Program-made: the position numbers and the translations under genes
NCBI GenBank assembly: GCA_038211855.1
Contig: JBBQVE010000006.1
Span: 2,146 to 66,145, forward strand
Reading direction: 5' to 3'
Length of the DNA: 64,000 bases
Origin: Candidatus Saccharimonadales bacterium
GTDB taxonomy: Bacteria > Patescibacteriota > Saccharimonadia > Saccharimonadales > SZUA-47
Notes under the pieces: model-generated
What the model was told of the DNA's origin: nothing
The model's database searches: none
Seen by the model: the letters and a program-made list of their open reading frames with translations, nothing else
Shown here: positions 1 to 64,000 of the stretch, piece after piece
Layout of the letters: every line of letters starts with the position of its first letter
How positions within the stretch are numbered: the stretch's first letter is position 1

Positions 1-1
1 C

Positions 2-625
2 AAGCTTGTCGCCTACTTTAAAGAAGGCGTGCGGAGCGTTTACAAAAAAGGCGAATTGCTCATTCGTCCTCAAGACTCCCCTACCAATATCTTCTTCATC
101 GAATCCGGTTTTATCAAAGCCTACTCAATCACCAAATACGGTGAAGAAAACCTCCACGTCATCCGTAAGAACGACGAAATCTTTCCGTTGATCTGGACCT
201 TTACCGATGAGCACCGCGACGTTGCCTATGAAGCCATGGAAAACGTCACCGTATGGCGCCAACCAAAAGAAGCATATCTGCTGTACCTTGAGAAAAATCC
301 TGAGGTCACCAGTGCCGTGTTGGAGCTGGCCATCAACGCCTATCGGACCTACGCTGAGCGCGTCAATACCTTGGAATACCGCACGGTCCGCGAGCGAGTT
401 ATCTCGTTTTTATTATCATGCTCCCGCCGTTTTGGAACGGTTCTGGCAGATGGTAGCGTCCGCATCAATGCCCCGCTTCGACAGCAGGATATCGCCAGCA
501 GCATTAACTCCACGCGCGAGACCACCAGTCGCGAGCTGACCGCACTGACTCGTAAAGAACTCATCAGTATAAACGACCGCAGTATCGTCCTACGCGACAT
601 CAACAAACTCCAGTCGATGCTTTAG
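2..625 (+). CDS. Crp/Fnr-family transcription regulator (5' end probably outside window)
   Basis: Reading frame stays open to the window edge. N-half resembles a cNMP-binding beta-barrel (NIFFIESGFIKAY...). C-terminal HTH is SSINSTRETTSRELTALTRKELI. Confidence 0.8.
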   Translation, partial: KLVAYFKEGVRSVYKKGELLIRPQDSPTNIFFIESGFIKAYSITKYGEENLHVIRKNDEIFPLIWTFTDEHRDVAYEAMENVTVWRQPKEAYLLYLEKNPEVTSAVLELAINAYRTYAERVNTLEYRTVRERVISFLLSCSRRFGTVLADGSVRINAPLRQQDIASSINSTRETTSRELTALTRKELISINDRSIVLRDINKLQSML

Positions 626-1386
626 GACTTTTTGAGAAGGTAAAACCGCTCTAGGTTACCTTTGGCGCCGGCGATTTCGCTGTCGGCCTTGTCTATAATT
701 ATAAATATATCCTGGGCCCAGATTTCGAAACTTTTGAGAATGTCGCGGCGGATGGTATCGTTTTTAATTACGCCTTTGTTGATCTGATCTTTGCCGGCCT
801 CAAACTGCGGTTTTACCATGGCAATAATCTGTGTTTTCTTATCTGTTATTGCGGCGATATGCGGCAAAATGTAGCGCAGTGAAATAAACGAGACGTCCAT
901 CACCACAATGCCCGGTTTTTGGCTCGGTGTAAAGTCACGGATGTCAGTTTTTTCGTGCAGTTCAATCTTTGGGTGACCTTGCAGTGTTGGGTGTAGTTGG
1001 TCGGTACCGACATCGACTGCAAAGACTTTTTTGGCACCATGACGTAGCGCGTATTCGGTAAAACCGCCAGTAGAGCTGCCTACATCCAAAACTATCTGAT
1101 CTCGAAAGTCCACTTTGAGTCGCTTGGCGACTGATGCCAATTTAAGGCCAGCGCGGGAAACGTAATCTTCGGGTACTTTTTGTGTGATTTTATCTGTTTC
1201 GTAGACTTGCATACTGGCCTTCTTGGTTGCAATTCCATTGACATGGACGTAGCCAAAACGAATATACTCTTCTGCTTTTGAGCGAGAATAAGCCATCGTG
1301 CGAGCCACCAAGGCCAAGTCGAGCCGCATCGGATAACGCAGCGTGCTCGCTAAGGTTTTGGTGGCCTTATGATTCTTATTGCTCAC
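622..1386 (-). CDS. tlyA: TlyA-family rRNA 2'-O-methyltransferase (hemolysin A-like)
   Basis: 254 aa. S4-like N-terminus (RLDLALVARTMAYSRSKAEEYIRFGYVHVNG) is followed by the FtsJ/SAM motif VLDVGSSTGGFTE. GTG start. Confidence 0.85.
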   Translation of the reverse strand: MSNKNHKATKTLASTLRYPMRLDLALVARTMAYSRSKAEEYIRFGYVHVNGIATKKASMQVYETDKITQKVPEDYVSRAGLKLASVAKRLKVDFRDQIVLDVGSSTGGFTEYALRHGAKKVFAVDVGTDQLHPTLQGHPKIELHEKTDIRDFTPSQKPGIVVMDVSFISLRYILPHIAAITDKKTQIIAMVKPQFEAGKDQINKGVIKNDTIRRDILKSFEIWAQDIFIIIDKADSEIAGAKGNLERFYLLKKS

Positions 1387-1391
1387 AAAAA

Positions 1392-1961
1392 CTAGTCTTT
1401 CTTGCGCTCGCGGTAGGCACCGGTTGTCGTATCAATCGAAATGACATCACCTTGTTTGATAAAAGCTGGCACGCGCACTTCGACACCCGTCTCCAGCGTG
1501 GCTGGCTTCTGGACGTTGCCACTGGTGTCGCCCTTGACGACGTCTTCGGTGTACGTCACTTCCAAATAGACGTTTTTTGGCAGCTCAACATTGATTGGTT
1601 TTTCGTCAAAGCTCTGCAACACGACGATGTCGCCTTCTTTGAGGTAGTTTTTGCCATCCGCGATCATATCGGCATGGATTTCGAACTGCTCAAACGAGTC
1701 TTGGTTCATAAAAAAGTAGGTGTCGCCATCGTTGTAGAGGTACTGGACGTTCTGCTTGCTAACGTCGGCTGGTTCGAGCTGTTCATTGCCTTTGAAGGTT
1801 TCCTGCAGCACCTTGCCGTCTAACAGGCTTTTGATACGCACGTTGACGATTGAGCCGCCGCGTCCAACCACTTTCTGGTTATAATCGACGACGATATACG
1901 GCACGCCTTCCATTTGGAAGACGGTGCCTTTTTTGAGTTCAGTAATTGAATATCCTGCCAT
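1392..1961 (-). CDS. efp: Elongation factor P
   Basis: 189 aa, colinear by eye with E. coli EF-P (GVPYIVVDY..., KGDTSGNVQKPATLETG, VPAFIKQGD). The start overlaps the upstream stop (TAATG). Confidence 0.95.
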   Translation of the reverse strand: MAGYSITELKKGTVFQMEGVPYIVVDYNQKVVGRGGSIVNVRIKSLLDGKVLQETFKGNEQLEPADVSKQNVQYLYNDGDTYFFMNQDSFEQFEIHADMIADGKNYLKEGDIVVLQSFDEKPINVELPKNVYLEVTYTEDVVKGDTSGNVQKPATLETGVEVRVPAFIKQGDVISIDTTTGAYRERKKD

Positions 1962-2263
1962 TATTTCTCTCCTTTAACACTTATGAAATCGATTTGCTTT
2001 TGAATCTTTTCTTCATCTGTTGCCGAGAGATAGTTGAGTGTTTGCAGCACCATGACATCTGCCCGGATCGACGAAATAAGTGTGTCGTTCGGAGGCTCTT
2101 CTTTGAGCTTGGCAATGCTTTTCATAAGTCGAGTCTGTACGGCATTTGAAGCACCACGCATGCCAAACATACGGCGCAACGAATTACCTGGTCGACGCTC
2201 GAAAGTGTCATAGACCATCATCCACAGTTTTTCGATATTTTCGTGGCTCTTGCTCACGTTCAA
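1961..2263 (-). CDS. Hypothetical small helical protein
   Basis: 100-aa ORF with a non-ATG (TTG) start in the track. Its stop overlaps the efp start, so it is likely part of the same operon. No recognisable motif. Confidence 0.45.
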   Translation of the reverse strand: MNVSKSHENIEKLWMMVYDTFERRPGNSLRRMFGMRGASNAVQTRLMKSIAKLKEEPPNDTLISSIRADVMVLQTLNYLSATDEEKIQKQIDFISVKGEK

Positions 2264-2282
2264 AATGCCTGTCGTTAGGTAG

Positions 2283-2564
2283 TTATTCGAATTGTCTCAG
2301 GTCAATGCGTAGTTTTTCATAGCCGCTCTTCAGCTCGCTACAGTGACTGGTGAGCATACAGCCCTTCTCCATACCATGGTACAGAAATTCTTTGATTTCT
2401 GTGGCCTGTCGCTCGAGTTCGCGCGGGTTGATGATGCCACGAAAATCGTCGTAGAGCTTCCGCGCCATCTGTACGAGGCGGGCGTTTTCAGGTGTCGTTT
2501 TTGGCTTGGCATATTTCTTTACTGTGTTGTAAAGCTGTTCTGCGCTGTGTGCAAGGTTATCCAT
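2283..2564 (-). CDS. Hypothetical small helical protein
   Basis: The ATG at 2564 (MDNLAHSAEQ...) is preceded by an AAAGGGGG Shine-Dalgarno. The 108-aa track version begins upstream of that SD. No recognisable motif. Confidence 0.5.
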   Translation of the reverse strand: MDNLAHSAEQLYNTVKKYAKPKTTPENARLVQMARKLYDDFRGIINPRELERQATEIKEFLYHGMEKGCMLTSHCSELKSGYEKLRIDLRQFE

Positions 2565-2633
2565 AAACGCGCCCCCTTTAATCACCCTACTGTATCGAAT
2601 CTGTGGCACTGCCGCTATGAAAGATATTACAAA

Positions 2634-2837
2634 TTAGTTCGCGGCGACGAATGGCAGCAACGCGATGTGGCGGGCGCGCTTGATAGCACGAGCCAACTGG
2701 CGCTGTTGCATTTCGGTGAGGCCGGTCTTCTTGCGGGATTCAATTTGTCCGTATTGGTTGACGTAGCGTTGTAGGGTCTTAAAATCCTTGTACTCGAAAA
2801 AAGCAACGTCGGTGCGGTGTTTAAAAATCTTTGCCAT
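2634..2837 (-). CDS. rpsR: 30S ribosomal protein S18
   Basis: 67 aa with the typical S18 core YKDFKTLQRYVNQYGQIESRKKTGLTEMQQRQLARAIKRARHIALLPF. Sits in a conserved rpsF-ssb-rpsR arrangement. Confidence 0.95.
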   Translation of the reverse strand: MAKIFKHRTDVAFFEYKDFKTLQRYVNQYGQIESRKKTGLTEMQQRQLARAIKRARHIALLPFVAAN

Positions 2838-2848
2838 GTGAATTCTCC

Positions 2849-3334
2849 TTAAAATGGTATATCGTCGAGGTTGATCGGCTCATCGCCTATCTCTTCAATG
2901 ACGGGTGCAGCTTTGGCTGCTGGTTTTGGTGCTGGTGCTGAAGATTGGTCTTTTGGCTTGTAGGCAGGTCTTTCGCCGCCTTCGCCTTCTGCACGGTCGC
3001 CCTGTGGGCTCCCGAGGAAGGTCACGTCGTTCGCGACGACTTCTACTTTGCTGCGCTTCTGACCCTCTTGTTCCCAGCTACGGCTCTGTAAGCGGCCGTT
3101 GACGAGACATGGGCGGCCTTTTTGCAGGTACTGCGCCACACGTTCGCCGAGCGGTCCCCAGGCCACACAATCGACGTAGTCGGTGACTTCCTGCCAGTTG
3201 CCGTCTGAGCCTTTGTAGCTACGGTTGAGCGCAAGGCTAAAACTACAGACGTTCTGGCCATTCGGGGTAGTCCTGAGTTCAGGATCGCGGGTTAAGTTCC
3301 CCATCAAGATTACTTGGTTGAAACTTCGTGCCAT
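2849..3334 (-). CDS. ssb: Single-stranded DNA-binding protein
   Basis: OB-fold N-half (NQVILMGNLTRDPELRTTPNG...), a Gly/Pro/Ala-rich linker and the canonical acidic tip DDIPF. Confidence 0.95.
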   Translation of the reverse strand: MARSFNQVILMGNLTRDPELRTTPNGQNVCSFSLALNRSYKGSDGNWQEVTDYVDCVAWGPLGERVAQYLQKGRPCLVNGRLQSRSWEQEGQKRSKVEVVANDVTFLGSPQGDRAEGEGGERPAYKPKDQSSAPAPKPAAKAAPVIEEIGDEPINLDDIPF

Positions 3335-3424
3335 AAGTGGACACCTCCTTATAAGAACTACGTCTTAAGTTACTTTGTTTAGATGTAACGTACGCCCTCA
3401 GCTGTCAATTCGTCAAGCTTGGGC

Positions 3425-3880
3425 TTATTCGGCGTCACGATTGCGGCGGCGTGGACGTTCTTCTTCATCCTCGTCAGGTTTTTCGTCGTCATCTTCACCA
3501 GCACGTTCGCCGCGGGCAGCCTGTTTGGCAGCTTTTTCTTCGCGCAAAGCTTCAGCCTTGGCAGCCTTTTTGAGGTCTGGGCGAGTAATCAAAAAGCGGA
3601 TGACTTCGTCGGTAATATTTAACGAATCGTTCAGCTTGCTGACACCAGCTGCTGGCATTTCAAGCGTATAGATAACGTAGACGGCGTGTTCCTGGCCAAC
3701 GATTTTGTAGGCCATTTTGCGCTTGCCCCAGTTATCAGTAGCGGTGATTTTGCCTTCCGATGCGGCGACTTGTTTTTCGACCTTGGCGGTCGCTTTGTCT
3801 AGATCGATTTCTAGATCTGGATGATACAGAACTGCAAGTTCGTATTGTTCCAAAATATGTCCTTTCTTAAAGGAGTACAA
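3425..3880 (-). CDS. rpsF: 30S ribosomal protein S6 with charged C-terminal tail
   Basis: S6 core (YELAVLYHPD...WGKRKMAYKI...HAVYVIY) plus a ~50-aa Lys/Glu/Asp/Arg tail. The start is ambiguous: ATG at 3880, or TTG at 3853 giving the canonical M-x-x-YE N-terminus. Confidence 0.9.
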   Translation of the reverse strand: MYSFKKGHILEQYELAVLYHPDLEIDLDKATAKVEKQVAASEGKITATDNWGKRKMAYKIVGQEHAVYVIYTLEMPAAGVSKLNDSLNITDEVIRFLITRPDLKKAAKAEALREEKAAKQAARGERAGEDDDEKPDEDEEERPRRRNRDAE

Positions 3881-3963
3881 AAACTAATAGTCGTTGTAAC
3901 TTCCTTTGGATCAAGATGAGATACCTAAGAGTTCTCACCGAGAAGTTAGTTGATAACTCCCAC

Positions 3964-3992
3964 ATTATATCTGTTAAATGCTACTTTTGCAA
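3964..3992 (-). promoter_or_regulatory. Sigma70-like promoter of the rpsF operon
   Basis: Minus strand reads TTGCAA (3992-3987), 17-nt spacer, TATAAT (3969-3964). It overlaps the 3' end of vapC. Confidence 0.55.
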
Positions 3993-4346
3993 GGTGAGGA
4001 TGTCTTTGTCAAAGGTAACTACGTTACTTTGCGACAAGACGAGTAGTGCGCAATCTGTAAAGTCGAGCTTTTGATACTGTCCGTATAAGTCGATGATTTT
4101 TGTGAGTGACGGGTCATACGTAATTTGACTAAGCGTCATGACATCTCTGATAGCTCCACAGATATCGTCGCGCATCATTTTATAAACTTGAAACTCTAGC
4201 ACAAAACACAGTTCTACCAAGACGGTATTGTCGATAAAAAGTTCCTCTTTGCCCGCAGACTCAATCAACTCAACAGCCTTCTGGCGTAGCACGTGATCAT
4301 CACCTGTAATTAGGCGGACGAGGATATTCGTATCGAGATATTTCAT
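3981..4346 (-). CDS. vapC: PIN-domain toxin (VapC-like ribonuclease)
   Basis: 121 aa. PIN acidic residues sit in the expected contexts (MKYLDTNILV, TVLVELCF, LDFTDCALL). The gene follows the antitoxin gene after a 2-nt gap. Confidence 0.8.
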   Translation of the reverse strand: MKYLDTNILVRLITGDDHVLRQKAVELIESAGKEELFIDNTVLVELCFVLEFQVYKMMRDDICGAIRDVMTLSQITYDPSLTKIIDLYGQYQKLDFTDCALLVLSQSNVVTFDKDILTLQK

Positions 4347-4348
4347 GA

Positions 4349-4603
4349 CTAGCGAGATACACCCGCTGCACGGATAGCCTGCTTTAGTTCCGCTTCACTC
4401 AGCGGTTTTACAGCCGCATTCTTTGACCAATATTTTTTCATCACAGACTCCACGCTCGGCTTTGGGATGAGTCGGATGGTATCGCCAGAAAGTTCAGCAC
4501 TCAAGACACGGTTTTTTTGCAATTTGAGTTGCCTTACAAACTGTGAGGGCAGCGTAATTTGATTCTTACTTGTGATTGTTATATCTGCAGTAATGATCTT
4601 CAT
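4349..4603 (-). CDS. vapB: AbrB/SpoVT-type antitoxin (VapB-like)
   Basis: 84 aa with a swapped-hairpin-like N-terminus ITITSKNQITLPSQFVRQLKL. Lies directly upstream of the PIN gene. Confidence 0.75.
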   Translation of the reverse strand: MKIITADITITSKNQITLPSQFVRQLKLQKNRVLSAELSGDTIRLIPKPSVESVMKKYWSKNAAVKPLSEAELKQAIRAAGVSR

Positions 4604-4610
4604 AGTAAGG

Positions 4611-4639
4611 AGTATAGATTATGCCTTACTGGCTGTCAA
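4611..4639 (-). promoter_or_regulatory. Promoter of vapBC (leaderless geometry) with flanking inverted repeat
   Basis: TTGACA (4639-4634), 17 nt, TATACT (4616-4611), then 7 nt to the ATG at 4603. The inverted repeat CCTTACT/AGTAAGG (4624-4630 / 4604-4610) brackets the -10 box. Confidence 0.6.
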
Positions 4640-4662
4640 TATACGACTACGACGTCGTGTGG

Positions 4663-4917
4663 CTACGGGGCCACTTCAAGAGCCGGCAGTGGTGGCATGT
4701 ATACACCTTCTACTTGTGGTGTGTCGTGCGGCGTAGGCAGAACTGATTGGATTCTGTTAAAGCCTGCGCCGAGCGTAACTGATACACCCATAAGACCAAC
4801 AGCCACAGCAGTTACAAACCGTCGATTACTTCTGTTTTCAGCCATTTGCTCAGGGGTTAATGGCTGGTGTATGCGCGGCATTTCGTCCGCTGAATCGGTT
4901 GAACTCATCTCTATCAT
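4663..4917 (-). CDS. Small single-TM membrane protein, hypothetical
   Basis: 84 aa with a hydrophobic helix FVTAVAVGLMGVSVTLGAGF. It has its own strong promoter 6 nt upstream of the ATG. Confidence 0.5.
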   Translation of the reverse strand: MIEMSSTDSADEMPRIHQPLTPEQMAENRSNRRFVTAVAVGLMGVSVTLGAGFNRIQSVLPTPHDTPQVEGVYMPPLPALEVAP

Positions 4918-4923
4918 AGTTAT

Positions 4924-4952
4924 ATTATAGCACTTTAATTGATAATTTACAA
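4924..4952 (-). promoter_or_regulatory. Sigma70-like promoter (leaderless geometry)
   Basis: TTGTAA (4952-4947), 17 nt, TATAAT (4929-4924), then 6 nt to the ATG at 4917. Confidence 0.6.
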
Positions 4953-4970
4953 TGATATTTCTTATGGTTA

Positions 4971-7193
4971 CTAGCGGAGGATATCGTCGAACGGATGGGC
5001 GCCTTCTGGGGTTACTTCACCAGCCTCATCATCGCCGCCGGCTGCGCCACCAAAGACTTCATCCATACTGCGTACCAGTACGTCGCGCGGTTTGGCGCCA
5101 CTGGCGCTACCGACGATGCCCTGTTCTTCCATCTCATCGATCAAACGACTAGCGCGGCCGTAGCCAATCCTGAGGCGTCTCTGCAGCAAGCTAGTGCTGG
5201 CTTTCTTGTTCTCTATGACGACGCGGACGGCATCTTCAAACATTTTTTCGTCTGCACTGTCGGCTTGGCTGCTGAAGTCTGCCACGACGCCACCTTTGCC
5301 ATTCAGCTGGACCGGTTGGCTAACCACTTCTTGATCATATTGCGGCGGCCGTTGCATACGCAAGAAGTCGGTGACTTTCTGAGTTTCTTCGCTTGTTATG
5401 AGTGCACCCTGAACACGCTTCGGCTTGGGCATATCAGAGGTTGAGAACAGCATGTCACCCATACCAAGCAGTTTTTCGGCGCCCGGCATATCAATGATGG
5501 TGCGGCTATCGATTTGGCTGGCAACCGTAAAGGCGATACGGGCTGGAATGTTGGCCTTGATGAGACCAGTCACCACGTCGACACTTGGGCGCTGGGTGGC
5601 GAGTACCAAGTGAATACCGACCGCACGGGCCTTCTGAGCAATGCGTACAATCAGGGCTTCGACGTCGCGGGCAGCCATCATCATCAGGTCAGCCAGTTCG
5701 TCAATCACAATCACGATATACGGCATACCGCCTTCGGTGTTACCTTCGTTATAATCAGAAATATTGCGCTTTTTGTCGGCGGCCAAGGCGCGGTAACGGC
5801 GTTCCATCTCGGCAACGGCCCATTTGAGGGCGCTGATGCATTTTTCCGGCTCGGTAATCACAGGGGTTAACAGATGTGGAATGTCTTCGTAGAGGTTTAG
5901 TTCGACGTGCTTTGGATCAACCAAAATCAGCTTCAAATCAGAGGGCGAACTACGGTACAAAAGGCTCGTCAGCAAGGTGTTGACCATGACGGACTTACCG
6001 GAGTTGGTTTGACCGGCAATCAGCAGGTGTGGCATTTTCTCGAGGTTGGCAACGACTGGCGCTCCAGAAATATCGCGGCCGATTGCAAAAGCGAGTTGAC
6101 CATCGATCGCCTTCCATGGCTCGCTTTCAAACAAGCTGGAGACGCGGACGGTGGCAGCTTTGACGTTCGGCACCTCGATACCGACGGCTTTTTTACCAGG
6201 GATTGGCGCCTCGATGCGGATACTTTGGGCGGCAAGGCTATAGGCGAGGTTGTCGTCCAGAGCAGCAATCTTACTCAGCTTTACGCCCGATGGTGGTTTG
6301 AGCGTGTACTGCGTAACGCGCGGACCGATGTTAGCGCCTTCCATCTCAACTTCATAGTTAAAGTTCTCAAAGGTTTCACGAATAATATCGGCGTTGCCGT
6401 TGACGTTGCCAGCGTCGGCTTTGTCTTGTTTCTGGTTGAGCAGATTGATGCCCGGGAACTGCCAATCTGGGTCGTTAGCGGTGGTGAGCGCTTTGTGATT
6501 TTCCTCTTTAGCGAGTTGTTTTGGTGCGGTGTTCTTCATGCTACCGAGCGGTTTGCTGTGATGTTCAACTGGCACGCCTTCGTTCAGCTGGAAGCCTTTG
6601 TCGTGCTGATGTTCTTTTAGGTCTGCGAGATCGGTATCTTCGTCGCGTGCACGGCGGCTGAAGAGGTTTTTGATAAGTTCGAGAACGCGGTGTGATAGGC
6701 CGAAGGTCCAACAAAAAACGAGCGCTGTAATAAGGAACAGAATGACGCTGGCCAAGATACTGCTAAAGACGGAAAGTGCGGCTCCACCGATGGTTTTGCC
6801 GACTGACCCGCCGTGACCACCACTCCAAGTAGAGGTCCCATCAGTGTTAATCGTCTGCGTGGCGAACAACACGTGGAGCCATGCAGACGTCACCAGTATG
6901 AGTAGCGTCATGCTAAGTAGTTTCAGGAATGGGATTTTGTGTTCTTCGTGGCGAAATTTGTGAATGCCCCAGAAGATCAGCGCAACCGGTAGCAGATAAG
7001 CCGCAATACCGAAAGCTGTGTAAGTGCCGCTAAACATGCCCTTAGGCAGTGCCCCGCCTTGGCCGAAGCCACCAATTAACAAGAATAAAGCGATGACGAA
7101 TAGCATCACCGCCCAGACGCCGCGCAGGAACATGTTCGGCTCGCGCTCAACCTGGATCGGCTTCTTTTTGCTGTGCTTTTTCTTCTTAGCCAT
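4971..7193 (-). CDS. ftsK: DNA translocase FtsK/SpoIIIE
   Basis: N-terminal TM helices, Walker A GQTNSGKS, Walker B VIVIDELAD and a C-terminal gamma winged helix (LLQRRLRIGYGRASRLIDEMEEQGIV). I place the start at ATG 7193 (MAKKKKHSKKKP). The track's GTG at 7241 overlaps a -10-like box. Confidence 0.93.
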   Translation of the reverse strand: MAKKKKHSKKKPIQVEREPNMFLRGVWAVMLFVIALFLLIGGFGQGGALPKGMFSGTYTAFGIAAYLLPVALIFWGIHKFRHEEHKIPFLKLLSMTLLILVTSAWLHVLFATQTINTDGTSTWSGGHGGSVGKTIGGAALSVFSSILASVILFLITALVFCWTFGLSHRVLELIKNLFSRRARDEDTDLADLKEHQHDKGFQLNEGVPVEHHSKPLGSMKNTAPKQLAKEENHKALTTANDPDWQFPGINLLNQKQDKADAGNVNGNADIIRETFENFNYEVEMEGANIGPRVTQYTLKPPSGVKLSKIAALDDNLAYSLAAQSIRIEAPIPGKKAVGIEVPNVKAATVRVSSLFESEPWKAIDGQLAFAIGRDISGAPVVANLEKMPHLLIAGQTNSGKSVMVNTLLTSLLYRSSPSDLKLILVDPKHVELNLYEDIPHLLTPVITEPEKCISALKWAVAEMERRYRALAADKKRNISDYNEGNTEGGMPYIVIVIDELADLMMMAARDVEALIVRIAQKARAVGIHLVLATQRPSVDVVTGLIKANIPARIAFTVASQIDSRTIIDMPGAEKLLGMGDMLFSTSDMPKPKRVQGALITSEETQKVTDFLRMQRPPQYDQEVVSQPVQLNGKGGVVADFSSQADSADEKMFEDAVRVVIENKKASTSLLQRRLRIGYGRASRLIDEMEEQGIVGSASGAKPRDVLVRSMDEVFGGAAGGDDEAGEVTPEGAHPFDDILR

Positions 7194-7288
7194 AGGTGTT
7201 AGTAGTATATCACTCTGTTTATGTTTATCTGACCAATGCACTATACCACATAAATGTAATTTTTACAACTATTGATTTATAGGATTTA

Positions 7289-7912
7289 TTAAAAGGCAGC
7301 AACGTACGAAGTGTCTTGGAATTCGCCAAGTCGTTCAAAATCATACTGTCCGGAAGTTTCCAGATATTTGGGATCATGGAGGAAAAACTGTTCTTCACCT
7401 TCGGGCTGGTACGCCATACGAGCATGTGCCCCTGTATCACTGTGGCCTTCGAGTATCACAGCCAAGCCTGATTGCAGTCGCCGCGTTACTTCTGGCAAAA
7501 TGTTATCGCTCTGAATAGACTCCACACCGATACGCTTCCCAAAAAATCTTTCTAAGATAAAGGCAAAATGATGCGGATTGCTCGTGAAGCCCCTGAACTT
7601 TCCATCGTCAGTCGGTACCCAATAGCCATCAAATGCTTCGTCTGATGCGATTTCTTGTTGGATTACAGCTGCCTCGGCAGGTGCAAGTGACTCCCTGACT
7701 ATCAAAGCATTGAGAGATGAAGTCAGCCTACAAGATTGTTTGCCATATGGTTCTGATTCGTCGATCTGTGATAACAGCACATTTCTAACCGAAATATTTT
7801 GTCGATTTGTCGGGGGAACAGGATCGTCCCACCATTTAACGGGATACAGCTTTGAATCCGGTCCATAAAAACCATCAACTGTCCTTGCGCTTCCAGTAAA
7901 ACCACCTGCCAT
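7289..7912 (-). CDS. Hypothetical protein, possible papain-like Cys/His hydrolase fold
   Basis: 207 aa with no signal peptide. It has a Q-x-C (YGKQSCRLTS) followed later by EGHSDTGAH and LHD, an order compatible with a Cys-His-Asp triad. The fold assignment is speculative. Confidence 0.6.
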   Translation of the reverse strand: MAGGFTGSARTVDGFYGPDSKLYPVKWWDDPVPPTNRQNISVRNVLLSQIDESEPYGKQSCRLTSSLNALIVRESLAPAEAAVIQQEIASDEAFDGYWVPTDDGKFRGFTSNPHHFAFILERFFGKRIGVESIQSDNILPEVTRRLQSGLAVILEGHSDTGAHARMAYQPEGEEQFFLHDPKYLETSGQYDFERLGEFQDTSYVAAF

Positions 7913-7921
7913 AATCGAGTT

Positions 7922-7950
7922 ATTATAGCATAATCACTTTATTTTAGCAA
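7922..7950 (-). promoter_or_regulatory. Sigma70-like promoter (near-leaderless)
   Basis: TTGCTA (7950-7945), 17 nt, TATAAT (7927-7922), then 9 nt to the ATG at 7912. Confidence 0.55.
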
Positions 7951-7983
7951 CATTCGCCTGTAGCTGAATCAGCTTTGCGAATG
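7951..7983. repeat. 33-bp nested palindrome in divergent intergenic region
   Basis: CATTCGC-ctgt-AGCTGA-a-TCAGCT-tt-GCGAATG. It lies between the divergently transcribed 7912 (-) and 7997 (+) genes and is a candidate operator. Confidence 0.5.
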
Positions 7984-7996
7984 ATAAAGTAAGCTG

Positions 7997-8257
7997 ATGA
8001 ATCAGACTGTAGATAGGTTTTTGAAAGATAATGGGAAAGTTACGACTTGGCCAAAGAAACAATCAGACAAAGAGCTGGTTATTTCATACCTCGCTACAAA
8101 ATTTGATTTTGATCATACCTATAATGAAACTGAGGTAAATGAACTCTTAAAACAGTGGCATACCTTTCAGGACTGGCCGTTGCTGAGGCGAGAATTATTC
8201 GAGCGAAAATATCTCGACCGCAACTTGTCCGGCAGCATTTACCGACGGCTAAAGTAA
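7997..8257 (+). CDS. DUF2087-like small protein (putative regulator domain)
   Basis: 86 aa. The pattern ...YNETEVNELLKQWHTFQDWPLLRRELFERKYLDRNLSGSIYRR resembles the DUF2087 family consensus as I remember it. Confidence 0.6.
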   Translation: MNQTVDRFLKDNGKVTTWPKKQSDKELVISYLATKFDFDHTYNETEVNELLKQWHTFQDWPLLRRELFERKYLDRNLSGSIYRRLK

Positions 8258-8273
8258 TCTGTTTTAGATTTTA

Positions 8274-8310
8274 GCGCCCGTCAGGCGTGGCGCGGCTTGT
8301 TTGAAATTTT
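8274..8310 (+). terminator. Possible intrinsic terminator
   Basis: Hairpin GCGCCCG-tcagg-CG(t)GGCGC followed by a T-rich stretch (gcttgtttgaaatttt). Confidence 0.4.
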
Positions 8311-8382
8311 GTTCGGTAATCCGAATCACAAATTTGGAATAAGCCGTGACAGGACCCCGTCACCAGACTTATAACCTATCGA

Positions 8383-10626
8383 TTAGTCGCTTCGAGCGTC
8401 TTGACCAAGCAGCTGCTGGCGCATCTGGGCAAAACGATCTTGCTGCTCCTGAGCGATCTGTTCAGCAGTTTTTTGAATCGTGATTGGAGGCATGTCGTCT
8501 TGATCGTGACCGTGTTCGTCATTGCTCTGTTGCTGGCCTTGTTGCGCGTTGCGGCCGGCAGGATGCATGTCATTGTTCTTTTGTTCGTTTTTGCCACCGA
8601 TGACGTTCACCACAGGGATGACGATCGGGCTGCGCTGGGTTTGTTCGTAGAGGAAGTGCGTGATGTGGTCCTTAAGCTCAGCCTTGAAGCGGTCGAGGTC
8701 GATGCGCTTGAAGCGTTGGCCGACGGCACGGCGGAGTTCGGTTCTAAAGAGGTTCATGAGCTCTTCGTTGTCTCGCATATAGATGAAGCCGCGGCTAATG
8801 ATGTCGGGGCTGGTGAGCAACATACCAGTTCGCTTATCGACGGTCAGGATGACAGCAACGAGGCCTTCTTCGGCCAATACTAAGCGGTCTTTAATGACGA
8901 TGTTGCTAACGAGAGCGCCGGTTTGGTCGACTAAAACAGTACCATGCGGTACTTCGCCAACGAGGTCCATCTTATCGTGAGAAAAGCTCAGGACCTGGCC
9001 ATTTTCGGCGTTGATGGTGCTGGAGCGAGGAATGCCCTCTTCGACGGCGATTTCGATGTGGCGTTGTTTGCTGCGGAAGCTGCCGTAAATTGGTACAAAG
9101 AACTTCGGTTTGGTCATGTTGATCATGTCGCGGTATTCGTCGATTGAGGCATGGCCAGAAACGTGTAATGGGCCAACATTATCAATGACGTGAGTTTCGT
9201 GACGGAAGACGTGCACGCCTTTGCGCATGAGGTCGTCGACCATTTCGCCGATCAAGGCATCGTTGCCGGATTCTGGGATTGGTGTGCTCGAAAGCACAAC
9301 GGTATCTTGGGCCTTCAACTTCACGTGGCGGTGTTCACCAGTACTCATACGGACCATGGCGCTGTTCGGCTCACCCTGTGACCCCGTACACACCACCACG
9401 ACGTCGGTGTCTTTCATGGTGGCAACGTTGGCGATTGGCACGAATGTTCCCTTTGGAACAGAGACAAAGCCGTTGCGGACCGCCATTTCGAGCGTAGAAA
9501 TCATGCTACGGCCATCCATGGCGACTTTTTTGCCGTGATGCGCTGCTGCATTAATGATCATCTGAACGCGGTTCATATTGGTACTGAACAAGCCGACGAA
9601 GATGCGGCCGGGGGCGTTGTTCATGATGTCAACAAAGCTCTGCTCGATGGTGCTTTCGCTTGGGGTGCGACCAGCACGCTCTGTGGTGGTGCTTTCGCTG
9701 AAGAGCGCCAAAACGCCTTCACGACCAAGCTCTTCGAGGCGCTCAGTATCGGTGCGCTCGTGGTCAAGTGGATTAGGGTCAAGTCGGAAGTCACCGGTGT
9801 TGATGATACGACCAATTGGCGTATCGACAACCACGATTGTGCTGCCTGGGATGGAGTGTGTCACGCGGACGAGTTCCACAAAGAAACAACCGATTTTCAG
9901 CCTTTCGTGGGTGGTTTCGTTCATGATGACGGTACGAAGTTCAAAGCCTTCTGGCATCGGCAAACCGAAGTTCTGGAAGATTTCTTCGACGCGGCCGATC
10001 GTGAAGCGGCTGCCATAGATCGGTGCTGGGTACAACGGAACGATGTGCGGTAAGCCACCAATGTGGTCAAGGTGACCGTGCGTAATGACGTAGCCGCGGA
10101 TCTTACCTTTGATTGAGTCGAGGTAGCTTGTGTCGCAGATGGCATAGTTAATACCTGGCAGATCAACCCCGAGGTCGTTCCCGCAGTCGACGATAATCGC
10201 ATCATTGAGATACTCAACAAGCATCATGTTCTTGCTTCCACCGCCATCCATACCACCGAGGCCAATGACCTTGAGGGTAGGCGTACCGGTGTCGAGGAAG
10301 TTGGCGCGGCGCGGCTTGTCGCCGTTACCGTTGTTGCTGTCTGATGTCAGGTATTTGTTGACGATGCTCTCAGCATCGCTCTGCGTACGCTTCTGGGCGC
10401 GAATGGCTTCACCGCGTGAAGCACTACGACTGGCAGTGGTAGTAGCCTGTAATTTAGGACGTTCTTTGTTGCCACCGTTATTGCTTTGGCCACCACGACC
10501 GCCGCCGGGACGACTGCCACCACCGTTTGAACGGTTGTTGCCACCTCTGTTATTTTGATTGCGCCCTTGTTGTGGACGTCTTTGACCCTCTGGAGGATTT
10601 TCTGTGTTGTTATTGTTTGGTTCCAT
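8383..10626 (-). CDS. rnj: Ribonuclease J with low-complexity N- and C-terminal extensions
   Basis: Metallo-beta-lactamase/beta-CASP core (VITHGHLDHIGGLP, colinear with RNase J). The ~105-aa N-tail is rich in N/G/R/Q (RGG-like). The ~70-aa C-tail is Q/D/E-rich. Confidence 0.9.
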   Translation of the reverse strand: MEPNNNNTENPPEGQRRPQQGRNQNNRGGNNRSNGGGSRPGGGRGGQSNNGGNKERPKLQATTTASRSASRGEAIRAQKRTQSDAESIVNKYLTSDSNNGNGDKPRRANFLDTGTPTLKVIGLGGMDGGGSKNMMLVEYLNDAIIVDCGNDLGVDLPGINYAICDTSYLDSIKGKIRGYVITHGHLDHIGGLPHIVPLYPAPIYGSRFTIGRVEEIFQNFGLPMPEGFELRTVIMNETTHERLKIGCFFVELVRVTHSIPGSTIVVVDTPIGRIINTGDFRLDPNPLDHERTDTERLEELGREGVLALFSESTTTERAGRTPSESTIEQSFVDIMNNAPGRIFVGLFSTNMNRVQMIINAAAHHGKKVAMDGRSMISTLEMAVRNGFVSVPKGTFVPIANVATMKDTDVVVVCTGSQGEPNSAMVRMSTGEHRHVKLKAQDTVVLSSTPIPESGNDALIGEMVDDLMRKGVHVFRHETHVIDNVGPLHVSGHASIDEYRDMINMTKPKFFVPIYGSFRSKQRHIEIAVEEGIPRSSTINAENGQVLSFSHDKMDLVGEVPHGTVLVDQTGALVSNIVIKDRLVLAEEGLVAVILTVDKRTGMLLTSPDIISRGFIYMRDNEELMNLFRTELRRAVGQRFKRIDLDRFKAELKDHITHFLYEQTQRSPIVIPVVNVIGGKNEQKNNDMHPAGRNAQQGQQQSNDEHGHDQDDMPPITIQKTAEQIAQEQQDRFAQMRQQLLGQDARSD

Positions 10627-10672
10627 TAGTGAATGGTTTCCTTTTCTTAATTTCTTATTTGATTAATTATTG

Positions 10673-10888
10673 TTATTTACGGGTAATAAGCTGTTTGGTA
10701 CCGCGTGCAAGGTAGCGCACGCCCAAAAACAGACTGATGAATGTGACGGCGTATAAACTGATGCGGCCGCTGTCGATTGCCCACGAAGCAGCGCCGTAGC
10801 ATACGCCGAGTAAAACGAGACCCATGAGCAGCACAACCCAAGGGTTCTGCTGCGGAGCGCGTCGTTTGTCGGTGTTATTTTTTGCCAT
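10673..10888 (-). CDS. Small membrane protein, hypothetical
   Basis: 71 aa with two hydrophobic helices (WVVLLMGLVLLGVCYGAASWAI, LYAVTFISLFLGV). The start overlaps the upstream stop. Confidence 0.5.
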   Translation of the reverse strand: MAKNNTDKRRAPQQNPWVVLLMGLVLLGVCYGAASWAIDSGRISLYAVTFISLFLGVRYLARGTKQLITRK

Positions 10889-11205
10889 TATTTGCTTACT
10901 CTCAATTTTAGACCTTTAAGGATATCCTGTGCTTGTTTTTGACCCTCGTTTAGCTCTTGCCGACGAAGTTGGTACACAGTCTCCTTTTTAAGAAATCTGT
11001 GAAGGTATAGTGCGATTGCTACGATTAATAGTATCAAGAATCCCCATCCTAACATCAGTTTTTTGGTGTAGTCGGAATGATTGTTCATATACGTCACGAT
11101 AACGACATAAACAATCGCAAATACGACGTCTAGTTTGAGATTTCTTTTATAGACGAGCAGTCGCTCACCTGTCAGAAATCGATTCCATCGGCCGTATACT
11201 GCCAT
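10888..11205 (-). CDS. Membrane protein, hypothetical
   Basis: 105 aa with two TM helices. It starts immediately after the pnp stop. Confidence 0.55.
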   Translation of the reverse strand: MAVYGRWNRFLTGERLLVYKRNLKLDVVFAIVYVVIVTYMNNHSDYTKKLMLGWGFLILLIVAIALYLHRFLKKETVYQLRRQELNEGQKQAQDILKGLKLRVSK

Positions 11206-13344
11206 TTATTTTCCTTTAAGTTCCCTTGCTGCTTGTTTCATGCTGAGGTTTAAGCGGCCTTTTTCGTCGATCGCCACCAGCTTCACATTTACCATATCAC
11301 CTACTGTTAGCACATCACTCGGTTTATTGACGCGTTCTTCGCTAATTTCTGAAACATGCACCATGCCGTCACGGCCGGGCATAATCTGGACGAAGACGCC
11401 GAAATCAAGCACACTGACCACGGGGACATTCTCGTAAATCGAGCCGACTTCTGGATCCTGCGTTATGTCGCGGATCATCTTCTTGGCAGCTTCGATACTT
11501 TCGCCGTCAGGGCTGGCAATAAAGACAGTTCCGTCATCTTGGATGTCGATCTGCGCACCGGTTTCGGCGATGATCTTGTTGATCATCTCTCCGCCCTTCC
11601 CGATGACTTCACGAATCTTGTCTGGATTGATCTGGATTGACTCAACACGCGGCGCGTATGGGCTGAGTTCGGTACGTGGGCGATCAAGTGTCGTCAACAT
11701 GTGTGCAAGGATGACGGCGCGACCTTCTTTGGCCTGCAAAACGGTCTGCTTCAGGATATCCGTTGGTAGCCCGTGGACTTTCATGTCCATCTGCATGGCA
11801 GTGACACCTTTTTTGGTTCCGGTCACCTTAAAGTCCATATCACCAGCAAAGTCTTCGGCATCTTGGATATCGCTCAAAATGACAGGTTTTTTAGGATCCC
11901 AGATGAGGCCCATGGCGATACCGCTGACCGGTGCTTTGAGGGGGACACCGGCGTCCATCATGCTCAAACAACTTGAACAGGTCGCGGCCATCGAGGTCGA
12001 TCCGTGCTGGCTCATGATCTCGGTGACAGTACGGATGGCGTATGGGAAATCTGCTTCTGAAGGTAAAACTGGCAGGAGGGCACGTTCTGCAAGGGCACCA
12101 TGGCCGATTTCGCGGCGACCCGGCGAGCCTAAGCGCTTAATTTCGCCAACAGTGTAGCCTGGCGCGTTGAAGTGGTGCATGTAGCGCTTCTCGCCTTCAA
12201 ACTCCATGCTGTCAATCATCTGGGCAAAACTGAGTGGTGCCAAGGTGGTGATATTCATAGCTTGGGTGACGCCGCGGGTAAAGAGGCTTGAACCGTGTGT
12301 ACGCGGCAGAATGCCGACTTCACTGCTTAATGGACGGATTTCAGTAAACTTGCGGCCGTCAGGACGAATACTTTCGTCGACGATTCCTTTGCGGACGTCT
12401 TTGTTCACCGCTGATGCGTAGGCATCATGATAATCATTTGAGACTTTTGAATATTCTTCTTCGCCGAGTTCTTCGCGGAAGTGCTCTTTCATTTCTTCGA
12501 GGATCACGTGCAACGCTTCGTGACGATCAGCGTAGGCGCCACGGACTTTCTTGCCGAGTTTGCCGTCGAGCCACTTGTCGACTTTGGTCTGGATATCTTC
12601 AGCTGGCAAAGAGAGTTCAAAGTCCATTGGCTTCACTTTGAGCTTCTTGACCAGTTCGTTCTGGATATCGAGGGCTGGCTGAAGCTCCTTTAAAGCGAGT
12701 TCAAAAGCGTCAAAGATTACTTCTTCGGCGACTTCATCAGCACCGGCTTCCACCATCATAATGCCGCCTTTACCACTGGCAACGAACAAGTCGAGACCAC
12801 CGGTTGAGAGCTCTTCACGACTTGGGAATGGTGTCAGTTTACCATCGCGCAGACCGATGCGAAGACCCGCGACCGGACCGTCATATGGTGCACCGGTCAG
12901 CATGAAGGCGGTCGAAACGGCCAACATCGCGATCGCGTCAGGACGGAAGGTTGGATCCATGCTCAAAACAGTGGCGATACCCTGCGCTTCGTGGCGGAAG
13001 CCTTTTGGCCACAGTGGGCGGATTGGGCGGTCAATCAAGCGACCAACGAGGACGGCATCTTCACTGGGGCGACCTTCGCGCTTAATAAAGCGGCTGCCGC
13101 TGATCTTGCCCGCAGCGTAAAAGCGTTCTTCATATTCGATAGCGAGCGGAAAGTAGTCAAAGCCTTTGAGCGGTTGTTTACCGACCATAGCTGTTCCCAA
13201 TATAACGGTTTCTCCGTAGCGCACGATGACGCTGGCGGTGGAGCGAAAGCCGACGCGGTTCACCTCGAGAGTGAGCTCACGGCCACAAAGCATTGTCTTA
13301 ACTGAGGTGATTTCTTTGCCGAGCGGATTTATAGTTGTTCCCAT
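11206..13344 (-). CDS. pnp: Polyribonucleotide nucleotidyltransferase (PNPase)
   Basis: Two RNase PH domains, a KH domain (IGKGGEMINKIIAETGAQI) and an S1 domain (VSVLDFGVFVQIMPGRDGMVHVSEI). The ATG at 13344 is preceded by AAGGAA. The track start at 13410 is an in-frame upstream extension. Confidence 0.95.
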   Translation of the reverse strand: MGTTINPLGKEITSVKTMLCGRELTLEVNRVGFRSTASVIVRYGETVILGTAMVGKQPLKGFDYFPLAIEYEERFYAAGKISGSRFIKREGRPSEDAVLVGRLIDRPIRPLWPKGFRHEAQGIATVLSMDPTFRPDAIAMLAVSTAFMLTGAPYDGPVAGLRIGLRDGKLTPFPSREELSTGGLDLFVASGKGGIMMVEAGADEVAEEVIFDAFELALKELQPALDIQNELVKKLKVKPMDFELSLPAEDIQTKVDKWLDGKLGKKVRGAYADRHEALHVILEEMKEHFREELGEEEYSKVSNDYHDAYASAVNKDVRKGIVDESIRPDGRKFTEIRPLSSEVGILPRTHGSSLFTRGVTQAMNITTLAPLSFAQMIDSMEFEGEKRYMHHFNAPGYTVGEIKRLGSPGRREIGHGALAERALLPVLPSEADFPYAIRTVTEIMSQHGSTSMAATCSSCLSMMDAGVPLKAPVSGIAMGLIWDPKKPVILSDIQDAEDFAGDMDFKVTGTKKGVTAMQMDMKVHGLPTDILKQTVLQAKEGRAVILAHMLTTLDRPRTELSPYAPRVESIQINPDKIREVIGKGGEMINKIIAETGAQIDIQDDGTVFIASPDGESIEAAKKMIRDITQDPEVGSIYENVPVVSVLDFGVFVQIMPGRDGMVHVSEISEERVNKPSDVLTVGDMVNVKLVAIDEKGRLNLSMKQAARELKGK

Positions 13345-13400
13345 GAAGTAGTATTCCTTTCTTAGCGGAAGGGTGTGGCGCATGAAGAGACAAAATTCAA

Positions 13401-13496
13401 ATATACACAACTTGGCTGTGATATATCTGTCATTGCCTCTTTGATAGACCTACCCGTTTCCTTTATTTACTTCTCTTTGCAACCCTTACAGGGTTT
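13401..13496 (-). promoter_or_regulatory. Structured rpsO-pnp intergenic leader (two hairpins)
   Basis: Two hairpins: AACCCT-tac-AGGGTT (13481-13495) and ATATACACA-N7-TGTG(a)TATAT (13401-13426). Neither is followed by a U-tract. Confidence 0.35.
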
Positions 13497-13516
13497 ACGA
13501 TAGAAACAAACAAACT

Positions 13517-13783
13517 CTAACGGCGTAGACCAAGTTTTTTGATAAGAGCGAGGTATGCCTCGGCATCTGTATCGGCGATATACTTCAGAAGTTTTTTGCG
13601 CTGGCCAACCATCTGCATGAGCCCGCGGCGGGTCATATGGTCTTTCTTGTTAATCTTCAGGTGTCCGGTCAGTTCAATAATACGAGCCGTCAGCACTGCA
13701 ACCTGTACGGAAGGAGAGCCTACGTCTGTTTTGTGAACACCGAAATCCTTATGGATCGCTGCTTTTTTCTCTGCTGAAATCAT
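13517..13783 (-). CDS. rpsO: 30S ribosomal protein S15
   Basis: 88 aa with canonical S15 sequence ([47 protein letters not shown]). Confidence 0.95.
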
Positions 13784-13843
13784 ATCTTGGTTCCTACTTT
13801 AACACACTTGTATCTGTTATTCAAGCGCTGACCACATTTTTTA

Positions 13844-15013
13844 TTACTTTTCGAGTTCGCGCTGAACTTTAGCGGTGACTTGCAATGAGTTACCATCGAA
13901 TCCGTAGCCTTGAGGTAACCTCGAGGAATCATCGATAAATATGCCGTTAAGGTTTGAGCCTTTTGGATCTAGGCCCGTGACACCTCGTAAATCGACTGCC
14001 CGAAAAATCGCGCCACACAAGTTTGCACCCTTTAAGTTCGCATCTGTAAGAGCGACGCCTTCCATAACAACTCCAGGAGCCCAAGCGCCAACCATATCGG
14101 CTTCTTTCAATGTGGCATTCGTTATACGAGAACCACTCATCGTCGCACCACGCAGTAATGATTTATTCGCTAAAAGCCCATCGATTGTCGCGCCAGTTAG
14201 GTCGCTACCCACAAGGCTCACTCCGTTCCACATCCCACCCTGTACGACTACTCCGCGTAGTAATTTATTAGATTGTAGAATTCCCGGCACTTGGTCGATT
14301 GAAACAGGCATGGCATCGAGCTTCTTGCGGATGTCATCAATACTACCTATGGCACCGAATCGGCTAGAAAGCAATTGATCAAGTGTCGCATCACCCTCTG
14401 GCCGCAACATCATCCGTGCACCAGTCAGCGTCGCGGTTCGTACCTGTTCAGGCGTCAAACCCTTTACATCTTGCAGATACGCGCCTGTAAAGTCTACACC
14501 TCTCAGTTCAGCATTGGTAAAGTCAGCCCCATTCAGAACGACGTTCACGAAACTTGCACCATTCAATCTGGCGCCAGCGAATTTAGCTCCGACCATCACT
14601 GCGTCTGTAAAGTCTGCGCCAGTAAAGTCCTTGCTGCCAAAATCTGTCTCTGTAAATACCGATTTTTGGAAGTTTGCGTCTAGCATGTCGGTGCTGATAT
14701 TTGATAGCGTAAGAATAGCGAATGAGGCATTCAAGCCGCGTGGAATGATGCCGCCAATTTCCCGATTATCTAGATTAGCGAGCTTAACGCCCAGCTCATC
14801 ATCGTTTTCGTGAAAGTCGCGCAGGAGATCCCCCGTACGGCTGCCATACGTACCATTATTGCTTCTTACAGCATCAAGCTGCACCTGGCGATCTTCATAA
14901 GATACCCAGTCAAAACCCTCAAGATCAGGCTCGAATAAGCTTGGTGTCTGCAAACCATTCACCGATATAACTTCAACGGCAGCACTGCCCTCGAAAGGGG
15001 CTACATTACTCAT
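13844..15013 (-). CDS. Pentapeptide-repeat protein with non-repeat N-terminal domain
   Basis: Two blocks of A(D/N)LxG-type repeats (GADFTDAVMVGAKFAGARLNGASFVNVVLNGADFTNAELRGVDFTGAYL; LTDANLKGANLCGAIFRAVDLRGV). I place the start at ATG 15013 (MSNVAPF) from promoter geometry. The track start at 15022 is a TTG. Confidence 0.85.
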   Translation of the reverse strand: MSNVAPFEGSAAVEVISVNGLQTPSLFEPDLEGFDWVSYEDRQVQLDAVRSNNGTYGSRTGDLLRDFHENDDELGVKLANLDNREIGGIIPRGLNASFAILTLSNISTDMLDANFQKSVFTETDFGSKDFTGADFTDAVMVGAKFAGARLNGASFVNVVLNGADFTNAELRGVDFTGAYLQDVKGLTPEQVRTATLTGARMMLRPEGDATLDQLLSSRFGAIGSIDDIRKKLDAMPVSIDQVPGILQSNKLLRGVVVQGGMWNGVSLVGSDLTGATIDGLLANKSLLRGATMSGSRITNATLKEADMVGAWAPGVVMEGVALTDANLKGANLCGAIFRAVDLRGVTGLDPKGSNLNGIFIDDSSRLPQGYGFDGNSLQVTAKVQRELEK

Positions 15014-15023
15014 ACTTATCAAT

Positions 15024-15052
15024 ATTATATCAAATTAGAGTGTTTTTGTCAA
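15024..15052 (-). promoter_or_regulatory. Consensus sigma70 promoter (near-leaderless)
   Basis: TTGACA (15052-15047), 17 nt, TATAAT (15029-15024), then 10 nt to the ATG at 15013. Confidence 0.6.
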
Positions 15053-15065
15053 TAAAAGGCTATGC

Positions 15066-15455
15066 TTAGGCGGCTTCGATGACAGGAGCTTGCACTGCAT
15101 GCAGCACAAATGGTGATTCGACCTCATAGACTTCAGCCAGACCATTGAGGATATGGTCGTTGAATAGTGTGGCTGGGAAGATATCTACCTCTTCAGTGCT
15201 TGGAACCTCAGACCGCATTTGATGTCTAGCCCAGATGTAACTTATGGTACTGGCGGCAAGACAGCTACCTGCAAAGGTGTTGTTAAAGATCCGCACTTCA
15301 CTTGAATTACCGTTCGTTGCATCTACTATATTGAGTACCGCAACTGCTCCAATACTGATTGCACCGAACACTTTTGAAACAATGAGATTGTCAGCAGCTC
15401 TGCTTTCAGCAGATTGTTCTAGTTGAGAGAAAAATGCAGAGAAACGTTTTCTCAT
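15066..15455 (-). CDS. Hypothetical protein
   Basis: 129 aa with one or two hydrophobic segments (VFGAISIGAVAVLNIV). It has its own promoter with leaderless geometry. Confidence 0.5.
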   Translation of the reverse strand: MRKRFSAFFSQLEQSAESRAADNLIVSKVFGAISIGAVAVLNIVDATNGNSSEVRIFNNTFAGSCLAASTISYIWARHQMRSEVPSTEEVDIFPATLFNDHILNGLAEVYEVESPFVLHAVQAPVIEAA

Positions 15456-15463
15456 TTGATACT

Positions 15464-15492
15464 ATTATACAACTATTCTAAAAAGTAATCAA
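15464..15492 (-). promoter_or_regulatory. Sigma70-like promoter (leaderless geometry) inside truB 3' end
   Basis: TTGATT (15492-15487), 17 nt, TATAAT (15469-15464), then 8 nt to the ATG at 15455. Confidence 0.55.
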
Positions 15493-16173
15493 GGCACTTT
15501 CAATCACTTCTGCGGAGAGATATTCCATGTGGATGGCATTTTCAAGCTTGAATTCCCCTACTCTCGTCCGGCGTAAGTCCGACAAGTATGCTCCGGTAGT
15601 GAGCTTTTCACCAGCATCGCGCGCGAGGCTACGGATGTAGGTGCCGCTGCCAACAGTCGACGTGAACGCGACGAGTGGATACGCATACTTGATGTCCGAA
15701 ATGCGGTGAATCTGCACGTGTCGAGGTTCAAACTTCACCGTTTTGCCGGCGCGGGCGGCGTCATAGGACTTTACACCGCCTATTTTAATGGCGCTGAACT
15801 GCGGCGGAATCTGCTCAATACTACCCACAAATGACGCTAAAACGTCTTCTATTTCTTTTAGAGAAGGCCGTTGACTACCCACTGTCGTGAATTCACCTTC
15901 GGCATCATCGGTTGTGCTGGTGGCGCCGAGCGTCATGACGGCATCGTAGGACTTATCATGCTTGGTGAGTTCCGGCACCTTTTTGGTGTAGCTACCGATG
16001 GCAAGCACCAGCAAACCGGTGGCGAGCGGATCAAGCGTGCCGGTGTGGCCGACCTTTATTCTACCGACTATGCCTTGGCGACGGCGTTCGATGCTGAGAA
16101 TGCCGCGGACTTTGGCAACCACGTCAAAACTGGTCCAATCTTTTGGTTTGTCTATTAACAGCAGTCCATTCAT
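15478..16173 (-). CDS. truB: tRNA pseudouridine(55) synthase
   Basis: GLLLIDKPKDWTSFDVV and the catalytic motif GHTGTLDPLATGLLVLAIG. Confidence 0.93.
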   Translation of the reverse strand: MNGLLLIDKPKDWTSFDVVAKVRGILSIERRRQGIVGRIKVGHTGTLDPLATGLLVLAIGSYTKKVPELTKHDKSYDAVMTLGATSTTDDAEGEFTTVGSQRPSLKEIEDVLASFVGSIEQIPPQFSAIKIGGVKSYDAARAGKTVKFEPRHVQIHRISDIKYAYPLVAFTSTVGSGTYIRSLARDAGEKLTTGAYLSDLRRTRVGEFKLENAIHMEYLSAEVIESALITF

Positions 16174-16205
16174 CGCTTTAGCGTACAGGCTGCGTGCGGT
16201 GAGGT

Positions 16206-17870
16206 CTAGACCTGGTCTTGCGGAGCGTCGGTGGCTGGCTTGTCGTTTGGATTCAGATAGGGGTTATGGTGCGAGGTTTTTGGTTCGAAGTATGGCATGG
16301 TCATTGGCGGTGGCACTGGAGGTGGTGCGAGTGGATCTTCAGCGGGTGGCGCCACTGCAGCAAGCGGATCGCTATTGCTGCTCGTCGACTGCAAAATATC
16401 TGTCACACCTGTCATAACAGGAGCTGGTGGCGCAGCCGGAGTGGCTGGCGCATTAAGATCCATGCCGAGTGGCTGAGCGCCGAGTGACTGTACTGCTTCA
16501 GGGCGTGGTGGTGTATCGAGGTTCGCCGTCACCACTGCTTGGCGAGCGTCATCAAGTGGTTGTGGCGTATCTACCATTGACACGTGCGGACTGTCGATTT
16601 CTTGTTCGAGCTGCGCAAGAGTCTCTGGTGCGGACACTGGCGGTAGATCAAGCGCTGGCTCGCCAGAAGGCTGCGGCAAGAGTGGGTCTGGCATAGTCTG
16701 TCCTGGTAACGGATTAAGCACCGTATGGGCGGTATTAGTAAGGAAACTATTATTGGTGACTGGTTCTTCGGTGCCAGCAGCATCCTCGGCGAGGGCGTCT
16801 TTATCGTCCGCAAACTTTGCGGCTGCGTCAGCTTCGGCCTTTTCGGCAGCCTCTTTGGCGGCCTGCATCTCAGCTTGCCTCTTTAAGTTTCCGTCAGCAT
16901 CAATGTGAATTTCGTCTTCATCGACTTCTTCTGGTTCAGGTGTCCCATCGCCTACCCCAACCCCAATGCCTTCGTGTTCGTGCGGAATATCGATCTCACC
17001 GTCAGCTTTTTGCGGTTCTGGAGCTGTTTCTTCTGGTATTGTTGGTTCCGGGGCAACATCGGGGATATACGGGGCAACAGGTGCTAATTCTGGTTCGGGA
17101 GCTGGAGCTGGCGGTTCAGGTGGCGGTGGTGCGAGTTTCGCGGCAATCAATTGCTGATTAGCGCCAGCAGCCATCAGCTGAGCACTCATCGTCATCACCT
17201 TCGGACTCGTCTTCTCGTTACTGAATCGGTCAGTTTCGGCGACGATACCGGTCAGGAAGGAGGTCGACATCTGCGGATCGAGCAGACCGCTCTGGAAGGA
17301 CTCACTAATACTCACGAGCATTTCTGACAGTGAGCTAGCGGCTGGTTCGTTCCAGTTAATCGAGCCGACGTTACTGACTGCACTTCCCTTGCTGAGCGTC
17401 ATAACGACGGCATCGTGCAGAATGCGGCCGTGAGCAATGATTGCTTGATCAATTTCTTCTTTTGATAAGACGCCGAGCGCTACCACGACATCTACGTTGA
17501 AGTCACCGAGGCTGAATTGCAGGTCTTTTTCGCCGATAGCAGTGCGGTAAGGAGTGATAAAAATCCGAACGACTTCGTCTTCCACCTTATAGCGGAGTTT
17601 GTCAGCTTTGGATTTGTCGAGCGCAATAATAAAGTCCTGCAAAGAATCGGTAGTGGTTTCAATTGTTTTCTCAGGCTGCAAGAATTCGAGCGTCGAAGGA
17701 ACAACCCCACTAAAAACAGCGGTGGCATGTTTGCCAAGCTTGTTGAGCATCAGCGTGAATCCAATACAGGCTGCTAACTGATCAACACTTGGATTTGTGC
17801 TGACGGTCACTAAAATATTAGTCGCGGCTTTAATGCGCTCGACTACCTGTTGTTTTGGATTTTGTTCCAT
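16206..17870 (-). CDS. DHH-phosphoesterase-like protein with degenerate motifs and long Pro-rich C-terminal region
   Basis: The N-terminal ~230 aa resemble the NrnA/DHH fold (ILVTVSTNPSVDQLAACIGFTLMLNKLGK), but the DxD/DHH motifs are not intact. Residues ~236-554 are a Pro/Ala/Glu-rich low-complexity region. The position next to truB matches nrnA in other bacteria. Confidence 0.6.
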   Translation of the reverse strand: MEQNPKQQVVERIKAATNILVTVSTNPSVDQLAACIGFTLMLNKLGKHATAVFSGVVPSTLEFLQPEKTIETTTDSLQDFIIALDKSKADKLRYKVEDEVVRIFITPYRTAIGEKDLQFSLGDFNVDVVVALGVLSKEEIDQAIIAHGRILHDAVVMTLSKGSAVSNVGSINWNEPAASSLSEMLVSISESFQSGLLDPQMSTSFLTGIVAETDRFSNEKTSPKVMTMSAQLMAAGANQQLIAAKLAPPPPEPPAPAPEPELAPVAPYIPDVAPEPTIPEETAPEPQKADGEIDIPHEHEGIGVGVGDGTPEPEEVDEDEIHIDADGNLKRQAEMQAAKEAAEKAEADAAAKFADDKDALAEDAAGTEEPVTNNSFLTNTAHTVLNPLPGQTMPDPLLPQPSGEPALDLPPVSAPETLAQLEQEIDSPHVSMVDTPQPLDDARQAVVTANLDTPPRPEAVQSLGAQPLGMDLNAPATPAAPPAPVMTGVTDILQSTSSNSDPLAAVAPPAEDPLAPPPVPPPMTMPYFEPKTSHHNPYLNPNDKPATDAPQDQV

Positions 17871-17960
17871 TTTAGTTTGCCCGCTCGTTTTTTAGGTTTT
17901 GGTTTTGAGCACTATCTCTGTAGCAAACATACCATAACCATCATATATTGGCAAATACAT

Positions 17961-17989
17961 TTTACTTCTCATTCCCTTTCCGCTATAGT
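17961..17989 (+). promoter_or_regulatory. Putative rpsT promoter
   Basis: TTTACT, 17 nt, TATAGT. The downstream leader carries an AAGAGGA SD before the ATG at 18025. Confidence 0.45.
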
Positions 17990-18024
17990 TTTTTTTATAA
18001 CAGTAAAAACATAAGAGGAATAAG

Positions 18025-18405
18025 ATGCCAATTATCAAGTCAGCAAAGAAGCGCGTCAAGACCGCCCGTAAGGCGACTGCACGCAATGCCAAGACCAAGA
18101 AGGGCCTGCGTAGTGCGTTAAAGGCCTTCACCAGCAAAGTCACCAGCTCGAGCCATAAAAAAGCTCAAAGCTCTCTCGACAAAGCAGTTAAAAAAGGTGT
18201 GATGAGCAAGAACAAAGCATCTCGCCGCAAAAGCCAGCTTGCGAAGGCTGCAAAAGCAGCTGGTGTGAAGCACACTGCTGGAGCCAAGAAAGCTGCACCA
18301 GCTAAGAAAGTTGCTGCCAAAAAACCTGTTGCCAAAAAGGCTGCCCCTAAGAAGGTCGTCAAGAAGGCTCCTGCCAAAAAACCAGTGGCTAAAAAGAAGA
18401 AATAG
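18025..18405 (+). CDS. rpsT: 30S ribosomal protein S20 with Lys/Ala-rich C-terminal tail
   Basis: S20 core (MPIIKSAKKRVKTARKATARNAKTKKGLRSALK...) plus a ~40-aa AKKAAPAKK-type tail. Confidence 0.9.
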   Translation: MPIIKSAKKRVKTARKATARNAKTKKGLRSALKAFTSKVTSSSHKKAQSSLDKAVKKGVMSKNKASRRKSQLAKAAKAAGVKHTAGAKKAAPAKKVAAKKPVAKKAAPKKVVKKAPAKKPVAKKKK

Positions 18406-18420
18406 ATAGCTCGGGTGGTC

Positions 18421-18454
18421 AAAAAAACGATCGGGTCATACCGGTCGTTTTTTT
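18421..18454. terminator. Bidirectional intrinsic terminator
   Basis: AAAAAAA-CGATCGG-gtcata-CCGGTCG-TTTTTTT between convergent rpsT and the 18453 gene. One G-T wobble in the stem. Confidence 0.65.
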
Positions 18455-19712
18455 AGTTGCCACCACTCTGTATAGCTGCATGGAACATACTGACCGATCT
18501 CGTGAGTCCCGTAACGCTCTCAACCTGACCATATGAGGCATTATAAAGATGGGCAAACGAATCTGGTTGATATTTATACATCGCGGCCATTGCAACCGTT
18601 TCGGGAGGGTAATGCAGCCCTGGCTTTGCGATCACTGAATCACGCGAAAGATCCATGTTCGGAAAACCAAGCGCCTCTTGGGCCAGAAAGTTAACGACTC
18701 CTTCATTGACTCTGCGCCCCATACCAGCCACCATGAGGCCCGTTCTTGTACCATTAGGGCTTTGAGCCGAGCCGGAATGCGTCAGCTCGTGCTGCAAAGT
18801 GATGTCAACATCTTGTGCCTCACTGATGTTGCCATGATTGCCTCCAGAGTGAACCTGGACCCTTAAAGTGCCGCCGTAGTAGTCTGCAATCGAACCTGCC
18901 TCACCTATCAAAATACCTTTTATAAGATGATCATACGAACTGAAGCGCGTCCGTAAAATTTGCCCGAGAGCTCTTTCTTGCGCCACCCTACCCAGCCCCG
19001 TCTCTGGTGCAAACCGCTGTAGTTGTTCAGATGCTAAAGATTTGGCTCTATTAAGCTCACGACCATAGAGCTGTTCCTGATACGATTCAGAAAAGAGTGA
19101 GCGTCCCGCAAGGTACGTGCTCATGCTGTAAGCATTCCCCGTATCTTTTGCAAAATCAGCTACCAGCATATGCGTATTATTTTTCAGGATGGGATCACTC
19201 CCAAGCGTATGGAGCATCTGGTCGACGTTACGCCCATATTTGCCAACAAAGGCTGCATCAAGCTGACGAGCCCACGGTATGCCTGCATTCGTAAAGCCTT
19301 GCATATTGACAAGGAAATTCCAGCCTGCGTACGGCTGTGCCGATTCGTCTGAGAGAGCATTTTTCATAAAATTAGCAAAAGTCGTTGAGGTATCAGCAAT
19401 AGTCCTCAAATCTTCATCAGTAATACTTCCACGTGCTCCGCCGGCAATCTCTAGGATTCTAGCCCTCTTCTTACTCGTTAACATTGATACGTCTCTTACC
19501 CATGTTTCGCCCCTATCAAAACGAGTAGTGACTGCGTCAAAATCGGTGCGTTGTAACAACCCTTCCGCTATCTGAGGTGGGCTTGCTTGTTCGGGGTCGA
19601 TGCCGAGTCGACGGTCTACAATCCCTACGACTGCCGCACCTGCACCCTGCAGACGTGAATCTTGCTCTGTCCTTTCAAGCTGATACTGCGGCCAAATTAC
19701 TTCGGTAGACAT
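18453..19712 (-). CDS. Hypothetical zincin-like metallopeptidase (HExxH)
   Basis: HELTH at 18777-18791 is followed ~20 aa later by NEG, a gluzincin-like third ligand. No signal peptide. I place the start at ATG 19712 (MSTEV) from promoter geometry. Confidence 0.65.
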   Translation of the reverse strand: MSTEVIWPQYQLERTEQDSRLQGAGAAVVGIVDRRLGIDPEQASPPQIAEGLLQRTDFDAVTTRFDRGETWVRDVSMLTSKKRARILEIAGGARGSITDEDLRTIADTSTTFANFMKNALSDESAQPYAGWNFLVNMQGFTNAGIPWARQLDAAFVGKYGRNVDQMLHTLGSDPILKNNTHMLVADFAKDTGNAYSMSTYLAGRSLFSESYQEQLYGRELNRAKSLASEQLQRFAPETGLGRVAQERALGQILRTRFSSYDHLIKGILIGEAGSIADYYGGTLRVQVHSGGNHGNISEAQDVDITLQHELTHSGSAQSPNGTRTGLMVAGMGRRVNEGVVNFLAQEALGFPNMDLSRDSVIAKPGLHYPPETVAMAAMYKYQPDSFAHLYNASYGQVESVTGLTRSVSMFHAAIQSGGN

Positions 19713-19719
19713 GGTAAAT

Positions 19720-19748
19720 ATCATAGCATATTTTGTTAATTAACACAA
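19720..19748 (-). promoter_or_regulatory. Sigma70-like promoter (leaderless geometry)
   Basis: TTGTGT (19748-19743), 17 nt, TATGAT (19725-19720), then 7 nt to the ATG at 19712. Confidence 0.55.
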
Positions 19749-19751
19749 GCG

Positions 19752-20672
19752 TTATTGGGCGAGGCTAAGGATGTAGTTTTTCATCAGTTCGTCGGCGTCA
19801 ACAGCGGTGGTTTTGATGGCGTATTCGATGCTGGCCAGGTCGCTGACGTAGCTTTTGAGTTCGACAAGCGTCCGGCGGCCTGCGAGGCTGGCACTTTTTT
19901 GGGCAACATAGGGGCTGATGCCCGATTCGGCGGCGACTTCGCTGGAAGATTTGTTCCCCGCCGCTTTTATGAGGACCAACACATGTAATTGCCACACAAA
20001 TAGCGCTTCAATCGCCAGCGGGTCGACGTTTTGGGCGCGCTGATCCTCATACAGTGCCATCGCTCGTTTGAGATTGCCCGAAAAAGCTGCTTCGATCAGT
20101 TCAAACACGCTGCTGAGCGGTGCTTGGTCAGTGAGCAGTTCGATCACCTGCTTGGTCACGACCGGTTGATACAGCTGTAGCTTATCAAGTTCGCTGGAAA
20201 GTAGCTGCTGAACAGCTCCCACCCTGTTCACCAGATAATTTGCATCATTCAAAGATATATCCCCTCCTCGACTGCGGGCTACTTCGTGCAGCCATTTTGG
20301 CAGATCGCGGGCATCCGGTTCTGGATATTCCTGCAGTTTCGTCTCTTTTTTGAGGGTTTTATACAACACACTGCGCTTGTCGATTTTGGGTTCGACAATC
20401 AGCATATCGGTGGTGTCATCGACCGCCTTTAACAGTCCTGCAATCTGTTCACCAGCAGCTTTGTTGGCAGCCAACCCGCGGACGATCAGTAAGCGTTTTG
20501 GACTCAAAAATGGTAAAGCGCCAAACATATCGAAGACCTTGCGACTGTCCCACTCGGCAACATCAACGGTTTCCAGCGCCAGCGCGTCAAATTCCGCGAC
20601 GAATGCATCGCGCCGCTTATGTAACTCATCTAACAGCAAAAAACTGTTTGCACCCGTCAACGTCGTTATCAT
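19752..20672 (-). CDS. holA: DNA polymerase III delta subunit
   Basis: 306 aa. The N-terminal pattern (MITTLTGANSFLLLDELHKRRDAF...) and the helical C-half are typical of HolA. No sharp motif, so this rests on overall resemblance. Confidence 0.75.
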   Translation of the reverse strand: MITTLTGANSFLLLDELHKRRDAFVAEFDALALETVDVAEWDSRKVFDMFGALPFLSPKRLLIVRGLAANKAAGEQIAGLLKAVDDTTDMLIVEPKIDKRSVLYKTLKKETKLQEYPEPDARDLPKWLHEVARSRGGDISLNDANYLVNRVGAVQQLLSSELDKLQLYQPVVTKQVIELLTDQAPLSSVFELIEAAFSGNLKRAMALYEDQRAQNVDPLAIEALFVWQLHVLVLIKAAGNKSSSEVAAESGISPYVAQKSASLAGRRTLVELKSYVSDLASIEYAIKTTAVDADELMKNYILSLAQ

Positions 20673-20752
20673 GTGGAGCTATCATAGCATCCGCGCAGGC
20701 ACTCGTACTTCTTGACTGTAAGCAATCTCACGGACAACTCATCGGGGCGAGG

Positions 20753-20761
20753 TGGTATGCT
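20753..20761 (+). promoter_or_regulatory. Extended -10 promoter element (leaderless geometry)
   Basis: TGgTATGCT, then 8 nt to the ATG at 20770. Confidence 0.45.
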
Positions 20762-20769
20762 ACATGTAA

Positions 20770-22941
20770 ATGTCGAGTGTGATCATTGTCTCGAACCGTT
20801 TACCGGTTGCTGTTAAGAAGACCAACGGTACATTAGAATTTTCGCAAAGTGTTGGTGGGCTCTCAAACGCCCTTTCGACGTATGCGATGGAGTCGAGCAA
20901 TAAGTGGATCGGCTGGCCGGGTCTGCCAAGCGACGACCTGACTGAAGCTGATATGAAGACTATTTCGCGCAAGCTACGTGCCTATAACTGTTACCCGGTT
21001 TTCCTCACCAAGAAGCAGATTGACCTCTTTTATAATGGCTACAGCAACAGCATCTTGTGGCCGTTATTCCACAATCAACCAACAAAATTTGATCACTATG
21101 ACGCTTACTGGAAGGCCTACCGCGAGATTAACGCACTCTATACAGACGCGATATTGGCACTCAGTACAAGGCGCAACAACGTGTGGGTACATGACTATCA
21201 GCTATTGCTTGTCCCCGCCCTTCTGCGAGCTGAGAGGCCACATGATAACATCGGGCTGTTCATGCATATTCCGTTCCCCGATGCCAAATCATTTGGCAAG
21301 ATAAAACACGCCAAACAGCTGCTCGTGGGAATGCTTGGGGCTGATGTCGTTGGCTTTCATACCAGCGGCTATACCACCAACTTTCTTGACGCGGTGCAAG
21401 ACCAGGATGTCGGCGTTATCACCGAAAAAAACGTGCTGATCGAAGATCACGTGGCGCGGATTGCTGAGTTCCCGATTGGCATCGATTACGCTAAATCGAT
21501 TGAGTTGAGCGGTTCGGTTGCAGTGGAACGCGAGGCACGCGCCCATCGTCGTAAGTACGGCAAAATGAAGGTGATTCTGACGGTCGACCGACTTGATCCG
21601 ACCAAAGGCTTTATTGAGCGCCTGCAAGCGTACCGGACCTTCCTGCTGCAGAATCCGCAGCTCTACGGTAAAGTCGTCATGGTTATGCTAGCGACGCCGT
21701 CACGCACTGATATAGCCGCCTACAAGGCACTTCGTAAAAAAGTAGATTCGATGGTGGCTGAAATCAACGAAACATTTGGCGTCGCCGGCTGGCTGCCAGT
21801 CGATATAAAATACGAATCTCTCCCCTATGAGCGAGTCGTAGCACTTTATAAAATTGCTGATGTCGCGTTTATTACGCCACTACGCGATGGCATGAACCTG
21901 GTAGCCAAAGAATACGTTGCCGCTAAGCAGAACAAGAACGGCGTGTTGATTTTGAGCGAGACCGCCGGGGCCGCCGAAGAGCTGACGAATGCGATTCTAG
22001 TAAACCCAAAGCGGCGCTCAGCGATGGTTGATGCACTCGACAAAGCATTGAGTATGCCACAAATAGAACTTAAACGGAGACTCAAGACCATGCAGGTACA
22101 GCTGTCTAAAAACTCAGTCCAAAAATGGGCATCGACGTTTATGACGAGCCTACAGCGACCGTCTCAAAATAAGCTCTACCCGACCCGCACGGTTTCGAGT
22201 GCTGTCCGACAATTCATTCTTGATAACTATCATCAGGCTGAAAAACGCCAGATTTTCTTGGATTACGATGGGACACTCTCACCTTTCATTGATGATCCTG
22301 CGAAGTCTGCACCGTCAAAAGCATTGTATGAACTAATAAAAAAACTCACCGGAATTGCTGGCAATGAACTGGTGGTTGTCAGTGGTCGATCACGCGAGAA
22401 CCTTGAGTCATGGTTTGGCGATCTGCCAGTTACGATGGCGGCCGAACATGGCTCATACCTAAAAAAATCGAATGGCAAATGGGCTAAAAGACACCACACG
22501 ACTCCTGGTTGGAAGAAGTCGATCCGCAAGATGATGGAAATATATGCCGAGCGCACGCCTGGTGCTTTCGTAGAAGAAAAAGAAAACTCGCTGGTCTGGC
22601 ATTATCGTAAATCACCTTCGTATCATGCCCAGAAGAATATGGTGATTTTGAAGCAATTGTTGAATAAATCTCTGCGTGGCACCGACTTAAAAGTGCATAG
22701 TGGGCACAAAATCCTCGAAGTGAAGCCAAAAACCGCCAATAAAGGCGTCGCTGCTAGTGAGCTACTGGCAAACCATACCGATTTTATACTCTCGATTGGT
22801 GACGACTACACAGACGAAGATATGTTTGCGAGCTTGCCCGCCTACGCCTTCACCCTGAAGGTCGGCCCCGGCCGTACCAACGCCCGTTACCGCATCAAGA
22901 ATGTCGAAGAAGTCATCGCACTGCTCAAAAAACTCATCTAA
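20770..22941 (+). CDS. otsAB: Fused trehalose-6-phosphate synthase / trehalose-6-phosphate phosphatase
   Basis: GT20 N-domain (VIIVSNRLPV, HDYQLLLVPALLR, MLATPSRTDI). HAD phosphatase C-domain (IFLDYDGTLSPF, VVVSGRS, IGDDYTDEDMF). Confidence 0.9.
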   Translation: MSSVIIVSNRLPVAVKKTNGTLEFSQSVGGLSNALSTYAMESSNKWIGWPGLPSDDLTEADMKTISRKLRAYNCYPVFLTKKQIDLFYNGYSNSILWPLFHNQPTKFDHYDAYWKAYREINALYTDAILALSTRRNNVWVHDYQLLLVPALLRAERPHDNIGLFMHIPFPDAKSFGKIKHAKQLLVGMLGADVVGFHTSGYTTNFLDAVQDQDVGVITEKNVLIEDHVARIAEFPIGIDYAKSIELSGSVAVEREARAHRRKYGKMKVILTVDRLDPTKGFIERLQAYRTFLLQNPQLYGKVVMVMLATPSRTDIAAYKALRKKVDSMVAEINETFGVAGWLPVDIKYESLPYERVVALYKIADVAFITPLRDGMNLVAKEYVAAKQNKNGVLILSETAGAAEELTNAILVNPKRRSAMVDALDKALSMPQIELKRRLKTMQVQLSKNSVQKWASTFMTSLQRPSQNKLYPTRTVSSAVRQFILDNYHQAEKRQIFLDYDGTLSPFIDDPAKSAPSKALYELIKKLTGIAGNELVVVSGRSRENLESWFGDLPVTMAAEHGSYLKKSNGKWAKRHHTTPGWKKSIRKMMEIYAERTPGAFVEEKENSLVWHYRKSPSYHAQKNMVILKQLLNKSLRGTDLKVHSGHKILEVKPKTANKGVAASELLANHTDFILSIGDDYTDEDMFASLPAYAFTLKVGPGRTNARYRIKNVEEVIALLKKLI

Positions 22942-23816
22942 TTTTTGGGTTTTAGCTGGCAGATAGGACAGGTATGCGTGCCGCGACCGGCGACACGTGA
23001 TTTTTCGATGATGGCATCGGGATGCCGCGGACACGATTGGCCTTCACGCCGAAAGACGCGCGCAAAGCTCATGTAGCTGCCTTTTTTGCCTTCGGCGTTT
23101 ACGTAATTCTTATCTGTTGAACCGCCTTTTTCGATGGCCAGGCGCAAGACGTACTGCAGTGCCGTGAACAGCATTTTTAGCTTGGCTTTTGGCACATCTG
23201 CCACCTTCGTAGCCGGATGGATTTTGGCACCCCACAGGCTTTCGTCAGCATAGATATTACCAACACCTGCCAGCACCGTCTGATCTAAAAGTGCGGCCTT
23301 GATTGACGTCTTTGCCCGGCGCTTTAGTCTTTGTATAAAAATTGTGTCAGTGAATTCATCACTCAGCGGTTCAGGCCCGACTTTCTTGAAGAAATCAAGT
23401 TCCGGCACCTGAATTGTTGGCACCAATCGCATCCAGCCGAACTTACGCTGATCGTTAAAGTACAGATGACTGCCATCAGAAAAAGTTGTCGTGACCCTCG
23501 TTGATTTATCGGGTAAGCCAGCGATCAGGCTCTCACTAGGATGCCCCGCCCCAAACCGTTCTTTGCCGACAAACACCATTTGGCCTGTCATCTTCAAATG
23601 ACATACCAATGTGTAATTAGTGGATACATCGATTAATAAAACTTTTGCACGGCGGCGGACTTCCTTGATTCTGGCACCCAGTAAAAACGTATCAACATCG
23701 CCCTTGGCGTTTGGAAAACCTTTCGGCCAATCAAACTCGATCGTTTTAATAGTCTTTCCCGGCAACAGCCGTTGCAGCCCACTGCGGACTGTCTCTACCT
23801 CTGGAAGTTCTGGCAT
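22938..23816 (-). CDS. mutM: Formamidopyrimidine-DNA glycosylase
   Basis: N-terminal MPELPEVETV, H2TH region, and a C-terminal zinc finger reading CPRH...CPIC. Confidence 0.93.
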   Translation of the reverse strand: MPELPEVETVRSGLQRLLPGKTIKTIEFDWPKGFPNAKGDVDTFLLGARIKEVRRRAKVLLIDVSTNYTLVCHLKMTGQMVFVGKERFGAGHPSESLIAGLPDKSTRVTTTFSDGSHLYFNDQRKFGWMRLVPTIQVPELDFFKKVGPEPLSDEFTDTIFIQRLKRRAKTSIKAALLDQTVLAGVGNIYADESLWGAKIHPATKVADVPKAKLKMLFTALQYVLRLAIEKGGSTDKNYVNAEGKKGSYMSFARVFRREGQSCPRHPDAIIEKSRVAGRGTHTCPICQLKPKN

Positions 23817-23822
23817 GCACTT

Positions 23823-23851
23823 ATTGTACCAACTCTACGAAGCCAGTTTAA
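23823..23851 (-). promoter_or_regulatory. Putative mutM promoter (leaderless geometry)
   Basis: TTAAAC (23851-23846), 17 nt, TACAAT (23828-23823), then 6 nt to the ATG at 23816. Confidence 0.45.
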
Positions 23852-24002
23852 GAGGCGGACATTTACGCACTTTCGCATGCACAATATTCGTTAACTCCGG
23901 TAGTGACGGAAAGTCTAGGTGACCCGCCTTTAACTTTGCAAGTGTTTCGTATGACATTCCACTTACGCTACGCTCAATGGCCGCACAGGGTGTTAACCCA
24001 TC

Positions 24003-24746
24003 CTAAATACCTAGAATAAGATGAAATCTTACTGATTTGTCTGACTCTGCAATTGCTGCCACCACTGCTGGACCATCATGATTTGACCGCAAAAAATGTA
24101 ACTCTTTTGAATATTTATCCTTGTTTTTAAACACGTTCTTTACTACGTTAAGTCGTCGCATGGTACTGTCTAGCGGGTTCTTAATAAAGCCCGCCAATGA
24201 TTCAACAACAAATAGTGGTAATGATTTTGCCAAATCTTCATTCGATTGTTCGGCAAAACAGGCAGGATCGACTAGTACAATGTCTGTCACCTTCGTTGGT
24301 TCATTTGTACAATTAAGAATCTTCTTATACGCACGTAGTACTTCGGGGCATCCCATAGAATGACCCACTAAAATGATCTTACCAATGCCCGCAGCAACAG
24401 CGGCATTGTAGGTTTGCACAATATCATCAACATTGTCACCAATTTCATAGTTTGCATGATGGGTATGGCCAACGCCGATGCTTCTTTCGCCTTGCACTGC
24501 AAATTGTCTCTGTACGATTTTGTAGTCATTAGTAGTAGGCGAAACTTCCGATGTATAGCCACCGCATACCAAAAATGCCGTATCCGGATATAGAGGTTCG
24601 GATGGAACGGTTTCTATGAAATAACTATCCCTGCCGTTGCCGTGGTCAATAATTCCGCCGTATACCGCGGCTCCAAAAGATGTTTCTCGCAAAAATTCAG
24701 CATTCGGTAAGGTAGGTTGCAGTCTTTCAAGAAGTTCGACAGACAT
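24003..24746 (-). CDS. Alpha/beta-hydrolase (esterase/lipase-like), function unknown
   Basis: Nucleophile elbow LVGHSMGCP, with later Asp (LVDPA) and His (SNHDG) candidates. AT-richer than its neighbours by eye. Confidence 0.7.
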   Translation of the reverse strand: MSVELLERLQPTLPNAEFLRETSFGAAVYGGIIDHGNGRDSYFIETVPSEPLYPDTAFLVCGGYTSEVSPTTNDYKIVQRQFAVQGERSIGVGHTHHANYEIGDNVDDIVQTYNAAVAAGIGKIILVGHSMGCPEVLRAYKKILNCTNEPTKVTDIVLVDPACFAEQSNEDLAKSLPLFVVESLAGFIKNPLDSTMRRLNVVKNVFKNKDKYSKELHFLRSNHDGPAVVAAIAESDKSVRFHLILGI

Positions 24747-24825
24747 GGTGAACTTTTATGCTTTAGGTTACAAAGCACATTGTATGCCACAATCCGCTGT
24801 ATGCAAGCTACAATACAATATACAT

Positions 24826-25065
24826 ATGGATTCAATTGGTGACATGCTCAAGAACCGTCAGCTGCCTTCCGAACCGGAAGGCAGTCAATTGCTCAAGGCA
24901 TATGTCCTGAAGCACTACGACACGCCTGTGCAGGTTGTACTGAGTGACTATCACCTGACGCTCGTTGTGCCGAACGCCGCACTAGCTGGCACTTTGAGGA
25001 TGGAACTGCCGCGCATGATGGCCGAATGCAAAATCACCAAAAAACTGCACATCCGCATTAGCTAA
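24826..25065 (+). CDS. dciA: DUF721/DciA-like protein (putative replicative helicase operator)
   Basis: 79 aa from the ATG at 24826 (MDSIGDMLKN...LTLVVPNAALAGTLRMELPRMMAEC...LHIRI) resembles the DUF721 pattern. The track's longer ORF overlaps the hydrolase gene. Confidence 0.55.
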   Translation: MDSIGDMLKNRQLPSEPEGSQLLKAYVLKHYDTPVQVVLSDYHLTLVVPNAALAGTLRMELPRMMAECKITKKLHIRIS

Positions 25066-25636
25066 GTAGTGGTTCGAGTTCGCGTTTGAACTGCTCAAAA
25101 CTCTTGTAGAGGATTGACTTCATTCCGGCCGCTTCGGCGCCAACGCAGAACTTCTTGCGGTCGTCGGTAAATACGCACTCGTTCGGTTCGATGCCCAAAT
25201 GCTCGGCTGACATTTCGAAGATCTCGCGGTCCGGTTTCGTAAAGCCGACTTCGCTGCTCAGCACCAAATCATTGAAGTAATCTGCAATATTTAGGTGCGA
25301 AAACATGCGGTCAATAAAGCCCCGACCGATGTTCGAGAGCATGCCTGTTTTGAAGCCACGCTTCTTTAAGTCTGCGACGTAGGCGAGCAGTTCCGTATCA
25401 AGCTCACCGAGGTGATTCAACTCAACATCAAGCTGCTCACGAGTCAGATGGCAGGCTTCGGCGGTCTCGTCCCAAAACTCATTACGTGAGCTAAACCCGG
25501 TATCAACTCGCTTCACGATATCATGAAAATAATCCGGTCGCGTCTCTTCCCAATCTGGGACATGCTTGTTCACAATCGACCAGAACGTATCTGGGTAGAG
25601 CACACCAAAACAATCAAATATAACAGCTTTTATCAC
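25058..25636 (-). CDS. HAD-superfamily hydrolase
   Basis: Motif I AVIFDCFGVLY, with later SN and DD motifs (GMLSNIG, VFTDDRKKF). Confidence 0.85.
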   Translation of the reverse strand: MIKAVIFDCFGVLYPDTFWSIVNKHVPDWEETRPDYFHDIVKRVDTGFSSRNEFWDETAEACHLTREQLDVELNHLGELDTELLAYVADLKKRGFKTGMLSNIGRGFIDRMFSHLNIADYFNDLVLSSEVGFTKPDREIFEMSAEHLGIEPNECVFTDDRKKFCVGAEAAGMKSILYKSFEQFKRELEPLLS

Positions 25637-25666
25637 TCTGCTTATTCTAGCACTGCGGCATGCTCG

Positions 25667-26266
25667 TTAGGACGAAAGTGATAAGGTTCGCGTCAGTTTT
25701 TCAAAGTCAGGAATCTGCTTCTGCATTAAGGCACGCACCGATGGACCAGAGCCAGCGAAGGTACCGATACTTACGTCACAAGAAGTGTTCCAACTACGTA
25801 GGACATCGCTACCGCGATCAACCAGCTCGTAGATGTGGCGGTCGCCCGTTGCACAGTAGCCTACTTCGTCGTTGCCGTAGGTCGTGTTTTTGGATGTAAA
25901 GTTCGCCAGCTTTAAGGCTTTGAGCAAGTTGATATACGCCGTGCTGTCATTGCTCAACTGCACTTCGTTCACAAGCGTTTTGTTGTAGCCGCTAAAAATC
26001 TTCAAGTCGCGGTAGTTCTGACCAACTTCAATCTGATATGAAACGTGTTGTTCGTTAGCAATGATGGGACCATCAACAGCAATACGAATATAGCTACTTG
26101 AAGTGTTGTACTCGGCAAGATCAGTCTTTTTAACAGTGGTTGTTTTGGGTGTTGAGCCGCCAATCAGATGGTGCGCAATCGAGGTGATACCCCAGATAGA
26201 AAGCACCAAAAGCAGGATGCCTCCGAGGGCTAGTAGTGCGAAACGTAGGCGTGAACCATACTCCAT
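25667..26266 (-). CDS. Membrane-anchored extracytoplasmic protein, hypothetical
   Basis: N-terminal signal-anchor (LRFALLALGGILLLVLSIWGI) followed by a ~160-aa domain with two Cys. Confidence 0.6.
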   Translation of the reverse strand: MEYGSRLRFALLALGGILLLVLSIWGITSIAHHLIGGSTPKTTTVKKTDLAEYNTSSSYIRIAVDGPIIANEQHVSYQIEVGQNYRDLKIFSGYNKTLVNEVQLSNDSTAYINLLKALKLANFTSKNTTYGNDEVGYCATGDRHIYELVDRGSDVLRSWNTSCDVSIGTFAGSGPSVRALMQKQIPDFEKLTRTLSLSS

Positions 26267-26345
26267 AATGTGCCTATTATAGCACCAAACTGCTTATGAT
26301 GCAAGTATATTAATGTGTCGCGTTCTGGGGTGCTATTATAGTTTC

Positions 26346-26963
26346 ATGCAAGGACTTACACCTGATGAACTAACCACCATTACTACCTACAATAAACACG
26401 CCGAAGCATGGGTCACATTTCATGATGATGAGGACTTTTATAAAGAAGAATATGTGAAACTCGTTTCCCTCTTAAAGGGTGGCACCATGCTCGAAATCGG
26501 CTGTGGCGCCGGTCGCGATGCGGTAAAACTTACTAATTTAGGATATACGTACACCGGCACGGATGTGGCCGAAAAGCTGATTGAAGCTGCACAAAATAGA
26601 CTTCCTGACGGGAAATTCGTACTCACAGATATCTACTCAATGGACTTCGACATAAAATTCGATGGCATCTGGTGCGCCGCTGTTATGTTACACATCCCAA
26701 GGTCTAGGCTCGCGGAAGCACTGTCAGCGATGAATGCACAACTTAGAAATGGAGGCATTGGTTTTATCTCAACAAAACAGGGCGATTCAGATAAACTTGA
26801 ACCTTTGTCATATGATACGTCGAATAAGCGCCTACAAGTGCATTATTCGAAGGAAGAGTTTGATACAGCTCTCAAAGAAGCTGGTTTTAAGGTGGTTGAT
26901 TATAGTTTCAGACCTTTGAGTGAACGAGCCAAATGGATGTGTTATTTCATCCAAAAAATCTAA
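26346..26963 (+). CDS. Class I SAM-dependent methyltransferase
   Basis: Motif I MLEIGCGAGRDA, post-I TGTDVAEKLIE. I place the start at ATG 26346 (MQGLTPDEL). Confidence 0.85.
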   Translation: MQGLTPDELTTITTYNKHAEAWVTFHDDEDFYKEEYVKLVSLLKGGTMLEIGCGAGRDAVKLTNLGYTYTGTDVAEKLIEAAQNRLPDGKFVLTDIYSMDFDIKFDGIWCAAVMLHIPRSRLAEALSAMNAQLRNGGIGFISTKQGDSDKLEPLSYDTSNKRLQVHYSKEEFDTALKEAGFKVVDYSFRPLSERAKWMCYFIQKI

Positions 26964-27785
26964 TTAAGGGACATAGGTGGGATCCCAACAGGTGCGCATA
27001 CCTTTATCGAGGCCGCGGATTTTGGTCATATCGTCAGCGTCGAGTTTGAAGTCAAAAATATCGAAATTTTCTTTAATACGCTTCGGGGTGACAGATTTCG
27101 GCAGAGGGATAGTGCCAACCTCTATACACCAGCGCAGCATAATCTGTGCCGACGACTTATTGTGCTTCTTGGCGATCTCGGCTAAGACTGGGTCATCCAG
27201 TCCTTTGCCATGGGCCAGTGGTGAATAGGCCTCCACGACGATCCCCTGTTTGGCGCAGTATTCCACCAACTCTGGTTGCTGCAGAAAAACGTGCAACTCT
27301 ACTTGATTCACCGCCGGCTTTACCTTGCAATCAGCCAGTAGTATTTGGAGGTGCCGCACGGTGTAATTACTGACGCCAATAGATTTTGCTGCTCCGCGGG
27401 CATATATGTCTTCTAGGTCACGCCAAGCGCGAGCACGCAGGCCGGTCACCGGAAAATGCAGCAATAACAGATCAACATAATCAGTTTGTAACTTATGGAG
27501 CGACTCCTCAAAGCTCTTTTTGGTCTTACGGGCGGTAAAATTAAAAACCGATATCTTGGTCGTAATGAAGACGTCTTCGCGCTTGAGGTCAGTCTTCTTG
27601 AATGCTTCTGCAACTTGAGCTTCATTGCCATATATTTGTGCACCGTCGAAGTGACGATAACCCACTTTGGCTGCTTCGGTCACCGTAAGCTCGATTTCCG
27701 TGGGATGTTTGACTTGCCACAGACCGAAGCCGATTTGTGGAATATGCTGGCCGCTCGAAAGCAGGCTATTGGGAATTTTAGTCAT
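26964..27785 (-). CDS. Aldo/keto reductase
   Basis: AKR tetrad context (HFDGAQIYGNE, TTKI, LLLHFP) and overall 2,5-diketo-D-gluconate-reductase-like length (273 aa). Confidence 0.9.
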   Translation of the reverse strand: MTKIPNSLLSSGQHIPQIGFGLWQVKHPTEIELTVTEAAKVGYRHFDGAQIYGNEAQVAEAFKKTDLKREDVFITTKISVFNFTARKTKKSFEESLHKLQTDYVDLLLLHFPVTGLRARAWRDLEDIYARGAAKSIGVSNYTVRHLQILLADCKVKPAVNQVELHVFLQQPELVEYCAKQGIVVEAYSPLAHGKGLDDPVLAEIAKKHNKSSAQIMLRWCIEVGTIPLPKSVTPKRIKENFDIFDFKLDADDMTKIRGLDKGMRTCWDPTYVP

Positions 27786-27846
27786 AGTTTCAGTATAGAC
27801 TAACGGCGTATACTAAAAATATAAGCGTGTTTAACGAGGAGAAATT

Positions 27847-28248
27847 ATGAAAAAAGGTATATCACTTGCTGTCATCGTCATTGTTGTCGCCATCGCAATA
27901 GGGCTCACGCTCGGACACAAGAAGACTATAACGGAGCCAGCGACTCCTTCACCGGCGACGTCCGCTTCCAAACCATCTGTTGCGACTTCGGAGACTGCCG
28001 TCAGTATCAAGGACTTCGCATTCAGCCCGCAATCTGTCTCCGTCAAGAAAGGCACAGCCGTCACCTGGACCAACAATGACTCAGCTGCACATACCGTCAC
28101 GTTTGATGATACTGCCCTTTCGAGCGCAAGCAGCGGCAATCTTGCCAAAGGAGCTACGTTCAGCCACACCTTTGACACAGCTGGTACCTTCAAATACCAC
28201 TGCGCCTACCACGCCAATATGATTGCAACGGTTGTTGTTACAGATTAA
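27847..28248 (+). CDS. Membrane-anchored type-1 (blue) copper protein, cupredoxin fold
   Basis: N-terminal anchor. Cu ligands sit in the canonical order His (SAAHTVTF) ... Cys-x2-His-x2-Met (YHCAYHANM). Strong SD (AGGAG) upstream. Confidence 0.85.
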   Translation: MKKGISLAVIVIVVAIAIGLTLGHKKTITEPATPSPATSASKPSVATSETAVSIKDFAFSPQSVSVKKGTAVTWTNNDSAAHTVTFDDTALSSASSGNLAKGATFSHTFDTAGTFKYHCAYHANMIATVVVTD

Positions 28249-29178
28249 TCAGCGCTTGTTCGGAACAACTTTTGGCTTGCCTTTGCCCTCAGAGACAGCC
28301 TGAATCTTTTCAACCTGCTTACGGACGTGGCGTGCCAGATAGAGTGCAATCGCCAGCACCCAACAGATAATCGCAAAACTGAGGAAGTACACACTAAAGA
28401 GATGTTGAATCGACTGCACGACAGCGTCAATCAAAGTACCGATGCTCTTATCGGCACCAACCTTATCTTTGAGGGCTGGTAAGGCATGTGCAGGCACTGC
28501 AACAATCACCACCCACCACAGCGTCGACCACAAAGCTGCATGCAGGAATATTCGACCAAAGAGGTGCATTTTGTTACCTTTGTCGGCGACAAAATACTCT
28601 GCCGTTAACAACAGAACAAACAAGAGAGCTCCGAGGTATTTTGCGAGCTTAAAGAGCTTATAGTACTTCGGCAAAACAGTGAGCGTGCCGTTCTGATTAA
28701 GTTCGATTGGCTTACTGAAATTTTTATTAATGTCATCACCAGCAGCTACGCCACTTGCCTTGAGCTTGGTTGGGAAATCACTAATATCGAGGACTGGTTG
28801 CGGCTTGCCATCTTTCATGAAGGTTATGACCGAGGTAGTGATGGCCGAGAGTTTTGCGTTTACATACTCAGGCGTTACCACTGCGGCAATCTTCGCCTTC
28901 ATATCGGCATCATCTTTCTTCTGTTGCTCACTCTGCAGTTGGTTCTGTTGTTGGTTCTGCTGATCATTTTGCTTGCCAGAATTGCCACTGGTATCGCTGC
29001 CGAATGCCTTATCAGGAAGGATCGAAGCGATAGCCGATGGCACACCACCATCCTTCAATGCCTTATTGAGGTTTGTTGGATTCAACAACGAGGCGTCGAG
29101 TACCCAGATGAAGAAAGTTGCCAATAGCGAAAAAATTGCAAGCGTTACCAACAGATGCGACAGAAGTCTTCGGCTCAT
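28249..29178 (-). CDS. Polytopic membrane protein with Q/N-rich loop, hypothetical
   Basis: Several TM helices and a low-complexity loop SGKQNDQQNQQQNQLQSEQQKKDD. Start probably at ATG 29178 (MSRRLLSHLL). Confidence 0.65.
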   Translation of the reverse strand: MSRRLLSHLLVTLAIFSLLATFFIWVLDASLLNPTNLNKALKDGGVPSAIASILPDKAFGSDTSGNSGKQNDQQNQQQNQLQSEQQKKDDADMKAKIAAVVTPEYVNAKLSAITTSVITFMKDGKPQPVLDISDFPTKLKASGVAAGDDINKNFSKPIELNQNGTLTVLPKYYKLFKLAKYLGALLFVLLLTAEYFVADKGNKMHLFGRIFLHAALWSTLWWVVIVAVPAHALPALKDKVGADKSIGTLIDAVVQSIQHLFSVYFLSFAIICWVLAIALYLARHVRKQVEKIQAVSEGKGKPKVVPNKR

Positions 29179-29248
29179 GGCGAGAATCCTTTGTTTAAAC
29201 TTAAGCGTATTGTACACCAAATTTAATAGGGGCTATACTCAGAGGACT

Positions 29249-29527
29249 ATGATTGCTTACGAAAAACTGCCCAAAGGCACCAAAAAGCAGACTCAAAACC
29301 TCGTAGTTTTGGTCGGCATTTTTCTTGGTTTTTCATTTGTGACCGAGGGATTGATGGCACTTTATGGATCGGCTGGGCACTCGCGTGTTTGGCTGCAATT
29401 CCACTTAGTGGCTTTGTCCCTTATCTCTTCCTGCAGACCAAACCCGCAAGAAAACTACACTCTCGATAGTGCGAAAGCGGCAATTAGTGCACTCACCAGT
29501 GACAGAAAGATGAACGGCATCTCGTAA
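29249..29527 (+). CDS. Possible small membrane protein
   Basis: The ATG at 29249 lies 9 nt after TATACT (29234-29239), with TGTACA at -35. One clear TM (LVVLVGIFLGFSFV). The 3' 73 nt overlap the convergent gene, so the true end is uncertain. Confidence 0.35.
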   Translation: MIAYEKLPKGTKKQTQNLVVLVGIFLGFSFVTEGLMALYGSAGHSRVWLQFHLVALSLISSCRPNPQENYTLDSAKAAISALTSDRKMNGIS

Positions 29528-30015
29528 AAAATAAAGCGACGCGAGTGCAGTGTTCCCAGAATCGCAAAGACACCAAGCAAGATACAAATCACATACTCAT
29601 CCGTGGCAGCAGCCAACGGTAACAGGCGCACAAGTAAAATAGATGACGTAAGGAAGCCGGCCGCAACAAGCCTACCAAATACTGAGTGAAGCAGTGATTC
29701 AAGACCAGTCCCAGTTGGAATAAGCGCCGCTAAGAGCGTAAATAGATAAATACTAAGCCAGAGTAGCGATAAACCGACATGTTCACTCGTCTGAAGCGCC
29801 ACACTTCCTATAAAACCAAAGGTGATGAATGCGCCATCCACAAACATCATGCGTCTGAATTGCCCGAGTACTACTGGATTCTTTACGACCACATCGCTTA
29901 ACGTTCTGTGGTTGGCATGTTCGTATTCGCGCCACATCAGTAAGCTCACTTGCACCACTATCAATAAAACACCAACGCAGAGACTCACCAGCCCAACAAG
30001 GCGCAAGATGGTCAT
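29455..30015 (-). CDS. Polytopic membrane protein, hypothetical
   Basis: 186 aa with ~5 hydrophobic helices. The start overlaps the upstream stop by 4 nt (ATGA). Confidence 0.6.
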   Translation of the reverse strand: MTILRLVGLVSLCVGVLLIVVQVSLLMWREYEHANHRTLSDVVVKNPVVLGQFRRMMFVDGAFITFGFIGSVALQTSEHVGLSLLWLSIYLFTLLAALIPTGTGLESLLHSVFGRLVAAGFLTSSILLVRLLPLAAATDEYVICILLGVFAILGTLHSRRFIFYEMPFIFLSLVSALIAAFALSRV

Positions 30016-30590
30016 TTTTTGTGCTTAGTGGGCAGTTCTGCCGAGAATTTGGCACTGACAATGAGGCTGTTCATTAATATCACATACAAAGGATACACCG
30101 CCAAGATGAAATCCGCCTTTGCAATTGCTAAGAGGCTAAAGACACCTGCAATCGCCGCCATCACCCACTGCGGATAGCTCTCGGTGTCTGGGTGCTTGTA
30201 GGCTTTTACTACTGTTGGAACCGCCGCCACCGCATCGATACAGAGAGCTAAAATGGTAGATGTGTGGGTGTCGTGCACCATCAGCCAGTAGACGAATAAC
30301 AGCGCTGCTGCTGCCACTATCGCCTTATCTAAACGGCTCATACCGCCTCTGCCATTACGGATAGAAAGTACGAATGTAAGTGTTACTAGAATCGCCGTGC
30401 TGCCAAAAAACCAGGCCGACCAGCCGCCGCCGTTCAGTACCTGATTGGCAAAGACGATGGTCGTGAGAATCGTCCAGATCCCCCAAGTCACTCGGTGGGG
30501 TTTTACTTTGTGGGCGGCAATATCTTTGATATATGGAATATACCCAAAAAGATTAATCAAAACTGCCAGGATACCAAACACTGCTTTCAT
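30012..30590 (-). CDS. Polytopic membrane protein, hypothetical
   Basis: 192 aa with ~6 TM helices. No motif I can name. Confidence 0.65.
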   Translation of the reverse strand: MKAVFGILAVLINLFGYIPYIKDIAAHKVKPHRVTWGIWTILTTIVFANQVLNGGGWSAWFFGSTAILVTLTFVLSIRNGRGGMSRLDKAIVAAAALLFVYWLMVHDTHTSTILALCIDAVAAVPTVVKAYKHPDTESYPQWVMAAIAGVFSLLAIAKADFILAVYPLYVILMNSLIVSAKFSAELPTKHKK

Positions 30591-30691
30591 ATATTCGAAT
30601 TATACCAATCAAAGATGCTTATGCGGACAGATGATTCTAAATATGTTTGGCTGAGAGTGGGATAATGAGTGCATAACCAAGGAGATTTATA

Positions 30692-31108
30692 ATGGCAATC
30701 CAAGTGTTTCCCTACATGCATTTTATTGACAACGCGGGCGAGGCGATCGAGTTTTATAGAAGTGTTTTTGGCGCAGATGTCGACGTTCACAAGTTCGGCG
30801 AGTACGGTACCCCGGAAAACGATCCATCAAAAGAGCTTATCATGCACTGCGAGCTGAACTTTGCTGGGGCCAAATTCTTTATCAGCGACAGTCTGCCGAT
30901 GGGTGGCGTGAAGCAAGGTGGTGAGAATATTGAGCTATCAATCAACGGTGGTAAAGACGATGAAGAAGTGCTCACGGGCTACTTCAATGGTCTCGCTGAA
31001 GGTGGCAATGTGAAGGATTCGCTCAGTACCAAGCCCTGGGGAGCAACCTTCGGTATGCTGACCGACAAATACGGCATTAACTGGATGGTGAACATCGAGC
31101 AAGCTTAG
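30692..31108 (+). CDS. VOC-superfamily protein, PhnB/glyoxalase-like
   Basis: 138 aa. The N-terminus VFPYMHFIDNAGEAIEFYRSVFGA and the C-terminal KYGINWMVN are typical of PhnB-like proteins. AAGGAG SD upstream. Confidence 0.85.
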   Translation: MAIQVFPYMHFIDNAGEAIEFYRSVFGADVDVHKFGEYGTPENDPSKELIMHCELNFAGAKFFISDSLPMGGVKQGGENIELSINGGKDDEEVLTGYFNGLAEGGNVKDSLSTKPWGATFGMLTDKYGINWMVNIEQA

Positions 31109-31112
31109 TACT

Positions 31113-31655
31113 TTATCTCAAATACGTTGCAGCCAAAATCGTCAAATGGAAGACTGCAATATAGCTCGCCTGGAAATAGAGCATCTTTGGATGCCGGCGT
31201 TTGTATTTCGTTAAGAGGTAGACACCATACAACATATAGAGCACTACAACTGTTCCGAATATGCGAGCCGGTGTTGAAACGCTTTTTGAGAGCACAATCA
31301 ACAGTGTAATCGGCAAGAAACAATACGACATCGTAAAAGCTGCGTAGCGATGAATCACAATCTTCCTGCCTGTCGTTTCAGGCGTGACTGCCGCCACTAA
31401 CATACAGCCGCTACAGATCGTTACAAGCAGTTTAAAAAGCAAACCCATTTTGAAATGCGGCGCAAACCAGTCAATCATAAAGAGATAAAACAGCGGCAAA
31501 GTCACAAGGAATAGCAGGAGGTAATACATCTGAGCCGCCTTATTCTGCGCAGCGTGTTGGCTGAACGACATGCTCGTGTTCCCCGGCCAAGCCTTGATGA
31601 GAAAGATAAGCCCCAGCCATGTGAGTGAAATAGAAATGATACCGAGGTTCTTCAC
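31113..31655 (-). CDS. Polytopic membrane protein, hypothetical (last gene of polA operon)
   Basis: 180 aa with ~5-6 TM helices. The GTG start overlaps the Nudix stop by 1 nt. Confidence 0.65.
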   Translation of the reverse strand: MKNLGIISISLTWLGLIFLIKAWPGNTSMSFSQHAAQNKAAQMYYLLLFLVTLPLFYLFMIDWFAPHFKMGLLFKLLVTICSGCMLVAAVTPETTGRKIVIHRYAAFTMSYCFLPITLLIVLSKSVSTPARIFGTVVVLYMLYGVYLLTKYKRRHPKMLYFQASYIAVFHLTILAATYLR

Positions 31656-32062
31656 TAGTCAATAAGTCCCTGCTCTTTTAGTTTTGGCATGACTTCGTGT
31701 TCAAAGATCGAGCCAATCATAAGACCATCGTCGTTAACTGAAGTAATCCACTTTAAGGCTTCAATTTCGCTGCTTGCAACTGGTTCACCTGCATATTTAT
31801 CAACCATAAAAACATCCATTTTGAGTGTCTTACCTGGCTGGTCCATAGCTGCTGCCGTAAATGTACCGAAAGGCACGAAATCTTCTTCTGAACTGTCGAT
31901 GTCGAGCTCCTCTTTCAATTCGCGTTTCAAAGACTGTTTAGGAGTTTCATCGGCATAAATCTTCCCGCCCGGCGCGTAAAAAGAAGGTTTACCTTTTGAA
32001 CGACAAACTAAAAGTTTATTATCAAGGATAATTATTCCCGCGGCTTTATAGATATCAGTCAT
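31655..32062 (-). CDS. Nudix hydrolase
   Basis: Nudix box GGKIYADETPKQSLKRELKEELDI (Gx5Ex7REUxEExGU). The ATG overlaps the upstream stop (TAATG). Confidence 0.88.
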   Translation of the reverse strand: MTDIYKAAGIIILDNKLLVCRSKGKPSFYAPGGKIYADETPKQSLKRELKEELDIDSSEEDFVPFGTFTAAAMDQPGKTLKMDVFMVDKYAGEPVASSEIEALKWITSVNDDGLMIGSIFEHEVMPKLKEQGLID

Positions 32063-35000
32063 TACTGCTTTTCAATACTTCCGTTTGTTAGGCTTAACCG
32101 TACTGTATCACCAGTTTTGAGCAACTCTGTAGCATTATGAGTACCGACAATGCATGGTTTTTTGAGTTCACGCGCTACAATCGCGGCGTGGCATAAGATA
32201 CCACCCTGGTCGGTGATGATTGCTCTGGCCTGCACAATCAACGGGATATAATCAGGACTCGTCATCTTGCATACCAAGATCTCATCAGAACTTAGTTCGA
32301 TACCATGAGGCGAATCAACAATTCTTACTTTTCCAGTAACAGCTTCTTGTGGCGCCGAAGCAACACGTCCCTGTAATTGGCCAGCAATCGGCGAAGAAAT
32401 CGATAGTTTGAAATCTGCATAGAGTTTGGCCAAGGTGCGGCTATAATCAATAAACCAAGTACCAGTTTCTTTGCTATAGACTGTCTCGTAATAGCCTTTC
32501 ATATAATCGTGCGTAAACGTTGCATCAACTGCCGTTTTTAAAGTGGACTGTTTTTTGGCATCTTTCACCAGCACATAAGAAATCATCTCTTTGAGATATT
32601 TTAGTGCCGGTTTATTTGATGGCTCGATGTGCCAGTTCGTGAAATCAAATGTAAAGATTGATGGCATGTCGTTATCATAAAAACCTTGTGTCAGAACATT
32701 GTGTCCATCAGCAATTATTTCGCCAAAAACGCCGTAGTCATTAATGATGAAAATCGTCGACCATTCATTAACGTCCATATGCGGCACAAACTCGACTGTG
32801 TATTTTGTTGGATCAATCGTTTGCGTATCGTACCACAACATTACATCCTTGATTTTCTTGCCGCGGTTACGTAGGACCTCCAGGTGAATTCCTTTCTTTG
32901 GAATCAGTCGCAAGGCGCAAGCTTCTTCACCGTTCTCGGCAATGAACTTTTTTAATTCGTCGGTTCGACTGGTAAGTTCTGTGGCATCAAATGTGGTCGG
33001 CTTATCAAACGGGAATGGAATAATCTCGGCAATCAGCCCAAGACGTTCGCGTTTGTAGTTGTTTTCTACCCGCATCGCTTTCGTATCAGCATGGCCGACT
33101 TTCTCAAGCCATTCGGTGAATGGAATCTGCTTTTCGTAAAACTTCGAGAGCACATCGCCGGATTTCTGCTCTTTTTTGCTCTTGTTCACTAGTCCATTCA
33201 CCAGATCCAAAACGACTTTGTCGCCGGTTTTAAGGACTTTGGTGGCGTGTACCGTACCGACGATGCATGGTAAGTTGAATTCTCGTGCCACGATAGCTGC
33301 GTGACTCATCATACCGCCATGATCAGTTATTAGGGCGGCAGCTCTGCGCATAATTGGCACATAACTTGGACTTGTGCTCGGTACGACAACAATTTTGCCT
33401 TCTGGTATCTGCTCGATTGGGTCGTGTACAACTACGACTTCGCCGCTTAAAAAATGCAGGCCACCGCGCGAGCTCACGATTCCCTGCAATACACTTTCAG
33501 CGGCACGATAAGACACATACCAGTCCCATGCACGATCGACTTCGGCCTTCTTGAGGCTGATATTCTCACCTTTCAAGTAGGTCCAGCCATAGTATTCTTG
33601 CGGACTTTCATCTGTTAATTCATCGATTCGGCAGTTTTCGAGATGCAAGATTTCTTGGCCAGTTTTTTCGGCAATTGTTTGCACCATTTTCTGAATAACA
33701 CTGCGGCTTTGCATCATCCAGGCTTTGCGATCATCCATAAATTCGGCAATATTCCGTAGTAAATTGAGCTGTTTGATAATGGTAGGCTTAAGATTGAACA
33801 CTCTCGCTAAATGGGCACGATTTTCGGCTGAACCTACGATGACATCAGCCTTGCCACCCAAGTCTATAATGCGCTTCACATAATATTTTTCGAGACTCAC
33901 TTGCTTACCGACGCCTGCGTAGCTACTGAGAGACCACCAGTATTTTTTGGCCAACTTTTTGGGATCATTGAGATCGACTACATCTTCATCGATCTTGTTG
34001 ATGAATGTGGGACGATCAGGCTGACTGAAGCCACCTATTATTCGCCGCTGGTCATCTTTGGAATAGTTACTGAGCTGTTTGGTGATAGAGCTTTCCCCGC
34101 CGTACAGGGCGAGCTCGGCAATAAGTGTTGGTCGCCACGCAGCAGCGAGAAGATCTGATAGTGCCTTTGGTTCGTAGACTTTATCAAACTCGATTTTGGA
34201 TGCCGCACGTTTCCAGTCAGCAATGTCTTCTTGTAAGTCGCCGTGCTTTACATAGGCATCAAAGATTTCCTCGCTAAACTCGGCAAAAGCATCTGCTTTA
34301 TTGAGCCACAACGATTTATTTTCATGAAAAAGTAATAAGGTTTTAGGCGGATTTGGGTAGTCTTTACTTTCATACAAGTGCTTAAAGTTCACTTGTTCGG
34401 CTATCAAAAAATCACTCATGTAGAGTGGTCGGGCGCTTGCCGGGCCCCAATAAAAAAGTGTTTCCGGCTCACCAAGATAGTGGTGTCCTTCACCCGTTTG
34501 CTTGATGTTGAGCGCCGTAATCGGGCGAGATTGTGTAATCCATAAAATGCCAGATTTATCGATGGCCCACTCGATATCCTGCGGAACTCCGTCGTAAAAA
34601 GCTTCGATGCTCAAGCCGGCGCTTATGAGATCCTCAGTGTCGAATGGAGCTTGTTTCTTAGTGATCAACTTCTGGCTTTTACGGTCCCAGCTAATCTGCC
34701 CTGGCGTCACTTTGCCGCCTACTAACTGCTCACCAATACCCTTCACATACTCAACGACAATTTCGTTTTTACCACTCACCGGATTCTTCGTGAACAGAAC
34801 TCCTGCATATTCTGGATTAACCATTTCTTGTACGACGACGGCAACTTTAAAGTCTGTTCCCTTACCCACTTCGGCTGCATATGCCTCAGTACGCCTGTTT
34901 GAGGTCGCGTGGCATTCTTCAGTCTTTGTGATGACATCTTTTGGTGCCACATATAGGAAAGTTTCGAACTGTCCCGCCCATGATTTATCCCCAGCATCCT

Positions 35001-35211
35001 CAACTGTCGCAGAAGACCGCACTGCATAAAGCTTGCTGTCGTCTAACTCTAATTGCACATCTTTTAAGAGATGGCCGGAGGCATTGAATCCATCATGAGA
35101 AATAGCCCATCCAGCCGGCACCTTCAATCTATTTTGCAACAAAAAAGCGAGATTAGAAGCCTTTCCACCGAATTTCGTAAGATCATTTGCGTCCTCTAGA
35201 CGCACGATCAT
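32062..35211 (-). CDS. PEP-utilizing/PPDK_N-family phosphotransferase with two phosphohistidine swivel domains
   Basis: N-terminal ATP-grasp PPDK_N (FGGKASNLAFL...RSSATVEDAGDKSWAGQFETFL...DIEWAIDKSGILWITQSRPIT). Swivel 1 is ITDHGGMMSHAAIVAREFNLPCIVG (His637, 33301-33303). Swivel 2 is ITDQGGILCHAAIVARELKKPCIVG (His1008, 32188-32190). I recognise no PEP/pyruvate TIM-barrel motifs. Confidence 0.85.
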   Translation of the reverse strand: MIVRLEDANDLTKFGGKASNLAFLLQNRLKVPAGWAISHDGFNASGHLLKDVQLELDDSKLYAVRSSATVEDAGDKSWAGQFETFLYVAPKDVITKTEECHATSNRRTEAYAAEVGKGTDFKVAVVVQEMVNPEYAGVLFTKNPVSGKNEIVVEYVKGIGEQLVGGKVTPGQISWDRKSQKLITKKQAPFDTEDLISAGLSIEAFYDGVPQDIEWAIDKSGILWITQSRPITALNIKQTGEGHHYLGEPETLFYWGPASARPLYMSDFLIAEQVNFKHLYESKDYPNPPKTLLLFHENKSLWLNKADAFAEFSEEIFDAYVKHGDLQEDIADWKRAASKIEFDKVYEPKALSDLLAAAWRPTLIAELALYGGESSITKQLSNYSKDDQRRIIGGFSQPDRPTFINKIDEDVVDLNDPKKLAKKYWWSLSSYAGVGKQVSLEKYYVKRIIDLGGKADVIVGSAENRAHLARVFNLKPTIIKQLNLLRNIAEFMDDRKAWMMQSRSVIQKMVQTIAEKTGQEILHLENCRIDELTDESPQEYYGWTYLKGENISLKKAEVDRAWDWYVSYRAAESVLQGIVSSRGGLHFLSGEVVVVHDPIEQIPEGKIVVVPSTSPSYVPIMRRAAALITDHGGMMSHAAIVAREFNLPCIVGTVHATKVLKTGDKVVLDLVNGLVNKSKKEQKSGDVLSKFYEKQIPFTEWLEKVGHADTKAMRVENNYKRERLGLIAEIIPFPFDKPTTFDATELTSRTDELKKFIAENGEEACALRLIPKKGIHLEVLRNRGKKIKDVMLWYDTQTIDPTKYTVEFVPHMDVNEWSTIFIINDYGVFGEIIADGHNVLTQGFYDNDMPSIFTFDFTNWHIEPSNKPALKYLKEMISYVLVKDAKKQSTLKTAVDATFTHDYMKGYYETVYSKETGTWFIDYSRTLAKLYADFKLSISSPIAGQLQGRVASAPQEAVTGKVRIVDSPHGIELSSDEILVCKMTSPDYIPLIVQARAIITDQGGILCHAAIVARELKKPCIVGTHNATELLKTGDTVRLSLTNGSIEKQ

Positions 35212-37865
35212 AGTTCGCCCCAGTTTTTGCCGGTGCTCACGTCAACACGGAGGTTCACGCCCAGTTTTGGATAGATGTTCTCCATGGTTTCTTTCAGGAT
35301 TTTACCGACTTCATCGGCATCTCTTTCGAGACATTCAACGAGGATACTGTCGTGGATTTGTAGGAGTTGCTGAGCGCCTTTTGGCAATTTTTCTTCTACC
35401 GCCGACATCGCAAGTTTGGTAAGATCGGCGGCTGTGCCTTGAATTGGCATATTGATGGCAGCTCGGTAGGCACCTTCTCTGACTGGGAAAGCTGGTGATT
35501 TTACATCTGGCGTTGGGCGACGGCGACCAAGCAGTGTTTCGACGTAGCCACGGTTTAAAGCTTGCTCACGGAAGGTCGTAATCATGCCTTTGAGCTTTGG
35601 ACGGACAGCGAAGTATTTTTCGATGAATTCTTTGGCTTCGGCCAGGCTAATACCCGTCCCATTAGCGAGCCCAAAAGTTCCCTGCCCGTACAAAATACCG
35701 AAGTTAACGGCCTTGGCTGCGTAACGCATCTCTTTGGTGACATCCTTTGGATCGATTCCCTGAATTAATGCTGCTGTTTCGGTATGAATATCACGGTCGT
35801 CGTTAAAGGCCTTAATCATCAGCTCGTCACCACTCATGGCGGCCGCGATACGCAGCTCAAACTGGCTGTAATCGGCACTGACGAATGCATTTCCCTTCTC
35901 GGTAATGAAACCACGGCGAATGCCTTTGCCAAGTTCAGTGCGCACCGGAATATTCTGGAGATTCGGGTCAATTGAACTCAGCCGGCCAGTGGCAGCACTA
36001 GTCAAATTGAAGGTGGTATGAATGCGGTCGTGCTCGTCAGTCAATAGCGGCAACGTGTCGACATAAGTTGATTTGAGCTTGGTGAATTCACGATAATTTT
36101 GTATACATTCGATGATTAGATGCTTGTCTTTGATCTTTTCGAGCACATCATTGGCGGTACTGTAGTTGCCGTTCTTCCCCTTCTTGGTGAAGGTAGTTGG
36201 CAGGGCTAATTTCTCGAACAGAATCTCACCGAGTTGGCCAGGGCTGGAAATATTAAATTCTTGATTCGCAAAACCATAAATCGTTTGTTCGATATCACTG
36301 ATGCGGCCCTCAAGGTCGAGGGCAAAGGCGGCAAAGAATGGCGGATCGATCTTGATACCGGCACGCTCCATACGGGCTAAGACGGGAATTACCGGCCAAT
36401 CCACTGTGGTCGCAAGGTTAATAAGTGAGGTGACTTCACTCATCTGCATGCTCTGCATATTGGCGAGTGCCAGAATTACCCCAACGATTTCATCGGCCTT
36501 TTCGAGCAGCTGATCGTCATCCAAATCTTCCAGGTTACCTTCGTAGCCGAGATCCCGAGCAGCAAGGGCAGTCAGTGTACGGTCACGGCCCAGTGAATCA
36601 ATAATAAAGTCAGCTATCAGCGTGTCGTGAGCGACTTTTGGCAGTTTCATGCCAAGTTCTAGTAACACCTTAAAACTGTTTTTTATATCGTGACCCATGG
36701 CTGATTCTAGACTACCAAGTCCCTTTTCGGGGATGGCAACTTTGCGTAGGTCAATTGCGTAGGCATGCTCTGAATCACCAAGAATTAACACCTTTGGCTC
36801 AGTGCCATTTTTTCCTGCTGAGCGGGCATGCACCACTAATTCATTGCTCGTATGTATCTGCTTGAAGTCACCCGGCTTTGTAATTGTTACTAACTTCGGC
36901 ATATGAATCTCTTGTAGCTCCTTAAACGTTCCCTTTGCTGGCGAATCAATATCGAAGTTTTTTGGCACCGGTACATCCGCAGCGCGCATAACTGCTGGCA
37001 GGGTTTTAAGCAAAGATCGGAACTCGAGGCGCTTCAGAATCTCAGCCAGCTCAGCCGTGTCGAGTTTATTTACATCCATTTCTTCCAGGTCGAGCGGAAC
37101 TGGCGCATCATCAAATAGCCGTGCAATCTCTTTGCTCATATAGGCAGAGTCCTTGCCTGCCGCGAGCTTACGAGCCACAGAATCTTTTATAAGTGCCAGA
37201 TTTTCATATACATTGTCGAGGGTTTTATATTCCTGCAGTAGTGTAATCGCCGTTTTTTCGCCGATACCAGGCACGCCCGGAATATTATCGGAACCGTCGC
37301 CTTTGAGGGATTTTAGATCGAGGAATTGATCCGTTTTGAGGCCATATTTTTCTTCGAACATCTCAGGTGTGTATTTATCAATATTCGTGAAGCCTTTTTT
37401 GAGCGCGTAGACATGCGTCAACGGACCTAGACACTGCAAAGCATCCAAGTCGCTGGTAATAAGCATCGTTTCAATTCCCACCGCTGAGGCTTTTTTGGCC
37501 AGCGTACAAAGGATGTCATCGGCCTCGAAATCATCATATTCATAAAGCGGCCAGTTAAATGCGCGCAATAGTTCATGCAAAATTGGAATCTGGGCATAAA
37601 AGTCAGGCGGCGGTCTTTTGCGGCCAGCTTTGTACTGCGGATACACTGCCAAGCGCCTTCGCACATTGGTTTTTGGCTTGTCCCAAGCAACACAAACATA
37701 ATCTGGCTTTAGCTTCTTAATCAGTTCGAGGGCCATGGCAGTGAAGCCGTAAATCCCCCCAGTAGGCGTACCATCTTTGGTGCTGAGACCTCCCATGGCG
37801 TAATAGCCACGATAAAACACACTCAGACCATCGATAATTGCCAGTTTTTTGGGTGCGTCAGCCAT
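35208..37865 (-). CDS. polA: DNA polymerase I
   Basis: 5'-nuclease N-domain, motif A VSADYSQFELRI, motif B RYAAKAVNFGILYG, motif C QIHDSILVE. The TGA stop overlaps the next ATG (ATGA). Confidence 0.95.
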   Translation of the reverse strand: MADAPKKLAIIDGLSVFYRGYYAMGGLSTKDGTPTGGIYGFTAMALELIKKLKPDYVCVAWDKPKTNVRRRLAVYPQYKAGRKRPPPDFYAQIPILHELLRAFNWPLYEYDDFEADDILCTLAKKASAVGIETMLITSDLDALQCLGPLTHVYALKKGFTNIDKYTPEMFEEKYGLKTDQFLDLKSLKGDGSDNIPGVPGIGEKTAITLLQEYKTLDNVYENLALIKDSVARKLAAGKDSAYMSKEIARLFDDAPVPLDLEEMDVNKLDTAELAEILKRLEFRSLLKTLPAVMRAADVPVPKNFDIDSPAKGTFKELQEIHMPKLVTITKPGDFKQIHTSNELVVHARSAGKNGTEPKVLILGDSEHAYAIDLRKVAIPEKGLGSLESAMGHDIKNSFKVLLELGMKLPKVAHDTLIADFIIDSLGRDRTLTALAARDLGYEGNLEDLDDDQLLEKADEIVGVILALANMQSMQMSEVTSLINLATTVDWPVIPVLARMERAGIKIDPPFFAAFALDLEGRISDIEQTIYGFANQEFNISSPGQLGEILFEKLALPTTFTKKGKNGNYSTANDVLEKIKDKHLIIECIQNYREFTKLKSTYVDTLPLLTDEHDRIHTTFNLTSAATGRLSSIDPNLQNIPVRTELGKGIRRGFITEKGNAFVSADYSQFELRIAAAMSGDELMIKAFNDDRDIHTETAALIQGIDPKDVTKEMRYAAKAVNFGILYGQGTFGLANGTGISLAEAKEFIEKYFAVRPKLKGMITTFREQALNRGYVETLLGRRRPTPDVKSPAFPVREGAYRAAINMPIQGTAADLTKLAMSAVEEKLPKGAQQLLQIHDSILVECLERDADEVGKILKETMENIYPKLGVNLRVDVSTGKNWGEL

Positions 37866-37872
37866 CTATATA

Positions 37873-37900
37873 AGTATACGCTGTTGTAACAGAGATGTAA
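37873..37900 (-). promoter_or_regulatory. Putative polA promoter (leaderless geometry)
   Basis: TTACAT (37900-37895), 16 nt, TATACT (37878-37873), then 7 nt to the ATG at 37865. Confidence 0.5.
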
Positions 37901-38434
37901 CTAGGCTGCCTGATCTAGGAAGTGCTGGGACGCTTCGAATAATTCGTCAAGACTTGCCTGGTTGCGCAAAGTTGCTGCTAAACCAAAGTAAAGATCACTT
38001 TCAAAAATTCCGTATTTTAGAACCGGTGCTACTTCCGTCTCTGCAGTAAACACAAGACCCTCGGGAATAAGGTCGAACTGAATATAGGGAGCGGGTATTT
38101 TTTGTTCGAGCTCGTCAACTTCAATCTTAAAAGGCTGGCCGAGGAAATCAACTACAACGATCCTAGCTCCGGTTAATTGCTTTCCTTCTTCGGTCGTAAC
38201 GGTAAGGTTGCTTTCGAGCGTTGAAAAAATGGGAACTTGGATAGTACTCATATTGTTCGTATCCCAATTTGCAATGTGAAGGATAGCGGCGCCAGATTCT
38301 GTCTCCAAAGGACTTCGATACTTCAGTTTGGTAAATAACGGCATGAGATCGCTTTTGCCAAGGCAAAGTTCGGCCGCCCGCATAATCATAGTAATTTCTC
38401 TAGCAGCTGGATGCTCTACCTCAAATAATGCCAT
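37901..38434 (-). CDS. Hypothetical cytoplasmic protein
   Basis: 177 aa from ATG 38434 (MALFEVEHPAAR...). No motif recognised. The track start at 38452 is a TTG lying inside the -10 region. Confidence 0.55.
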   Translation of the reverse strand: MALFEVEHPAAREITMIMRAAELCLGKSDLMPLFTKLKYRSPLETESGAAILHIANWDTNNMSTIQVPIFSTLESNLTVTTEEGKQLTGARIVVVDFLGQPFKIEVDELEQKIPAPYIQFDLIPEGLVFTAETEVAPVLKYGIFESDLYFGLAATLRNQASLDELFEASQHFLDQAA

Positions 38435-38440
38435 GTACTC

Positions 38441-38469
38441 TTTATAATGCAATACTGCCCCATTTACAA
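38441..38469 (-). promoter_or_regulatory. Sigma70-like promoter (leaderless geometry)
   Basis: TTGTAA (38469-38464), 17 nt, TATAAA (38446-38441), then 6 nt to the ATG at 38434. Confidence 0.55.
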
Positions 38470-38510
38470 GCAGTACCTCTATAGAGATAAACGAGGTACA
38501 ATAAGCTGAA

Positions 38511-41291
38511 ATGGATGGGACAAAAACAGATATTGTTGAGGCGTACCGCTTAAGTGTGCCTGATGCGTTGCACGAATACCATGCGGTGACGACGGGACTT
38601 GAAGCCAGCGAGTCAGCCAGCCGTCAACAGAAATTCGGCTGGAATAAGCTTGTCCCTGTAAAGAAAGATAGCCTACCGCTGCGTTTTGCTCGCCAATTTA
38701 AAGACCTGATGATTATCCTGCTGATTCTCAGTAGCGTGTTTTCTTTTGTAATCGGCGATGCTCGCACAGCCGTCGTCCTGGCGGCCATCGTCCTTATTAA
38801 CGCGACTATCGGCTTCACGCAGGAATACCGCGCCGAACGCGTCATGGAGTCGCTCGAAAAGCTAGTGGTGGCACTCGCCAAAGTAAAGCGTGACGGCAAA
38901 CTCAGCGAAATCCCCAGCGTCGAACTGGTGCCAGGCGACATTATCTATGTAGAAGAGGGCGATAGCGCTCCAGCTGACGTACGTGTCATCGAAGAAACGG
39001 AACTTTCTACAAACGATTTTGCCCTCACCGGTGAATCCAGTCCAAGCCGCAAATTCACTCACGCTATCGAAGGTACCGTGCCGCTCGCCAACCGCCACAA
39101 TCTCGTCTTTATGGGGACAACCGTCGCGACCGGTGATGCGACTTGCCTCGTGATTGCCACTGGTATGCAGACCGAACTTGGCCGCATTGCTTCCTTAAGT
39201 GGTGGTCAAAAAACCGAAACTAGTCCGTTGCAAAAAGAAATGACCAGCCTGGCCACAACTATCACCAAAGGCACGCTTATATTAGGGGCGATTCTAGCAG
39301 CCATTGCTTGGAAAGCCGACTTTGGCCTCAAAGATTCGTTTATCTTTGCCATCGGCATCGCCAGCGCTATGATTCCTCAGGGACTGCCAGCCGAAGTGAA
39401 CACTGCTCTAGCGAGTGCCGCCGGACGACTCGCCAAAGACCGTGCTTTAGTAAAGAAATTATCAGCCGTGGAAACACTTGGTGCTACCTCTGTTATTTTA
39501 ACAGATAAAACCGGTACTTTAACGAAGAATGAAATGACCGTCCAGCAGCTACAGATCGGCACTAATACCTACAATATAAGCGGCACGGGCTACGAGTCGA
39601 ACGGCGAAATCCTCCTTAAAAACAGCCCCTTGAAACCCGCCTCGCTCGAAGCCCTAGAGCAGTTCTTTGCTTGCGGCGCACTGGCCAGCAATGCTCATGT
39701 CCACCCGCCAGATGATACCCACGCTACCTGGTATTGTCTTGGCGATCCAACGGAAGGCGCGCTGATTACACTCGCACGCAAGGGTGGTATAGACGTTGAA
39801 AAGCTTGAAAAAAATCATAAAGAATTACGCGAATTCCCTTTTGACTCTGCTCGCAAACGCATGACGAGTGTGCGCTTGTGGAATGGAACCTTGACTGCCT
39901 TTGCCAAAGGCGCGCCAGAAAGTGTAGTAGCGGCCTGCACGCATCTCTGGGATGGCGAAACCGTCCGCAAACTAACCATACACGACATACAGGATATACG
40001 CGCGCGTAATGATCTCTGGGCCAGCGGTGCTATGCGCAACCTCGCCTTTGCGTACCGCGAACTACCCAAAGGTACCAACATAGAAGATTTAGCCATGAAA
40101 GAAGTCGAAGCCAAAATGGTCTTCATGGGACTTGTCAGCATGATTGATCCGCCGCGTGATGAAGTGCCAGAAGCTATGGTAATTGCCCGGGCCGCCCATA
40201 TCCCCGTCAGCATTATCACAGGCGACAATGCCCTCACAGCACGCGCGATAGCGGTACGCGCTGGCCTTGCAGAGCATCCTGATGACTTAAAACTCATCGC
40301 CGGCGAAGATTTACCAGCAATGAGCGACCACGACGTACTAGCGCTCGTTGTCCGTGGTCAAACGATATTTAGCAGGGTTGCACCAGAGGATAAATTACGC
40401 ATCGTCGAGATCGTTAAAAAAAGTGGTAGAGTTGTCGCAGTCACGGGCGATGGAATTAACGATGCACCTGCCCTGAAACGTGCTGATATCGGTGTTGCTA
40501 TGGGCAAAACTGGTACTGATGTTGCGAAGCAGTCGGCCGAAATCGTCTTACTTGATGACAGCTTCCATACCTTAGTAAACGCCGTGCAAGAAGGTCGTGT
40601 TATTTTTCAGAACATCCATAAAGCCGCGTTGAGTGCCATAACTAGTAATGGTGGGGAGTTGTTCGTGGTGCTTGTATCCCTTGCTATGCAGACCGCCTTC
40701 AAGGTGCCGATTGCGATCGGTGCCGTGCAGATTCTGGCAATCGATCTGATTGCCGAGTTGTTCCCCATTGCTGCCCTTGGTTGGGATCCGGCTGAGGGCG
40801 ATCTGATGCACGAACATCCACGTAATCTAAAAGAGCATATCTTGAACCGAGCAAATATCTGGGACCTTGCCTGGAGTGGCGCACTGATGGGCGGTTTTGG
40901 GTACCTCAACTACATGTTGTTCTTCGCACGTCACGGACTCACTGCCCAAGGCTTCAGCAAAACAACTGTGGCCTATGCCACTGCCACCACCCTTACCTAT
41001 GTAACGATTTGTCTGTGTCAGTTTGGCAGCATTATGATGCGCCGCGTCAAGCCAGGTCACAGACTCCTGACAAACTACTTATGGTCGAACAAGAAGCTGT
41101 TTGTGGCCTTTGGTATCTCAATTACGTTGATGTTGTCGCTAATCTATGTACCGTTCTTGCAGCCGTACTTTGGCACGGCAGGTTTGCACGCCGCAGACTG
41201 GCTCTACGCGTTTCTGGCGGCCGCTTTATTTGTGACCATTCGCCAGGGCATTTTTAGGATGCGTTCGCAGCGCGCAGTCGCTAACGACTAG
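38511..41291 (+). CDS. P-type cation-transporting ATPase (P2-like, Ca2+/Mg2+ type)
   Basis: LTGES actuator motif, phosphorylation site DKTGTLT, hinge TGDGINDAPALKRADIG, ~10 TM helices. The ion specificity cannot be fixed from sequence by eye. Confidence 0.92.
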   Translation: MDGTKTDIVEAYRLSVPDALHEYHAVTTGLEASESASRQQKFGWNKLVPVKKDSLPLRFARQFKDLMIILLILSSVFSFVIGDARTAVVLAAIVLINATIGFTQEYRAERVMESLEKLVVALAKVKRDGKLSEIPSVELVPGDIIYVEEGDSAPADVRVIEETELSTNDFALTGESSPSRKFTHAIEGTVPLANRHNLVFMGTTVATGDATCLVIATGMQTELGRIASLSGGQKTETSPLQKEMTSLATTITKGTLILGAILAAIAWKADFGLKDSFIFAIGIASAMIPQGLPAEVNTALASAAGRLAKDRALVKKLSAVETLGATSVILTDKTGTLTKNEMTVQQLQIGTNTYNISGTGYESNGEILLKNSPLKPASLEALEQFFACGALASNAHVHPPDDTHATWYCLGDPTEGALITLARKGGIDVEKLEKNHKELREFPFDSARKRMTSVRLWNGTLTAFAKGAPESVVAACTHLWDGETVRKLTIHDIQDIRARNDLWASGAMRNLAFAYRELPKGTNIEDLAMKEVEAKMVFMGLVSMIDPPRDEVPEAMVIARAAHIPVSIITGDNALTARAIAVRAGLAEHPDDLKLIAGEDLPAMSDHDVLALVVRGQTIFSRVAPEDKLRIVEIVKKSGRVVAVTGDGINDAPALKRADIGVAMGKTGTDVAKQSAEIVLLDDSFHTLVNAVQEGRVIFQNIHKAALSAITSNGGELFVVLVSLAMQTAFKVPIAIGAVQILAIDLIAELFPIAALGWDPAEGDLMHEHPRNLKEHILNRANIWDLAWSGALMGGFGYLNYMLFFARHGLTAQGFSKTTVAYATATTLTYVTICLCQFGSIMMRRVKPGHRLLTNYLWSNKKLFVAFGISITLMLSLIYVPFLQPYFGTAGLHAADWLYAFLAAALFVTIRQGIFRMRSQRAVAND

Positions 41292-42255
41292 TAAGTGCCC
41301 GATGTAATTCGACTACAGAGTTGATGCCTGAGTTGATTTCCTGCAAGAGTTCATGAGGCTTACGGACAAGATTCGCAAAACCGGCCCCAAAACCAATGAT
41401 TTCTGTTTCGGCGCCATTTGGAATACCGACATGTCGCATAAAGTCAGCCTTCTGGAAAAACGTATACTGGGCATTTGTGACGCTAAGAGCCGATTTGCCA
41501 ATTCCCGCGATGCCTCTTTTTTCTAATTCACTGCTCCGATTAAGTGTACTTACAAACCGATAAGCATCTGCTGTATTCGCACGTGCTGTACCCTCAATAG
41601 CCGGCGCCCAGATAGAAACAACATCTAATCCACTGTCTGTTTTGTAAATGCGTAAGCGACCATGATCCCGTGAGCTTGAGTCCGTTGGACCAAACCGTGT
41701 CTCTTCAATTTCATGGACATCATGAGTCGCTCGTAAAGCACCATCCATGAGGTCATACTCGTAGTTTGCGTTCGGTGCGTAGTCTGCTGTTTTTTCCTTT
41801 TCAGCGTCCTGCAAAACCCTTCCGGAGCCAAGAAGGAACATCGTACCAACGGTTCCGACATGTGCCGTGTAAAATTTTAATCGAGACAGCGGTGCTTTGT
41901 TGCCGGCACCTAATATCCAGGCAGAATCATATCCCTCCTTTGAGGGCAAAGTATCGTCAACCAAGTTAAAACCAGAAATGTTCCTGGATGCCGCAAAGAC
42001 AAGGCGAGCCATCATAACATTTTCGTTAATTTCGGTAGGCTCGACCGACTGCCACCTTTCAACAAAGTTATCTTTCGTGCTTTTACGAAAGTCAAAGGTA
42101 GCATTCGTAAACTCTTGCAGGTTTAAGAGCTTATCGCCATCAGTACCGTCTGTTTGAGGCTCAAAACCAAAGGTTTGTGCCACTAGCAGTAAATGAGGGT
42201 CCGTAACGACTCCATTTACAAATTCTCGTCCACTTTCTCTGGTATCAATCATCAT
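41281..42255 (-). CDS. Hypothetical protein (weak DUF218/YdcF-like resemblance)
   Basis: 324 aa, no TM. The segments WILGAGNKAPLSRL...LLGSGR...YEYDLM faintly recall the YdcF/SanA fold. The 3' end overlaps the convergent ATPase gene by 11 nt. Confidence 0.55.
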   Translation of the reverse strand: MMIDTRESGREFVNGVVTDPHLLLVAQTFGFEPQTDGTDGDKLLNLQEFTNATFDFRKSTKDNFVERWQSVEPTEINENVMMARLVFAASRNISGFNLVDDTLPSKEGYDSAWILGAGNKAPLSRLKFYTAHVGTVGTMFLLGSGRVLQDAEKEKTADYAPNANYEYDLMDGALRATHDVHEIEETRFGPTDSSSRDHGRLRIYKTDSGLDVVSIWAPAIEGTARANTADAYRFVSTLNRSSELEKRGIAGIGKSALSVTNAQYTFFQKADFMRHVGIPNGAETEIIGFGAGFANLVRKPHELLQEINSGINSVVELHRALTSR

Positions 42256-42308
42256 CAGTATAAGGAATGATTATAACATAATTATGCTATATTTGCTATA
42301 ATATTCGA

Positions 42309-43160
42309 TTAACGCGAGATACTATGATGGGCGACGAGTTTGACCACCCGTTGCCGAGACGGCATCACCTTCTTTTCAAAGACAACTAACGGATTATACT
42401 TAAGCTGTTGAGCAGTCCACGTCTGACTATCGATGGCTGTTTGCAGTGGTACTCTCAAGCGCCGTGGCAGGTGCGCAAAACGGTCATTAGCTTCATTTTG
42501 CCATTGTGCGTAGCGTAGCAACTCGGCGTGTATAAAATCTGCGAACATACCGGGTTTTTTGCGCGCTTCTGCCTCTGTTAAATTCTTCAAACCGTACTTC
42601 TTGACGTCATTCGCCGGAAAGTAACAGCGACCGCGCATATTGTCTTCGGCGATGTCGCGCAGAAAGGTAATATATTGCATCGCTCTGGCCTGCAAACGGA
42701 CGGCTTTCATCGATTCTTCGGGCAGGCCAATAATACGGGCAGCCATCAGGCCGATGACTTCTGCCGAACCATAGACGTACTCAATGCTGTCCTTAAGTGT
42801 GCGGTACTGGTGCTTCTGGAGGTCCCAGCGCATGCTGCGCAAGTAAGCGTCTATCCACGCGGGATCAAAGCTGTGGCGGTGCGTAAGATAAGCAATATTG
42901 GCGAGGACATGCTCGCTCACCGAGCCATCAATTGGTGCCGGTACCTGTTTTTTAAGGAGGTCGACTTTGATGTGCTGCCAACGATGCTCGATGTGTTCGA
43001 ACTGTTCAATAGTGGCCGGATCTGCATCGACAAAACCATCGACCGTTCGAATAAAACTATACAATTTAAAGATGTCGTCGCGCGCTGGCTTGGGAATAAA
43101 ACGATTACTCCAATAGTAAGGAGTGTGGCCAGTTTTTAGGATTTTTCTTTCAACGCTCAT
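42309..43160 (-). CDS. Squalene/phytoene synthase-family enzyme
   Basis: Both Asp-rich motifs are present (RTVDGFVDAD and FLRDIAEDNMRGRCYFP). 283 aa. Confidence 0.85.
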   Translation of the reverse strand: MSVERKILKTGHTPYYWSNRFIPKPARDDIFKLYSFIRTVDGFVDADPATIEQFEHIEHRWQHIKVDLLKKQVPAPIDGSVSEHVLANIAYLTHRHSFDPAWIDAYLRSMRWDLQKHQYRTLKDSIEYVYGSAEVIGLMAARIIGLPEESMKAVRLQARAMQYITFLRDIAEDNMRGRCYFPANDVKKYGLKNLTEAEARKKPGMFADFIHAELLRYAQWQNEANDRFAHLPRRLRVPLQTAIDSQTWTAQQLKYNPLVVFEKKVMPSRQRVVKLVAHHSISR

Positions 43161-43213
43161 GGTTATAATTATGCCAAAAAAAATCTCGTCATACAGCAGT
43201 AATTAATACAGAC

Positions 43214-44302
43214 TTACGTACTACGGTCGATAAGAGAGTCAACAAGGGCCTTTAAAAAGTTGGTCCCAGAATCATTCCAGTTGTGGGCAGTTCTATCTAA
43301 TGAGACTTTGGCCTCTCTGACGAGCCTTTCGGCCTGATTTTTGGCTTCCTCAAGGGCGCCAGTGTCCACAAAAATCTCTTTACAGCTGGTAAATTCAGTA
43401 TGCGTGAGGCGCTCATTGCCCATCATCTGAATAAGAAAGTTTTTGTCGGCACTGTCGGCTTTGCGCAGCGCTACTAATGACAAGAGCGTCTGCTTGCCTT
43501 CGCGAATATCGTCCATCGGGCTCTTGCCTGCCTCTAGCTCACTGCCAAATATACCAATAATGTCGTCAGTAATCTGGAAGGCTCGGCCGGCATGCATGCA
43601 GTAGTCAGTAATCGCTTTGAGCGTTTCATCATCGGCGCCGGCCAAAGCCATACCGAACTGGAGCGGATTCAAAAAAGAGTAATGGGCGGTTTTCCATTCG
43701 AGTACATGATCGACATCTTGCTCACTCACGTTGTCGAGCACTTCGTTGAAGAGGTCGTTAATCTGGCCATGGCCGGTGACAACCAAAGCATCGTTGAGCA
43801 ACTTGAGAGCCTTCACTTTTTGGACATCACCAACCGCTAATTCGGTAACGAGCGACTGGGCATAGTGATTGCCAATAAGCGCGGCGTTGATGGCCACCGC
43901 CTCACCAAAATGAAGGCTTTCCCCGCTTAAGCCAGTCTTATGGTGATAGTTCGATATGAGCATGTGAGCCGATGGTCCACCGCGGCGCATGGCAGATTTG
44001 TCCATGATATCGTCGAGAATCAGGATATAGGCGTGGACTATTTCGATGGCACAGGCGGCCTGCAGAATCATAGCGTGGTCAGCACCACCACGCATTTCGT
44101 AGCCGATTATCGTCAACGCGCCACGGATACGCTTGCCGCCGCGACCTAAGATCTCTGTAAATGCGTTGACAGCGATGACGGAATAGGGGGTGAAATTTTG
44201 AGCAGTCGATTTTTTGAGGTGAGCTGCGTGAGCATCGAGGGCGCCATCAACTTCTTTTTTTAGAGCCGTCAGGCGCGCTGCAAAAGCCAGTTTTGTCTCC
44301 AT
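43214..44302 (-). CDS. Polyprenyl (geranylgeranyl-type) diphosphate synthase
   Basis: FARM ILILDDIMDKSAMRRG and SARM FQITDDIIGIFG. 362 aa. Chain length is not determinable by eye. Confidence 0.9.
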   Translation of the reverse strand: METKLAFAARLTALKKEVDGALDAHAAHLKKSTAQNFTPYSVIAVNAFTEILGRGGKRIRGALTIIGYEMRGGADHAMILQAACAIEIVHAYILILDDIMDKSAMRRGGPSAHMLISNYHHKTGLSGESLHFGEAVAINAALIGNHYAQSLVTELAVGDVQKVKALKLLNDALVVTGHGQINDLFNEVLDNVSEQDVDHVLEWKTAHYSFLNPLQFGMALAGADDETLKAITDYCMHAGRAFQITDDIIGIFGSELEAGKSPMDDIREGKQTLLSLVALRKADSADKNFLIQMMGNERLTHTEFTSCKEIFVDTGALEEAKNQAERLVREAKVSLDRTAHNWNDSGTNFLKALVDSLIDRST

Positions 44303-44866
44303 TTATAGCCCCAGCTTTTCGACAATCAAGGCTTCGAACTCGGCAATGTCTGCACCGCTGTTATCGATGAAGATATCACAACGAGTTTTGACGTCTGCCA
44401 CGCTCAGTGTTGCCGCGTCGCCACTGTGCTTCATCTCGGCTTCTTCACCTGCTTGAAATTCTTCAAAGGTTGCCGGATCATCTGCTCGAGCACGAGTCTT
44501 TAAACGTTCAAAGCGAATTCTTGGATCTGCGTCGGTCCAGATCATCGTGCCACCGTGGACATGAATCGAATCAGCCTCAGCAGGATTACGTAAACTGCCT
44601 GTTATAAGGCCTTTGTAAGTGCCTTCGGGCTGCGTGTTATAAAACTCGACAGCTTTCTCTACTAGCACACCTAAACCAGCCTCACGACGCCATTCAGCGC
44701 TAATTGTGCGCAGGTTCTTGCGTTCGATTGAAAGGCCCCGTTTGTCGGCCTCTGCACGCAGTAAATCGCTGCTACTCACATACAGGAAACCGTGTTTATT
44801 CACCATAAACTCGGCCAGGGAGTCTTTGCCGCTGCCATTACTGCCGGCAATGCCGTATAAAATCAT
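44303..44866 (-). CDS. P-loop NMP-kinase-fold small kinase (substrate unknown)
   Basis: Walker A GIAGSNGSGKDS (the GKD variant seen in dNMP kinase and animal-type phosphomevalonate kinase). 187 aa. Its stop abuts the polyprenyl synthase start with no gap. Confidence 0.65.
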   Translation of the reverse strand: MILYGIAGSNGSGKDSLAEFMVNKHGFLYVSSSDLLRAEADKRGLSIERKNLRTISAEWRREAGLGVLVEKAVEFYNTQPEGTYKGLITGSLRNPAEADSIHVHGGTMIWTDADPRIRFERLKTRARADDPATFEEFQAGEEAEMKHSGDAATLSVADVKTRCDIFIDNSGADIAEFEALIVEKLGL

Positions 44867-44888
44867 ATGATTAGTTTAACATTACACC

Positions 44889-46004
44889 TTACTTGATGTA
44901 GTCGAGGAGCTTGCGACTGTCGCGGTGCTTACGCAGCTTAGCCAGGGCTTTGGCTTCGATTTGGCGAATGCGCTCGCGGGTTACGCTGAATTCCTGGCCG
45001 ACTTCTTCTAGCGTATGGCTCTTGCCATCTTCGAGCCCGAAGCGCAATTTTAAAATTTTTTGTTCGCGGTCAGTGAGGCCGGCGAGCAACTGTTTTACAT
45101 GTTCTTTGAGGAGCTGGTTGGTGGCGGATTCCTCGGGAGAAATGGTGTCTTCATCTTCGATGAAGTCACCTAAGACGGAATCCTCTTCGTCGTCGCGAAC
45201 GCTCGCGTCTAAGCTCGAGATGTCCTGCTTGATCTTCATAATGTGTTCAACTTTGTCGACATCGATTTCCATTGCCTTGGCGATTTCGTCGTTGGTCGGT
45301 TCGCGATTGAGCTCCTGCGTTAAGCGGCGCTGGGTTCGCAACAACTTGTTAATCGTCTCCACCATGTGCACCGGAATACGGATCGTACGTGCCTGGTCAG
45401 CAATCGCTCGCGTAATCGCCTGACGAATCCACCAGGTGGCGTAGGTAGAGAACTTAAAGCCCTTATCTGGGTCGAACTTTTCGACCGCGCGTAGCAGACC
45501 AGTGTTGCCTTCTTGTATCAGGTCCAAGAGGTCCAAACCACGTCCGACGTAGCGCTTGGCGATCGAGACAACGAGACGCATGTTGGCTTCTGCCATCTGG
45601 TCTTTGGCTTCTTTATCACCAGCCACGACGCGCTGAGCAAGTTCAAGCTCATCCTTCGCATTTAACAACGGTATTTTACCAATTTCGCGAAGGTATAAAC
45701 GGACCGAGTCATCGGCAATATCATCAAGATAGGTGCCTTCATCGAGGACGATTTCTTCACCATCTTCCACGGACCACTCGTCGCTCAAATCTTCTGGTTT
45801 CGGCTCGGCAATACCAGTGACTTCAATTTTATGGGCTGCTAATTCGACGTAAAAAGCATCGAGTGCGTCGATGTTTTCGGGTGTATCCGCAATCACCTCA
45901 AAAATCTCGCGCTGTTCGAGCTTACCGTCTTTTTTTGATTTCGCGATCAGGGCACGCTTACCGGGCTCAAACGGATCAGCCGCTGGTTGTGGTACATCTG
46001 CCAT
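44889..46004 (-). CDS. rpoD: RNA polymerase sigma factor RpoD (primary sigma70)
   Basis: Region 2 [18 protein letters not shown] / [15 protein letters not shown] and region 4.2 [24 protein letters not shown]. Lies downstream of dnaG. Confidence 0.95.
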
Positions 46005-46015
46005 GTATGGCTCCT

Positions 46016-47764
46016 TTACTGTTGTGTTAGTTGATAAGCCTTTGCAAGCTCGTCGAGTTCTTTTGCCTGTTGTAATAACTTTGGCGTGGTTTTTTCATCG
46101 GCGACGTCAATTTCGCGGATGATAAGGTGTTTTTTGTATTTGACGTACTCTGCAACCAGTCGTGAGGCGAGCGTTTCGGTTTGATACCGGAGCTCATCAA
46201 CCTCTGTATTTTGGTAGAGTTCTTCGGATAGAAGTACTAACATTTTAACATAATCCTGCACTTTTTGCAGCCCCTCACTACTGTTGCCGTCGTATTCAGG
46301 ATGTTTCAGGAGGAATTGATGCATGATAAGCGCGTCAGGCTGAATAAAAACTTCTGCTGGCAGGCCGACCAAAATCGGGCGTAATGCGGGGTGCCTGAGG
46401 GCAATCGACAACAGATGTTGTTCCAAAATAATCCGATCTTTATCATGGGGCTGCTCTGTGTCATCAGTCTTGCGTTTTTTGAGTCTTGTTTGGGCCTCTT
46501 CACTGCCCTGCATCTTGGTGCGCAAGCTAGCCGCACTGACTTCGATTTTTTTGGCTAGCAGTGTCACATAGTGGTCCTGCTCAACGCTGTCTTTCAAGCG
46601 CTTCACCAGTTTTAGCACAACGTCTGTGTAAGTACGTTTGCCAACAGCGCTGGTGATGTCTAACTGCGCCTCGTAGCGCGCCATCAGCCAATCGATGACA
46701 TACTGTGGATTTTGCACAGCCTTAAGCCACAATTCCATATCTTTTTTGATAAGTTCGTCGGGGTCTTTGCCTTCGGTGATCGTAATCATTTGCAGCGTGA
46801 CATCAACTTGGTTGGCGAGGTCGATGGCCCGCTCGGCGGCTTTTTGGCCGGCGCTATCTTGATCGAAACAGAGGCGGATATCGCCGGTAAAGCGTTTGAG
46901 GGCTTTGAGATGCTGTACGGTCATGGCCGTTCCGGCAGTCGCAACAACGTTTTTGACACCGACTTGATGGCTGGCGATCACATCGAGATTACCTTCGACC
47001 ACCACCACGAAACCTTCTTTGCGGATGGCTTCTTTGGCAAGATGGAGCCCATAGGCTTGCCGGCCTTTGTCATACAGCAGCGTGGCCGGCGTATTGATGT
47101 ATTTGGGAGCGTTCGGGTCAGCATCCAACTGTCGAGCTGTAAAGCCAACCACCATGCCCTGCGCATCGCTGAGTGGCACCATGAGGCGGCCACGGAACAT
47201 ATCTCCCAAGCCGTTACGACGCTCAGTGACGAGGCCGGCACGCTTCATTTCGTCAGCCGTGAAGCCCTTCTCGACTAAATATTTGAATAATTCTTGGCCG
47301 CTGGACGGACTATATCCCAAGCGAAATTCGATAATCGTTTCTTTGCTGAACGCACGATTTTTGCGCACGTAATTAAGCGCATCGGTATTTTGCGTAAGTT
47401 GTCTTTGATAAAAATGGGCTGCCAGTTCAAGCGCTTTGTAGAGCCGTTCCTTAAGTTTGCTGTTGTCATTGCTGTTGGTGCGGTACTGGCCCAGATCAAC
47501 GCCGGCCTTGCGAGCTAAAAGCTCCAGGGCTCCCTTAAAATCGAGGCCCTCCATCTCCATGACAAAACTGAAGACATTACCTCCCTTACCACTGCTGAAG
47601 TCGTGCCAGATCTGTTTTTCGGGGCTCACCATCAAGCTTGGTGACTTCTCGTTGCTAAACGGACTAAGCCCTTTGAAGTTGCGGCCGGAGCGCTTCAGCT
47701 GCACATATTCAGAGACGATATCTTCAATCGCTAGCCGCTCTCGTATTTCACTCGCCGCATCCAT
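46016..47764 (-). CDS. dnaG: DNA primase DnaG (zinc-ribbon ligands all substituted)
   Basis: ZBD-like N-terminus, TOPRIM ([23 protein letters not shown]) and a helical C-domain. I place the start at ATG 47764 ([11 protein letters not shown]...), which matches DnaG N-termini. The track start at 47842 is an upstream extension. Confidence 0.92.
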
Positions 47765-47831
47765 ACTTATAGGGTACAGGCTTTGGCCTGCACGGTACAG
47801 CTTAAGGACTATTTCTGGTATCATAAGCAGT

Positions 47832-48437
47832 ATGCAACCCAATGGACAAGCTCCCGCCCCCGCACCACAGCAAAACCCCTACGACTATCTATTGAATCCA
47901 CCGACCGCACCACGCAAGCAACGGCCGCTGTTTAGTGGCGGAAACAAAGTCGTGAAGGTCGTATTTGTAGCTGTGGTTTTAGTCGTCGTGCTCATCGCCT
48001 ACTCGGTGTTTTCAAACCTCACGAAGACCAACTACGACGCCGTCGTACGCTTAGCCGAAAGACAGCAAGAGATTGTTCGGGTTTCTAATCTGGGCCTTGC
48101 GAGCGCCCAAGATCCGGCCACGCGTGTGTACGTGTCGACAATCGCAAGCACTACCCAGAGTGAGCAATATGCCACCGTTGCTTTCCTGAGCAAAAAACAG
48201 ATCAAAGTCTCCCCAAGCGTATTGGCCCTAAAGCAGGATAGTTCCATCGACACTTCTCTCAAGAGTGCCCAGCAGAATAACACCTATGATAAGGTACTGA
48301 CCGACACATTGAACGATCTCCTACTTAGCTACCAAAAAGCTCAAAAAGAAGTCACCGACGTGGGCAAGAGCAAGAGCGAAACCGCTCTGTTTGCAACCTT
48401 GTTTTTGAATGCAAAAGTTTTGGACGGTATTAAGTAG
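47832..48437 (+). CDS. Membrane-anchored hypothetical protein
   Basis: 201 aa from ATG 47832. Pro/Gln-rich N-terminus, a single TM (VVKVVFVAVVLVVVLIAYSVF) and an extracytoplasmic helical domain. The upstream part of track ORF 47457.. is antisense to dnaG. Confidence 0.6.
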   Translation: MQPNGQAPAPAPQQNPYDYLLNPPTAPRKQRPLFSGGNKVVKVVFVAVVLVVVLIAYSVFSNLTKTNYDAVVRLAERQQEIVRVSNLGLASAQDPATRVYVSTIASTTQSEQYATVAFLSKKQIKVSPSVLALKQDSSIDTSLKSAQQNNTYDKVLTDTLNDLLLSYQKAQKEVTDVGKSKSETALFATLFLNAKVLDGIK

Positions 48438-48771
48438 TCTCGGCACCGGTCACCAGATTGTAACTGAGAAGAATAAAGCCTTGCACTTCATCCCAAGGAA
48501 TCTCGCCAGATAAAACAATGGTGTTCCAATGCTTCTTGTTCAGATGATAGCCCGGCATGACCGTGACATACTTTTCGCGCAGTAGCACGGCTAACTGCGG
48601 GTCGCATTTCAGACTTATTTTCATCGGTTCGGTGTCTTCCGGAATCAACGCAAACAGCTTTTCTTCTCCCTTTACAGGGGCTTTATAGGCGGCGACTTCA
48701 GGACCAAACGGATAGCTTAGCTTGGCACCCGGAAAGCTCAACACATAGTCTTCGACAGTCTTATTATCCAT
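48430..48771 (-). CDS. MmcQ/YjbR-family protein
   Basis: 113 aa from ATG 48771. Family-typical ...PGYHLNKKHWNTIVL... motif. Overlaps the orn stop by 8 nt. Confidence 0.75.
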   Translation of the reverse strand: MDNKTVEDYVLSFPGAKLSYPFGPEVAAYKAPVKGEEKLFALIPEDTEPMKISLKCDPQLAVLLREKYVTVMPGYHLNKKHWNTIVLSGEIPWDEVQGFILLSYNLVTGAETT

Positions 48772-49321
48772 GCTTTTCGAACCAATCAAGGTAATATTGT
48801 AATTCGGCAATGCTGGCTTGCACATCTTCATAGGCACGGTGTGGCGAGTTTTTGTCGAATTCAACGCCGTATTTGCCGCGCATGATCGTTTTGAAGCTGC
48901 TAACGTCGAGCATCCGGTAATGCAGTTTGAGGTCAAAGGCTGGCCAGTGTGCTTTGATGACTGAGCGGTCGGAATGGATGGAATTCCCCGCCAAAATTGC
49001 TGGTTCATTGCCAAATTGCTCTTCAACCAAGGCAATTAGTTCAGCTTCGACGATTTTACTATCTTTTGCGGAGTCATTACCCGTTACAAAAGCGTCGCGG
49101 TTTTCGGAATACTCCTGCCAAAACGTGTTTAATGCAAAGCGTTTGACGAGTTTTTCAGGATTATTTTTGATGCGCGCTTCGTAACTGGCAAGGGTCGTAA
49201 AGTTAAAGTCAGTGACTTCAACCGATACTTCCAAGACGCAAGCGTTCGGGTAATCAAAATCGGTAAACTCCAGATCCATCCATAACAGTTTGGTCGGAAT
49301 AGCATTTTTATCTACATTCAT
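48764..49321 (-). CDS. orn: Oligoribonuclease (DEDDh 3'-5' exonuclease)
   Basis: Exo I WMDLEFTD, Exo II AGNSIHSDRSVI, Exo III HRAYEDVQASIAELQYY. Confidence 0.88.
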   Translation of the reverse strand: MNVDKNAIPTKLLWMDLEFTDFDYPNACVLEVSVEVTDFNFTTLASYEARIKNNPEKLVKRFALNTFWQEYSENRDAFVTGNDSAKDSKIVEAELIALVEEQFGNEPAILAGNSIHSDRSVIKAHWPAFDLKLHYRMLDVSSFKTIMRGKYGVEFDKNSPHRAYEDVQASIAELQYYLDWFEKHG

Positions 49322-49337
49322 ATGCTGCCATTATAGC

Positions 49338-50564
49338 CTACTGGCTGAGGGCTTTCGTTGTCGCTGACCAGTTCATACGTTCTTCAACAGCAGCTTGCGT
49401 TGCAGCGTCTGCCTTATGAGTGAGTTTACCTGCCCCGCCCTGACTGGCAACAACCGCATACGTTAGTTTGACTGCTACTCTTTTGAGACCCTGCGCCTGG
49501 GCAGTTTGTAGGCACGCATCATGGAAGGCTGCACATGTCGGTCCCAGCTTCAACCAGCTTGCCACATTGGCATCATAGGGCACGGTCATGGTAGCGTCGA
49601 TACTCGCACCGCGTTGGGTTTCAGTATCCAGCTGGTCAAAGATAAAATTACCCAGACTATAGACGACCAATTTGCCATTATATACTTCCGTATTTTGGAC
49701 CCAATGCGGATTATTGGCGAGCAGAAAATCAAGACCAGTATCGACGAGCTGGTGAGCAATTGTCACCTGATCGGCACTAGCGGTGGCATGATATTCATTG
49801 CCCATTTCAACAAAGCCAAACACCGGCATGACGTCGGCATACTGCTTTACAACGGCTAGCTCATCGGCGTAGGGGCCACGGAAATAATTAAAGTAATGCC
49901 AAGCGCAAAAAGCGATTGGTAACGCAGATTTTTCTTCTGTTTTATCCGATTTTTGGACTCGAACCGGCAGAGCAATCACTTCGCAAATATCTTTGGTAAC
50001 TGTCGGGTCGTAGTTGCCAAAATACTGCACCCCGGGCTGTTTATCCATGTATGTCCGAGTGCTCAAAATGCCGGTCTGACCACCTTGATTGTCGGTGTGA
50101 TTATTCGCCAAGTCGTAGAGATTAAAAAACTTACTAGCTTCCGGTAAAAACTCTGGGCGGCAGTTAAAAACAAGTTTTTCAATCTGTGTCTGATACGGCA
50201 CAATGTTATCTGTTACAGGACATTCAAAATCGGTGCTCCAAGCGTCGTAGGCCGAGCGGTTCAGTGTGTCTAGCTGGCTAAAAGGCTGCGTATACTTACC
50301 ATTGGCGTATTTTTCGACAGCCCGTGCCCACACGGTGGTTCCATTGAATAAATATCGTCCGGCAACGGCAACATCAGTCGGTGTCACAACTTCTGATTTG
50401 GCGGGGGTAGCAGTAGCGCTTTTTGGCTGCGGTTTGGCGCGGAACAGCTCCACATACACAAACCAGCCGGCCAGTGCCAGAAACCCCAGAACAGCGATAC
50501 CAATGCCAGCTATCAGCACTTTCTTGTAGCGCCATTCCGGCTCTTCATCCTGCGGATAGATCAC
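49338..50564 (-). CDS. CapA-family (PGA_cap, metallophosphatase-like) membrane-anchored protein
   Basis: N-terminal TM, then DLANNHTDNQG and VEMGNEYH motifs typical of CapA/YwtB-like proteins. GTG start. Confidence 0.8.
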   Translation of the reverse strand: MIYPQDEEPEWRYKKVLIAGIGIAVLGFLALAGWFVYVELFRAKPQPKSATATPAKSEVVTPTDVAVAGRYLFNGTTVWARAVEKYANGKYTQPFSQLDTLNRSAYDAWSTDFECPVTDNIVPYQTQIEKLVFNCRPEFLPEASKFFNLYDLANNHTDNQGGQTGILSTRTYMDKQPGVQYFGNYDPTVTKDICEVIALPVRVQKSDKTEEKSALPIAFCAWHYFNYFRGPYADELAVVKQYADVMPVFGFVEMGNEYHATASADQVTIAHQLVDTGLDFLLANNPHWVQNTEVYNGKLVVYSLGNFIFDQLDTETQRGASIDATMTVPYDANVASWLKLGPTCAAFHDACLQTAQAQGLKRVAVKLTYAVVASQGGAGKLTHKADAATQAAVEERMNWSATTKALSQ

Positions 50565-50576
50565 GGCAAAACCCTC

Positions 50577-50966
50577 TTATTTAGATTCTTGGAAGCCAAG
50601 ACTGGCCGAGTTGATGCAGAAATGTTGGCCGTTTGGCGAGGAATCATCTGGGAATAAGTGCCCTAGATGACCACCGCAATTGCTGCAAGTAACCTCCGTG
50701 CGATGCATGCCGAGAGTTGTGTCATCGTTCAGGGTTATAGCATCGTTCGACGAGGCTTCTGAGAAGCTCGGCCAGCCGATCAGGCCAGGCATGGTCGACT
50801 CGTATTTGCTGTCACTTTTGTACAAGTCCTTTCCGCAATTGGCGCACGTATACATACCCGTTTTGTCGTTGTGTAGCAGTGCGCCCGTTCCCGGTGCTTC
50901 AGTGCCCGCTTCAAATAGAACGTGTTTTTGTTCGTCGCTCAGATCCGGATTAATTTGTTGTGTCAT
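50577..50966 (-). CDS. msrB: Peptide-methionine (R)-S-oxide reductase
   Basis: Zinc CxxC pairs (CANCGKDL, CSNCGGHLGHLF) and the GWPSF motif. Confidence 0.93.
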   Translation of the reverse strand: MTQQINPDLSDEQKHVLFEAGTEAPGTGALLHNDKTGMYTCANCGKDLYKSDSKYESTMPGLIGWPSFSEASSNDAITLNDDTTLGMHRTEVTCSNCGGHLGHLFPDDSSPNGQHFCINSASLGFQESK

Positions 50967-51352
50967 AGTTCTCCTTCCTTCTTTTTGGCTTTCGCCACTT
51001 CCTTTTTTACCTCAGTTTTGATCTCTTCCTTCTTCTTGTCGAGTTTATCCAGCTTCAGACCGTGGACGACGTAATATATAACAGCTGCAACTGCTAGCAG
51101 TGTAATAACCGAGCTCAGCACTGAACCCCAAGCAAAAGTCAGTTTTTTAGATCCGTGGTGCAATCCTGTGTACCATGTCTTCTTAGCGAGGTCATCGCCA
51201 CCCAAAATAAAACCAACAATCGGGTTAATGATACCATCAACGATCGCCTTGACTGTCGCGCCGGCTGCCGTTCCTACCGCTAAGCCAACCGCCAATCCGA
51301 CCACCCCTTGTTCACGCACAAAATCTGTAAAGTCTCTTAGTCGTTTATTCAT
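50963..51352 (-). CDS. mscL: Large-conductance mechanosensitive channel
   Basis: FVREQGVVGLAVGLAVGTAAGATVKAIVDGIINPIVG, two TM helices, Lys/Glu-rich C-terminal helix. Confidence 0.92.
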   Translation of the reverse strand: MNKRLRDFTDFVREQGVVGLAVGLAVGTAAGATVKAIVDGIINPIVGFILGGDDLAKKTWYTGLHHGSKKLTFAWGSVLSSVITLLAVAAVIYYVVHGLKLDKLDKKKEEIKTEVKKEVAKAKKKEGEL

Positions 51353-51385
51353 GCGTTCACTCCACTTACCTCCTGATTATAGCGC

Positions 51386-53170
51386 CTACTTTGACTGGGA
51401 CGCCAACATATCCCGGTAGGCATCAATACCGCCAACTTCCTCAACCGGTACGATCTTGCCGTCCTGCAGTACAAAAATATGGTCGACGGCGTTCAGAATC
51501 GTCATATCATGCGTCACCATGATCACTGTCTTGCCGTGCAGGTTCTTGATGGTTTCGGCGACCTTGTTGCGCGATGCTTCGTCGAGCGCGGAAGTTGGTT
51601 CGTCTAGGAGTAAAATCGGTGCATTTTTATACAATGCGCGGGCAATGGTAAGACGTTGTTTCTGACCACCAGACAGGTCGTGGTCACTACCAATGGAAAG
51701 TTCTTCACCGAACTGTGACGGCATAGCTTGTATAAAGTCGAGCGCACCAGCCGCCGTGGCCGCTTCGCTGACCAGCTGGGCATTGATCGGTTCCTCATCA
51801 AGGGCAGAAAAAGCTATGTTTTCGGCAATCGAGGCGCTGATAAGCTGCGGCATTTGATCGACTAAAGCGATTTTACGACGCAAGTAGCCGAGATCATATT
51901 GGTGCAGTTCGACCCCATCAACCATCACCTGTCCGCTCGTTGGTGTCAAAAAGCGCAGCAGTACATTAAATAAGGTGCTTTTACCGGCGCCAGAAGGCCC
52001 GATCAGAGCGACTTTTGTGCCGGCCGAGATATTCCAAGTGACGTCTTGCAAAACCGGCTGGTCACCACGAAAAAGGCTCAAATTCCGCAGTGTAATGTTG
52101 CCCTGTAAGCCTTCTGGTCGCTGCGGTCCGCTATCCATACGCCACTTTTCGCTGACTGCGATAACGTCGAAGAGTTTTGAAACTTGCGCCCGTTCGGTGC
52201 GGTAGCCAGCAATCGCCCCACTCAGTGACTGCAAGGGTTCAAGCAAATTTCCCATATAGCTCGTAAAGACAAGAAGTGCACCAAAGGTGGTATGACCTTT
52301 AAAGACGAGCGTACCGCCAATCAACAGTACCGCCGTCGAAGCTACCGTGTTGATCAGCGAGTTGGTTGTTCCAAAGAAGTTCCCCAGCACAGTCAGCTTA
52401 ACCGATTCATTATTGCGCGTCCGGCTTAGATTCAAAAAACGATTCAGCTGTACGGCCTCTTTATTGAAGGCCTGCACCATGCGCACATTTTCGACAGTTT
52501 CACTCGATGCTGCATAGATCTTATCTTCATAGTTCGTCACAACTTCGGACTGCTTTTGTAACTTCTTACTAAACAAAAGTGTCGAAAAATACAGCATCGG
52601 CATTGCGACGAACGCAATCAAGGCCAAGAGCGGATTGATGAGAACAAGCACCGCGGTCATGCCAACCATCATCGCCACCGATCGAATGATCGTCACGACC
52701 GTGCCATATATGAAGTTTGCTATCACCGAATACAAAGCACTCAATCGGTACAGATATTCTCCGTTCTGCATCCGTCCAGGTTCGTTATACGGCAGCACCA
52801 AAATGCTCGCGAGGATCTCCCGCTGCACATCAAGATCCAGGCGGGCTTCAATTCTTTGTTGCACCAAACCAGCAATAAAGCTGAACAAGCTACCGAGCCC
52901 AAATAAAGCGAAGTTCAAAATCGCTACTGCAACCAGCAAGTGCTCACGAATTGTGAGTGCTGATTGGTGTTGACCGACGAGAAAATGCAGGTATGATGGC
53001 GATTGATTCTGACCAAATACACTATCAGCCAAAATCTTAAACGGGATAGGTTGCAGGAGCGTAAAACCGATGCCGATCGCCGCAAATGCCAGTACTATGC
53101 CTATGGTAGCGCGCTGATGCAGTACCCATTTGCGCAACCATTTGCCGCTTTTATCCACCTCAGTTTCCAT
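51386..53170 (-). CDS. ABC exporter, fused permease/ATPase (MsbA/MdlB-like)
   Basis: Six-TM exporter domain. Walker A GPSGAGKST, signature LSGGQKQRL, Walker B ILLLDEPTS. Confidence 0.9.
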   Translation of the reverse strand: METEVDKSGKWLRKWVLHQRATIGIVLAFAAIGIGFTLLQPIPFKILADSVFGQNQSPSYLHFLVGQHQSALTIREHLLVAVAILNFALFGLGSLFSFIAGLVQQRIEARLDLDVQREILASILVLPYNEPGRMQNGEYLYRLSALYSVIANFIYGTVVTIIRSVAMMVGMTAVLVLINPLLALIAFVAMPMLYFSTLLFSKKLQKQSEVVTNYEDKIYAASSETVENVRMVQAFNKEAVQLNRFLNLSRTRNNESVKLTVLGNFFGTTNSLINTVASTAVLLIGGTLVFKGHTTFGALLVFTSYMGNLLEPLQSLSGAIAGYRTERAQVSKLFDVIAVSEKWRMDSGPQRPEGLQGNITLRNLSLFRGDQPVLQDVTWNISAGTKVALIGPSGAGKSTLFNVLLRFLTPTSGQVMVDGVELHQYDLGYLRRKIALVDQMPQLISASIAENIAFSALDEEPINAQLVSEAATAAGALDFIQAMPSQFGEELSIGSDHDLSGGQKQRLTIARALYKNAPILLLDEPTSALDEASRNKVAETIKNLHGKTVIMVTHDMTILNAVDHIFVLQDGKIVPVEEVGGIDAYRDMLASQSK

Positions 53171-53177
53171 GAGTTTA

Positions 53178-53207
53178 ACTATACCGTAGAAGGCCGCTTA
53201 AGCGTAA
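53178..53207 (-). promoter_or_regulatory. Putative promoter of ABC exporter (leaderless geometry)
   Basis: TTACGC (53207-53202), 18 nt, TATAGT (53183-53178), then 7 nt to the ATG at 53170. Confidence 0.45.
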
Positions 53208-53245
53208 GAGGATTCGCCTCTTTGTGGGTAGGCCTACTCACCACC

Positions 53246-53274
53246 TTGACATTACATTACGTTTATGCTAAAGT
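53246..53274 (+). promoter_or_regulatory. Sigma70-like promoter
   Basis: TTGACA (53246-53251), 17 nt, TAAAGT (53269-53274). Points into an otherwise unannotated 200-nt stretch. Confidence 0.5.
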
Positions 53275-53301
53275 TAATTTGTCACTTAAAAAAACAAAAC
53301 T

Positions 53302-53475
53302 ATGGATCCACAAATAATCCCCCACCGTACTCCGAACAAACTTGCGAACTGGGTCAATGAAGCCCCGACTGTTGAGATATCCGCTCAACGCTATGACCAG
53401 ATTATTCATGGCGTTTTGCCTACACCTACAGACTCGCCATTTGCCGCCACACTACCCGGCTTCCGCCGTTCGTAG
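53302..53475 (+). CDS. Possible 57-aa protein (below ORF-track cutoff)
   Basis: ATG at 53302 to TAG at 53473-53475 (MDPQIIPHRTPNKLANWVNEAPTVEISAQRYDQIIHGVLPTPTDSPFAATLPGFRRS). Lies downstream of the 53246 promoter. No SD, with an A-rich 21-nt leader. Confidence 0.3.
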   Translation: MDPQIIPHRTPNKLANWVNEAPTVEISAQRYDQIIHGVLPTPTDSPFAATLPGFRRS

Positions 53476-54999
53476 CTAGTCAGCAACAGTTTGTTGTTGT
53501 TCGTCGACCTTGGTCTTCTCATTCAAAAAGTCAGCCGCCCGGTAGCCTATAATTCTTTTGCGATCATCGTTGAGGTGATCAAGTTCACCGACGATAGTTT
53601 TCATATGGGGATTCTTGGCAAAAATAGCACGATTCTTCTCGATAAAGCCCCAATAGAGCCCGTCCCACACGTCTGCCCAGACATCTTTTTCGTAATAGCT
53701 CATCTGCATAATATAGTCGCTGCTGCTGGCACTTGGTTTCGGTGTCATGGTGCCGCCATCGGCCGCCTGGCTCAGCGTATACACACAGGGCACCAGCGCC
53801 CAGTCGTAAGCATCAACCATCATTTCCATACACCAGTTGTAGACATCATTCGGGTCGATTTCTGACACAAGCATGATATTTCCCAGCACCATCAATCGTT
53901 CGTTGTTGGAGACATAGCCGCGCTTCAACACCTTCTTGATAACGTCATCAACCGGCGGAATTCCCGTTGTTGCTTCGTACCAATCCTGACTCAACTTTCG
54001 TTTGTGACCGAAAACATTCGCGCTGCGCATCGCCGCTTGGTGGGTCTGATACATCCCACGCATGTATTCGCGCCAGCCGAGCACTTGGCGCACAAAACTC
54101 TCAAGTGAAGGCAATGAAACTGGCTTTTTTGCATGCGCTGCAAGTGCGGCATCAAGAACAGCTTCAGGATTGAGCAGGCCAATGTTAAGGGCGGGCGAGA
54201 TGCCACTGTGGTAGGCCCATGGCGCTTGGCCATCGATGGCGTCGATGAAGGGACCAAAATGATCAAGGCGATCTTTCAGGAACGAAGCCAACCAGGTCTC
54301 TGCTTCTTCATGGTTGGTGGCCCAACAGAAATCAGCGTCGTCACCGGGGTTATTCGGGAAGTTTTTGCGCACATAATCGCGCGCTTCGTCAACGTATTTA
54401 TTACTGCCGAACACCTCGAACGTTGGTACGGCTTCACCTTCAGGCAGGCGCTTTTTGCTCTCTTCGTCGAAACTCCATGTGCCACCGACCGGCTTGTAAT
54501 CGTCGCCAATCAGAATGTTCCAGCGCTCGCGTTGCCATTGATAGAACGCACCAAAGGCAATTTTTTTGCTCGACCCAAAATACTGGGCGACTTCGCCGCG
54601 CTTGAGATAAAAGTTCGGGCTGTCGAGGATTTGTAGCTGCGGCACTTCGGGCACCGATCCATTTGCCGCCATCAAGCGGCGCTGCAAAACATCATCTACG
54701 ACATCGAAGACGGTGACCGAATCAAAGCCCTTTACCTTCTGCATGATGTCGCCACTGTCACCTAGATCAGCGAACGTGACATATTCAACATCGTAGCCGG
54801 CCGGCCACAAAACTTCCTCGATGTAGCGGCGCATACTGGCACGGTGCAGGATCAGTTTTTGACGATGAAAAAAGACTGGAAACTTGAGATCTGTCCCAAA
54901 ATATAAGGGGTCCTCAATCACAAACACGTGCGTGATGCCTTCGGGAAGGAAGTCTTTTTTGAAGAGCTGATGCGGATATACCAGGTGGGCAGATTTCAT
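53476..54999 (-). CDS. Cryptochrome/photolyase-family protein (COG3046, FeS-BCP/CryPro-related) lacking the Fe-S cysteines
   Basis: 507 aa. The N-terminal MKSAHLVYPHQLF...VFVIEDPLYF and the C-terminal GWREYMRG, ERLMVLGN, DAYDWALVP patterns are typical of deoxyribodipyrimidine photolyase-related proteins. Confidence 0.8.
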   Translation of the reverse strand: MKSAHLVYPHQLFKKDFLPEGITHVFVIEDPLYFGTDLKFPVFFHRQKLILHRASMRRYIEEVLWPAGYDVEYVTFADLGDSGDIMQKVKGFDSVTVFDVVDDVLQRRLMAANGSVPEVPQLQILDSPNFYLKRGEVAQYFGSSKKIAFGAFYQWQRERWNILIGDDYKPVGGTWSFDEESKKRLPEGEAVPTFEVFGSNKYVDEARDYVRKNFPNNPGDDADFCWATNHEEAETWLASFLKDRLDHFGPFIDAIDGQAPWAYHSGISPALNIGLLNPEAVLDAALAAHAKKPVSLPSLESFVRQVLGWREYMRGMYQTHQAAMRSANVFGHKRKLSQDWYEATTGIPPVDDVIKKVLKRGYVSNNERLMVLGNIMLVSEIDPNDVYNWCMEMMVDAYDWALVPCVYTLSQAADGGTMTPKPSASSSDYIMQMSYYEKDVWADVWDGLYWGFIEKNRAIFAKNPHMKTIVGELDHLNDDRKRIIGYRAADFLNEKTKVDEQQQTVAD

Positions 55000-55061
55000 T
55001 ACCTTCTATTGTGCCATAAAAAGCTCATGCTTTATAGGTGTGTGTGTAAAAAACGCCGTTG

Positions 55062-55067
55062 TATACT
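55062..55067 (+). promoter_or_regulatory. -10 box (leaderless geometry)
   Basis: TATACT, then 6 nt to the ATG at 55074. No convincing -35. Confidence 0.4.
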
Positions 55068-55073
55068 GTGTAT

Positions 55074-55346
55074 ATGACGAAGAATTCTAAAAAAGAAATG
55101 TCACCGGCAGATGCCAAGCAGGTTGCGAAAGCACTGCAGATATTATTTGCGACTGATTTTATTAGCAAGAAAAAGCTGTACTGGGAAAATTTTGTGCGTG
55201 GTTTCGTTGGTAGCATCGGAGCAATTGTTGGCGCAACACTCGGCATCGCCCTGCTCCTTTGGATACTTTCGCTGTTTAAGACCCTGCCCCTGATTGGTCC
55301 TTTGCTTCGGCACGCCCAAGACACGATCAAACACGCTGGAAAGTAG
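55074..55346 (+). CDS. Small membrane protein, DUF5665-like
   Basis: 90 aa from ATG 55074. YWENFVRGFVGSIGAIVGATLGIALLLWILSLF resembles the DUF5665 pattern. The track start at 55059 is a TTG inside the -10 box. Confidence 0.55.
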   Translation: MTKNSKKEMSPADAKQVAKALQILFATDFISKKKLYWENFVRGFVGSIGAIVGATLGIALLLWILSLFKTLPLIGPLLRHAQDTIKHAGK

Positions 55347-57011
55347 CTACATCGATTCGGGGGCTTGGACGCCAAGCAAATTGAGGCCGGTTTCGAGGAC
55401 TTTTTGGTAGGTTTCCAGGAGGGCGAGGCGCTTGCTTTGCCGCAAGTCACCAACGACACGTTCATTTTCGTAAAAGCGGTTGAAGGTCTGCGTAAGTTCG
55501 TAGAGATAGGTGCAGATGTGATGCGGCATATACTCTTTGAGTACTATTGCGATTACCTCTGGAAATTCAGTCATTTTTAGCGCCAAGGTTCGTTCGAATT
55601 CCGTAAAGTCTGTGCCGGCAGTTTTCTCGGCGTCACCAGCTTTTTTCATAATTGAGCAAGCTCTGGCATGGGCATATTGCAGGTACGGGCCACTGTTGCC
55701 TTCTATACTGACCGACTCAATCGGATCATAGATGATATCACCACCTATCCGCTGTTTCAAGAAGGCGTACTTCACCGCCCCGAGCACAACCCGTCCGTCT
55801 TCTTTGCCAGTGGCATGAAAGTTCGCTTCTTTGGCAGCATCCAAGATGTCGATAGCTCGCAGAATATTACCTTTACGCGAACTCATCTTCACGCCGCCCG
55901 GCAGTTTTATGACTCCATGCGTCAGATGAGTGGTGCGCTCAACTGCCTCTGGGTAGAAATTTGATAGTACTTGTAGCACAACCTTCATATACTCAGTTAT
56001 GTCGTTGGCGGTAATGATAAAACTTTTATCAAACTGATAGTCCAGCCATTTTGTCGCGGCGAGCCCGAGGTCTTTGGCTTCGTACGTCGGCAGTCCGGCG
56101 GAATTCATGAAGACACGCGTATGCAAACCGTATTCTTCACCCTTAAAGACGATGGCACCATCCGAATGAACCAAGATATCTTTATCGAGCGCTTCCTGAA
56201 CGATTTTGAGACCAGCAGGAGTGACCTCACTTTCGGGTATAAAGCGCTCGAATGGCTGCACTTGTAATTGCTGATACAGGTCTTTGAAGCCATCATAGCT
56301 CCACTCGCGACAAATCCAATAAATCTTGGCAAACGGCGTGTCGTGATCATGTTCAGAATGTAAGGTGTAGACCTGCTTGCTGTAGGTGGTAATAGCATCT
56401 TTGTTGTCGTTGTGTTCTTCGAATGCACTGTTGCCTTCAACATAACGTGCACTCAACCAATCAAGTCTGTGGAGTGGATCGACTTCATTCAGTTTTTCGG
56501 GATACTCGCCACCGAGATAACGAATAATCGCGTACATCGTCATGCCGACGTGTCGCCCGACATCACCGCCAAAATTGACGCGGTGTAGCGTGGCGCCGGC
56601 TGCCTGCATAACGTTGGCAATCACATCACCGACCACCGTTGTGTACAAATGCCCAGCGTGTAATACCTTGAAGGGATTCGGGTCTGAATACTCGGCGACT
56701 ACGACTTTGCCTGCCAGTTGTTGCGGCACATCAGCGGCTTTTTCGAGGAGGGTTTTCAAGGCATCGTCATTAAGACGGATATTTAAAAAACCAGGCCCAG
56801 CGACTTCGGCTGCGTACCCCACTTTTGCAAGTCCAGCTGCCAGCGCCTCTGCAATTTCACGCGGGTCTTTACCCACTTGCTTCGTCACCTGCATGGCAAC
56901 ATTACTGGCAAAATCACCAAATTCCGGCTCGGGACGTGACACCAGCGGAGCAATATCAAGCCCAAAAAGCTCTCGCACGCAAATTCTTATTGCAATTTTA
57001 ACTTCTTCCAT
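55347..57011 (-). CDS. argS: Arginine--tRNA ligase
   Basis: Class I HIGH-type motif (HAGHL), MSSRKG (KMSK-like), and a DALR anticodon-binding C-domain ending ...APESM. 554 aa. Confidence 0.95.
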   Translation of the reverse strand: MEEVKIAIRICVRELFGLDIAPLVSRPEPEFGDFASNVAMQVTKQVGKDPREIAEALAAGLAKVGYAAEVAGPGFLNIRLNDDALKTLLEKAADVPQQLAGKVVVAEYSDPNPFKVLHAGHLYTTVVGDVIANVMQAAGATLHRVNFGGDVGRHVGMTMYAIIRYLGGEYPEKLNEVDPLHRLDWLSARYVEGNSAFEEHNDNKDAITTYSKQVYTLHSEHDHDTPFAKIYWICREWSYDGFKDLYQQLQVQPFERFIPESEVTPAGLKIVQEALDKDILVHSDGAIVFKGEEYGLHTRVFMNSAGLPTYEAKDLGLAATKWLDYQFDKSFIITANDITEYMKVVLQVLSNFYPEAVERTTHLTHGVIKLPGGVKMSSRKGNILRAIDILDAAKEANFHATGKEDGRVVLGAVKYAFLKQRIGGDIIYDPIESVSIEGNSGPYLQYAHARACSIMKKAGDAEKTAGTDFTEFERTLALKMTEFPEVIAIVLKEYMPHHICTYLYELTQTFNRFYENERVVGDLRQSKRLALLETYQKVLETGLNLLGVQAPESM

Positions 57012-57019
57012 TGTTGCTC

Positions 57020-57529
57020 TTATTCTACCTTATTTCTACTCCAAGCGTCTTCAAAGATATAAGCCTTGTCACAGCAACTATTAAGTGGGAAATTACACTT
57101 TTTGGGACAGTTTTGACAGTTTAAAAGCGAGTCCGACGGTACATCGTCCAGCGACATATGCTGATAGCCCAACTTTTCAAACAAAGGTGCGCTATTTGGA
57201 TTGCAAAATGCCAGGATATTCTTGACAGCAGTAAGCACGACACGCGACGTGGTCACTCTTATCAGATCACTCCCAAGGCCTCTTCCTCTGTAGTTAGGGT
57301 GCACGATGAGGCTACCGATTTCAGCAGTATCAGTCTCGGTATAAGACGCTGTTTGTGCCGCGTATCCGACCACTTTACCACTGGCCAACATAACCCCCGC
57401 GAGTGTATTCGCTAACATTTTTTCCTGATCAAGCGGCAACATTTGTTCATCGAGTGTGTGGGCAGCAAGGTCCTGTACGGCAAGCCAGTTTTCTACACTC
57501 GACTCAATGGCTTGATAAATTAAACTCAT
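57020..57529 (-). CDS. GNAT-family N-acetyltransferase with Cys-rich C-terminus
   Basis: Acetyl-CoA motif A IVHPNYRGRGLGSDLI. C-terminal CQNCPKKCNFPLNSCC. AGGAG SD 5 nt upstream. The stop lies 8 nt from the argS ATG. Confidence 0.85.
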   Translation of the reverse strand: MSLIYQAIESSVENWLAVQDLAAHTLDEQMLPLDQEKMLANTLAGVMLASGKVVGYAAQTASYTETDTAEIGSLIVHPNYRGRGLGSDLIRVTTSRVVLTAVKNILAFCNPNSAPLFEKLGYQHMSLDDVPSDSLLNCQNCPKKCNFPLNSCCDKAYIFEDAWSRNKVE

Positions 57530-57540
57530 ATTTTCTCCTA

Positions 57541-57569
57541 AAATTAAAAGCCCCCAGATGATTGGGGGC
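57541..57569 (-). terminator. Intrinsic terminator directly upstream of the GNAT RBS
   Basis: Minus strand reads GCCCCCA-aucauc-UGGGGGC (57569-57550) followed by UUUUAAUUUU, then AGGAG. Confidence 0.7.
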
Positions 57570-57618
57570 GATCAAGGGCCTTTTTGTTAGAATTTATGCA
57601 ACTTCAAGGACCGCCCCC
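57564..57618 (-). promoter_or_regulatory. Candidate antiterminator helix competing with the 57541-57569 terminator
   Basis: GGGGGCGGUC (57618-57609) pairs over 10 bp (one G-U) with GAUCGCCCCC (57573-57564). The latter includes the 5' arm of the terminator stem. Confidence 0.5.
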
Positions 57619-57668
57619 GTAAAACGAGTGCGACGACGTGATATAAAAACGTTGCATGAATAAATCAT
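57594..57668 (-). CDS. Candidate 24-aa Arg-rich leader peptide
   Basis: ATG ATT TAT TCA TGC AAC GTT TTT ATA TCA CGT CGT CGC ACT CGT TTT ACG GGG GCG GTC CTT GAA GTT GCA TAA = MIYSCNVFISRRRTRFTGAVLEVA. The ATG lies 7 nt after a -10 box. Confidence 0.45.
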   Translation of the reverse strand: MIYSCNVFISRRRTRFTGAVLEVA

Positions 57669-57675
57669 AAGTACT

Positions 57676-57703
57676 ATTTTAGCTTATTTCTGTTATTTGT
57701 CAA
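57676..57703 (-). promoter_or_regulatory. Near-consensus sigma70 promoter (leaderless geometry) for the leader/GNAT/argS unit
   Basis: TTGACA (57703-57698), 16 nt, TAAAAT (57681-57676), then 7 nt to the ATG at 57668. The -35 overlaps the last codons of the upstream gene. Confidence 0.6.
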
Positions 57704-58373
57704 AATTTCGGTCTCGTAGCAGTGACATCCCGTACCAAAAAGCGATATAGATACAGCTTGTGGCAATAAAGAACACTCCGGTGACAAGGAACGAACGATT
57801 GTAATTAAGCGGATTAAGGAAGGTATCGGACACATCAAACAACAGCGTTTGCGGATGCAGCAGGATGTCCCATGAATTCCAGCGTAGAAAGCGACCCATA
57901 TCGACCGCAAAGCTACTCGCCAAGATGAACAGGCCGACCAATAGATGAGCATTCAGGCGTCCAAAGCGCTTTATGAGTGGCCGGTGCACGATCCACAGTG
58001 ATACACTACCCTGAATAAAGCCCGCCATAGCGAATAGCGCCAGCATGACGATGTCAAATAACAGGTTGATATCGGCCGTTTCGCCGAGATGCACAAAGTC
58101 AGTCAGCATATAAAACGTGTTTGGCAACAAAAAGAGCCAAAGACAGAAAAAGACGATTTTCCAGAGACGGTGCTTGCGTTCCCAAAAGTGGGCGAACAAG
58201 CCGGCCGAGCCTACCGCCAACAGAGACAACGTCAGATTCCAGATCATAAAAGAAAAATCGGCTTTGCTGGTGGCTGCAATTCGGATTGCCAAAAGCAATA
58301 ACGCTCCCGCACTCGGTGCGCCGAGAATGATCAGTACGGCTTTTTGCCACCGCCAAAGCGTCAGTCGAGACAT
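57693..58373 (-). CDS. DUF1361-like integral membrane protein
   Basis: Motifs LLPNTFYMLTDFVHL and RFLRWNSWDIL resemble DUF1361. I place the start at ATG 58373 (MSRLTLWRWQ), which avoids overlapping the divergent gene. Confidence 0.65.
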   Translation of the reverse strand: MSRLTLWRWQKAVLIILGAPSAGALLLLAIRIAATSKADFSFMIWNLTLSLLAVGSAGLFAHFWERKHRLWKIVFFCLWLFLLPNTFYMLTDFVHLGETADINLLFDIVMLALFAMAGFIQGSVSLWIVHRPLIKRFGRLNAHLLVGLFILASSFAVDMGRFLRWNSWDILLHPQTLLFDVSDTFLNPLNYNRSFLVTGVFFIATSCIYIAFWYGMSLLRDRNFDK

Positions 58374-58379
58374 GTAGGT

Positions 58380-58388
58380 ACTATACCA
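58380..58388 (-). promoter_or_regulatory. Extended -10 element (leaderless geometry)
   Basis: TGgTATAGT, then 6 nt to the ATG at 58373. Confidence 0.45.
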
Positions 58389-58419
58389 TCTACCTCTGTT
58401 AGATGATATACTTGCGCTT

Positions 58420-59103
58420 ATGGATACAGCCCTCAACGCAATTGCCAGCACTGTACGTAGCTGGATGGGCACCCCTGCCAAGTTTCTAAATCACGTCAGT
58501 GGTGGCCGGATTACCCCAAATCAAGTCACGCTCGTTTCCCTGCTTGGTCATTTCACCGTTATCTGGGCTTTATGGGATACCCGGCCAGTTCTGGCCGCTT
58601 TTTTATTGGCCTTCTTTGGCATCATGGATACGCTCGATGGTGCGCTCGCCCGGTTACAGAAAAGGGCTTCTTTAACAGGTATGCTCTACGATGCTGTCAG
58701 TGATCGTGTCAAAGAAATCATGGTCTACATTGGTTTAGCCTTCTATCTGCAAGAGAGTGTGGGGCTTAGCTCAGTGTCCTTTGTGAGCTTGCCAAACTGG
58801 TACGGCCTGCACAGTTTCCCACTGGACTCTATTCTGATAGCTGTATGTGGTCTTTCGATTGTCGTCAGCTACATCAAGGCGAAGGGCGAAATGGCGCTAA
58901 GTTCAACCGGAAAATACGACGCTCAAAAGTTAAATAGGGTCTTTGCCGATGGTGTTGCGCGTTATGAAGTCCGCATGGTGCTCATCTTTCTAGGCCTCCT
59001 TACCAACACGATTTTCGTGGTCCTCCACGTCTTACTTATTCTGCTTATTTTTACTTGTCTGCAGCGCCTTGTCCGCGTAACCAAAGCGCTCAAAGATGTA
59101 TAA
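58420..59103 (+). CDS. CDP-alcohol phosphatidyltransferase-family enzyme
   Basis: Complete signature D-x2-DG-x2-AR-x8-G-x3-D-x3-D (MDTLDGALARLQKRASLTGMLYDAVSDRVKE). Polytopic membrane protein. Confidence 0.9.
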   Translation: MDTALNAIASTVRSWMGTPAKFLNHVSGGRITPNQVTLVSLLGHFTVIWALWDTRPVLAAFLLAFFGIMDTLDGALARLQKRASLTGMLYDAVSDRVKEIMVYIGLAFYLQESVGLSSVSFVSLPNWYGLHSFPLDSILIAVCGLSIVVSYIKAKGEMALSSTGKYDAQKLNRVFADGVARYEVRMVLIFLGLLTNTIFVVLHVLLILLIFTCLQRLVRVTKALKDV

Positions 59104-59752
59104 AGTCGACCTGCACAGCCATTCGGTGGCCTCACTCGACGGCGGCATCAGCCCAGAACAATACGCCAAAATTCTCGAAACTGAATCGCTTGATTATATT
59201 GCCATAACAGATCATGACAGGGTGGATTTTGCGCTTGGTTTAAATAAAGCGCTGGGTGACAAAATCATCGTCGGTGAAGAAATTACCACCAGTCAAGGCG
59301 AGTTAATTGGCTTGTATCTGAAGGAGGTTGTAAAACCCGGGCAAAGCGCCGAAGCCACCGCCCATGCCATTCACAATCAAGGTGGCCTGGTGTATGTGCC
59401 ACACCCTTTTGAAACCGTACGCAAAGGTATCACCAAAGAGACACTCGAATCGATTGCCGAGCTCATCGATATCGTAGAAGTCCATAATGGTCGGGCTGTG
59501 TTTCAGAATTTTTCACCCCAGGCGGCGGCTTGGGAAAAAACCCATGGCAAAGCTGGCGCCAGCAGCAGCGATGCTCACGGCTACCGCGGACTTGGCTACA
59601 GTTACAGCATTCTAAAGGAAAAACCGGCCAGAGGCTCACTTACCGAGTCGCTCACGATGATGAACTTGGCACATCGTCATGCCCCGCTGACCACCCTGCT
59701 GTACCCCAAACTCAACAGACTGAAAAAGTCGTTGGGATTCAAGAATGCTTAA
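59096..59752 (+). CDS. PHP-domain metal-dependent phosphoesterase
   Basis: DLHSHSVASLDG and AITDHD motifs, with later His residues (VPHPF, VHNG, SDAHG). 8-nt overlaps with both neighbours. Confidence 0.88.
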   Translation: MYKVDLHSHSVASLDGGISPEQYAKILETESLDYIAITDHDRVDFALGLNKALGDKIIVGEEITTSQGELIGLYLKEVVKPGQSAEATAHAIHNQGGLVYVPHPFETVRKGITKETLESIAELIDIVEVHNGRAVFQNFSPQAAAWEKTHGKAGASSSDAHGYRGLGYSYSILKEKPARGSLTESLTMMNLAHRHAPLTTLLYPKLNRLKKSLGFKNA

Positions 59753-60302
59753 GGAAATTTTGTTCGCTTTGTGGTTCTTTTCGCCGGCAGGGTATGCCAA
59801 CGCTGCTCCCGTTTTTGCTAATAAGATCCCACATAGCGACTGGCTGGCAAAACCACTGGATTTTGGCAAGAAGTTCCGTGGTCGGCGTATTTTTGGTGAT
59901 CATAAGACTTTCCGCGGGCTGCTGGCCGGTATCGTGGTGGCCGAAGTCACCGTCACGCTCCAATACGTTCTGTACATAAACAGCGGCTGGTTTCGTAGTA
60001 TTTCGCTATATATCGATTATCGCCACACCAACATTCTGTTACTGGGCTTTTTATTTGCAGTCGGTGCTCTCGGCTTTGATGCACTCAAGAGCTTCTTTAA
60101 ACGCCAGATCGGCGTTAACCCGGGCAGTGCCTGGTTTCCGTTTGATCAAATTGACTACATCGTCGGTGGGCTTCTGCTCAGTTCCATCGTCGTACATATT
60201 CCTCATAGCACCTACTATTGGGTCGGCTTGATTTGGTTCTTACTCCACCCCGTCAGTACGTTCGTGGCGTGGCTGGTTGGCCTCAAAGACTCCCCAATCT
60301 AG
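59745..60302 (+). CDS. carS: CDP-archaeol synthase-like (CarS/DUF46 family) CTP-transferase
   Basis: 185 aa, colinear by eye with archaeal CarS: N-terminal W..SPAGYANAAPVF, PLDFGKKFRGRRIFGDHKTFRGLLAG, later FKRQIG and DQIDY. 5 TM helices. Confidence 0.8.
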   Translation: MLKEILFALWFFSPAGYANAAPVFANKIPHSDWLAKPLDFGKKFRGRRIFGDHKTFRGLLAGIVVAEVTVTLQYVLYINSGWFRSISLYIDYRHTNILLLGFLFAVGALGFDALKSFFKRQIGVNPGSAWFPFDQIDYIVGGLLLSSIVVHIPHSTYYWVGLIWFLLHPVSTFVAWLVGLKDSPI

Positions 60303-60970
60303 TTGTACTTGTAGATAAACTTCGGGTTGGTCTCAATTTTTTGGACAACGTCTTTATAAAGGCGCAGATGCTCCTCTATGCCAAATTCATTCGCTGCTGT
60401 TAGATCATAGGCTACGTAGGGCTCGAGGACGTCAAACCCACAGAACGCCAGCGTGCCGTGCAGCACCGGATAGAGAATCTGTTGGACGGTTGCTTTTTGA
60501 ACGCCATCCGGCCGGTAATAGCTCTCTGGCTCGCCGGCAGTCACCACCACTCCCGCTTTCTTGCCACGATACTTGCCCGTACTGAAGATATGATCGCCAT
60601 CCCATGCTGTTCCCATCGTCAAAACGCGGTCGAACCAGCCCTTGAGAATGGCTGGCGGCCCGCTCCACCACAAAGGAAAATAAAAGAGGATGACGTCGGC
60701 TGTTTGGATCTTCTGCAGTTCACTGACGATATCGACACTGTAAGCCCAGTCTTGACCAGCGGCCGCCATCTGTTCGTTCATGTAGTTAAAATGTCCACCT
60801 GAAAGGGTTGTAAAGTCGTATTTTTCGGCGACAGGGTTAAAGCCCACACCGTACAGATCCGTCGTCACAACGGCATGACCAGCTACGGTCAAAACTTCTT
60901 CGGCAACATGATGTAGCGAAGCGGTAAAAGAAGAAGGCTCATCGTGAGCATAGACCATTAAAACGTTCAT
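60299..60970 (-). CDS. NAD(P)H-dependent oxidoreductase, flavodoxin-like fold (NQO/Flavodoxin_2)
   Basis: MNVLMVYAHDEPSSFTASL..., FPLWWSGPPAILKGWFDRVL typical of NQO1/MdaB-like quinone reductases. Confidence 0.85.
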   Translation of the reverse strand: MNVLMVYAHDEPSSFTASLHHVAEEVLTVAGHAVVTTDLYGVGFNPVAEKYDFTTLSGGHFNYMNEQMAAAGQDWAYSVDIVSELQKIQTADVILFYFPLWWSGPPAILKGWFDRVLTMGTAWDGDHIFSTGKYRGKKAGVVVTAGEPESYYRPDGVQKATVQQILYPVLHGTLAFCGFDVLEPYVAYDLTAANEFGIEEHLRLYKDVVQKIETNPKFIYKYN

Positions 60971-61015
60971 GCTTTAATTGTAACTCGTCCCACCGTATAG
61001 AGCTATATTAACAAA

Positions 61016-61453
61016 CTAGGCGCCTAGTGGTTCGAGTGAGCGACTCAGCACAGAAAAACGCATGTCAGAGATTTTCCAGCGGCCGGCAACCTTACGGAAG
61101 GTATATTTGTATACGCCGCTCAACTTGAGCACATAACGGGTGTTACCTTTGGCAGTGTAGTAACGCGCTTCGACTTCGCTCTCGGCTTCGACTTCTTTGC
61201 GGCCAGTGCGCTCAATCTTCATGTGACCGATCTTGTGGCGGGCACTGTAATAGAGGTCACGAACGACACGACGCCAGTTATAGATAGCTGCGGAGCTCGA
61301 GCGGGTGCTCGGTTCTTGTTCGGTCAGTGCATAGTCATCAATAAATGGCTTTTCAGTAAAGTAAGACTCTAGTTTGTCCCATTGGCCTTGGTCACGATAC
61401 TCTAAAACTTGTTCAATAAGATCGCTGATGTGGGATGTGACGGCTGAACTCAT
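61016..61453 (-). CDS. NTF2/SnoaL-like fold protein, hypothetical
   Basis: 145 aa. The length and pattern (...YRDQGQWDKLESYFTE...GRWKISDMRF) are typical of nuclear transport factor 2-family proteins. Confidence 0.55.
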   Translation of the reverse strand: MSSAVTSHISDLIEQVLEYRDQGQWDKLESYFTEKPFIDDYALTEQEPSTRSSSAAIYNWRRVVRDLYYSARHKIGHMKIERTGRKEVEAESEVEARYYTAKGNTRYVLKLSGVYKYTFRKVAGRWKISDMRFSVLSRSLEPLGA

Positions 61454-61587
61454 ATGAAAAACCCCCTAAATAAAAAAATTCAATAAAATTTGCTCGTAAC
61501 GCTAACAGTGTAGCACGGTCTGGCACTCACAAGTCAAGAGTGCTAAGTAAGGAATCGTACACTCCATCTGTATGCTATCTTATGGAT

Positions 61588-62064
61588 ATGTCTCGCAAAA
61601 TTCGGATACTGGCGGTTGGGCGTTCTCACGATAGGCAAATTGCGCCTTTGATACATGAGTACGAATCCCGCCTAAACACTCGTATGCGCCTCGAGTGGCA
61701 GTTTGTGCCGCACGAATCCGGTTCCAACAATGCACGTGGCGTACAAGTGAGTTCCGAAAGTAATTCTATACGCGCAAGCTTAAAGAAGGCTGAGTATGTG
61801 ATTGTGCTCGACGACATCGGCACCCAACTGACCTCTGATACATTCAGCGAAAAACTACATGATTTGGCGTCTGATTTCAAAGATATCTGCTTCGTGATTG
61901 GTGGCGCTTACGGTGTGGATGATGAACTGTTAGCGCAAGCTGACTTTGTCTGGTCGCTTGGCAAGCTCACCCTGCCCCACCAGCTTGTACGAGCGGTTTT
62001 AATCGAGCAGCTGTACCGCGCAGTCAGTATTTGGGACGGGCGCAGCTATCATCACGGCGATTAA
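61588..62064 (+). CDS. rlmH: 23S rRNA (pseudouridine1915-N3)-methyltransferase
   Basis: SPOUT RlmH pattern (IRILAVGR...FVIGGAYGVDDELL...LTLPHQLVRAVLIEQLYRA...YHH). Start at ATG 61588 or 61582. Confidence 0.85.
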   Translation: MSRKIRILAVGRSHDRQIAPLIHEYESRLNTRMRLEWQFVPHESGSNNARGVQVSSESNSIRASLKKAEYVIVLDDIGTQLTSDTFSEKLHDLASDFKDICFVIGGAYGVDDELLAQADFVWSLGKLTLPHQLVRAVLIEQLYRAVSIWDGRSYHHGD

Positions 62065-62067
62065 CCT

Positions 62068-62709
62068 CTAAAGTGATCGAATGGCTTTCACGAGCTCCGA
62101 TGGTTTATGCACCAAGATATCTGGCGGCGTTTTGCCGAGACCATCGACCCCTGCCAGCCCCCAGCTCACACCTATAACAGAGATGTCGGCTTTGCGAGAT
62201 GCCAAGATATCGCGCGGCTCGTCTCCAACATAGACAACGCCTCTTGTATCAAGCGCGAACTTTTTCATAATCTTTTTAAGCGCCTTATCTTTGCCAAAGA
62301 GCGTTTTTTCAGAAACAATGAAATCGAACAATGGGTACTGGTGCGTCTCAAGGAATTCGCGCACAAGGTGTTCTTGGTTGCTCGTCAGGACCCCTAGACG
62401 ATAGCCCTCAGCCTTGAGTTCCTGCAGGGCTTTGACGATGCCGGCGTATGGTTTTACTTCCGCCATATGGTGGCGCATTTCGCGAGTGATCGTCAGCACC
62501 ATTGATGGCATACGCGACAGTCGGACACCTTTGGATTTGAGCGTTTTGGCGTAGCCATGTTCGCGTACCATTTTACGGAGATCGGGCAACTCTTCCTCAT
62601 GGATTTCTTGTACTTTAAAGTGTGTAGCGTGCTCGTTATATAAGCGGATAGCTAAGCTAATACTATTCGCTAATGTCCCGTCAAAATCAAAAATTACGAC
62701 TTGCTTCAC
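62068..62709 (-). CDS. HAD hydrolase, phosphoglycolate-phosphatase-like
   Basis: Motif I VVIFDFDGTLANS, motif II LGVLTSN, motif IV YVGDEPRDI. Confidence 0.85.
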   Translation of the reverse strand: MKQVVIFDFDGTLANSISLAIRLYNEHATHFKVQEIHEEELPDLRKMVREHGYAKTLKSKGVRLSRMPSMVLTITREMRHHMAEVKPYAGIVKALQELKAEGYRLGVLTSNQEHLVREFLETHQYPLFDFIVSEKTLFGKDKALKKIMKKFALDTRGVVYVGDEPRDILASRKADISVIGVSWGLAGVDGLGKTPPDILVHKPSELVKAIRSL

Positions 62710-62721
62710 CGTCTAATAGTA

Positions 62722-63363
62722 CTACACCTCGATACTTTGGCCTGTTTCCAACACGCTGAAGTTGACACCAAGAACTTCTGCCAGCTGGCCGAGCCAATTG
62801 TTGGCAAACATTTCGCCGGCTTCGTTATAAAGTGCGTTATGAGTCGGGAAAGCCTTAGCGGGTTTTACGGCCTTCATGAATGAGATGGCTTCTCCGACTT
62901 TCAGCCAAGGTGCTACAGAAGGAAGAGCGAGGATCGCTACCGGCTCCTTTGGCTCAGTAAAAGAATCACCTGGGTAGTAAAGCATCTTATTCACCATCAC
63001 ACCTACGTTCTGGCACGGTACTTTTTCATAAATAATCGCATGATCTTTGCCGTAAAAATCGAGCGCAAAACTGCCTGCCGTGTGGCTCATATCTGGTTGG
63101 GCGACTTCTTTCTTGGCTTCAAACTCGCCAAGCTGATCAAGGACGTCATGAGGTGCAAAGATTGTCGCATCAGGATTAGCGTCAATAATTTTACGCAGAA
63201 GATCCTTATCTAGGTGATCACCATGCTGATGCGTTATGACGACAGCCGCTACGTTCTTGAGGTCAGTCGGTAAAGATGTGGCAAACATACCTGGGTCGAT
63301 GATGAGTGTCTGATCCAGCTCTTCCAGTAATATACACGCGTGTTCGTATTTGGTGATTTTCAT
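62722..63363 (-). CDS. MBL-fold metallo-hydrolase
   Basis: HxHxDH motif VVITHQHGDHLD. 213 aa. GGAGG SD. Confidence 0.85.
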   Translation of the reverse strand: MKITKYEHACILLEELDQTLIIDPGMFATSLPTDLKNVAAVVITHQHGDHLDKDLLRKIIDANPDATIFAPHDVLDQLGEFEAKKEVAQPDMSHTAGSFALDFYGKDHAIIYEKVPCQNVGVMVNKMLYYPGDSFTEPKEPVAILALPSVAPWLKVGEAISFMKAVKPAKAFPTHNALYNEAGEMFANNWLGQLAEVLGVNFSVLETGQSIEV

Positions 63364-63366
63364 AGA

Positions 63367-63429
63367 TCCCTCCTTCGTTATTTGGTACTGACCCGAAGAT
63401 AATTCTGATTATCTTCGGTAAAGGAGGAA
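63367..63429 (-). promoter_or_regulatory. SD-sequestering helix plus internal 11-bp hairpin in the 5' UTR of the MBL gene
   Basis: UUCCUCCUUU (63429-63420) pairs over 10 bp (two G-U) with GAAGGAGGGA (63376-63367), which contains the SD. Between them lies CCGAAGAUAAU-caga-AUUAUCUUCGG (63418-63393). Confidence 0.4.
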
Positions 63430-63497
63430 CTTGCGATCCTAAGTCCATGCTTTTTGCCTTCAGAGGCAAAAACTGGACAAGGACTCAAGTTCCGACG

Positions 63498-63587
63498 TGG
63501 CGGAGGGAGAGGGATTTGAACCCTCGATGGAGTTGCCCCCAAACCGCCTTTCCAAGGCGGCGCCATAGGCCACTAGGCGACCCCTCC
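63498..63587 (-). tRNA. tRNA-Ser (anticodon GGA), CCA encoded
   Basis: Manual cloverleaf: acceptor GGAGGGG/UCCCUCC, anticodon stem CCGCC/GGCGG with loop UUGGAAA, long variable arm with GCAA loop, T-arm GAGGG-UUCAAAU-CCCUC, 3' GCCA. TATAAT lies 13 nt upstream (63606-63601). Confidence 0.93.
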
Positions 63588-63660
63588 GTATGCGGTGTAA
63601 ATTATACCCTATTTTGGGCTTGCGCGCCCGTAAAAAACAGAGGTACACTAAGGATTACAC

Positions 63661-64000
63661 ATGCCCGTGATAGAAATTAACGACGTTTCCAAGCTTTTCG
63701 GCTTCGGCGATGCTGCTACGGTAGCCCTCGACGAAGTCTCTTTGACGATCGAAAAAGGCGAATTCCTGGCCATCATGGGGCCGAGCGGCTCGGGTAAAAC
63801 CACGCTCATGAACATGATCGGCCTCTTGGATCGACCGACACATGGCGTCTATAAATTAGACACCAAAAATATTTCACGCATTGGACACAACAAACGCGCC
63901 AAACTGCGCCGCGACAACATCGGCTTTATATTTCAATCATTTAACTTTTTGCCCAACCATACTGTTCTAGAAAACGTCGCTCTGCCCCTCGCCTATAAAG
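63661..64000 (+). CDS. ABC transporter ATP-binding protein, MacB/LolD/FtsE-like (3' end outside window)
   Basis: MPVIEINDVSKLF..., Walker A GPSGSGKTT, Q-loop region IGFIFQSFNFLP. The frame is open to the window end. Confidence 0.9.
   Translation, partial: MPVIEINDVSKLFGFGDAATVALDEVSLTIEKGEFLAIMGPSGSGKTTLMNMIGLLDRPTHGVYKLDTKNISRIGHNKRAKLRRDNIGFIFQSFNFLPNHTVLENVALPLAYK

Follow-up and report, generated by a model that had tools for sequence, protein, structure and literature searches.

Locus and domain architecture of the primase

The stretch of DNA analysed here (64,000 nucleotides, hereafter the window) contains a gene for a bacterial DnaG-type primase, with the sigma-70 gene rpoD directly downstream (Table 1). 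The dnaG product carries the Pfam domains Zn_ribbon_DnaG, DNAG_N, Toprim_2 and DnaB_bind and matches the NCBIfam dnaG family TIGR01391 over profile positions 8–413 of 414, with a score of 393.6 bits (cutoff 283.6).

Table 1. Positions, within the window, of the dnaG locus, its domains and the zinc-site controls.
Feature	Positions	Strand	Basis or role
dnaG, bacterial DnaG-type primase, 582 aa	46016..47764	minus	ATG start at 47764
N-terminal 'zinc-binding' domain, residues 1–92; CHC2 zinc ribbon homologue with none of the four ligands	47489..47764	minus	PF01807
Knuckle 1, S34-P35-F36-S37 in place of C-P-F-H	47654..47665	minus	Codons, alignments
Knuckle 2, H54-D55-F56-S57-S58 in place of H-C-F-G-C	47591..47605	minus	Codons, alignments
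RNA-polymerase domain (DNAG_N + Toprim, residues about 111–345)	46730..47434	minus	Pfam
C-terminal region, residues 346–582, with DnaB-helicase-binding domain	46019..46729	minus	PF10410
rpoD (sigma-70)	44889..46004	minus	ORF translation
MsrB (SelR), both CxxC pairs of the structural zinc site kept	50577..50966	minus	Control
Fpg/MutM, C-terminal zinc finger kept (C-P-R-H … C-P-I-C)	22938..23816	minus	Control

The Toprim RNA-polymerase domain contains the KYxN NTP-binding motif, the catalytic Glu and the acidic DxD and DPD residues. All of these catalytic and NTP-binding positions (K221, Y222, N224, E257, D261, D301, D303, D334 and D336) form invariant columns in an alignment of 105 sequences, and the predicted structure of the domain resembles solved DnaG catalytic cores, with TM-scores of 0.82–0.88. 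In the C-terminal region, a predicted helicase-binding domain (PF10410, DnaB_bind) spans residues 357–410 and scores 37 bits (cutoff 20.6).

Two longer N-termini that might supply additional Cys or His residues were considered, one from an upstream TTG codon (608 aa, 26 additional codons) and one from the database entry P0001 (602 aa, 20 additional codons). Both were rejected: homologues begin at MDA, and the added stretch, MGCILLMIPEIV…, shows no conservation.

All four zinc ligands of the N-terminal domain are substituted

The N-terminal domain still matches the CHC2 zinc finger family (PF01807, Zn_ribbon_DnaG) with 96.3 bits (cutoff 24.9, E = 1e-27), and its alignment to the zinc-bound domain of Geobacillus stearothermophilus DnaG is free of gaps (1D0Q; 53% identity over 90 residues, E = 8e-29, HMMER). 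The alignment to the Aquifex aeolicus protein (2au3) yields identical ligand columns, and the homology to CHC2 domains proposed in the first-pass annotation is thus borne out. At these columns, the Cys/His/Cys/Cys set that a CHC2 zinc finger requires is replaced throughout, by S34, S37, D55 and S58. Direct reading of the codons, AGT for S34 (47665–47663), AGC for S37, GAC for D55 (47602–47600) and AGT for S58 (47593–47591), confirmed all four substitutions as originally described, together with their span (47591–47665), and the surrounding scaffold residues are conserved, as had also been noted.

The further remark that residues 25–70 show no nearby Cys or His able to complete a metal site needs a small correction. 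The only Cys of the whole protein is C299 in the Toprim domain, but the segment does contain a single His, H54. Zinc-containing homologues have the same His (FHCFGC), which we take not to be a zinc ligand in these proteins. H54 alone is unable to complete a metal site.

The loss is specific to DnaG, since the zinc sites of MsrB and Fpg, encoded in the same window, are intact; a genome-wide abandonment of zinc fingers is thereby ruled out. The ORFs of the window are poor in Cys (0.73%).

The ligand loss is fixed across Saccharibacteria

The same zinc-less pattern, S-P-F-x…D-F-S-S, was found in each of the 80 species-representative Saccharibacteria genomes retrieved and across about 350 fetched proteins. 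The ligand loss, for which the first-pass annotation had suggested a comparison of DnaG sequences across the lineage, is therefore clade-wide (80/80 genomes and 325 distinct sequences). This recurrence also disposes of the sequencing errors that had been named as a possible refutation. An artefact at the four codons, be it from sequencing, assembly or a wrong reading frame, has a negligible probability: the pattern is identical in assemblies from NCBI, JGI, ENA and Logan, hundreds of them and independent of one another, and the uninterrupted reading frame has the score of a full-length dnaG.

Two sets of relatives were compared, one selected by Ser34 and Asp55 (325 distinct zinc-less sequences) and one selected by ligands 1–3 (124 distinct C-H-C-type sequences). 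The zinc-less set has Ser at position 58 in 96% and at position 57 in 100% of its members, whereas the C-H-C-type set has Cys as the fourth ligand in 93% and Gly at position 57 in 99%. A fifth position therefore changes along with the ligands, from Gly57 to Ser. Such a pattern is not due to chance.

Among 119 close homologues, S34, H54, D55, S57 and S58 are invariant in every sequence. Position 37, the former His, is occupied by S, T, N, G, A, K or Q, and its entropy, 1.87 bits, exceeds that of every other core position. Outside this group of close homologues, position 58 is Ala in some lineages (S-x-D-A forms). The codons behind the fixed residues are mixed. S34 is encoded by AGY in 79 of the 80 genomes, a single step from Cys TGY; D55 is encoded by GAT in 39 and GAC in 41, and S58 by AGY in 27 and TCN in 51. 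This combination of scrambled synonymous codons and fixed amino acids speaks for the polar replacement proposed below.

The mean frequency of the major residue in the 119 homologues is 0.88–0.91 in the zinc-binding domain, compared with 0.75–0.79 in the catalytic domain. Judged by this alignment, no part of DnaG is better conserved than the zinc-binding domain, which is under strong purifying selection. A degenerate domain that has lost priming, with an archaeo-eukaryotic-type primase or RNA polymerase taking over, has a precedent in metazoan Twinkle, which is devoid of the zinc cysteines and has no priming activity (PMC5737085). For the Saccharibacteria protein we regard it as very unlikely, given that the RNA-polymerase domain has all its catalytic residues invariant, that the domain without ligands is the best conserved one, and that a scan of roughly 60 ORFs in the window revealed no second primase domain.

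Orthology and evolutionary forms

The pairing of dnaG with the sigma-70 gene recurs at two orthologous loci (L081 and L082), and relatives with a C-H-C-C or an S-T-C-S type DnaG have their gene in the same RNase_T–YjbR–dnaG–rpoD locus. Because the locus is shared, the C-H-C-C, S-T-C-S and zinc-less forms are orthologues. A spare paralogue next to a normal zinc-containing DnaG is unsupported at the locus level, as the C-H-C-C and S-T-C-S forms sit in the very same place.

The S-T-C-S form, with its lone Cys, may be an evolutionary intermediate. A profile search with four lone-Cys sequences, aimed at Gracilibacteria-like relatives, mostly returned Saccharibacteria again, with one further S-T-C-S protein (P0467), and a sequence from 'Candidatus Gracilibacteria' (P0238) has the form S-K-C-T. 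Besides this entry, the names obtained for the C-H-C-C sister clade (P0131, P0295) and for outlying zinc-less clusters were 'Candidatus Saccharibacteria' or 'Saccharimonadales'. On the question of a single or multiple origin, neighbour-joining trees of the RNA-polymerase domain (200 bootstraps) gave no support at any deep node.

The zinc-less domain is predicted to keep the canonical ribbon fold

Structure prediction was performed with AlphaFold2 on the full-length protein, using an alignment of 105 sequences that were all zinc-less. The resulting model has a mean pLDDT of 92.9, with values of 81–95 over the whole N-terminal domain and 92–95 for residues 11–70, which include both knuckles. Five strands are predicted (residues 23–26, 29–33, 42–47, 52–55 and 60–62), in line with the helix-flanked five-strand ribbon of the family, and the ribbon compares with that of zinc-bound 1d0q at a TM-score of 0.87 and 2.2 Å. 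The C-terminal region is modelled as helical with pLDDT > 90, except for a linker at residues 429–436. Human Twinkle is among the fold-search matches of the DnaG model. A run on the isolated domain with a shallow alignment of 25 near-identical sequences was mediocre (pLDDT 68.9, knuckle 1 < 50) and was superseded by the full-length model for this reason.

A confident canonical fold is no proof of metal-free stability, because AlphaFold2 ignores ions and has 1d0q and 2au3 in its training set. Together with the frozen Ser/Asp/Ser/Ser positions and the high conservation of the domain, the ribbon predicted at pLDDT > 90 nonetheless favours the structurally compensated fold, one of the two readings offered in the first-pass annotation.

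A proposed polar network as a substitute for the structural zinc

We consider it fairly likely that the protein is the active replicative DnaG of Saccharibacteria (TM7), in which a network of polar side chains has taken the place of the structural zinc within a retained ribbon fold. The Zn(Cys3His) centre would have given way to Ser34 in knuckle 1 and Asp55, Ser57 and Ser58 in knuckle 2. The Asp55 carboxylate would accept hydrogen bonds from the Ser hydroxyls and from backbone amides. The resulting bonds would link knuckle 1 to knuckle 2, a task that falls to the metal in other primases. Position 37 would no longer be needed and would be free to drift. With His54 and the template-reading face of the beta-sheet preserved, the domain could still recognize initiation sites on single-stranded DNA and pass them on to the intact Toprim domain. 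The zinc motif of T7 primase, as Mendelman is said to have reported in 1994, is required for template recognition, and metal-free function is for this reason not a given.

A metal other than zinc could in principle occupy the site. Asp is a common metal ligand, and a hard cation (Mg2+, Ca2+, Mn2+ or Na+) might be bound through the Asp55 carboxylate, the hydroxyls of Ser34, Ser57 and Ser58, and backbone carbonyls; soft S/N ligands have been exchanged specifically for oxygen-bearing side chains, which are invariant. We judge such a swap to be improbable. The site offers just one carboxylate, and metals are seldom, and only weakly, coordinated by Ser hydroxyls. Position 37 is unconstrained to the point of admitting Gly and Ala, and the S-x-D-A lineages, with Ala at position 58, have lost yet another putative ligand.

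A shift in priming function is an unlikely, though compatible, addition to the polar network. The fold would again be metal-free, but the initiation trinucleotide, the primer length or the coupling to DnaB would have been retuned, and the change would be adaptive for priming rather than for metal or redox economy. The ligand knuckles flank residues to which template specificity has been attributed: the one just ahead of knuckle 2, reported to determine template recognition, is His33 in T7 and, in C. difficile, Lys70 (PMC5737085) and corresponds to H54 here, and Ile/Cys56-57 of S. aureus provide a further example (PMC8928506). Other positions of the domain (E14, R25, R28 and K60) also differ systematically from the zinc forms. 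However, H54 and the beta-sheet residues are identical to those of the nearest zinc-containing relatives (IWHCFGC, compared with IWHDFSS in the zinc-less proteins), and there is no direct sign of a new specificity.

Implications of a probably zinc-free primase

The polar-network reading implies that a large bacterial lineage primes its replication with a zinc-free, and probably metal-free, version of a supposedly obligate zinc finger. The CHC2 zinc ribbon is highly conserved in bacterial primases (PMC6163395, PMC8928506), and exactly what zinc does during site recognition and primer initiation is described as unresolved (PMC6163395). No earlier report of a zinc-less DnaG domain was found in the literature searched. 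We lean, if modestly, towards the broader view that the whole Saccharibacteria/TM7 lineage, and possibly other CPR groups (Gracilibacteria, with S-K-C-T), replicates with a metal-free DnaG 'zinc finger', in which Zn(Cys3His) was converted to a five-residue Ser/Asp/Ser/Ser signature by way of the lone-Cys S-T-C-S form. The change may reflect selection for zinc economy or for resistance to thiol oxidation in these cysteine-poor, host-dependent ultrasmall bacteria.

If this view is correct, this would be the first DnaG zinc-binding domain in nature to lack a metal, and a system in which the structural role of zinc can be told apart from the DNA-sensing role proposed for it in primer initiation. 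The domain is a strongly conserved natural variant in a presumably essential, single-copy primase. Normal priming by the zinc-less protein would mean that zinc is a structural staple only, which a hydrogen-bond network can replace; an altered specificity or primer length would mean that the metal centre has a part in reading the template. The C-H-C-C, S-T-C-S and S-x-D-S forms at one orthologous locus also form a series in which the loss of a structural metal site can be traced. On the practical side, S-P-F-x…D-F-S-S is a compact signature and a potential lineage marker in metagenomes, and the loss of the ligands is relevant for antibacterials directed at the zinc-binding domain of the primase or at ejection of its zinc.

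Comparison with known systems

The Saccharibacteria protein shares with canonical DnaG (1D0Q, 2AU3) the order of the zinc-binding, RNA-polymerase/Toprim and C-terminal DnaB-binding domains, the scaffold motifs PF-xEK-PS, SPEKQI-H-F and GGN/D, and the pairing of dnaG with rpoD. It differs in the replacement of C-P-F-H…C-F-G-C by S-P-F-x…D-F-S-S, with the added change of Gly57 to Ser. Metazoan TWINKLE is a mitochondrial helicase of the T7 gp4-like type whose primase region is vestigial. Its homologue of the DnaG/T7-type primase zinc-binding domain has likewise parted with the zinc-coordinating residues. Unlike TWINKLE, where the catalytic residues have disappeared as well, Saccharibacteria DnaG keeps all of them unchanged; it has lost the ligands but has an intact set of catalytic residues, whereas a vestigial primase has lost both.

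A structural parallel is found in adenylate kinase, the lid of which is held together either by Zn(Cys4) or by a polar hydrogen-bond network, with an active enzyme in both cases (PMC11526920). Like the lid, the DnaG site derives from a small structural zinc knuckle pair, and conserved polar residues (S34, D55, S57 and S58), with putative mutual contacts, lie at or near the former ligand positions. The lid residues of E. coli adenylate kinase, His126/Ser129/Asp146/Thr149, form a pattern strikingly similar to the S/x/D/S of DnaG. The two proteins differ in family and fold context, and the adenylate kinase network has been seen in crystals, whereas that of DnaG is a putative one.

A further parallel is provided by the ribosomal proteins L31, L33, L36 and S14, which Makarova et al reportedly described in 2001 as occurring in Cys-containing (C+) and Cys-free (C-) forms. 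Here too, zinc ribbons of essential nucleic-acid-binding proteins have functional zinc-free versions. The C+ and C- ribosomal proteins are usually paralogue pairs that are switched by zinc availability (the Zur regulon); in Saccharibacteria, by contrast, a single orthologous dnaG has been converted across the whole lineage.

A full-length DnaG without zinc ligands

The dnaG product of the window scores 393.6 bits against NCBIfam TIGR01391 (curated cutoff 283.6) and shows Pfam domains in canonical order, namely Zn_ribbon_DnaG (96 bits), DNAG_N, Toprim_2 and DnaB_bind; by every sequence criterion other than its zinc ligands, the protein is a DnaG. Other homologues start at the ATG position, a few with 2–4 extra residues, and the deposited annotation of this protein (P0001, 602 aa), which reaches 20 codons upstream of the ATG, looks like an over-extended start.

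Over its first 95 residues, DnaG aligns gap-free to the Geobacillus stearothermophilus zinc-binding domain 1d0q (E = 8e-29, 53% identity), with the 32-residue ligand segment opposite a 32-residue segment of 1d0q, and the ligand columns are identical in the alignment to the Aquifex aeolicus primase 2au3; each of the four ligand positions thus carries a substitution. Direct reading of the nucleotides gave AGT for S34 (47665-47663), AGC for S37, GAC for D55 and AGT for S58 (47593-47591), the same codons and substitutions that the first-pass annotation had reported, and its claim of homology to the CHC2 zinc-binding domain is borne out by the 1d0q and Zn_ribbon_DnaG matches. Judged by these matches, the domain is a clear PF01807 homologue, yet one lacking the defining “CHC2” feature. 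The absence of any nearby Cys or His, also claimed there, stands for cysteine, the only one in the whole protein being C299, but not for histidine: H54 lies near the ligand site, as its sole histidine. Zinc-containing homologues have the same His (FHCFGC), which we take to be a non-ligand.

Elsewhere in the window, both CxxC pairs of MsrB and the C-terminal finger of Fpg/MutM are retained; structural zinc is therefore still in use in this organism. A typical Fpg finger carries four Cys, and the window Fpg/MutM had no match to the Pfam zinc-finger model at E <= 1e-4. Window proteins are cysteine-poor (0.73% cysteine across the ORFs), and a Pfam scan of roughly 60 ORFs of the window found no second primase.

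Features of the window and of related loci
Feature	Coordinates	Strand	Remarks
dnaG	46016..47764	minus	582 aa from ATG; full-length bacterial DnaG primase
Upstream extension of dnaG ORF	47765-47842	minus	mechanical ORF (TTG start, 608 aa), 26 codons longer than from ATG
rpoD	44889..46004		immediately after dnaG; conserved dnaG-rpoD pair
Polyprenyl synthetase and squalene/phytoene synthase genes	42309-44302	minus	adjoining; just downstream of dnaG-rpoD-kinase block
Fpg/MutM	22938-23816	minus	C-terminal finger C-P-R-H…C-P-I-C
Trehalose-6-phosphate synthase (Glyco_transf_20) fused to trehalose-phosphatase	20770-22941	plus	723 aa
1049-aa protein	32062-35211	minus	two PEP-utilising mobile domains, two PPDK_N nucleotide-binding matches; directly upstream of polA
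polA	35208-37865
Photolyase-related protein	53476-54999	minus	DPRP and FAD_binding_7
PIN-domain toxin and MazE/AbrB-type antitoxin pair	3981-4603	minus	between S6-SSB genes and ftsK
Sizeable ORFs	18453-19724, 28249-31655, 41281-42255	minus	no Pfam match at E <= 1e-4
Sizeable ORF	16206-17870	minus	no Pfam match at E <= 1e-5
P0134 dnaG	L082 8001-9743; L083 5923-7665		S-T-C-S, already with G57S
P0295 dnaG	L081 8001-9746		C-H-C-C; 649,518-bp JGI contig

Among the remaining features, the adjoining polyprenyl and squalene/phytoene synthase genes represent an isoprenoid-condensing capacity that we did not expect in a reduced-genome epibiont. The 1049-aa protein has an unusual architecture. The matchless sizeable ORFs measure 180-554 aa, and those at 28.2-31.7 kb form a run of four or five in succession.

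Ligand loss in the lineage and its relatives

A lineage-wide alignment, proposed in the first-pass annotation, showed that the loss is clade-wide. Of the database proteins nearest to this DnaG, with identities of 55% upwards and the N-terminus present, 116/116 have the pattern S-x-D-S (positions 34, 37, 55 and 58); so do 78 of 80 species-representative genomes, the other two having S-x-D-T. About 45 further clusters with S-x-D-S/A/T were found among 50%-identity cluster representatives, to roughly 37% identity. The ligand loss is real and lineage-wide, and we give practically no credence to an artefact. Over all fetched sequences, we compared 325 distinct zinc-less domains with 124 distinct C-H-C-type domains, two sets that were defined by, and so differ by construction at, positions 34, 37 and 55; at the independent positions, residue 57 is Ser in 100% of zinc-less versus Gly in 99% of zinc forms, and residue 58 is Ser in 96% versus Cys in 93%. 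The overall switch is from C-P-F-H…C-F-G-C to S-P-F-x…D-F-S-S.

The nearest zinc-retaining DnaGs form a small C-H-C-C clade (P0131, P0293-P0301, P0305 and P0133), whose closest outside relatives are the zinc-less Saccharibacteria primases (46-50% identity). Other proteins keep the third ligand alone, as S-T-C-S (P0134, P0467 and P0270), S-T-C-T (P0225) or S-K-C-T (P0238/P0274, labelled Candidatus Gracilibacteria), and there is a hint that ligand loss reaches past Saccharibacteria. P0134 is identical on contigs of two independent samples. The window and the P0295 and P0134 loci share the gene order RNase_T, YjbR, small divergent ORF, dnaG and rpoD; the P0134 locus also matches the window in a small kinase-like (AAA_18-type) gene after rpoD, and the P0295 locus in MsrB upstream and polA downstream. 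The three dnaG genes are therefore orthologues, not paralogues. A further two sigma-70 paralogues lie at the P0295 locus, and one of these is a fusion with a WhiB domain. The lone-Cys orthologues may represent surviving intermediates in the loss of the zinc site. The patterns would fit a stepwise path that leads from C-H-C-C through S-T-C-S, already with G57S, to S-x-D-S; the bootstrapped neighbour-joining trees, whose deep nodes lack support, establish neither a single origin nor the direction of change.

Conservation, predicted fold and catalytic residues

Among 119 close homologues, S34, H54, D55, S57 and S58 are invariant, and no core site varies more than position 37, the former His (S/G/T/A/N, entropy 1.87 bits). 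Across the 80 genomes, D55 is encoded by GAT (39) or GAC (41) and S58 by serine codons of the two disjoint families (AGY 27, TCN 51), and the S34 codon is AGY in 79, one step from Cys TGY; at the ligand positions, codons have drifted and amino acids have been held. The mean major-residue frequency is 0.88-0.91 in the zinc-binding domain, 0.75-0.79 in the catalytic domains and 0.53 in the C-terminal domain. The zinc-binding domain is, by this measure, the best-conserved part of DnaG, which is not the pattern of a decaying domain.

Modelling with AlphaFold, also suggested in the first-pass annotation, predicted a canonical ribbon. For the domain by itself, AlphaFold2 with 25 near-identical sequences gave a mediocre model (mean pLDDT 68.9, below 50 in the first knuckle, residues 34-37), its best PDB match still being 1d0q (TM 0.68-0.70). 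The full-length run with 105 diverse sequences, all zinc-less, reached a mean pLDDT of 92.9, with 92-95 in blocks over residues 11-70, and predicted five beta strands (23-26, 29-33, 42-47, 52-55 and 60-62) followed by a helical bundle. The predicted domain superposes on zinc-bound 1d0q with a target-normalised TM of 0.87 at 2.2 Å, from a method that is blind to ions and has already seen 1d0q, and the TM of the predicted catalytic core to solved DnaG cores is 0.8-0.88. What the model shows is limited to compatibility of the zinc-less family with the canonical fold; metal-free stability of that fold and contact between S34, D55 and S58 lie beyond it.

In the 105 aligned zinc-less proteins, the Toprim Glu and acidic residues (E257, D261, D301, D303, D334 and D336) and the KYxN motif (K221, Y222 and N224) are invariant; they presumably map onto E. 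coli E265/D269/D309/D311/D345/D347 and K229/Y230/N232. The alignment to A. aeolicus primase displays the matching motif blocks. Both these intact residues and the very strong conservation contradict a vestigial domain like that of Twinkle, which we consider highly improbable: metazoan Twinkle has lost catalysis as well as the zinc cysteines (PMC5737085), whereas the window DnaG keeps its catalytic residues.

Proposed zinc replacement and comparison with known systems

The most likely reading, in our view reasonably probable, is that the protein is an active primase in which Asp55, partnered by Ser34, Ser57 and Ser58, forms the centre of a polar network that stands in for the structural zinc. 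A hard cation held by new oxygen ligands is unlikely, as the site offers a single carboxylate only, the fourth position is free and S-x-D-A variants exist. With zinc replaced by the polar network, the template-reading surface, including H54, would stay unchanged. Template recognition is reportedly driven from the H54-equivalent position, T7 His33 and Clostridioides difficile Lys70 (PMC5737085). An adaptive change in initiation specificity, which would be compatible with the polar network, is likewise doubtful.

According to reviews, bacterial primases show high conservation of a set of three Cys and one His, and what zinc does in recognition is still unresolved (PMC6163395, PMC8928506). Our literature search, of incomplete coverage so that an earlier mention is possible, found no report of a zinc-ligand-less DnaG in Saccharibacteria/Patescibacteria, and no DnaG/T7-type primase homologue described as lacking the zinc cysteines besides metazoan Twinkle. 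The zinc-less DnaG offers a natural and experimentally tractable test of what primase zinc is for. Replacement of a structural zinc site by a polar network is an evolutionary theme already known: some adenylate kinase lids are of the Zn(Cys4) form, and others, of the “H-bond” form, contain an extended hydrogen-bond network (PMC11526920). This pair of zinc and hydrogen-bond lids is the closest mechanistic precedent. In the E. coli enzyme the lid residues are His/Ser/Asp/Thr, much like the pattern of the window DnaG.

Follow-up and report, generated by a model that had tools for sequence, protein, structure and literature searches.

A candidate arginine-sensing leader-peptide attenuator conserved upstream of a GNAT acetyltransferase gene in Saccharibacteria

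The locus described here lies in a window of 64,000 nucleotides, which is the whole stretch of Saccharimonadales DNA that was analysed, and all its elements are on the minus strand. It comprises the end of a DUF1361 gene, a short leader, a gene encoding a GNAT acetyltransferase of 169 aa (57020–57529) and argS, which encodes an arginyl-tRNA synthetase of 554 aa (55347–57011). The GNAT start codon (ATG, 57529) is preceded by a Shine-Dalgarno sequence, AGGAG (57535–57539), and the GNAT stop codon is located 8 nt before the argS ATG (57011), an arrangement already recorded in the preliminary description of this DNA. As the downstream neighbour, argS is a possible recipient of read-through transcription. 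No other aminoacyl-tRNA synthetase gene is found among the ten largest ORFs of the window.

The leader begins with a promoter-like sequence made of a −35 hexamer, TTGACA (57698–57703), which overlaps the final codons of the DUF1361 gene, a 16-nt spacer and a −10 hexamer, TAAAAT (57676–57681). With 11 matches out of 12, it is the top promoter-like site between 54.5 and 60 kb. The −10 box lies 7 nt upstream of the ATG (57668) of a mini-ORF, a geometry that fits leaderless translation. Both hexamers and the ATG had been located correctly at first reading. The same geometry had then been attributed to about 14 other genes of the window, which was a conservative figure: a TAnnnT box 5–10 nt ahead of the start codon is present at about 20 genes.

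Translation of the mini-ORF (57594–57668) confirms that it consists of 24 codons plus a stop codon and encodes MIYSCNVFISRRRTRFTGAVLEVA. Four arginines are found within five consecutive codons, CGT CGT CGC ACT CGT (RRRTR; 57624–57638), and codon usage shows that this genome encodes Arg mainly by CGT and CGC. Such a density is rare: of 763 short ATG-initiated ORFs counted over all six frames of the window, a single one has four or more Arg in five codons.

Several helices can be drawn in the leader RNA. Region 1, CGCACUCGU (57624–57632), corresponds to the codons Arg3-Thr-Arg4 and provides the 5' strand of a hairpin with region 2, a G-run of sequence ACGGGGGCGGUC (57609–57620). Region 2 has alternative partners: positions 57620–57612 pair with region 1, while positions 57618–57609 (GGGGGCGGUC) can form 10 bp, one G-U included, with region 3, GAUCGCCCCC (57564–57573). 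The latter pairing is a putative antiterminator, and region 3 overlaps the 5' arm of an intrinsic terminator (regions 3:4), GCCCCCA-AUCAUC-UGGGGGC (57550–57569; −15.2 kcal/mol). Sequence inspection places a U-tract, UUUUAAUUUU (TTTTAATTTT in the DNA), at 57540–57549. A further, closing stem (P0) joins UUCAUGCAAC (57651–57660), within codons 3–6 of the mini-ORF, to GUUGCAUAAA (57593–57602), which contains the stop codon. The competing helices and the terminator had been proposed from the letters of the window, and they stand. Antiterminator and terminator are mutually exclusive in the window and in all seven lineages that carry the leader, and the closing stem, initially given as 7 bp (AUGCAAC/GUUGCAU), is longer, with 10–11 nt (57660–57651 with 57602–57593). 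As the AGGAG of the GNAT gene follows the U-tract directly, a separate promoter would not fit between the terminator and the Shine-Dalgarno sequence, and hence GNAT expression would require read-through.

An exhaustive HMMER scan for the GNAT family yielded 277 matches at E ≤ 1e-3 and recovered relatives of a protein that had matched only itself in a word-indexed protein search. At least seven lineages have the leader: the window, L016, L025, L015, L017–L022, L026–L033 and L034–L037. In all seven, the leader is ahead of the same GNAT family, with 37–59% identity to the window protein. The partner gene is argS in five lineages and an ArgE/DapE-family deacylase in two. In the latter (L026–L033 and L034–L037), the order is leader, GNAT and ArgE/DapE-like M20 deacylase, and argS is not adjacent. 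One lineage, L023/L024, has the GNAT gene without any leader. A terminator is found at the equivalent place in all lineages, with scan matches in L016, L015, L017, L025 and L026; that of L034, made of a 6-bp stem, a 9-nt loop and AUUUUU, was detected by folding only.

When metagenomes were scanned for a G-run/C-run/terminator pattern, no relative of the Arg leader was retrieved. The scan did reveal an analogous, unrelated Asp/Asn leader before aspS (L013). Five other matches were dissimilar: two G+C-rich loci, L009 and L014, and one sequence seen three times (L010–L012). Searches against Rfam gave no match at gathering score in the window, nor at E ≤ 10 in the interval 57400–57800, and only tRNA or chance-level matches were found. 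The same outcome was obtained at E ≤ 1 for the leader loci L016, L017, L015, L025, L026 and L034, and for L013.

The assignment of the GNAT protein itself is tentative. It belongs to a small family whose C-terminal tail, CxxC...CCD, is conserved, and its best NCBIfam matches are N-acetylglutamate synthases (NAGS), all with scores below the curated cut-offs. Among fold matches, 2r8v ranks first (TM 0.75), by a small margin over generic GNATs, and weaker matches include ArsN2, phosphinothricin acetyltransferases and AAC(6'). Hence, the protein may be described as NAGS-like, and an actual role in acetylglutamate synthesis can be suggested only weakly. Against such a role also stands the general view that Saccharibacteria have no arginine biosynthesis. 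With this reservation, the putatively regulated genes fit an arginine theme: a NAGS-like GNAT accompanied by an ArgE/DapE-like deacylase or by argS.

Comparison of the seven lineages indicates that the features listed above are maintained while the sequences around them diverge. A −35 element (TTGACA, TTGACG or TTGAAA) occupies the equivalent position in L016, L015, L017, L025 and L026, and the −10 box precedes the mini-ORF ATG by 6–8 nt in 7/7 lineages, with no Shine-Dalgarno sequence for the mini-ORF. This geometry is consistent with a transcript that starts at the mini-ORF ATG. The mini-ORF and its Arg codons are likewise conserved in the six further lineages, a point that had been left to be checked. 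Orthologous ORFs have 14–24 codons with an in-frame RRRT(R) or RRIR run, and in every case the ATG opens the reading frame of the run, uninterrupted by a stop codon. Counted from the ATG, the first Arg codon is preceded by 30, 27, 27, 27, 33, 30 and 30 nt, always a multiple of three. The Arg codons differ at synonymous third positions only: CGT CGT CGC in the window, CGC CGA CGC in L017 and CGC CGT CGC in L026. Hydrophobic residues that precede the run are kept in all lineages, giving the motif [IVS]-[IVS]-R-R-R-T, and the N-terminal 9–11 residues show no sequence conservation. The distance from RRRT to the stop codon ranges from 0 to 10 codons. In L015 the stop codon follows RRIR directly, and the nucleotides past it are conserved though untranslated. 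On these grounds the mini-ORF behaves as a coding sequence, and it is probably translated.

The pairings were examined by energy and by covariation. Pairing of the upstream leader with the 5' arm of the terminator yields a duplex of −22.5 kcal/mol, a value attained by none of 5000 shuffles (mean −7.8, sd 2.5). When P0, the 1:2 hairpin and the terminator are considered together, 91% of cells are paired, compared with 41–50% in slid controls, and eight pairs are changed on both sides, a number equalled in one of 500 shuffles. Compensatory changes are thus seen in this set of stems, as had been hoped for from relatives. In P0 alone, 5/10 pairs are changed on both sides across five lineages, and the pairing of regions 1:2 is maintained in 97.5% of cells. 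The antiterminator is paired in 94% of cells (38–60% in slid controls), and its covariation amounts to one double change, C-G to U-A, in L015. Taken alone, that covariation is not significant across the seven lineages, as 65 of 500 shuffles reached the observed score. We attribute this to the small number of lineages, only seven, four of which have a nearly identical core.

That core, 45 nt in length, encodes SRRRTRFTGAVLEV, overlaps several helices and is the most conserved sequence of the locus. It is 89–100% identical in L016, L025 and L017, while the adjoining GNAT gene is 58–64% identical, a difference that indicates strong, overlapping constraints. With L016 the identity is 100%, without a single synonymous difference over 15 codons. 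This degree of identity exceeds the obvious needs of the Arg codons and three helices, and some other signal may be read there. The core motif CGNCGNCGCAC has no further copy in the window or in the loci, except in the unrelated G+C-rich locus L014.

Folding of the leader provided additional clues. In the window, the 10-bp antiterminator (2:3) is more stable than the terminator (−21.0 versus −15.2 kcal/mol). An antiterminator is found in 7/7 lineages, and it is weaker than the terminator in L017, L026 and L034. The three helices exist in two versions, one with the sequences GGGGGC/GCCCCC/GGGGGC and the other with GGGUG/CACCC/GGGGUG. Window-type leaders form the 1:2 hairpin from CGCACUCGU/ACGGGGGCG, L026 and L034 from GCACC/GGUGC. 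For the full leader, the global energy minimum combines 1:2 and 3:4, and if the transcript ends immediately ahead of region 4, region 2 is already paired with the 5' arm of the terminator. Placing a ribosome at the stop codon by masked folding frees that arm in L015, L026 and L034. In leaders of the window type, the G-run begins 24 nt upstream of the stop codon, so that a ribosome at the stop leaves the core of the G-run uncovered and termination must rely on re-formation of 1:2 and P0. When the ribosome footprint is masked on the Arg codons at equilibrium, the G-run can pair with GGCCCU, a conserved element just upstream of the terminator, and the terminator still forms with a probability of 0.98. 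The switch would therefore have to be kinetic, in other words co-transcriptional. The minimum free energy of the whole leader is not unusually low (z = −0.89), and a search based on stability alone would have missed it.

Altogether, an arginine-sensing leader-peptide attenuator is well supported by comparative sequence evidence: a leaderless mini-ORF with an Arg run and a terminator/antiterminator switch, both deduced in the preliminary description, recur in seven lineages with the frame kept, with synonymous Arg codons and with compensatory changes in the stems. We consider it likely, with a probability of roughly 70%, that the leader attenuates transcription by means of the ribosome, in the classical manner of trpL and hisL, and responds to how much charged tRNA-Arg is available. 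Its most likely effect would be to raise GNAT expression when charged arginine-tRNA runs low.

The sequence of events would be as follows. Transcription would begin about 7 nt after TAAAAT, leaving the 5' end of the mRNA at or next to the AUG, and the leader ORF would be translated in leaderless fashion. With plentiful Arg-tRNA, the ribosome would pass the RRRTR codons and reach the stop codon, and the G-run would be either covered or paired again with the Arg/Thr codons of region 1 inside P0. The C-run of region 3 would then be available to pair with region 4 as the terminator, and RNA polymerase would stop at the U-tract, 8 nt short of the GNAT ribosome-binding site. With scarce Arg-tRNA, the ribosome would stall while an early Arg codon occupies its A site, melting P0 and masking region 1, and the G-run would stay free. 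Once made, the C-run would be captured by the G-run (−21 versus −15 kcal/mol for the terminator). The terminator would thus be blocked, and transcription would proceed into the GNAT gene and then into argS. The primary target would be the NAGS-like GNAT, and argS, with a promoter of its own, would gain only extra read-through.

The extreme conservation of the core raises the question of whether something other than codons is read. In a nascent-peptide arrest of the SpeFL/TnaC type, the [IVS]-[IVS]-R-R-R-T peptide, while inside the ribosome tunnel, would bind a small molecule such as arginine, ornithine or an acetylated derivative and thereby arrest the ribosome, and the free metabolite, not tRNA-Arg charging, would set the switch. 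Such a mechanism would explain why all lineages keep RRRT together with the hydrophobic residues that precede it, and why the core is conserved beyond the needs of a simple codon sensor. The two arginines of the speF leader are reportedly part of an ornithine-binding arrest peptide, according to later descriptions. The same conserved RR had first been read as a codon sensor (PMC6386406). We nevertheless regard arrest as unlikely, given that the N-terminal residues of the peptide are not conserved and that the variable distance to the stop codon, with the RRIR-stop of L015 as its extreme, leaves no fixed arrest geometry. Besides, the conserved nucleotides beyond the L015 stop and the lack of synonymous differences between the window and L016 argue for constraint on the RNA, not on the peptide. 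A related speculation, also unlikely, is that the near-invariant core encodes an arrest peptide or an RNA pocket by which free arginine, ornithine or some N-acetylated intermediate is read directly on the ribosome, so that the leader is more than a starvation sensor and controls an arginine-linked acetylation/deacetylation module. If true, it would represent a metabolite sensor specific to Patescibacteria that works without a protein factor. The module itself, in which the NAGS-like GNAT with its CxxC...CCD tail is joined by argS or by an ArgE/DapE-like deacylase, would be previously unrecognised, and its hosts are generally believed to be devoid of arginine biosynthesis. More doubtful still is a switch made of RNA only, either a riboswitch or a protein-binding leader, in which CGNCGNCGCAC...GGG(G/U)GC would be the binding site and the ORF would be incidental. 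Nucleotide conservation beyond coding needs is what such a switch predicts, and a terminator plus antiterminator would suit the expression platform of any riboswitch. Moreover, CGN repeats naturally complement a G-run, and the CG-rich complement of a G-run reads as Arg in one of three frames, so the Arg codons might be a by-product of 1:2 pairing. It is difficult to reconcile this possibility with an ATG that stands at leaderless distance and in frame with the Arg run, with no stop between them, in 7/7 lineages; with spacers that differ by multiples of three, whose chance is about (1/3)^6 if the lineages are independent; and with CGN variation confined to third positions. In addition, no Rfam family matches the leaders even at E ≤ 1–10, and no obvious conserved structure of the size of a ligand pocket is seen besides the hairpins.

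Two other explanations concern the gene rather than the signal. Many GNATs are antibiotic or antimetabolite acetyltransferases, and the weak matches to ArsN2, phosphinothricin acetyltransferase and AAC(6') might suggest that the leader is a general attenuator responsive to translation stress or antibiotics (of the erm, cat, vmlR or bmrCD type) that controls a resistance acetyltransferase, with an Arg run devoid of amino-acid meaning. Leader-peptide attenuation is a frequent control of resistance genes (PMC5418344). This explanation appears improbable, however, because the Arg run is specifically the feature conserved across diverged leaders, the gene partners are related to arginine (argS, ArgE/DapE-like) and the GNAT matches N-acetylglutamate synthases best. 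Finally, absence of any regulation, with a constitutive terminator or insertion scar in which mini-ORF and complementarity are accidental, might be imagined from a 17-nt direct repeat (15/17 identical) that contains both −10 boxes and flanks a 654-nt module, from the absence of the module in the two closest argS relatives (78% and 72% identity) and from the initial protein search, which gave no GNAT homologue. We find it very hard to believe: leader, ORF, Arg run and helices accompany the module in six other diverged lineages, the core tops the conservation of the locus, and the complementarity goes far beyond chance. In particular, a recent insertion that duplicated the 17-nt argS promoter can be discarded, as GNAT-family loci carry the same leader.

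If the attenuator reading is retained, the question of its target arises. The preliminary description had likened the locus to pheM-pheST, in other words to control of the cognate synthetase, a proposal that does not survive the comparison. The leader is tied to GNAT, argS relatives without GNAT have no leader, and argS keeps a −10 box of its own. This box, TAGAAT (57022–57027, within TAAGGTAGAAT), shares nucleotides with the GNAT stop codon and precedes the argS ATG by 10 nt, and TAAGGTAGAAT is found 9–13 nt ahead of the argS ATG in ten lineages, with or without GNAT and leader. No leader was detected at the closest GNAT-less argS relatives (L005, a JGI contig, L001, L002 and L006–L008), and in the closest argS relatives the DUF1361 gene directly precedes argS. 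Over the whole set, argS occurs without leader in L001, L002, L005–L008 and L023, and the leader occurs without argS in L026 and L034. As a primary regulated target, argS was therefore rejected, since GNAT intervenes, the conserved −10 box is its own and the leader exists without it. At most, argS would gain additional read-through transcription.

An attenuator of this kind would have implications beyond the locus. Gene regulation in Saccharibacteria/Patescibacteria is almost unexplored, and the leader would be among the first cis-regulatory elements defined there. The range of classical terminator/antiterminator leader peptides would be extended to the sensing of arginine, and attenuator logic would be seen to work from leaderless mRNAs outside Actinobacteria. 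By reading tRNA-Arg charging, the leader would report the supply of host-derived arginine to these epibionts. It would also point to an uncharacterised GNAT family and its ArgE/DapE-like partners as part of arginine handling. Arginine is important to these epibionts: in one species the arginine deiminase pathway is essential and helps unattached, non-dividing cells to survive (PMC11665869). The same 2024 perspective pointed out that even an inducible expression system is missing for the group, and a conserved switch that operates without a protein would be a candidate native tool for controlled expression.

The closest resemblance is to the classical attenuators trpL, hisL, pheL, leuL, thrL and ilvL. 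As in those, the leader combines a short ORF that contains a run of codons for the amino acid presumably sensed, regulatory codons located in region 1, the set of pairings 1:2, 2:3 and 3:4, and an intrinsic terminator. The antiterminator is stronger than the terminator in the window, though not in L017, L026 and L034, and the likely target may be an enzyme of the type that catalyses a first biosynthetic step, here NAGS-like. Differences are that the Arg leader would sense arginine, would be read from a leaderless mRNA with no Shine-Dalgarno sequence for its ORF, belongs to Saccharibacteria, has the additional long-range closing stem P0 and matches no Rfam model. A literature search whose scope left out most subscription journals retrieved neither an Arg-codon terminator/antiterminator leader nor an attenuator from Patescibacteria.

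In Firmicutes, T-box riboswitches upstream of argS sense the charging of tRNA-Arg and control a terminator/antiterminator. The proposed signal is shared, as is the location of the switch ahead of arginine-related genes. However, the Arg leader has neither specifier loop nor T-box sequence, is far shorter (about 125 nt) and would sense through the ribosome. In agreement with this, the T-box family (RF00230) gave no Rfam match in the window, in 57400–57800 or in the six related leader loci. Escherichia coli pheM-pheST and the predicted leaders of Streptomyces trpS2 and leuS (PMC1262725) also have an ORF with cognate codons and a terminator upstream of an operon that contains an aminoacyl-tRNA synthetase gene, as occurs here in five lineages. 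The present case departs from them because argS is not the first gene, has a conserved promoter of its own, is missing from the regulated unit in two lineages and, in GNAT-less relatives, has no leader.

The preliminary description had held that no known attenuator starts from a leaderless mRNA, which is incorrect. A preprint on mycobacteria (Canestrari et al., bioRxiv 10.1101/834739) describes leaderless polycysteine sORFs in which a stalled ribosome blocks the structure that sequesters the downstream ribosome-binding site. The shared traits are a leaderless ORF at the 5' end of an operon mRNA and ribosome stalling on a run of codons for a single amino acid; control there is translational, the amino acid is Cys and the phylum is another, while the output of the Arg leader would be an intrinsic terminator. 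Sensing of Arg codons by a leader ORF has been described, in turn, for orf34 of Salmonella speF, where the supply of arginine, read at consecutive Arg codons near codons 12–13, selects between alternative structures of the mRNA (Ben-Zvi et al. 2019, PMC6386406). The outputs of orf34 are Rho-dependent termination, RNase G decay and access to the ribosome-binding site, with no intrinsic terminator; its ORF is led by a Shine-Dalgarno sequence and encodes a conserved peptide domain (DUF2618), and the gene regulated is that of ornithine decarboxylase (PMC6386406). Both Arg-codon sensing and attenuation by leaderless sORFs thus have precedents, and the leader described here may be viewed as the arginine version of the trp and his attenuators.

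When positions 56900-58100 were read together with the list of ORFs, every element of the preliminary description was found in place, and the observation is confirmed. On the minus strand, a -35 box TTGACA (57703-57698) and a 16-nt spacer lead to a -10 box TAAAAT (57681-57676), 7 nt before the ATG (57668) of a 24-codon mini-ORF encoding MIYSCNVFISRRRTRFTGAVLEVA (57668 to 57594, stop included). The run of Arg codons, CGT CGT CGC ACT CGT, occupies 57638-57624; CGT and CGC are the main Arg codons in this genome. A terminator hairpin, GCCCCCA-N6-TGGGGGC (57569-57550), is followed by TTTTAATTTT, by the Shine-Dalgarno sequence AGGAG (57539-57535) and by the ATG (57529) of a GNAT gene of 169 aa. The argS ATG (57011) lies 8 nt after the GNAT stop, and the upstream neighbor of the leader is a DUF1361 membrane protein gene. 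In a consensus scan, the promoter (11/12 to consensus) and the terminator were each the top-ranked site of 54.5-60 kb. The 10-bp complementarity between the G-run and the C-run, as well as the closing stem, were recovered by a repeat finder and by constrained folding.

Comparison with related contigs favors an Arg-sensing attenuator, to which we assign a probability of about 0.7 on these comparative data. Up to their stop codons, the leader peptides read MTFLFSTASRRRTRFTGAVLEVA in L016, MTYLSTVLIRRRTRFTGAVLEVA in L025, MINSLNLISRRRTRFTGAVLEVV in L017, (MF)MLYCLDITYQLRRIR in L015, MKSVSISVIVRRRTSKGC in L026 and MITHTIVSVIRRRT in L034. A -10 box is located 6-8 nt 5′ of the mini-ORF ATG in all seven lineages, window included; six of the seven have a TTGACA-like -35 box, and L034 has an extended -10 only. 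The distance between the mini-ORF ATG and the GNAT ATG is 131-145 nt. Despite sequence divergence, the segment that precedes the first Arg codon has a length divisible by three in every lineage (30, 27, 27, 27, 33, 30 and 30 nt), and the Arg codons differ synonymously (CGT CGT CGC, CGC CGA CGC, CGC CGT CGC). The mini-ORF of L015 stops directly after RRIR, and the nucleotides beyond the stop (ACGGGGGCGGTTCTTGAAG) are still conserved, so that this stretch must be constrained as RNA. Identity to the window in L016, L025 and L017 is 100%, 93% and 89% for a 45-nt core, 64%, 62% and 58% for the adjacent GNAT gene, and 72%, 71% and 58% for the start of argS. Neither the window nor the related loci hold a further copy of the motif CGNCGNCGCAC. 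Two contigs (L023 2493-2501, L024 544-552) carry the GNAT gene (47% identity) 7 nt after DUF1361 and without the leader; hence, the attenuator is dispensable or has been lost in that lineage.

Three mutually exclusive helices can be drawn in each lineage: a 1:2 hairpin between the Arg3-Thr(-Arg4) codons and the G-run (-7.7 to -10.9 kcal/mol across lineages), a 2:3 antiterminator between the G-run and the terminator 5′ arm (-10.4 to -23.1 kcal/mol), and the 3:4 terminator (-11.1 to -15.7 kcal/mol). Their sequences come in two versions, GGGGGC/GCCCCC/GGGGGC and GGGUG/CACCC/GGGGUG. RNAalifold analysis of five window-type leaders yielded a long-range closing stem, P0 (57660-57651 with 57602-57593), plus the 1:2 hairpin and the terminator. 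In this structure 91% of cells were paired, compared with 41-50% for slid partners, and both-side changes were found at 8 pairs, a number reached by 1 of 500 shuffles. Pairing of the antiterminator was 94%, compared with 38-60% for slid partners. A double change (C-G to U-A) was seen once in this helix, together with several exchanges between G-C and G-U, and its covariation does not by itself reach significance (the score was matched by 65 of 500 shuffles). The antiterminator duplex of the window has an energy of -22.5 kcal/mol, against -7.8 ± 2.5 in 5000 shuffles. The minimum energy of the leader is unremarkable (z = -0.89). Rfam at gathering thresholds detected one tRNA only in the whole window, and permissive scans gave only a chance match in 57400-57800, and only tRNAs and one chance match in L013 and six leader-carrying related loci; the leader thus belongs to no known Rfam family. 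In L026 (2399-2415) and L034 (2407-2420), the 1:2 hairpin (GCACC...GGGUGC) is followed by UAAUAUUU and flagged as terminator-like by the scan; these leaders would have two tandem termination signals.

The mechanism that we infer is as follows. When the full leader is folded, P0/1:2 and the terminator together give the lowest energy, and this conformation would be the "off" state that prevails by default; if the transcript is truncated immediately 5′ of the terminator 3′ arm, the G-run holds the terminator 5′ arm. If the ribosome stalls while its A site is at Arg1 or Arg2, it would mask region 1 (the Arg3-Thr-Arg4 codons) and P0 and leave the G-run free, permitting the 2:3 helix to form and transcription to read through. 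When a ribosome is placed at the stop codon of L015, L026 or L034, it covers the G-run and frees the C-run. In window-type leaders the stop codon is 24 nt further on, so that termination has to depend on the re-formation of 1:2/P0 behind the ribosome. The G-run has a further possible partner at equilibrium, a conserved GGCCCU (57580-57575), and with this pairing the terminator can still form; hence, the decision must be kinetic, as in other attenuators. The GGCCCU element, which reads GAGCCU in L017 and L015 and follows AAGG, is conserved just upstream of the terminator (57575-57583), and its CCU pairs with the AGG of the GNAT Shine-Dalgarno sequence in the minimum-energy fold. A conserved UCCUU after the G-run (57606-57611) has complementarity to Shine-Dalgarno sequences of the AAGGA type. 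These elements may add a second layer of control, at translation, or act as an anti-antiterminator.

The preliminary description had framed the leader as control of the cognate synthetase, a view that found no support. In ten lineages, whether or not they carry GNAT, argS has a -10 box of its own 7-13 nt 5′ of its ATG; the box reads (A)TAAGGTAGAAT, or TATACT in distant relatives. A promoter would not fit between the U-tract and the Shine-Dalgarno sequence of GNAT, so that GNAT can be transcribed only by read-through. The leader therefore belongs to GNAT, and its neighbor argS can receive additional transcripts by read-through. The end of the GNAT ORF falls within the conserved argS promoter (57020-57032), where AAG GTA GAA TAA (K V E stop) makes up the TAAGGTAGAAT -10 region; its last residues are thus dictated by the promoter of the neighbor. 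The same overlap occurs at the L015, L016 and L023 junctions, and the KVE end is also present in P0122, another protein of the family.

The relatives of its argS assign the window to Saccharibacteria. Usually, CarS-like, PHP and CDP-OH_P_transf genes are divergent from DUF1361-argS-DPRP. The order DUF1361, 148-176 nt, GNAT, argS is found in L015, L016, L025 and L017-L022. In the nearest argS relatives (L005, 78% identity; a JGI contig, 72%; L001 and L002, 52-55%) the DUF1361 stop lies 11-41 nt before argS, with neither GNAT nor leader in between, and L006-L008 lack DUF1361 also. A 17-nt direct repeat, AGAAATAAG[G/C]TA[G/A]AATA (57021-57037 and 57675-57691, 15/17 identical), holds the -10 boxes of the argS and leader promoters and flanks a 654-nt module of leader plus GNAT; it is not obvious in other lineages. 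Recombination between the copies could explain loss of the module in relatives such as L005, or its gain. The repeat, the module-less relatives and a word-indexed protein search that retrieved the GNAT itself only had suggested that the region was inserted recently and that the ORF was there by accident. This idea was dropped when the family missed by that search was brought up by an exhaustive HMMER scan over 1.84 billion representative proteins, with 277 members at E ≤ 1e-3 (identity to the window GNAT 58% and 49% for the top two), and the family loci were found to share the conserved leader. The encoding contigs were fetched after a search with the family alignment.

The window GNAT (57020-57529) matches Pfam acetyltransferase families and belongs to a small uncharacterized family, one member of which is named as from Candidatus Saccharibacteria. 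Its members have in common a C-terminal CxxC...CCD tail; AFCN, CxxCP and CCD motifs are invariant in alignments A1 and A4, and the Cys-rich tail could be a metal site. The best NCBIfam matches, N-acetyltransferase PRK07757 and several N-acetylglutamate synthase models, all fall below curated cut-offs. The nearest structure to the AlphaFold model (pLDDT 85) is Neisseria N-acetylglutamate synthase 2r8v (TM 0.75, rmsd 2.6 Å), a match only slightly better than generic GNATs. In L026-L033 and L034-L037, the GNAT (37-40% identity to the window in global alignment) is located elsewhere in the genome and followed by an ArgE/DapE-family M20 deacylase gene (L026 3093-4121, L035 1185-2153). Such partners make a connection with arginine plausible.

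Leaderless geometry, previously noticed at about 14 other genes, is indeed common: at about 20 genes of the window, a TAnnnT box precedes the start codon by 5-10 nt, mostly as an extended -10 (TGn) with a poor or unrecognizable -35. TGnTAnnnT boxes lie 6-10 nt before starts at, for instance, 7912, 15455, 19712, 25636, 26266, 37865, 53170 and 58420. The leader promoter, an exception among these in having a perfect TTGACA, is conserved across lineages, which suggests that it may be unusually strong and throttled by the attenuator.

Classical attenuators have been described for trp, his, phe, leu, thr and ilv. A literature search of limited coverage returned no description of a terminator/antiterminator leader with Arg codons, and none of an attenuator in Patescibacteria. 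An analogous leader precedes an aspartyl-tRNA synthetase gene on an unrelated, high-GC contig (L013, Ga0180438_10064732, 1262-1500, minus strand): it has a promoter (cTTGACC-17-TATAAT), a Shine-Dalgarno sequence, a 31-codon ORF (MSWLERHVFNNSDDNDNRDRRGRCSNFQLRR, then the stop) with an Asp/Asn codon run, and an in-ORF G-run able to form a helix with the 5′ arm of the terminator CGCCCCCAAATCGGGGGC+U7, the aspS start being some 40 nt further on. This leader has the appearance of an aspS attenuator working through cognate codons. Among synthetase operons, pheST has a described attenuator; those of trpS2 and leuS in Streptomyces are predictions (PMC1262725), as are His leader peptides 5′ of a pair of hisS paralogs in Bacillus (PMC2965389). 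In mycobacteria, attenuators based on a leaderless Cys sORF are described, and their output is translational (10.1101/834739); in Salmonella the Arg codons of speF orf34 sense arginine (PMC6386406).
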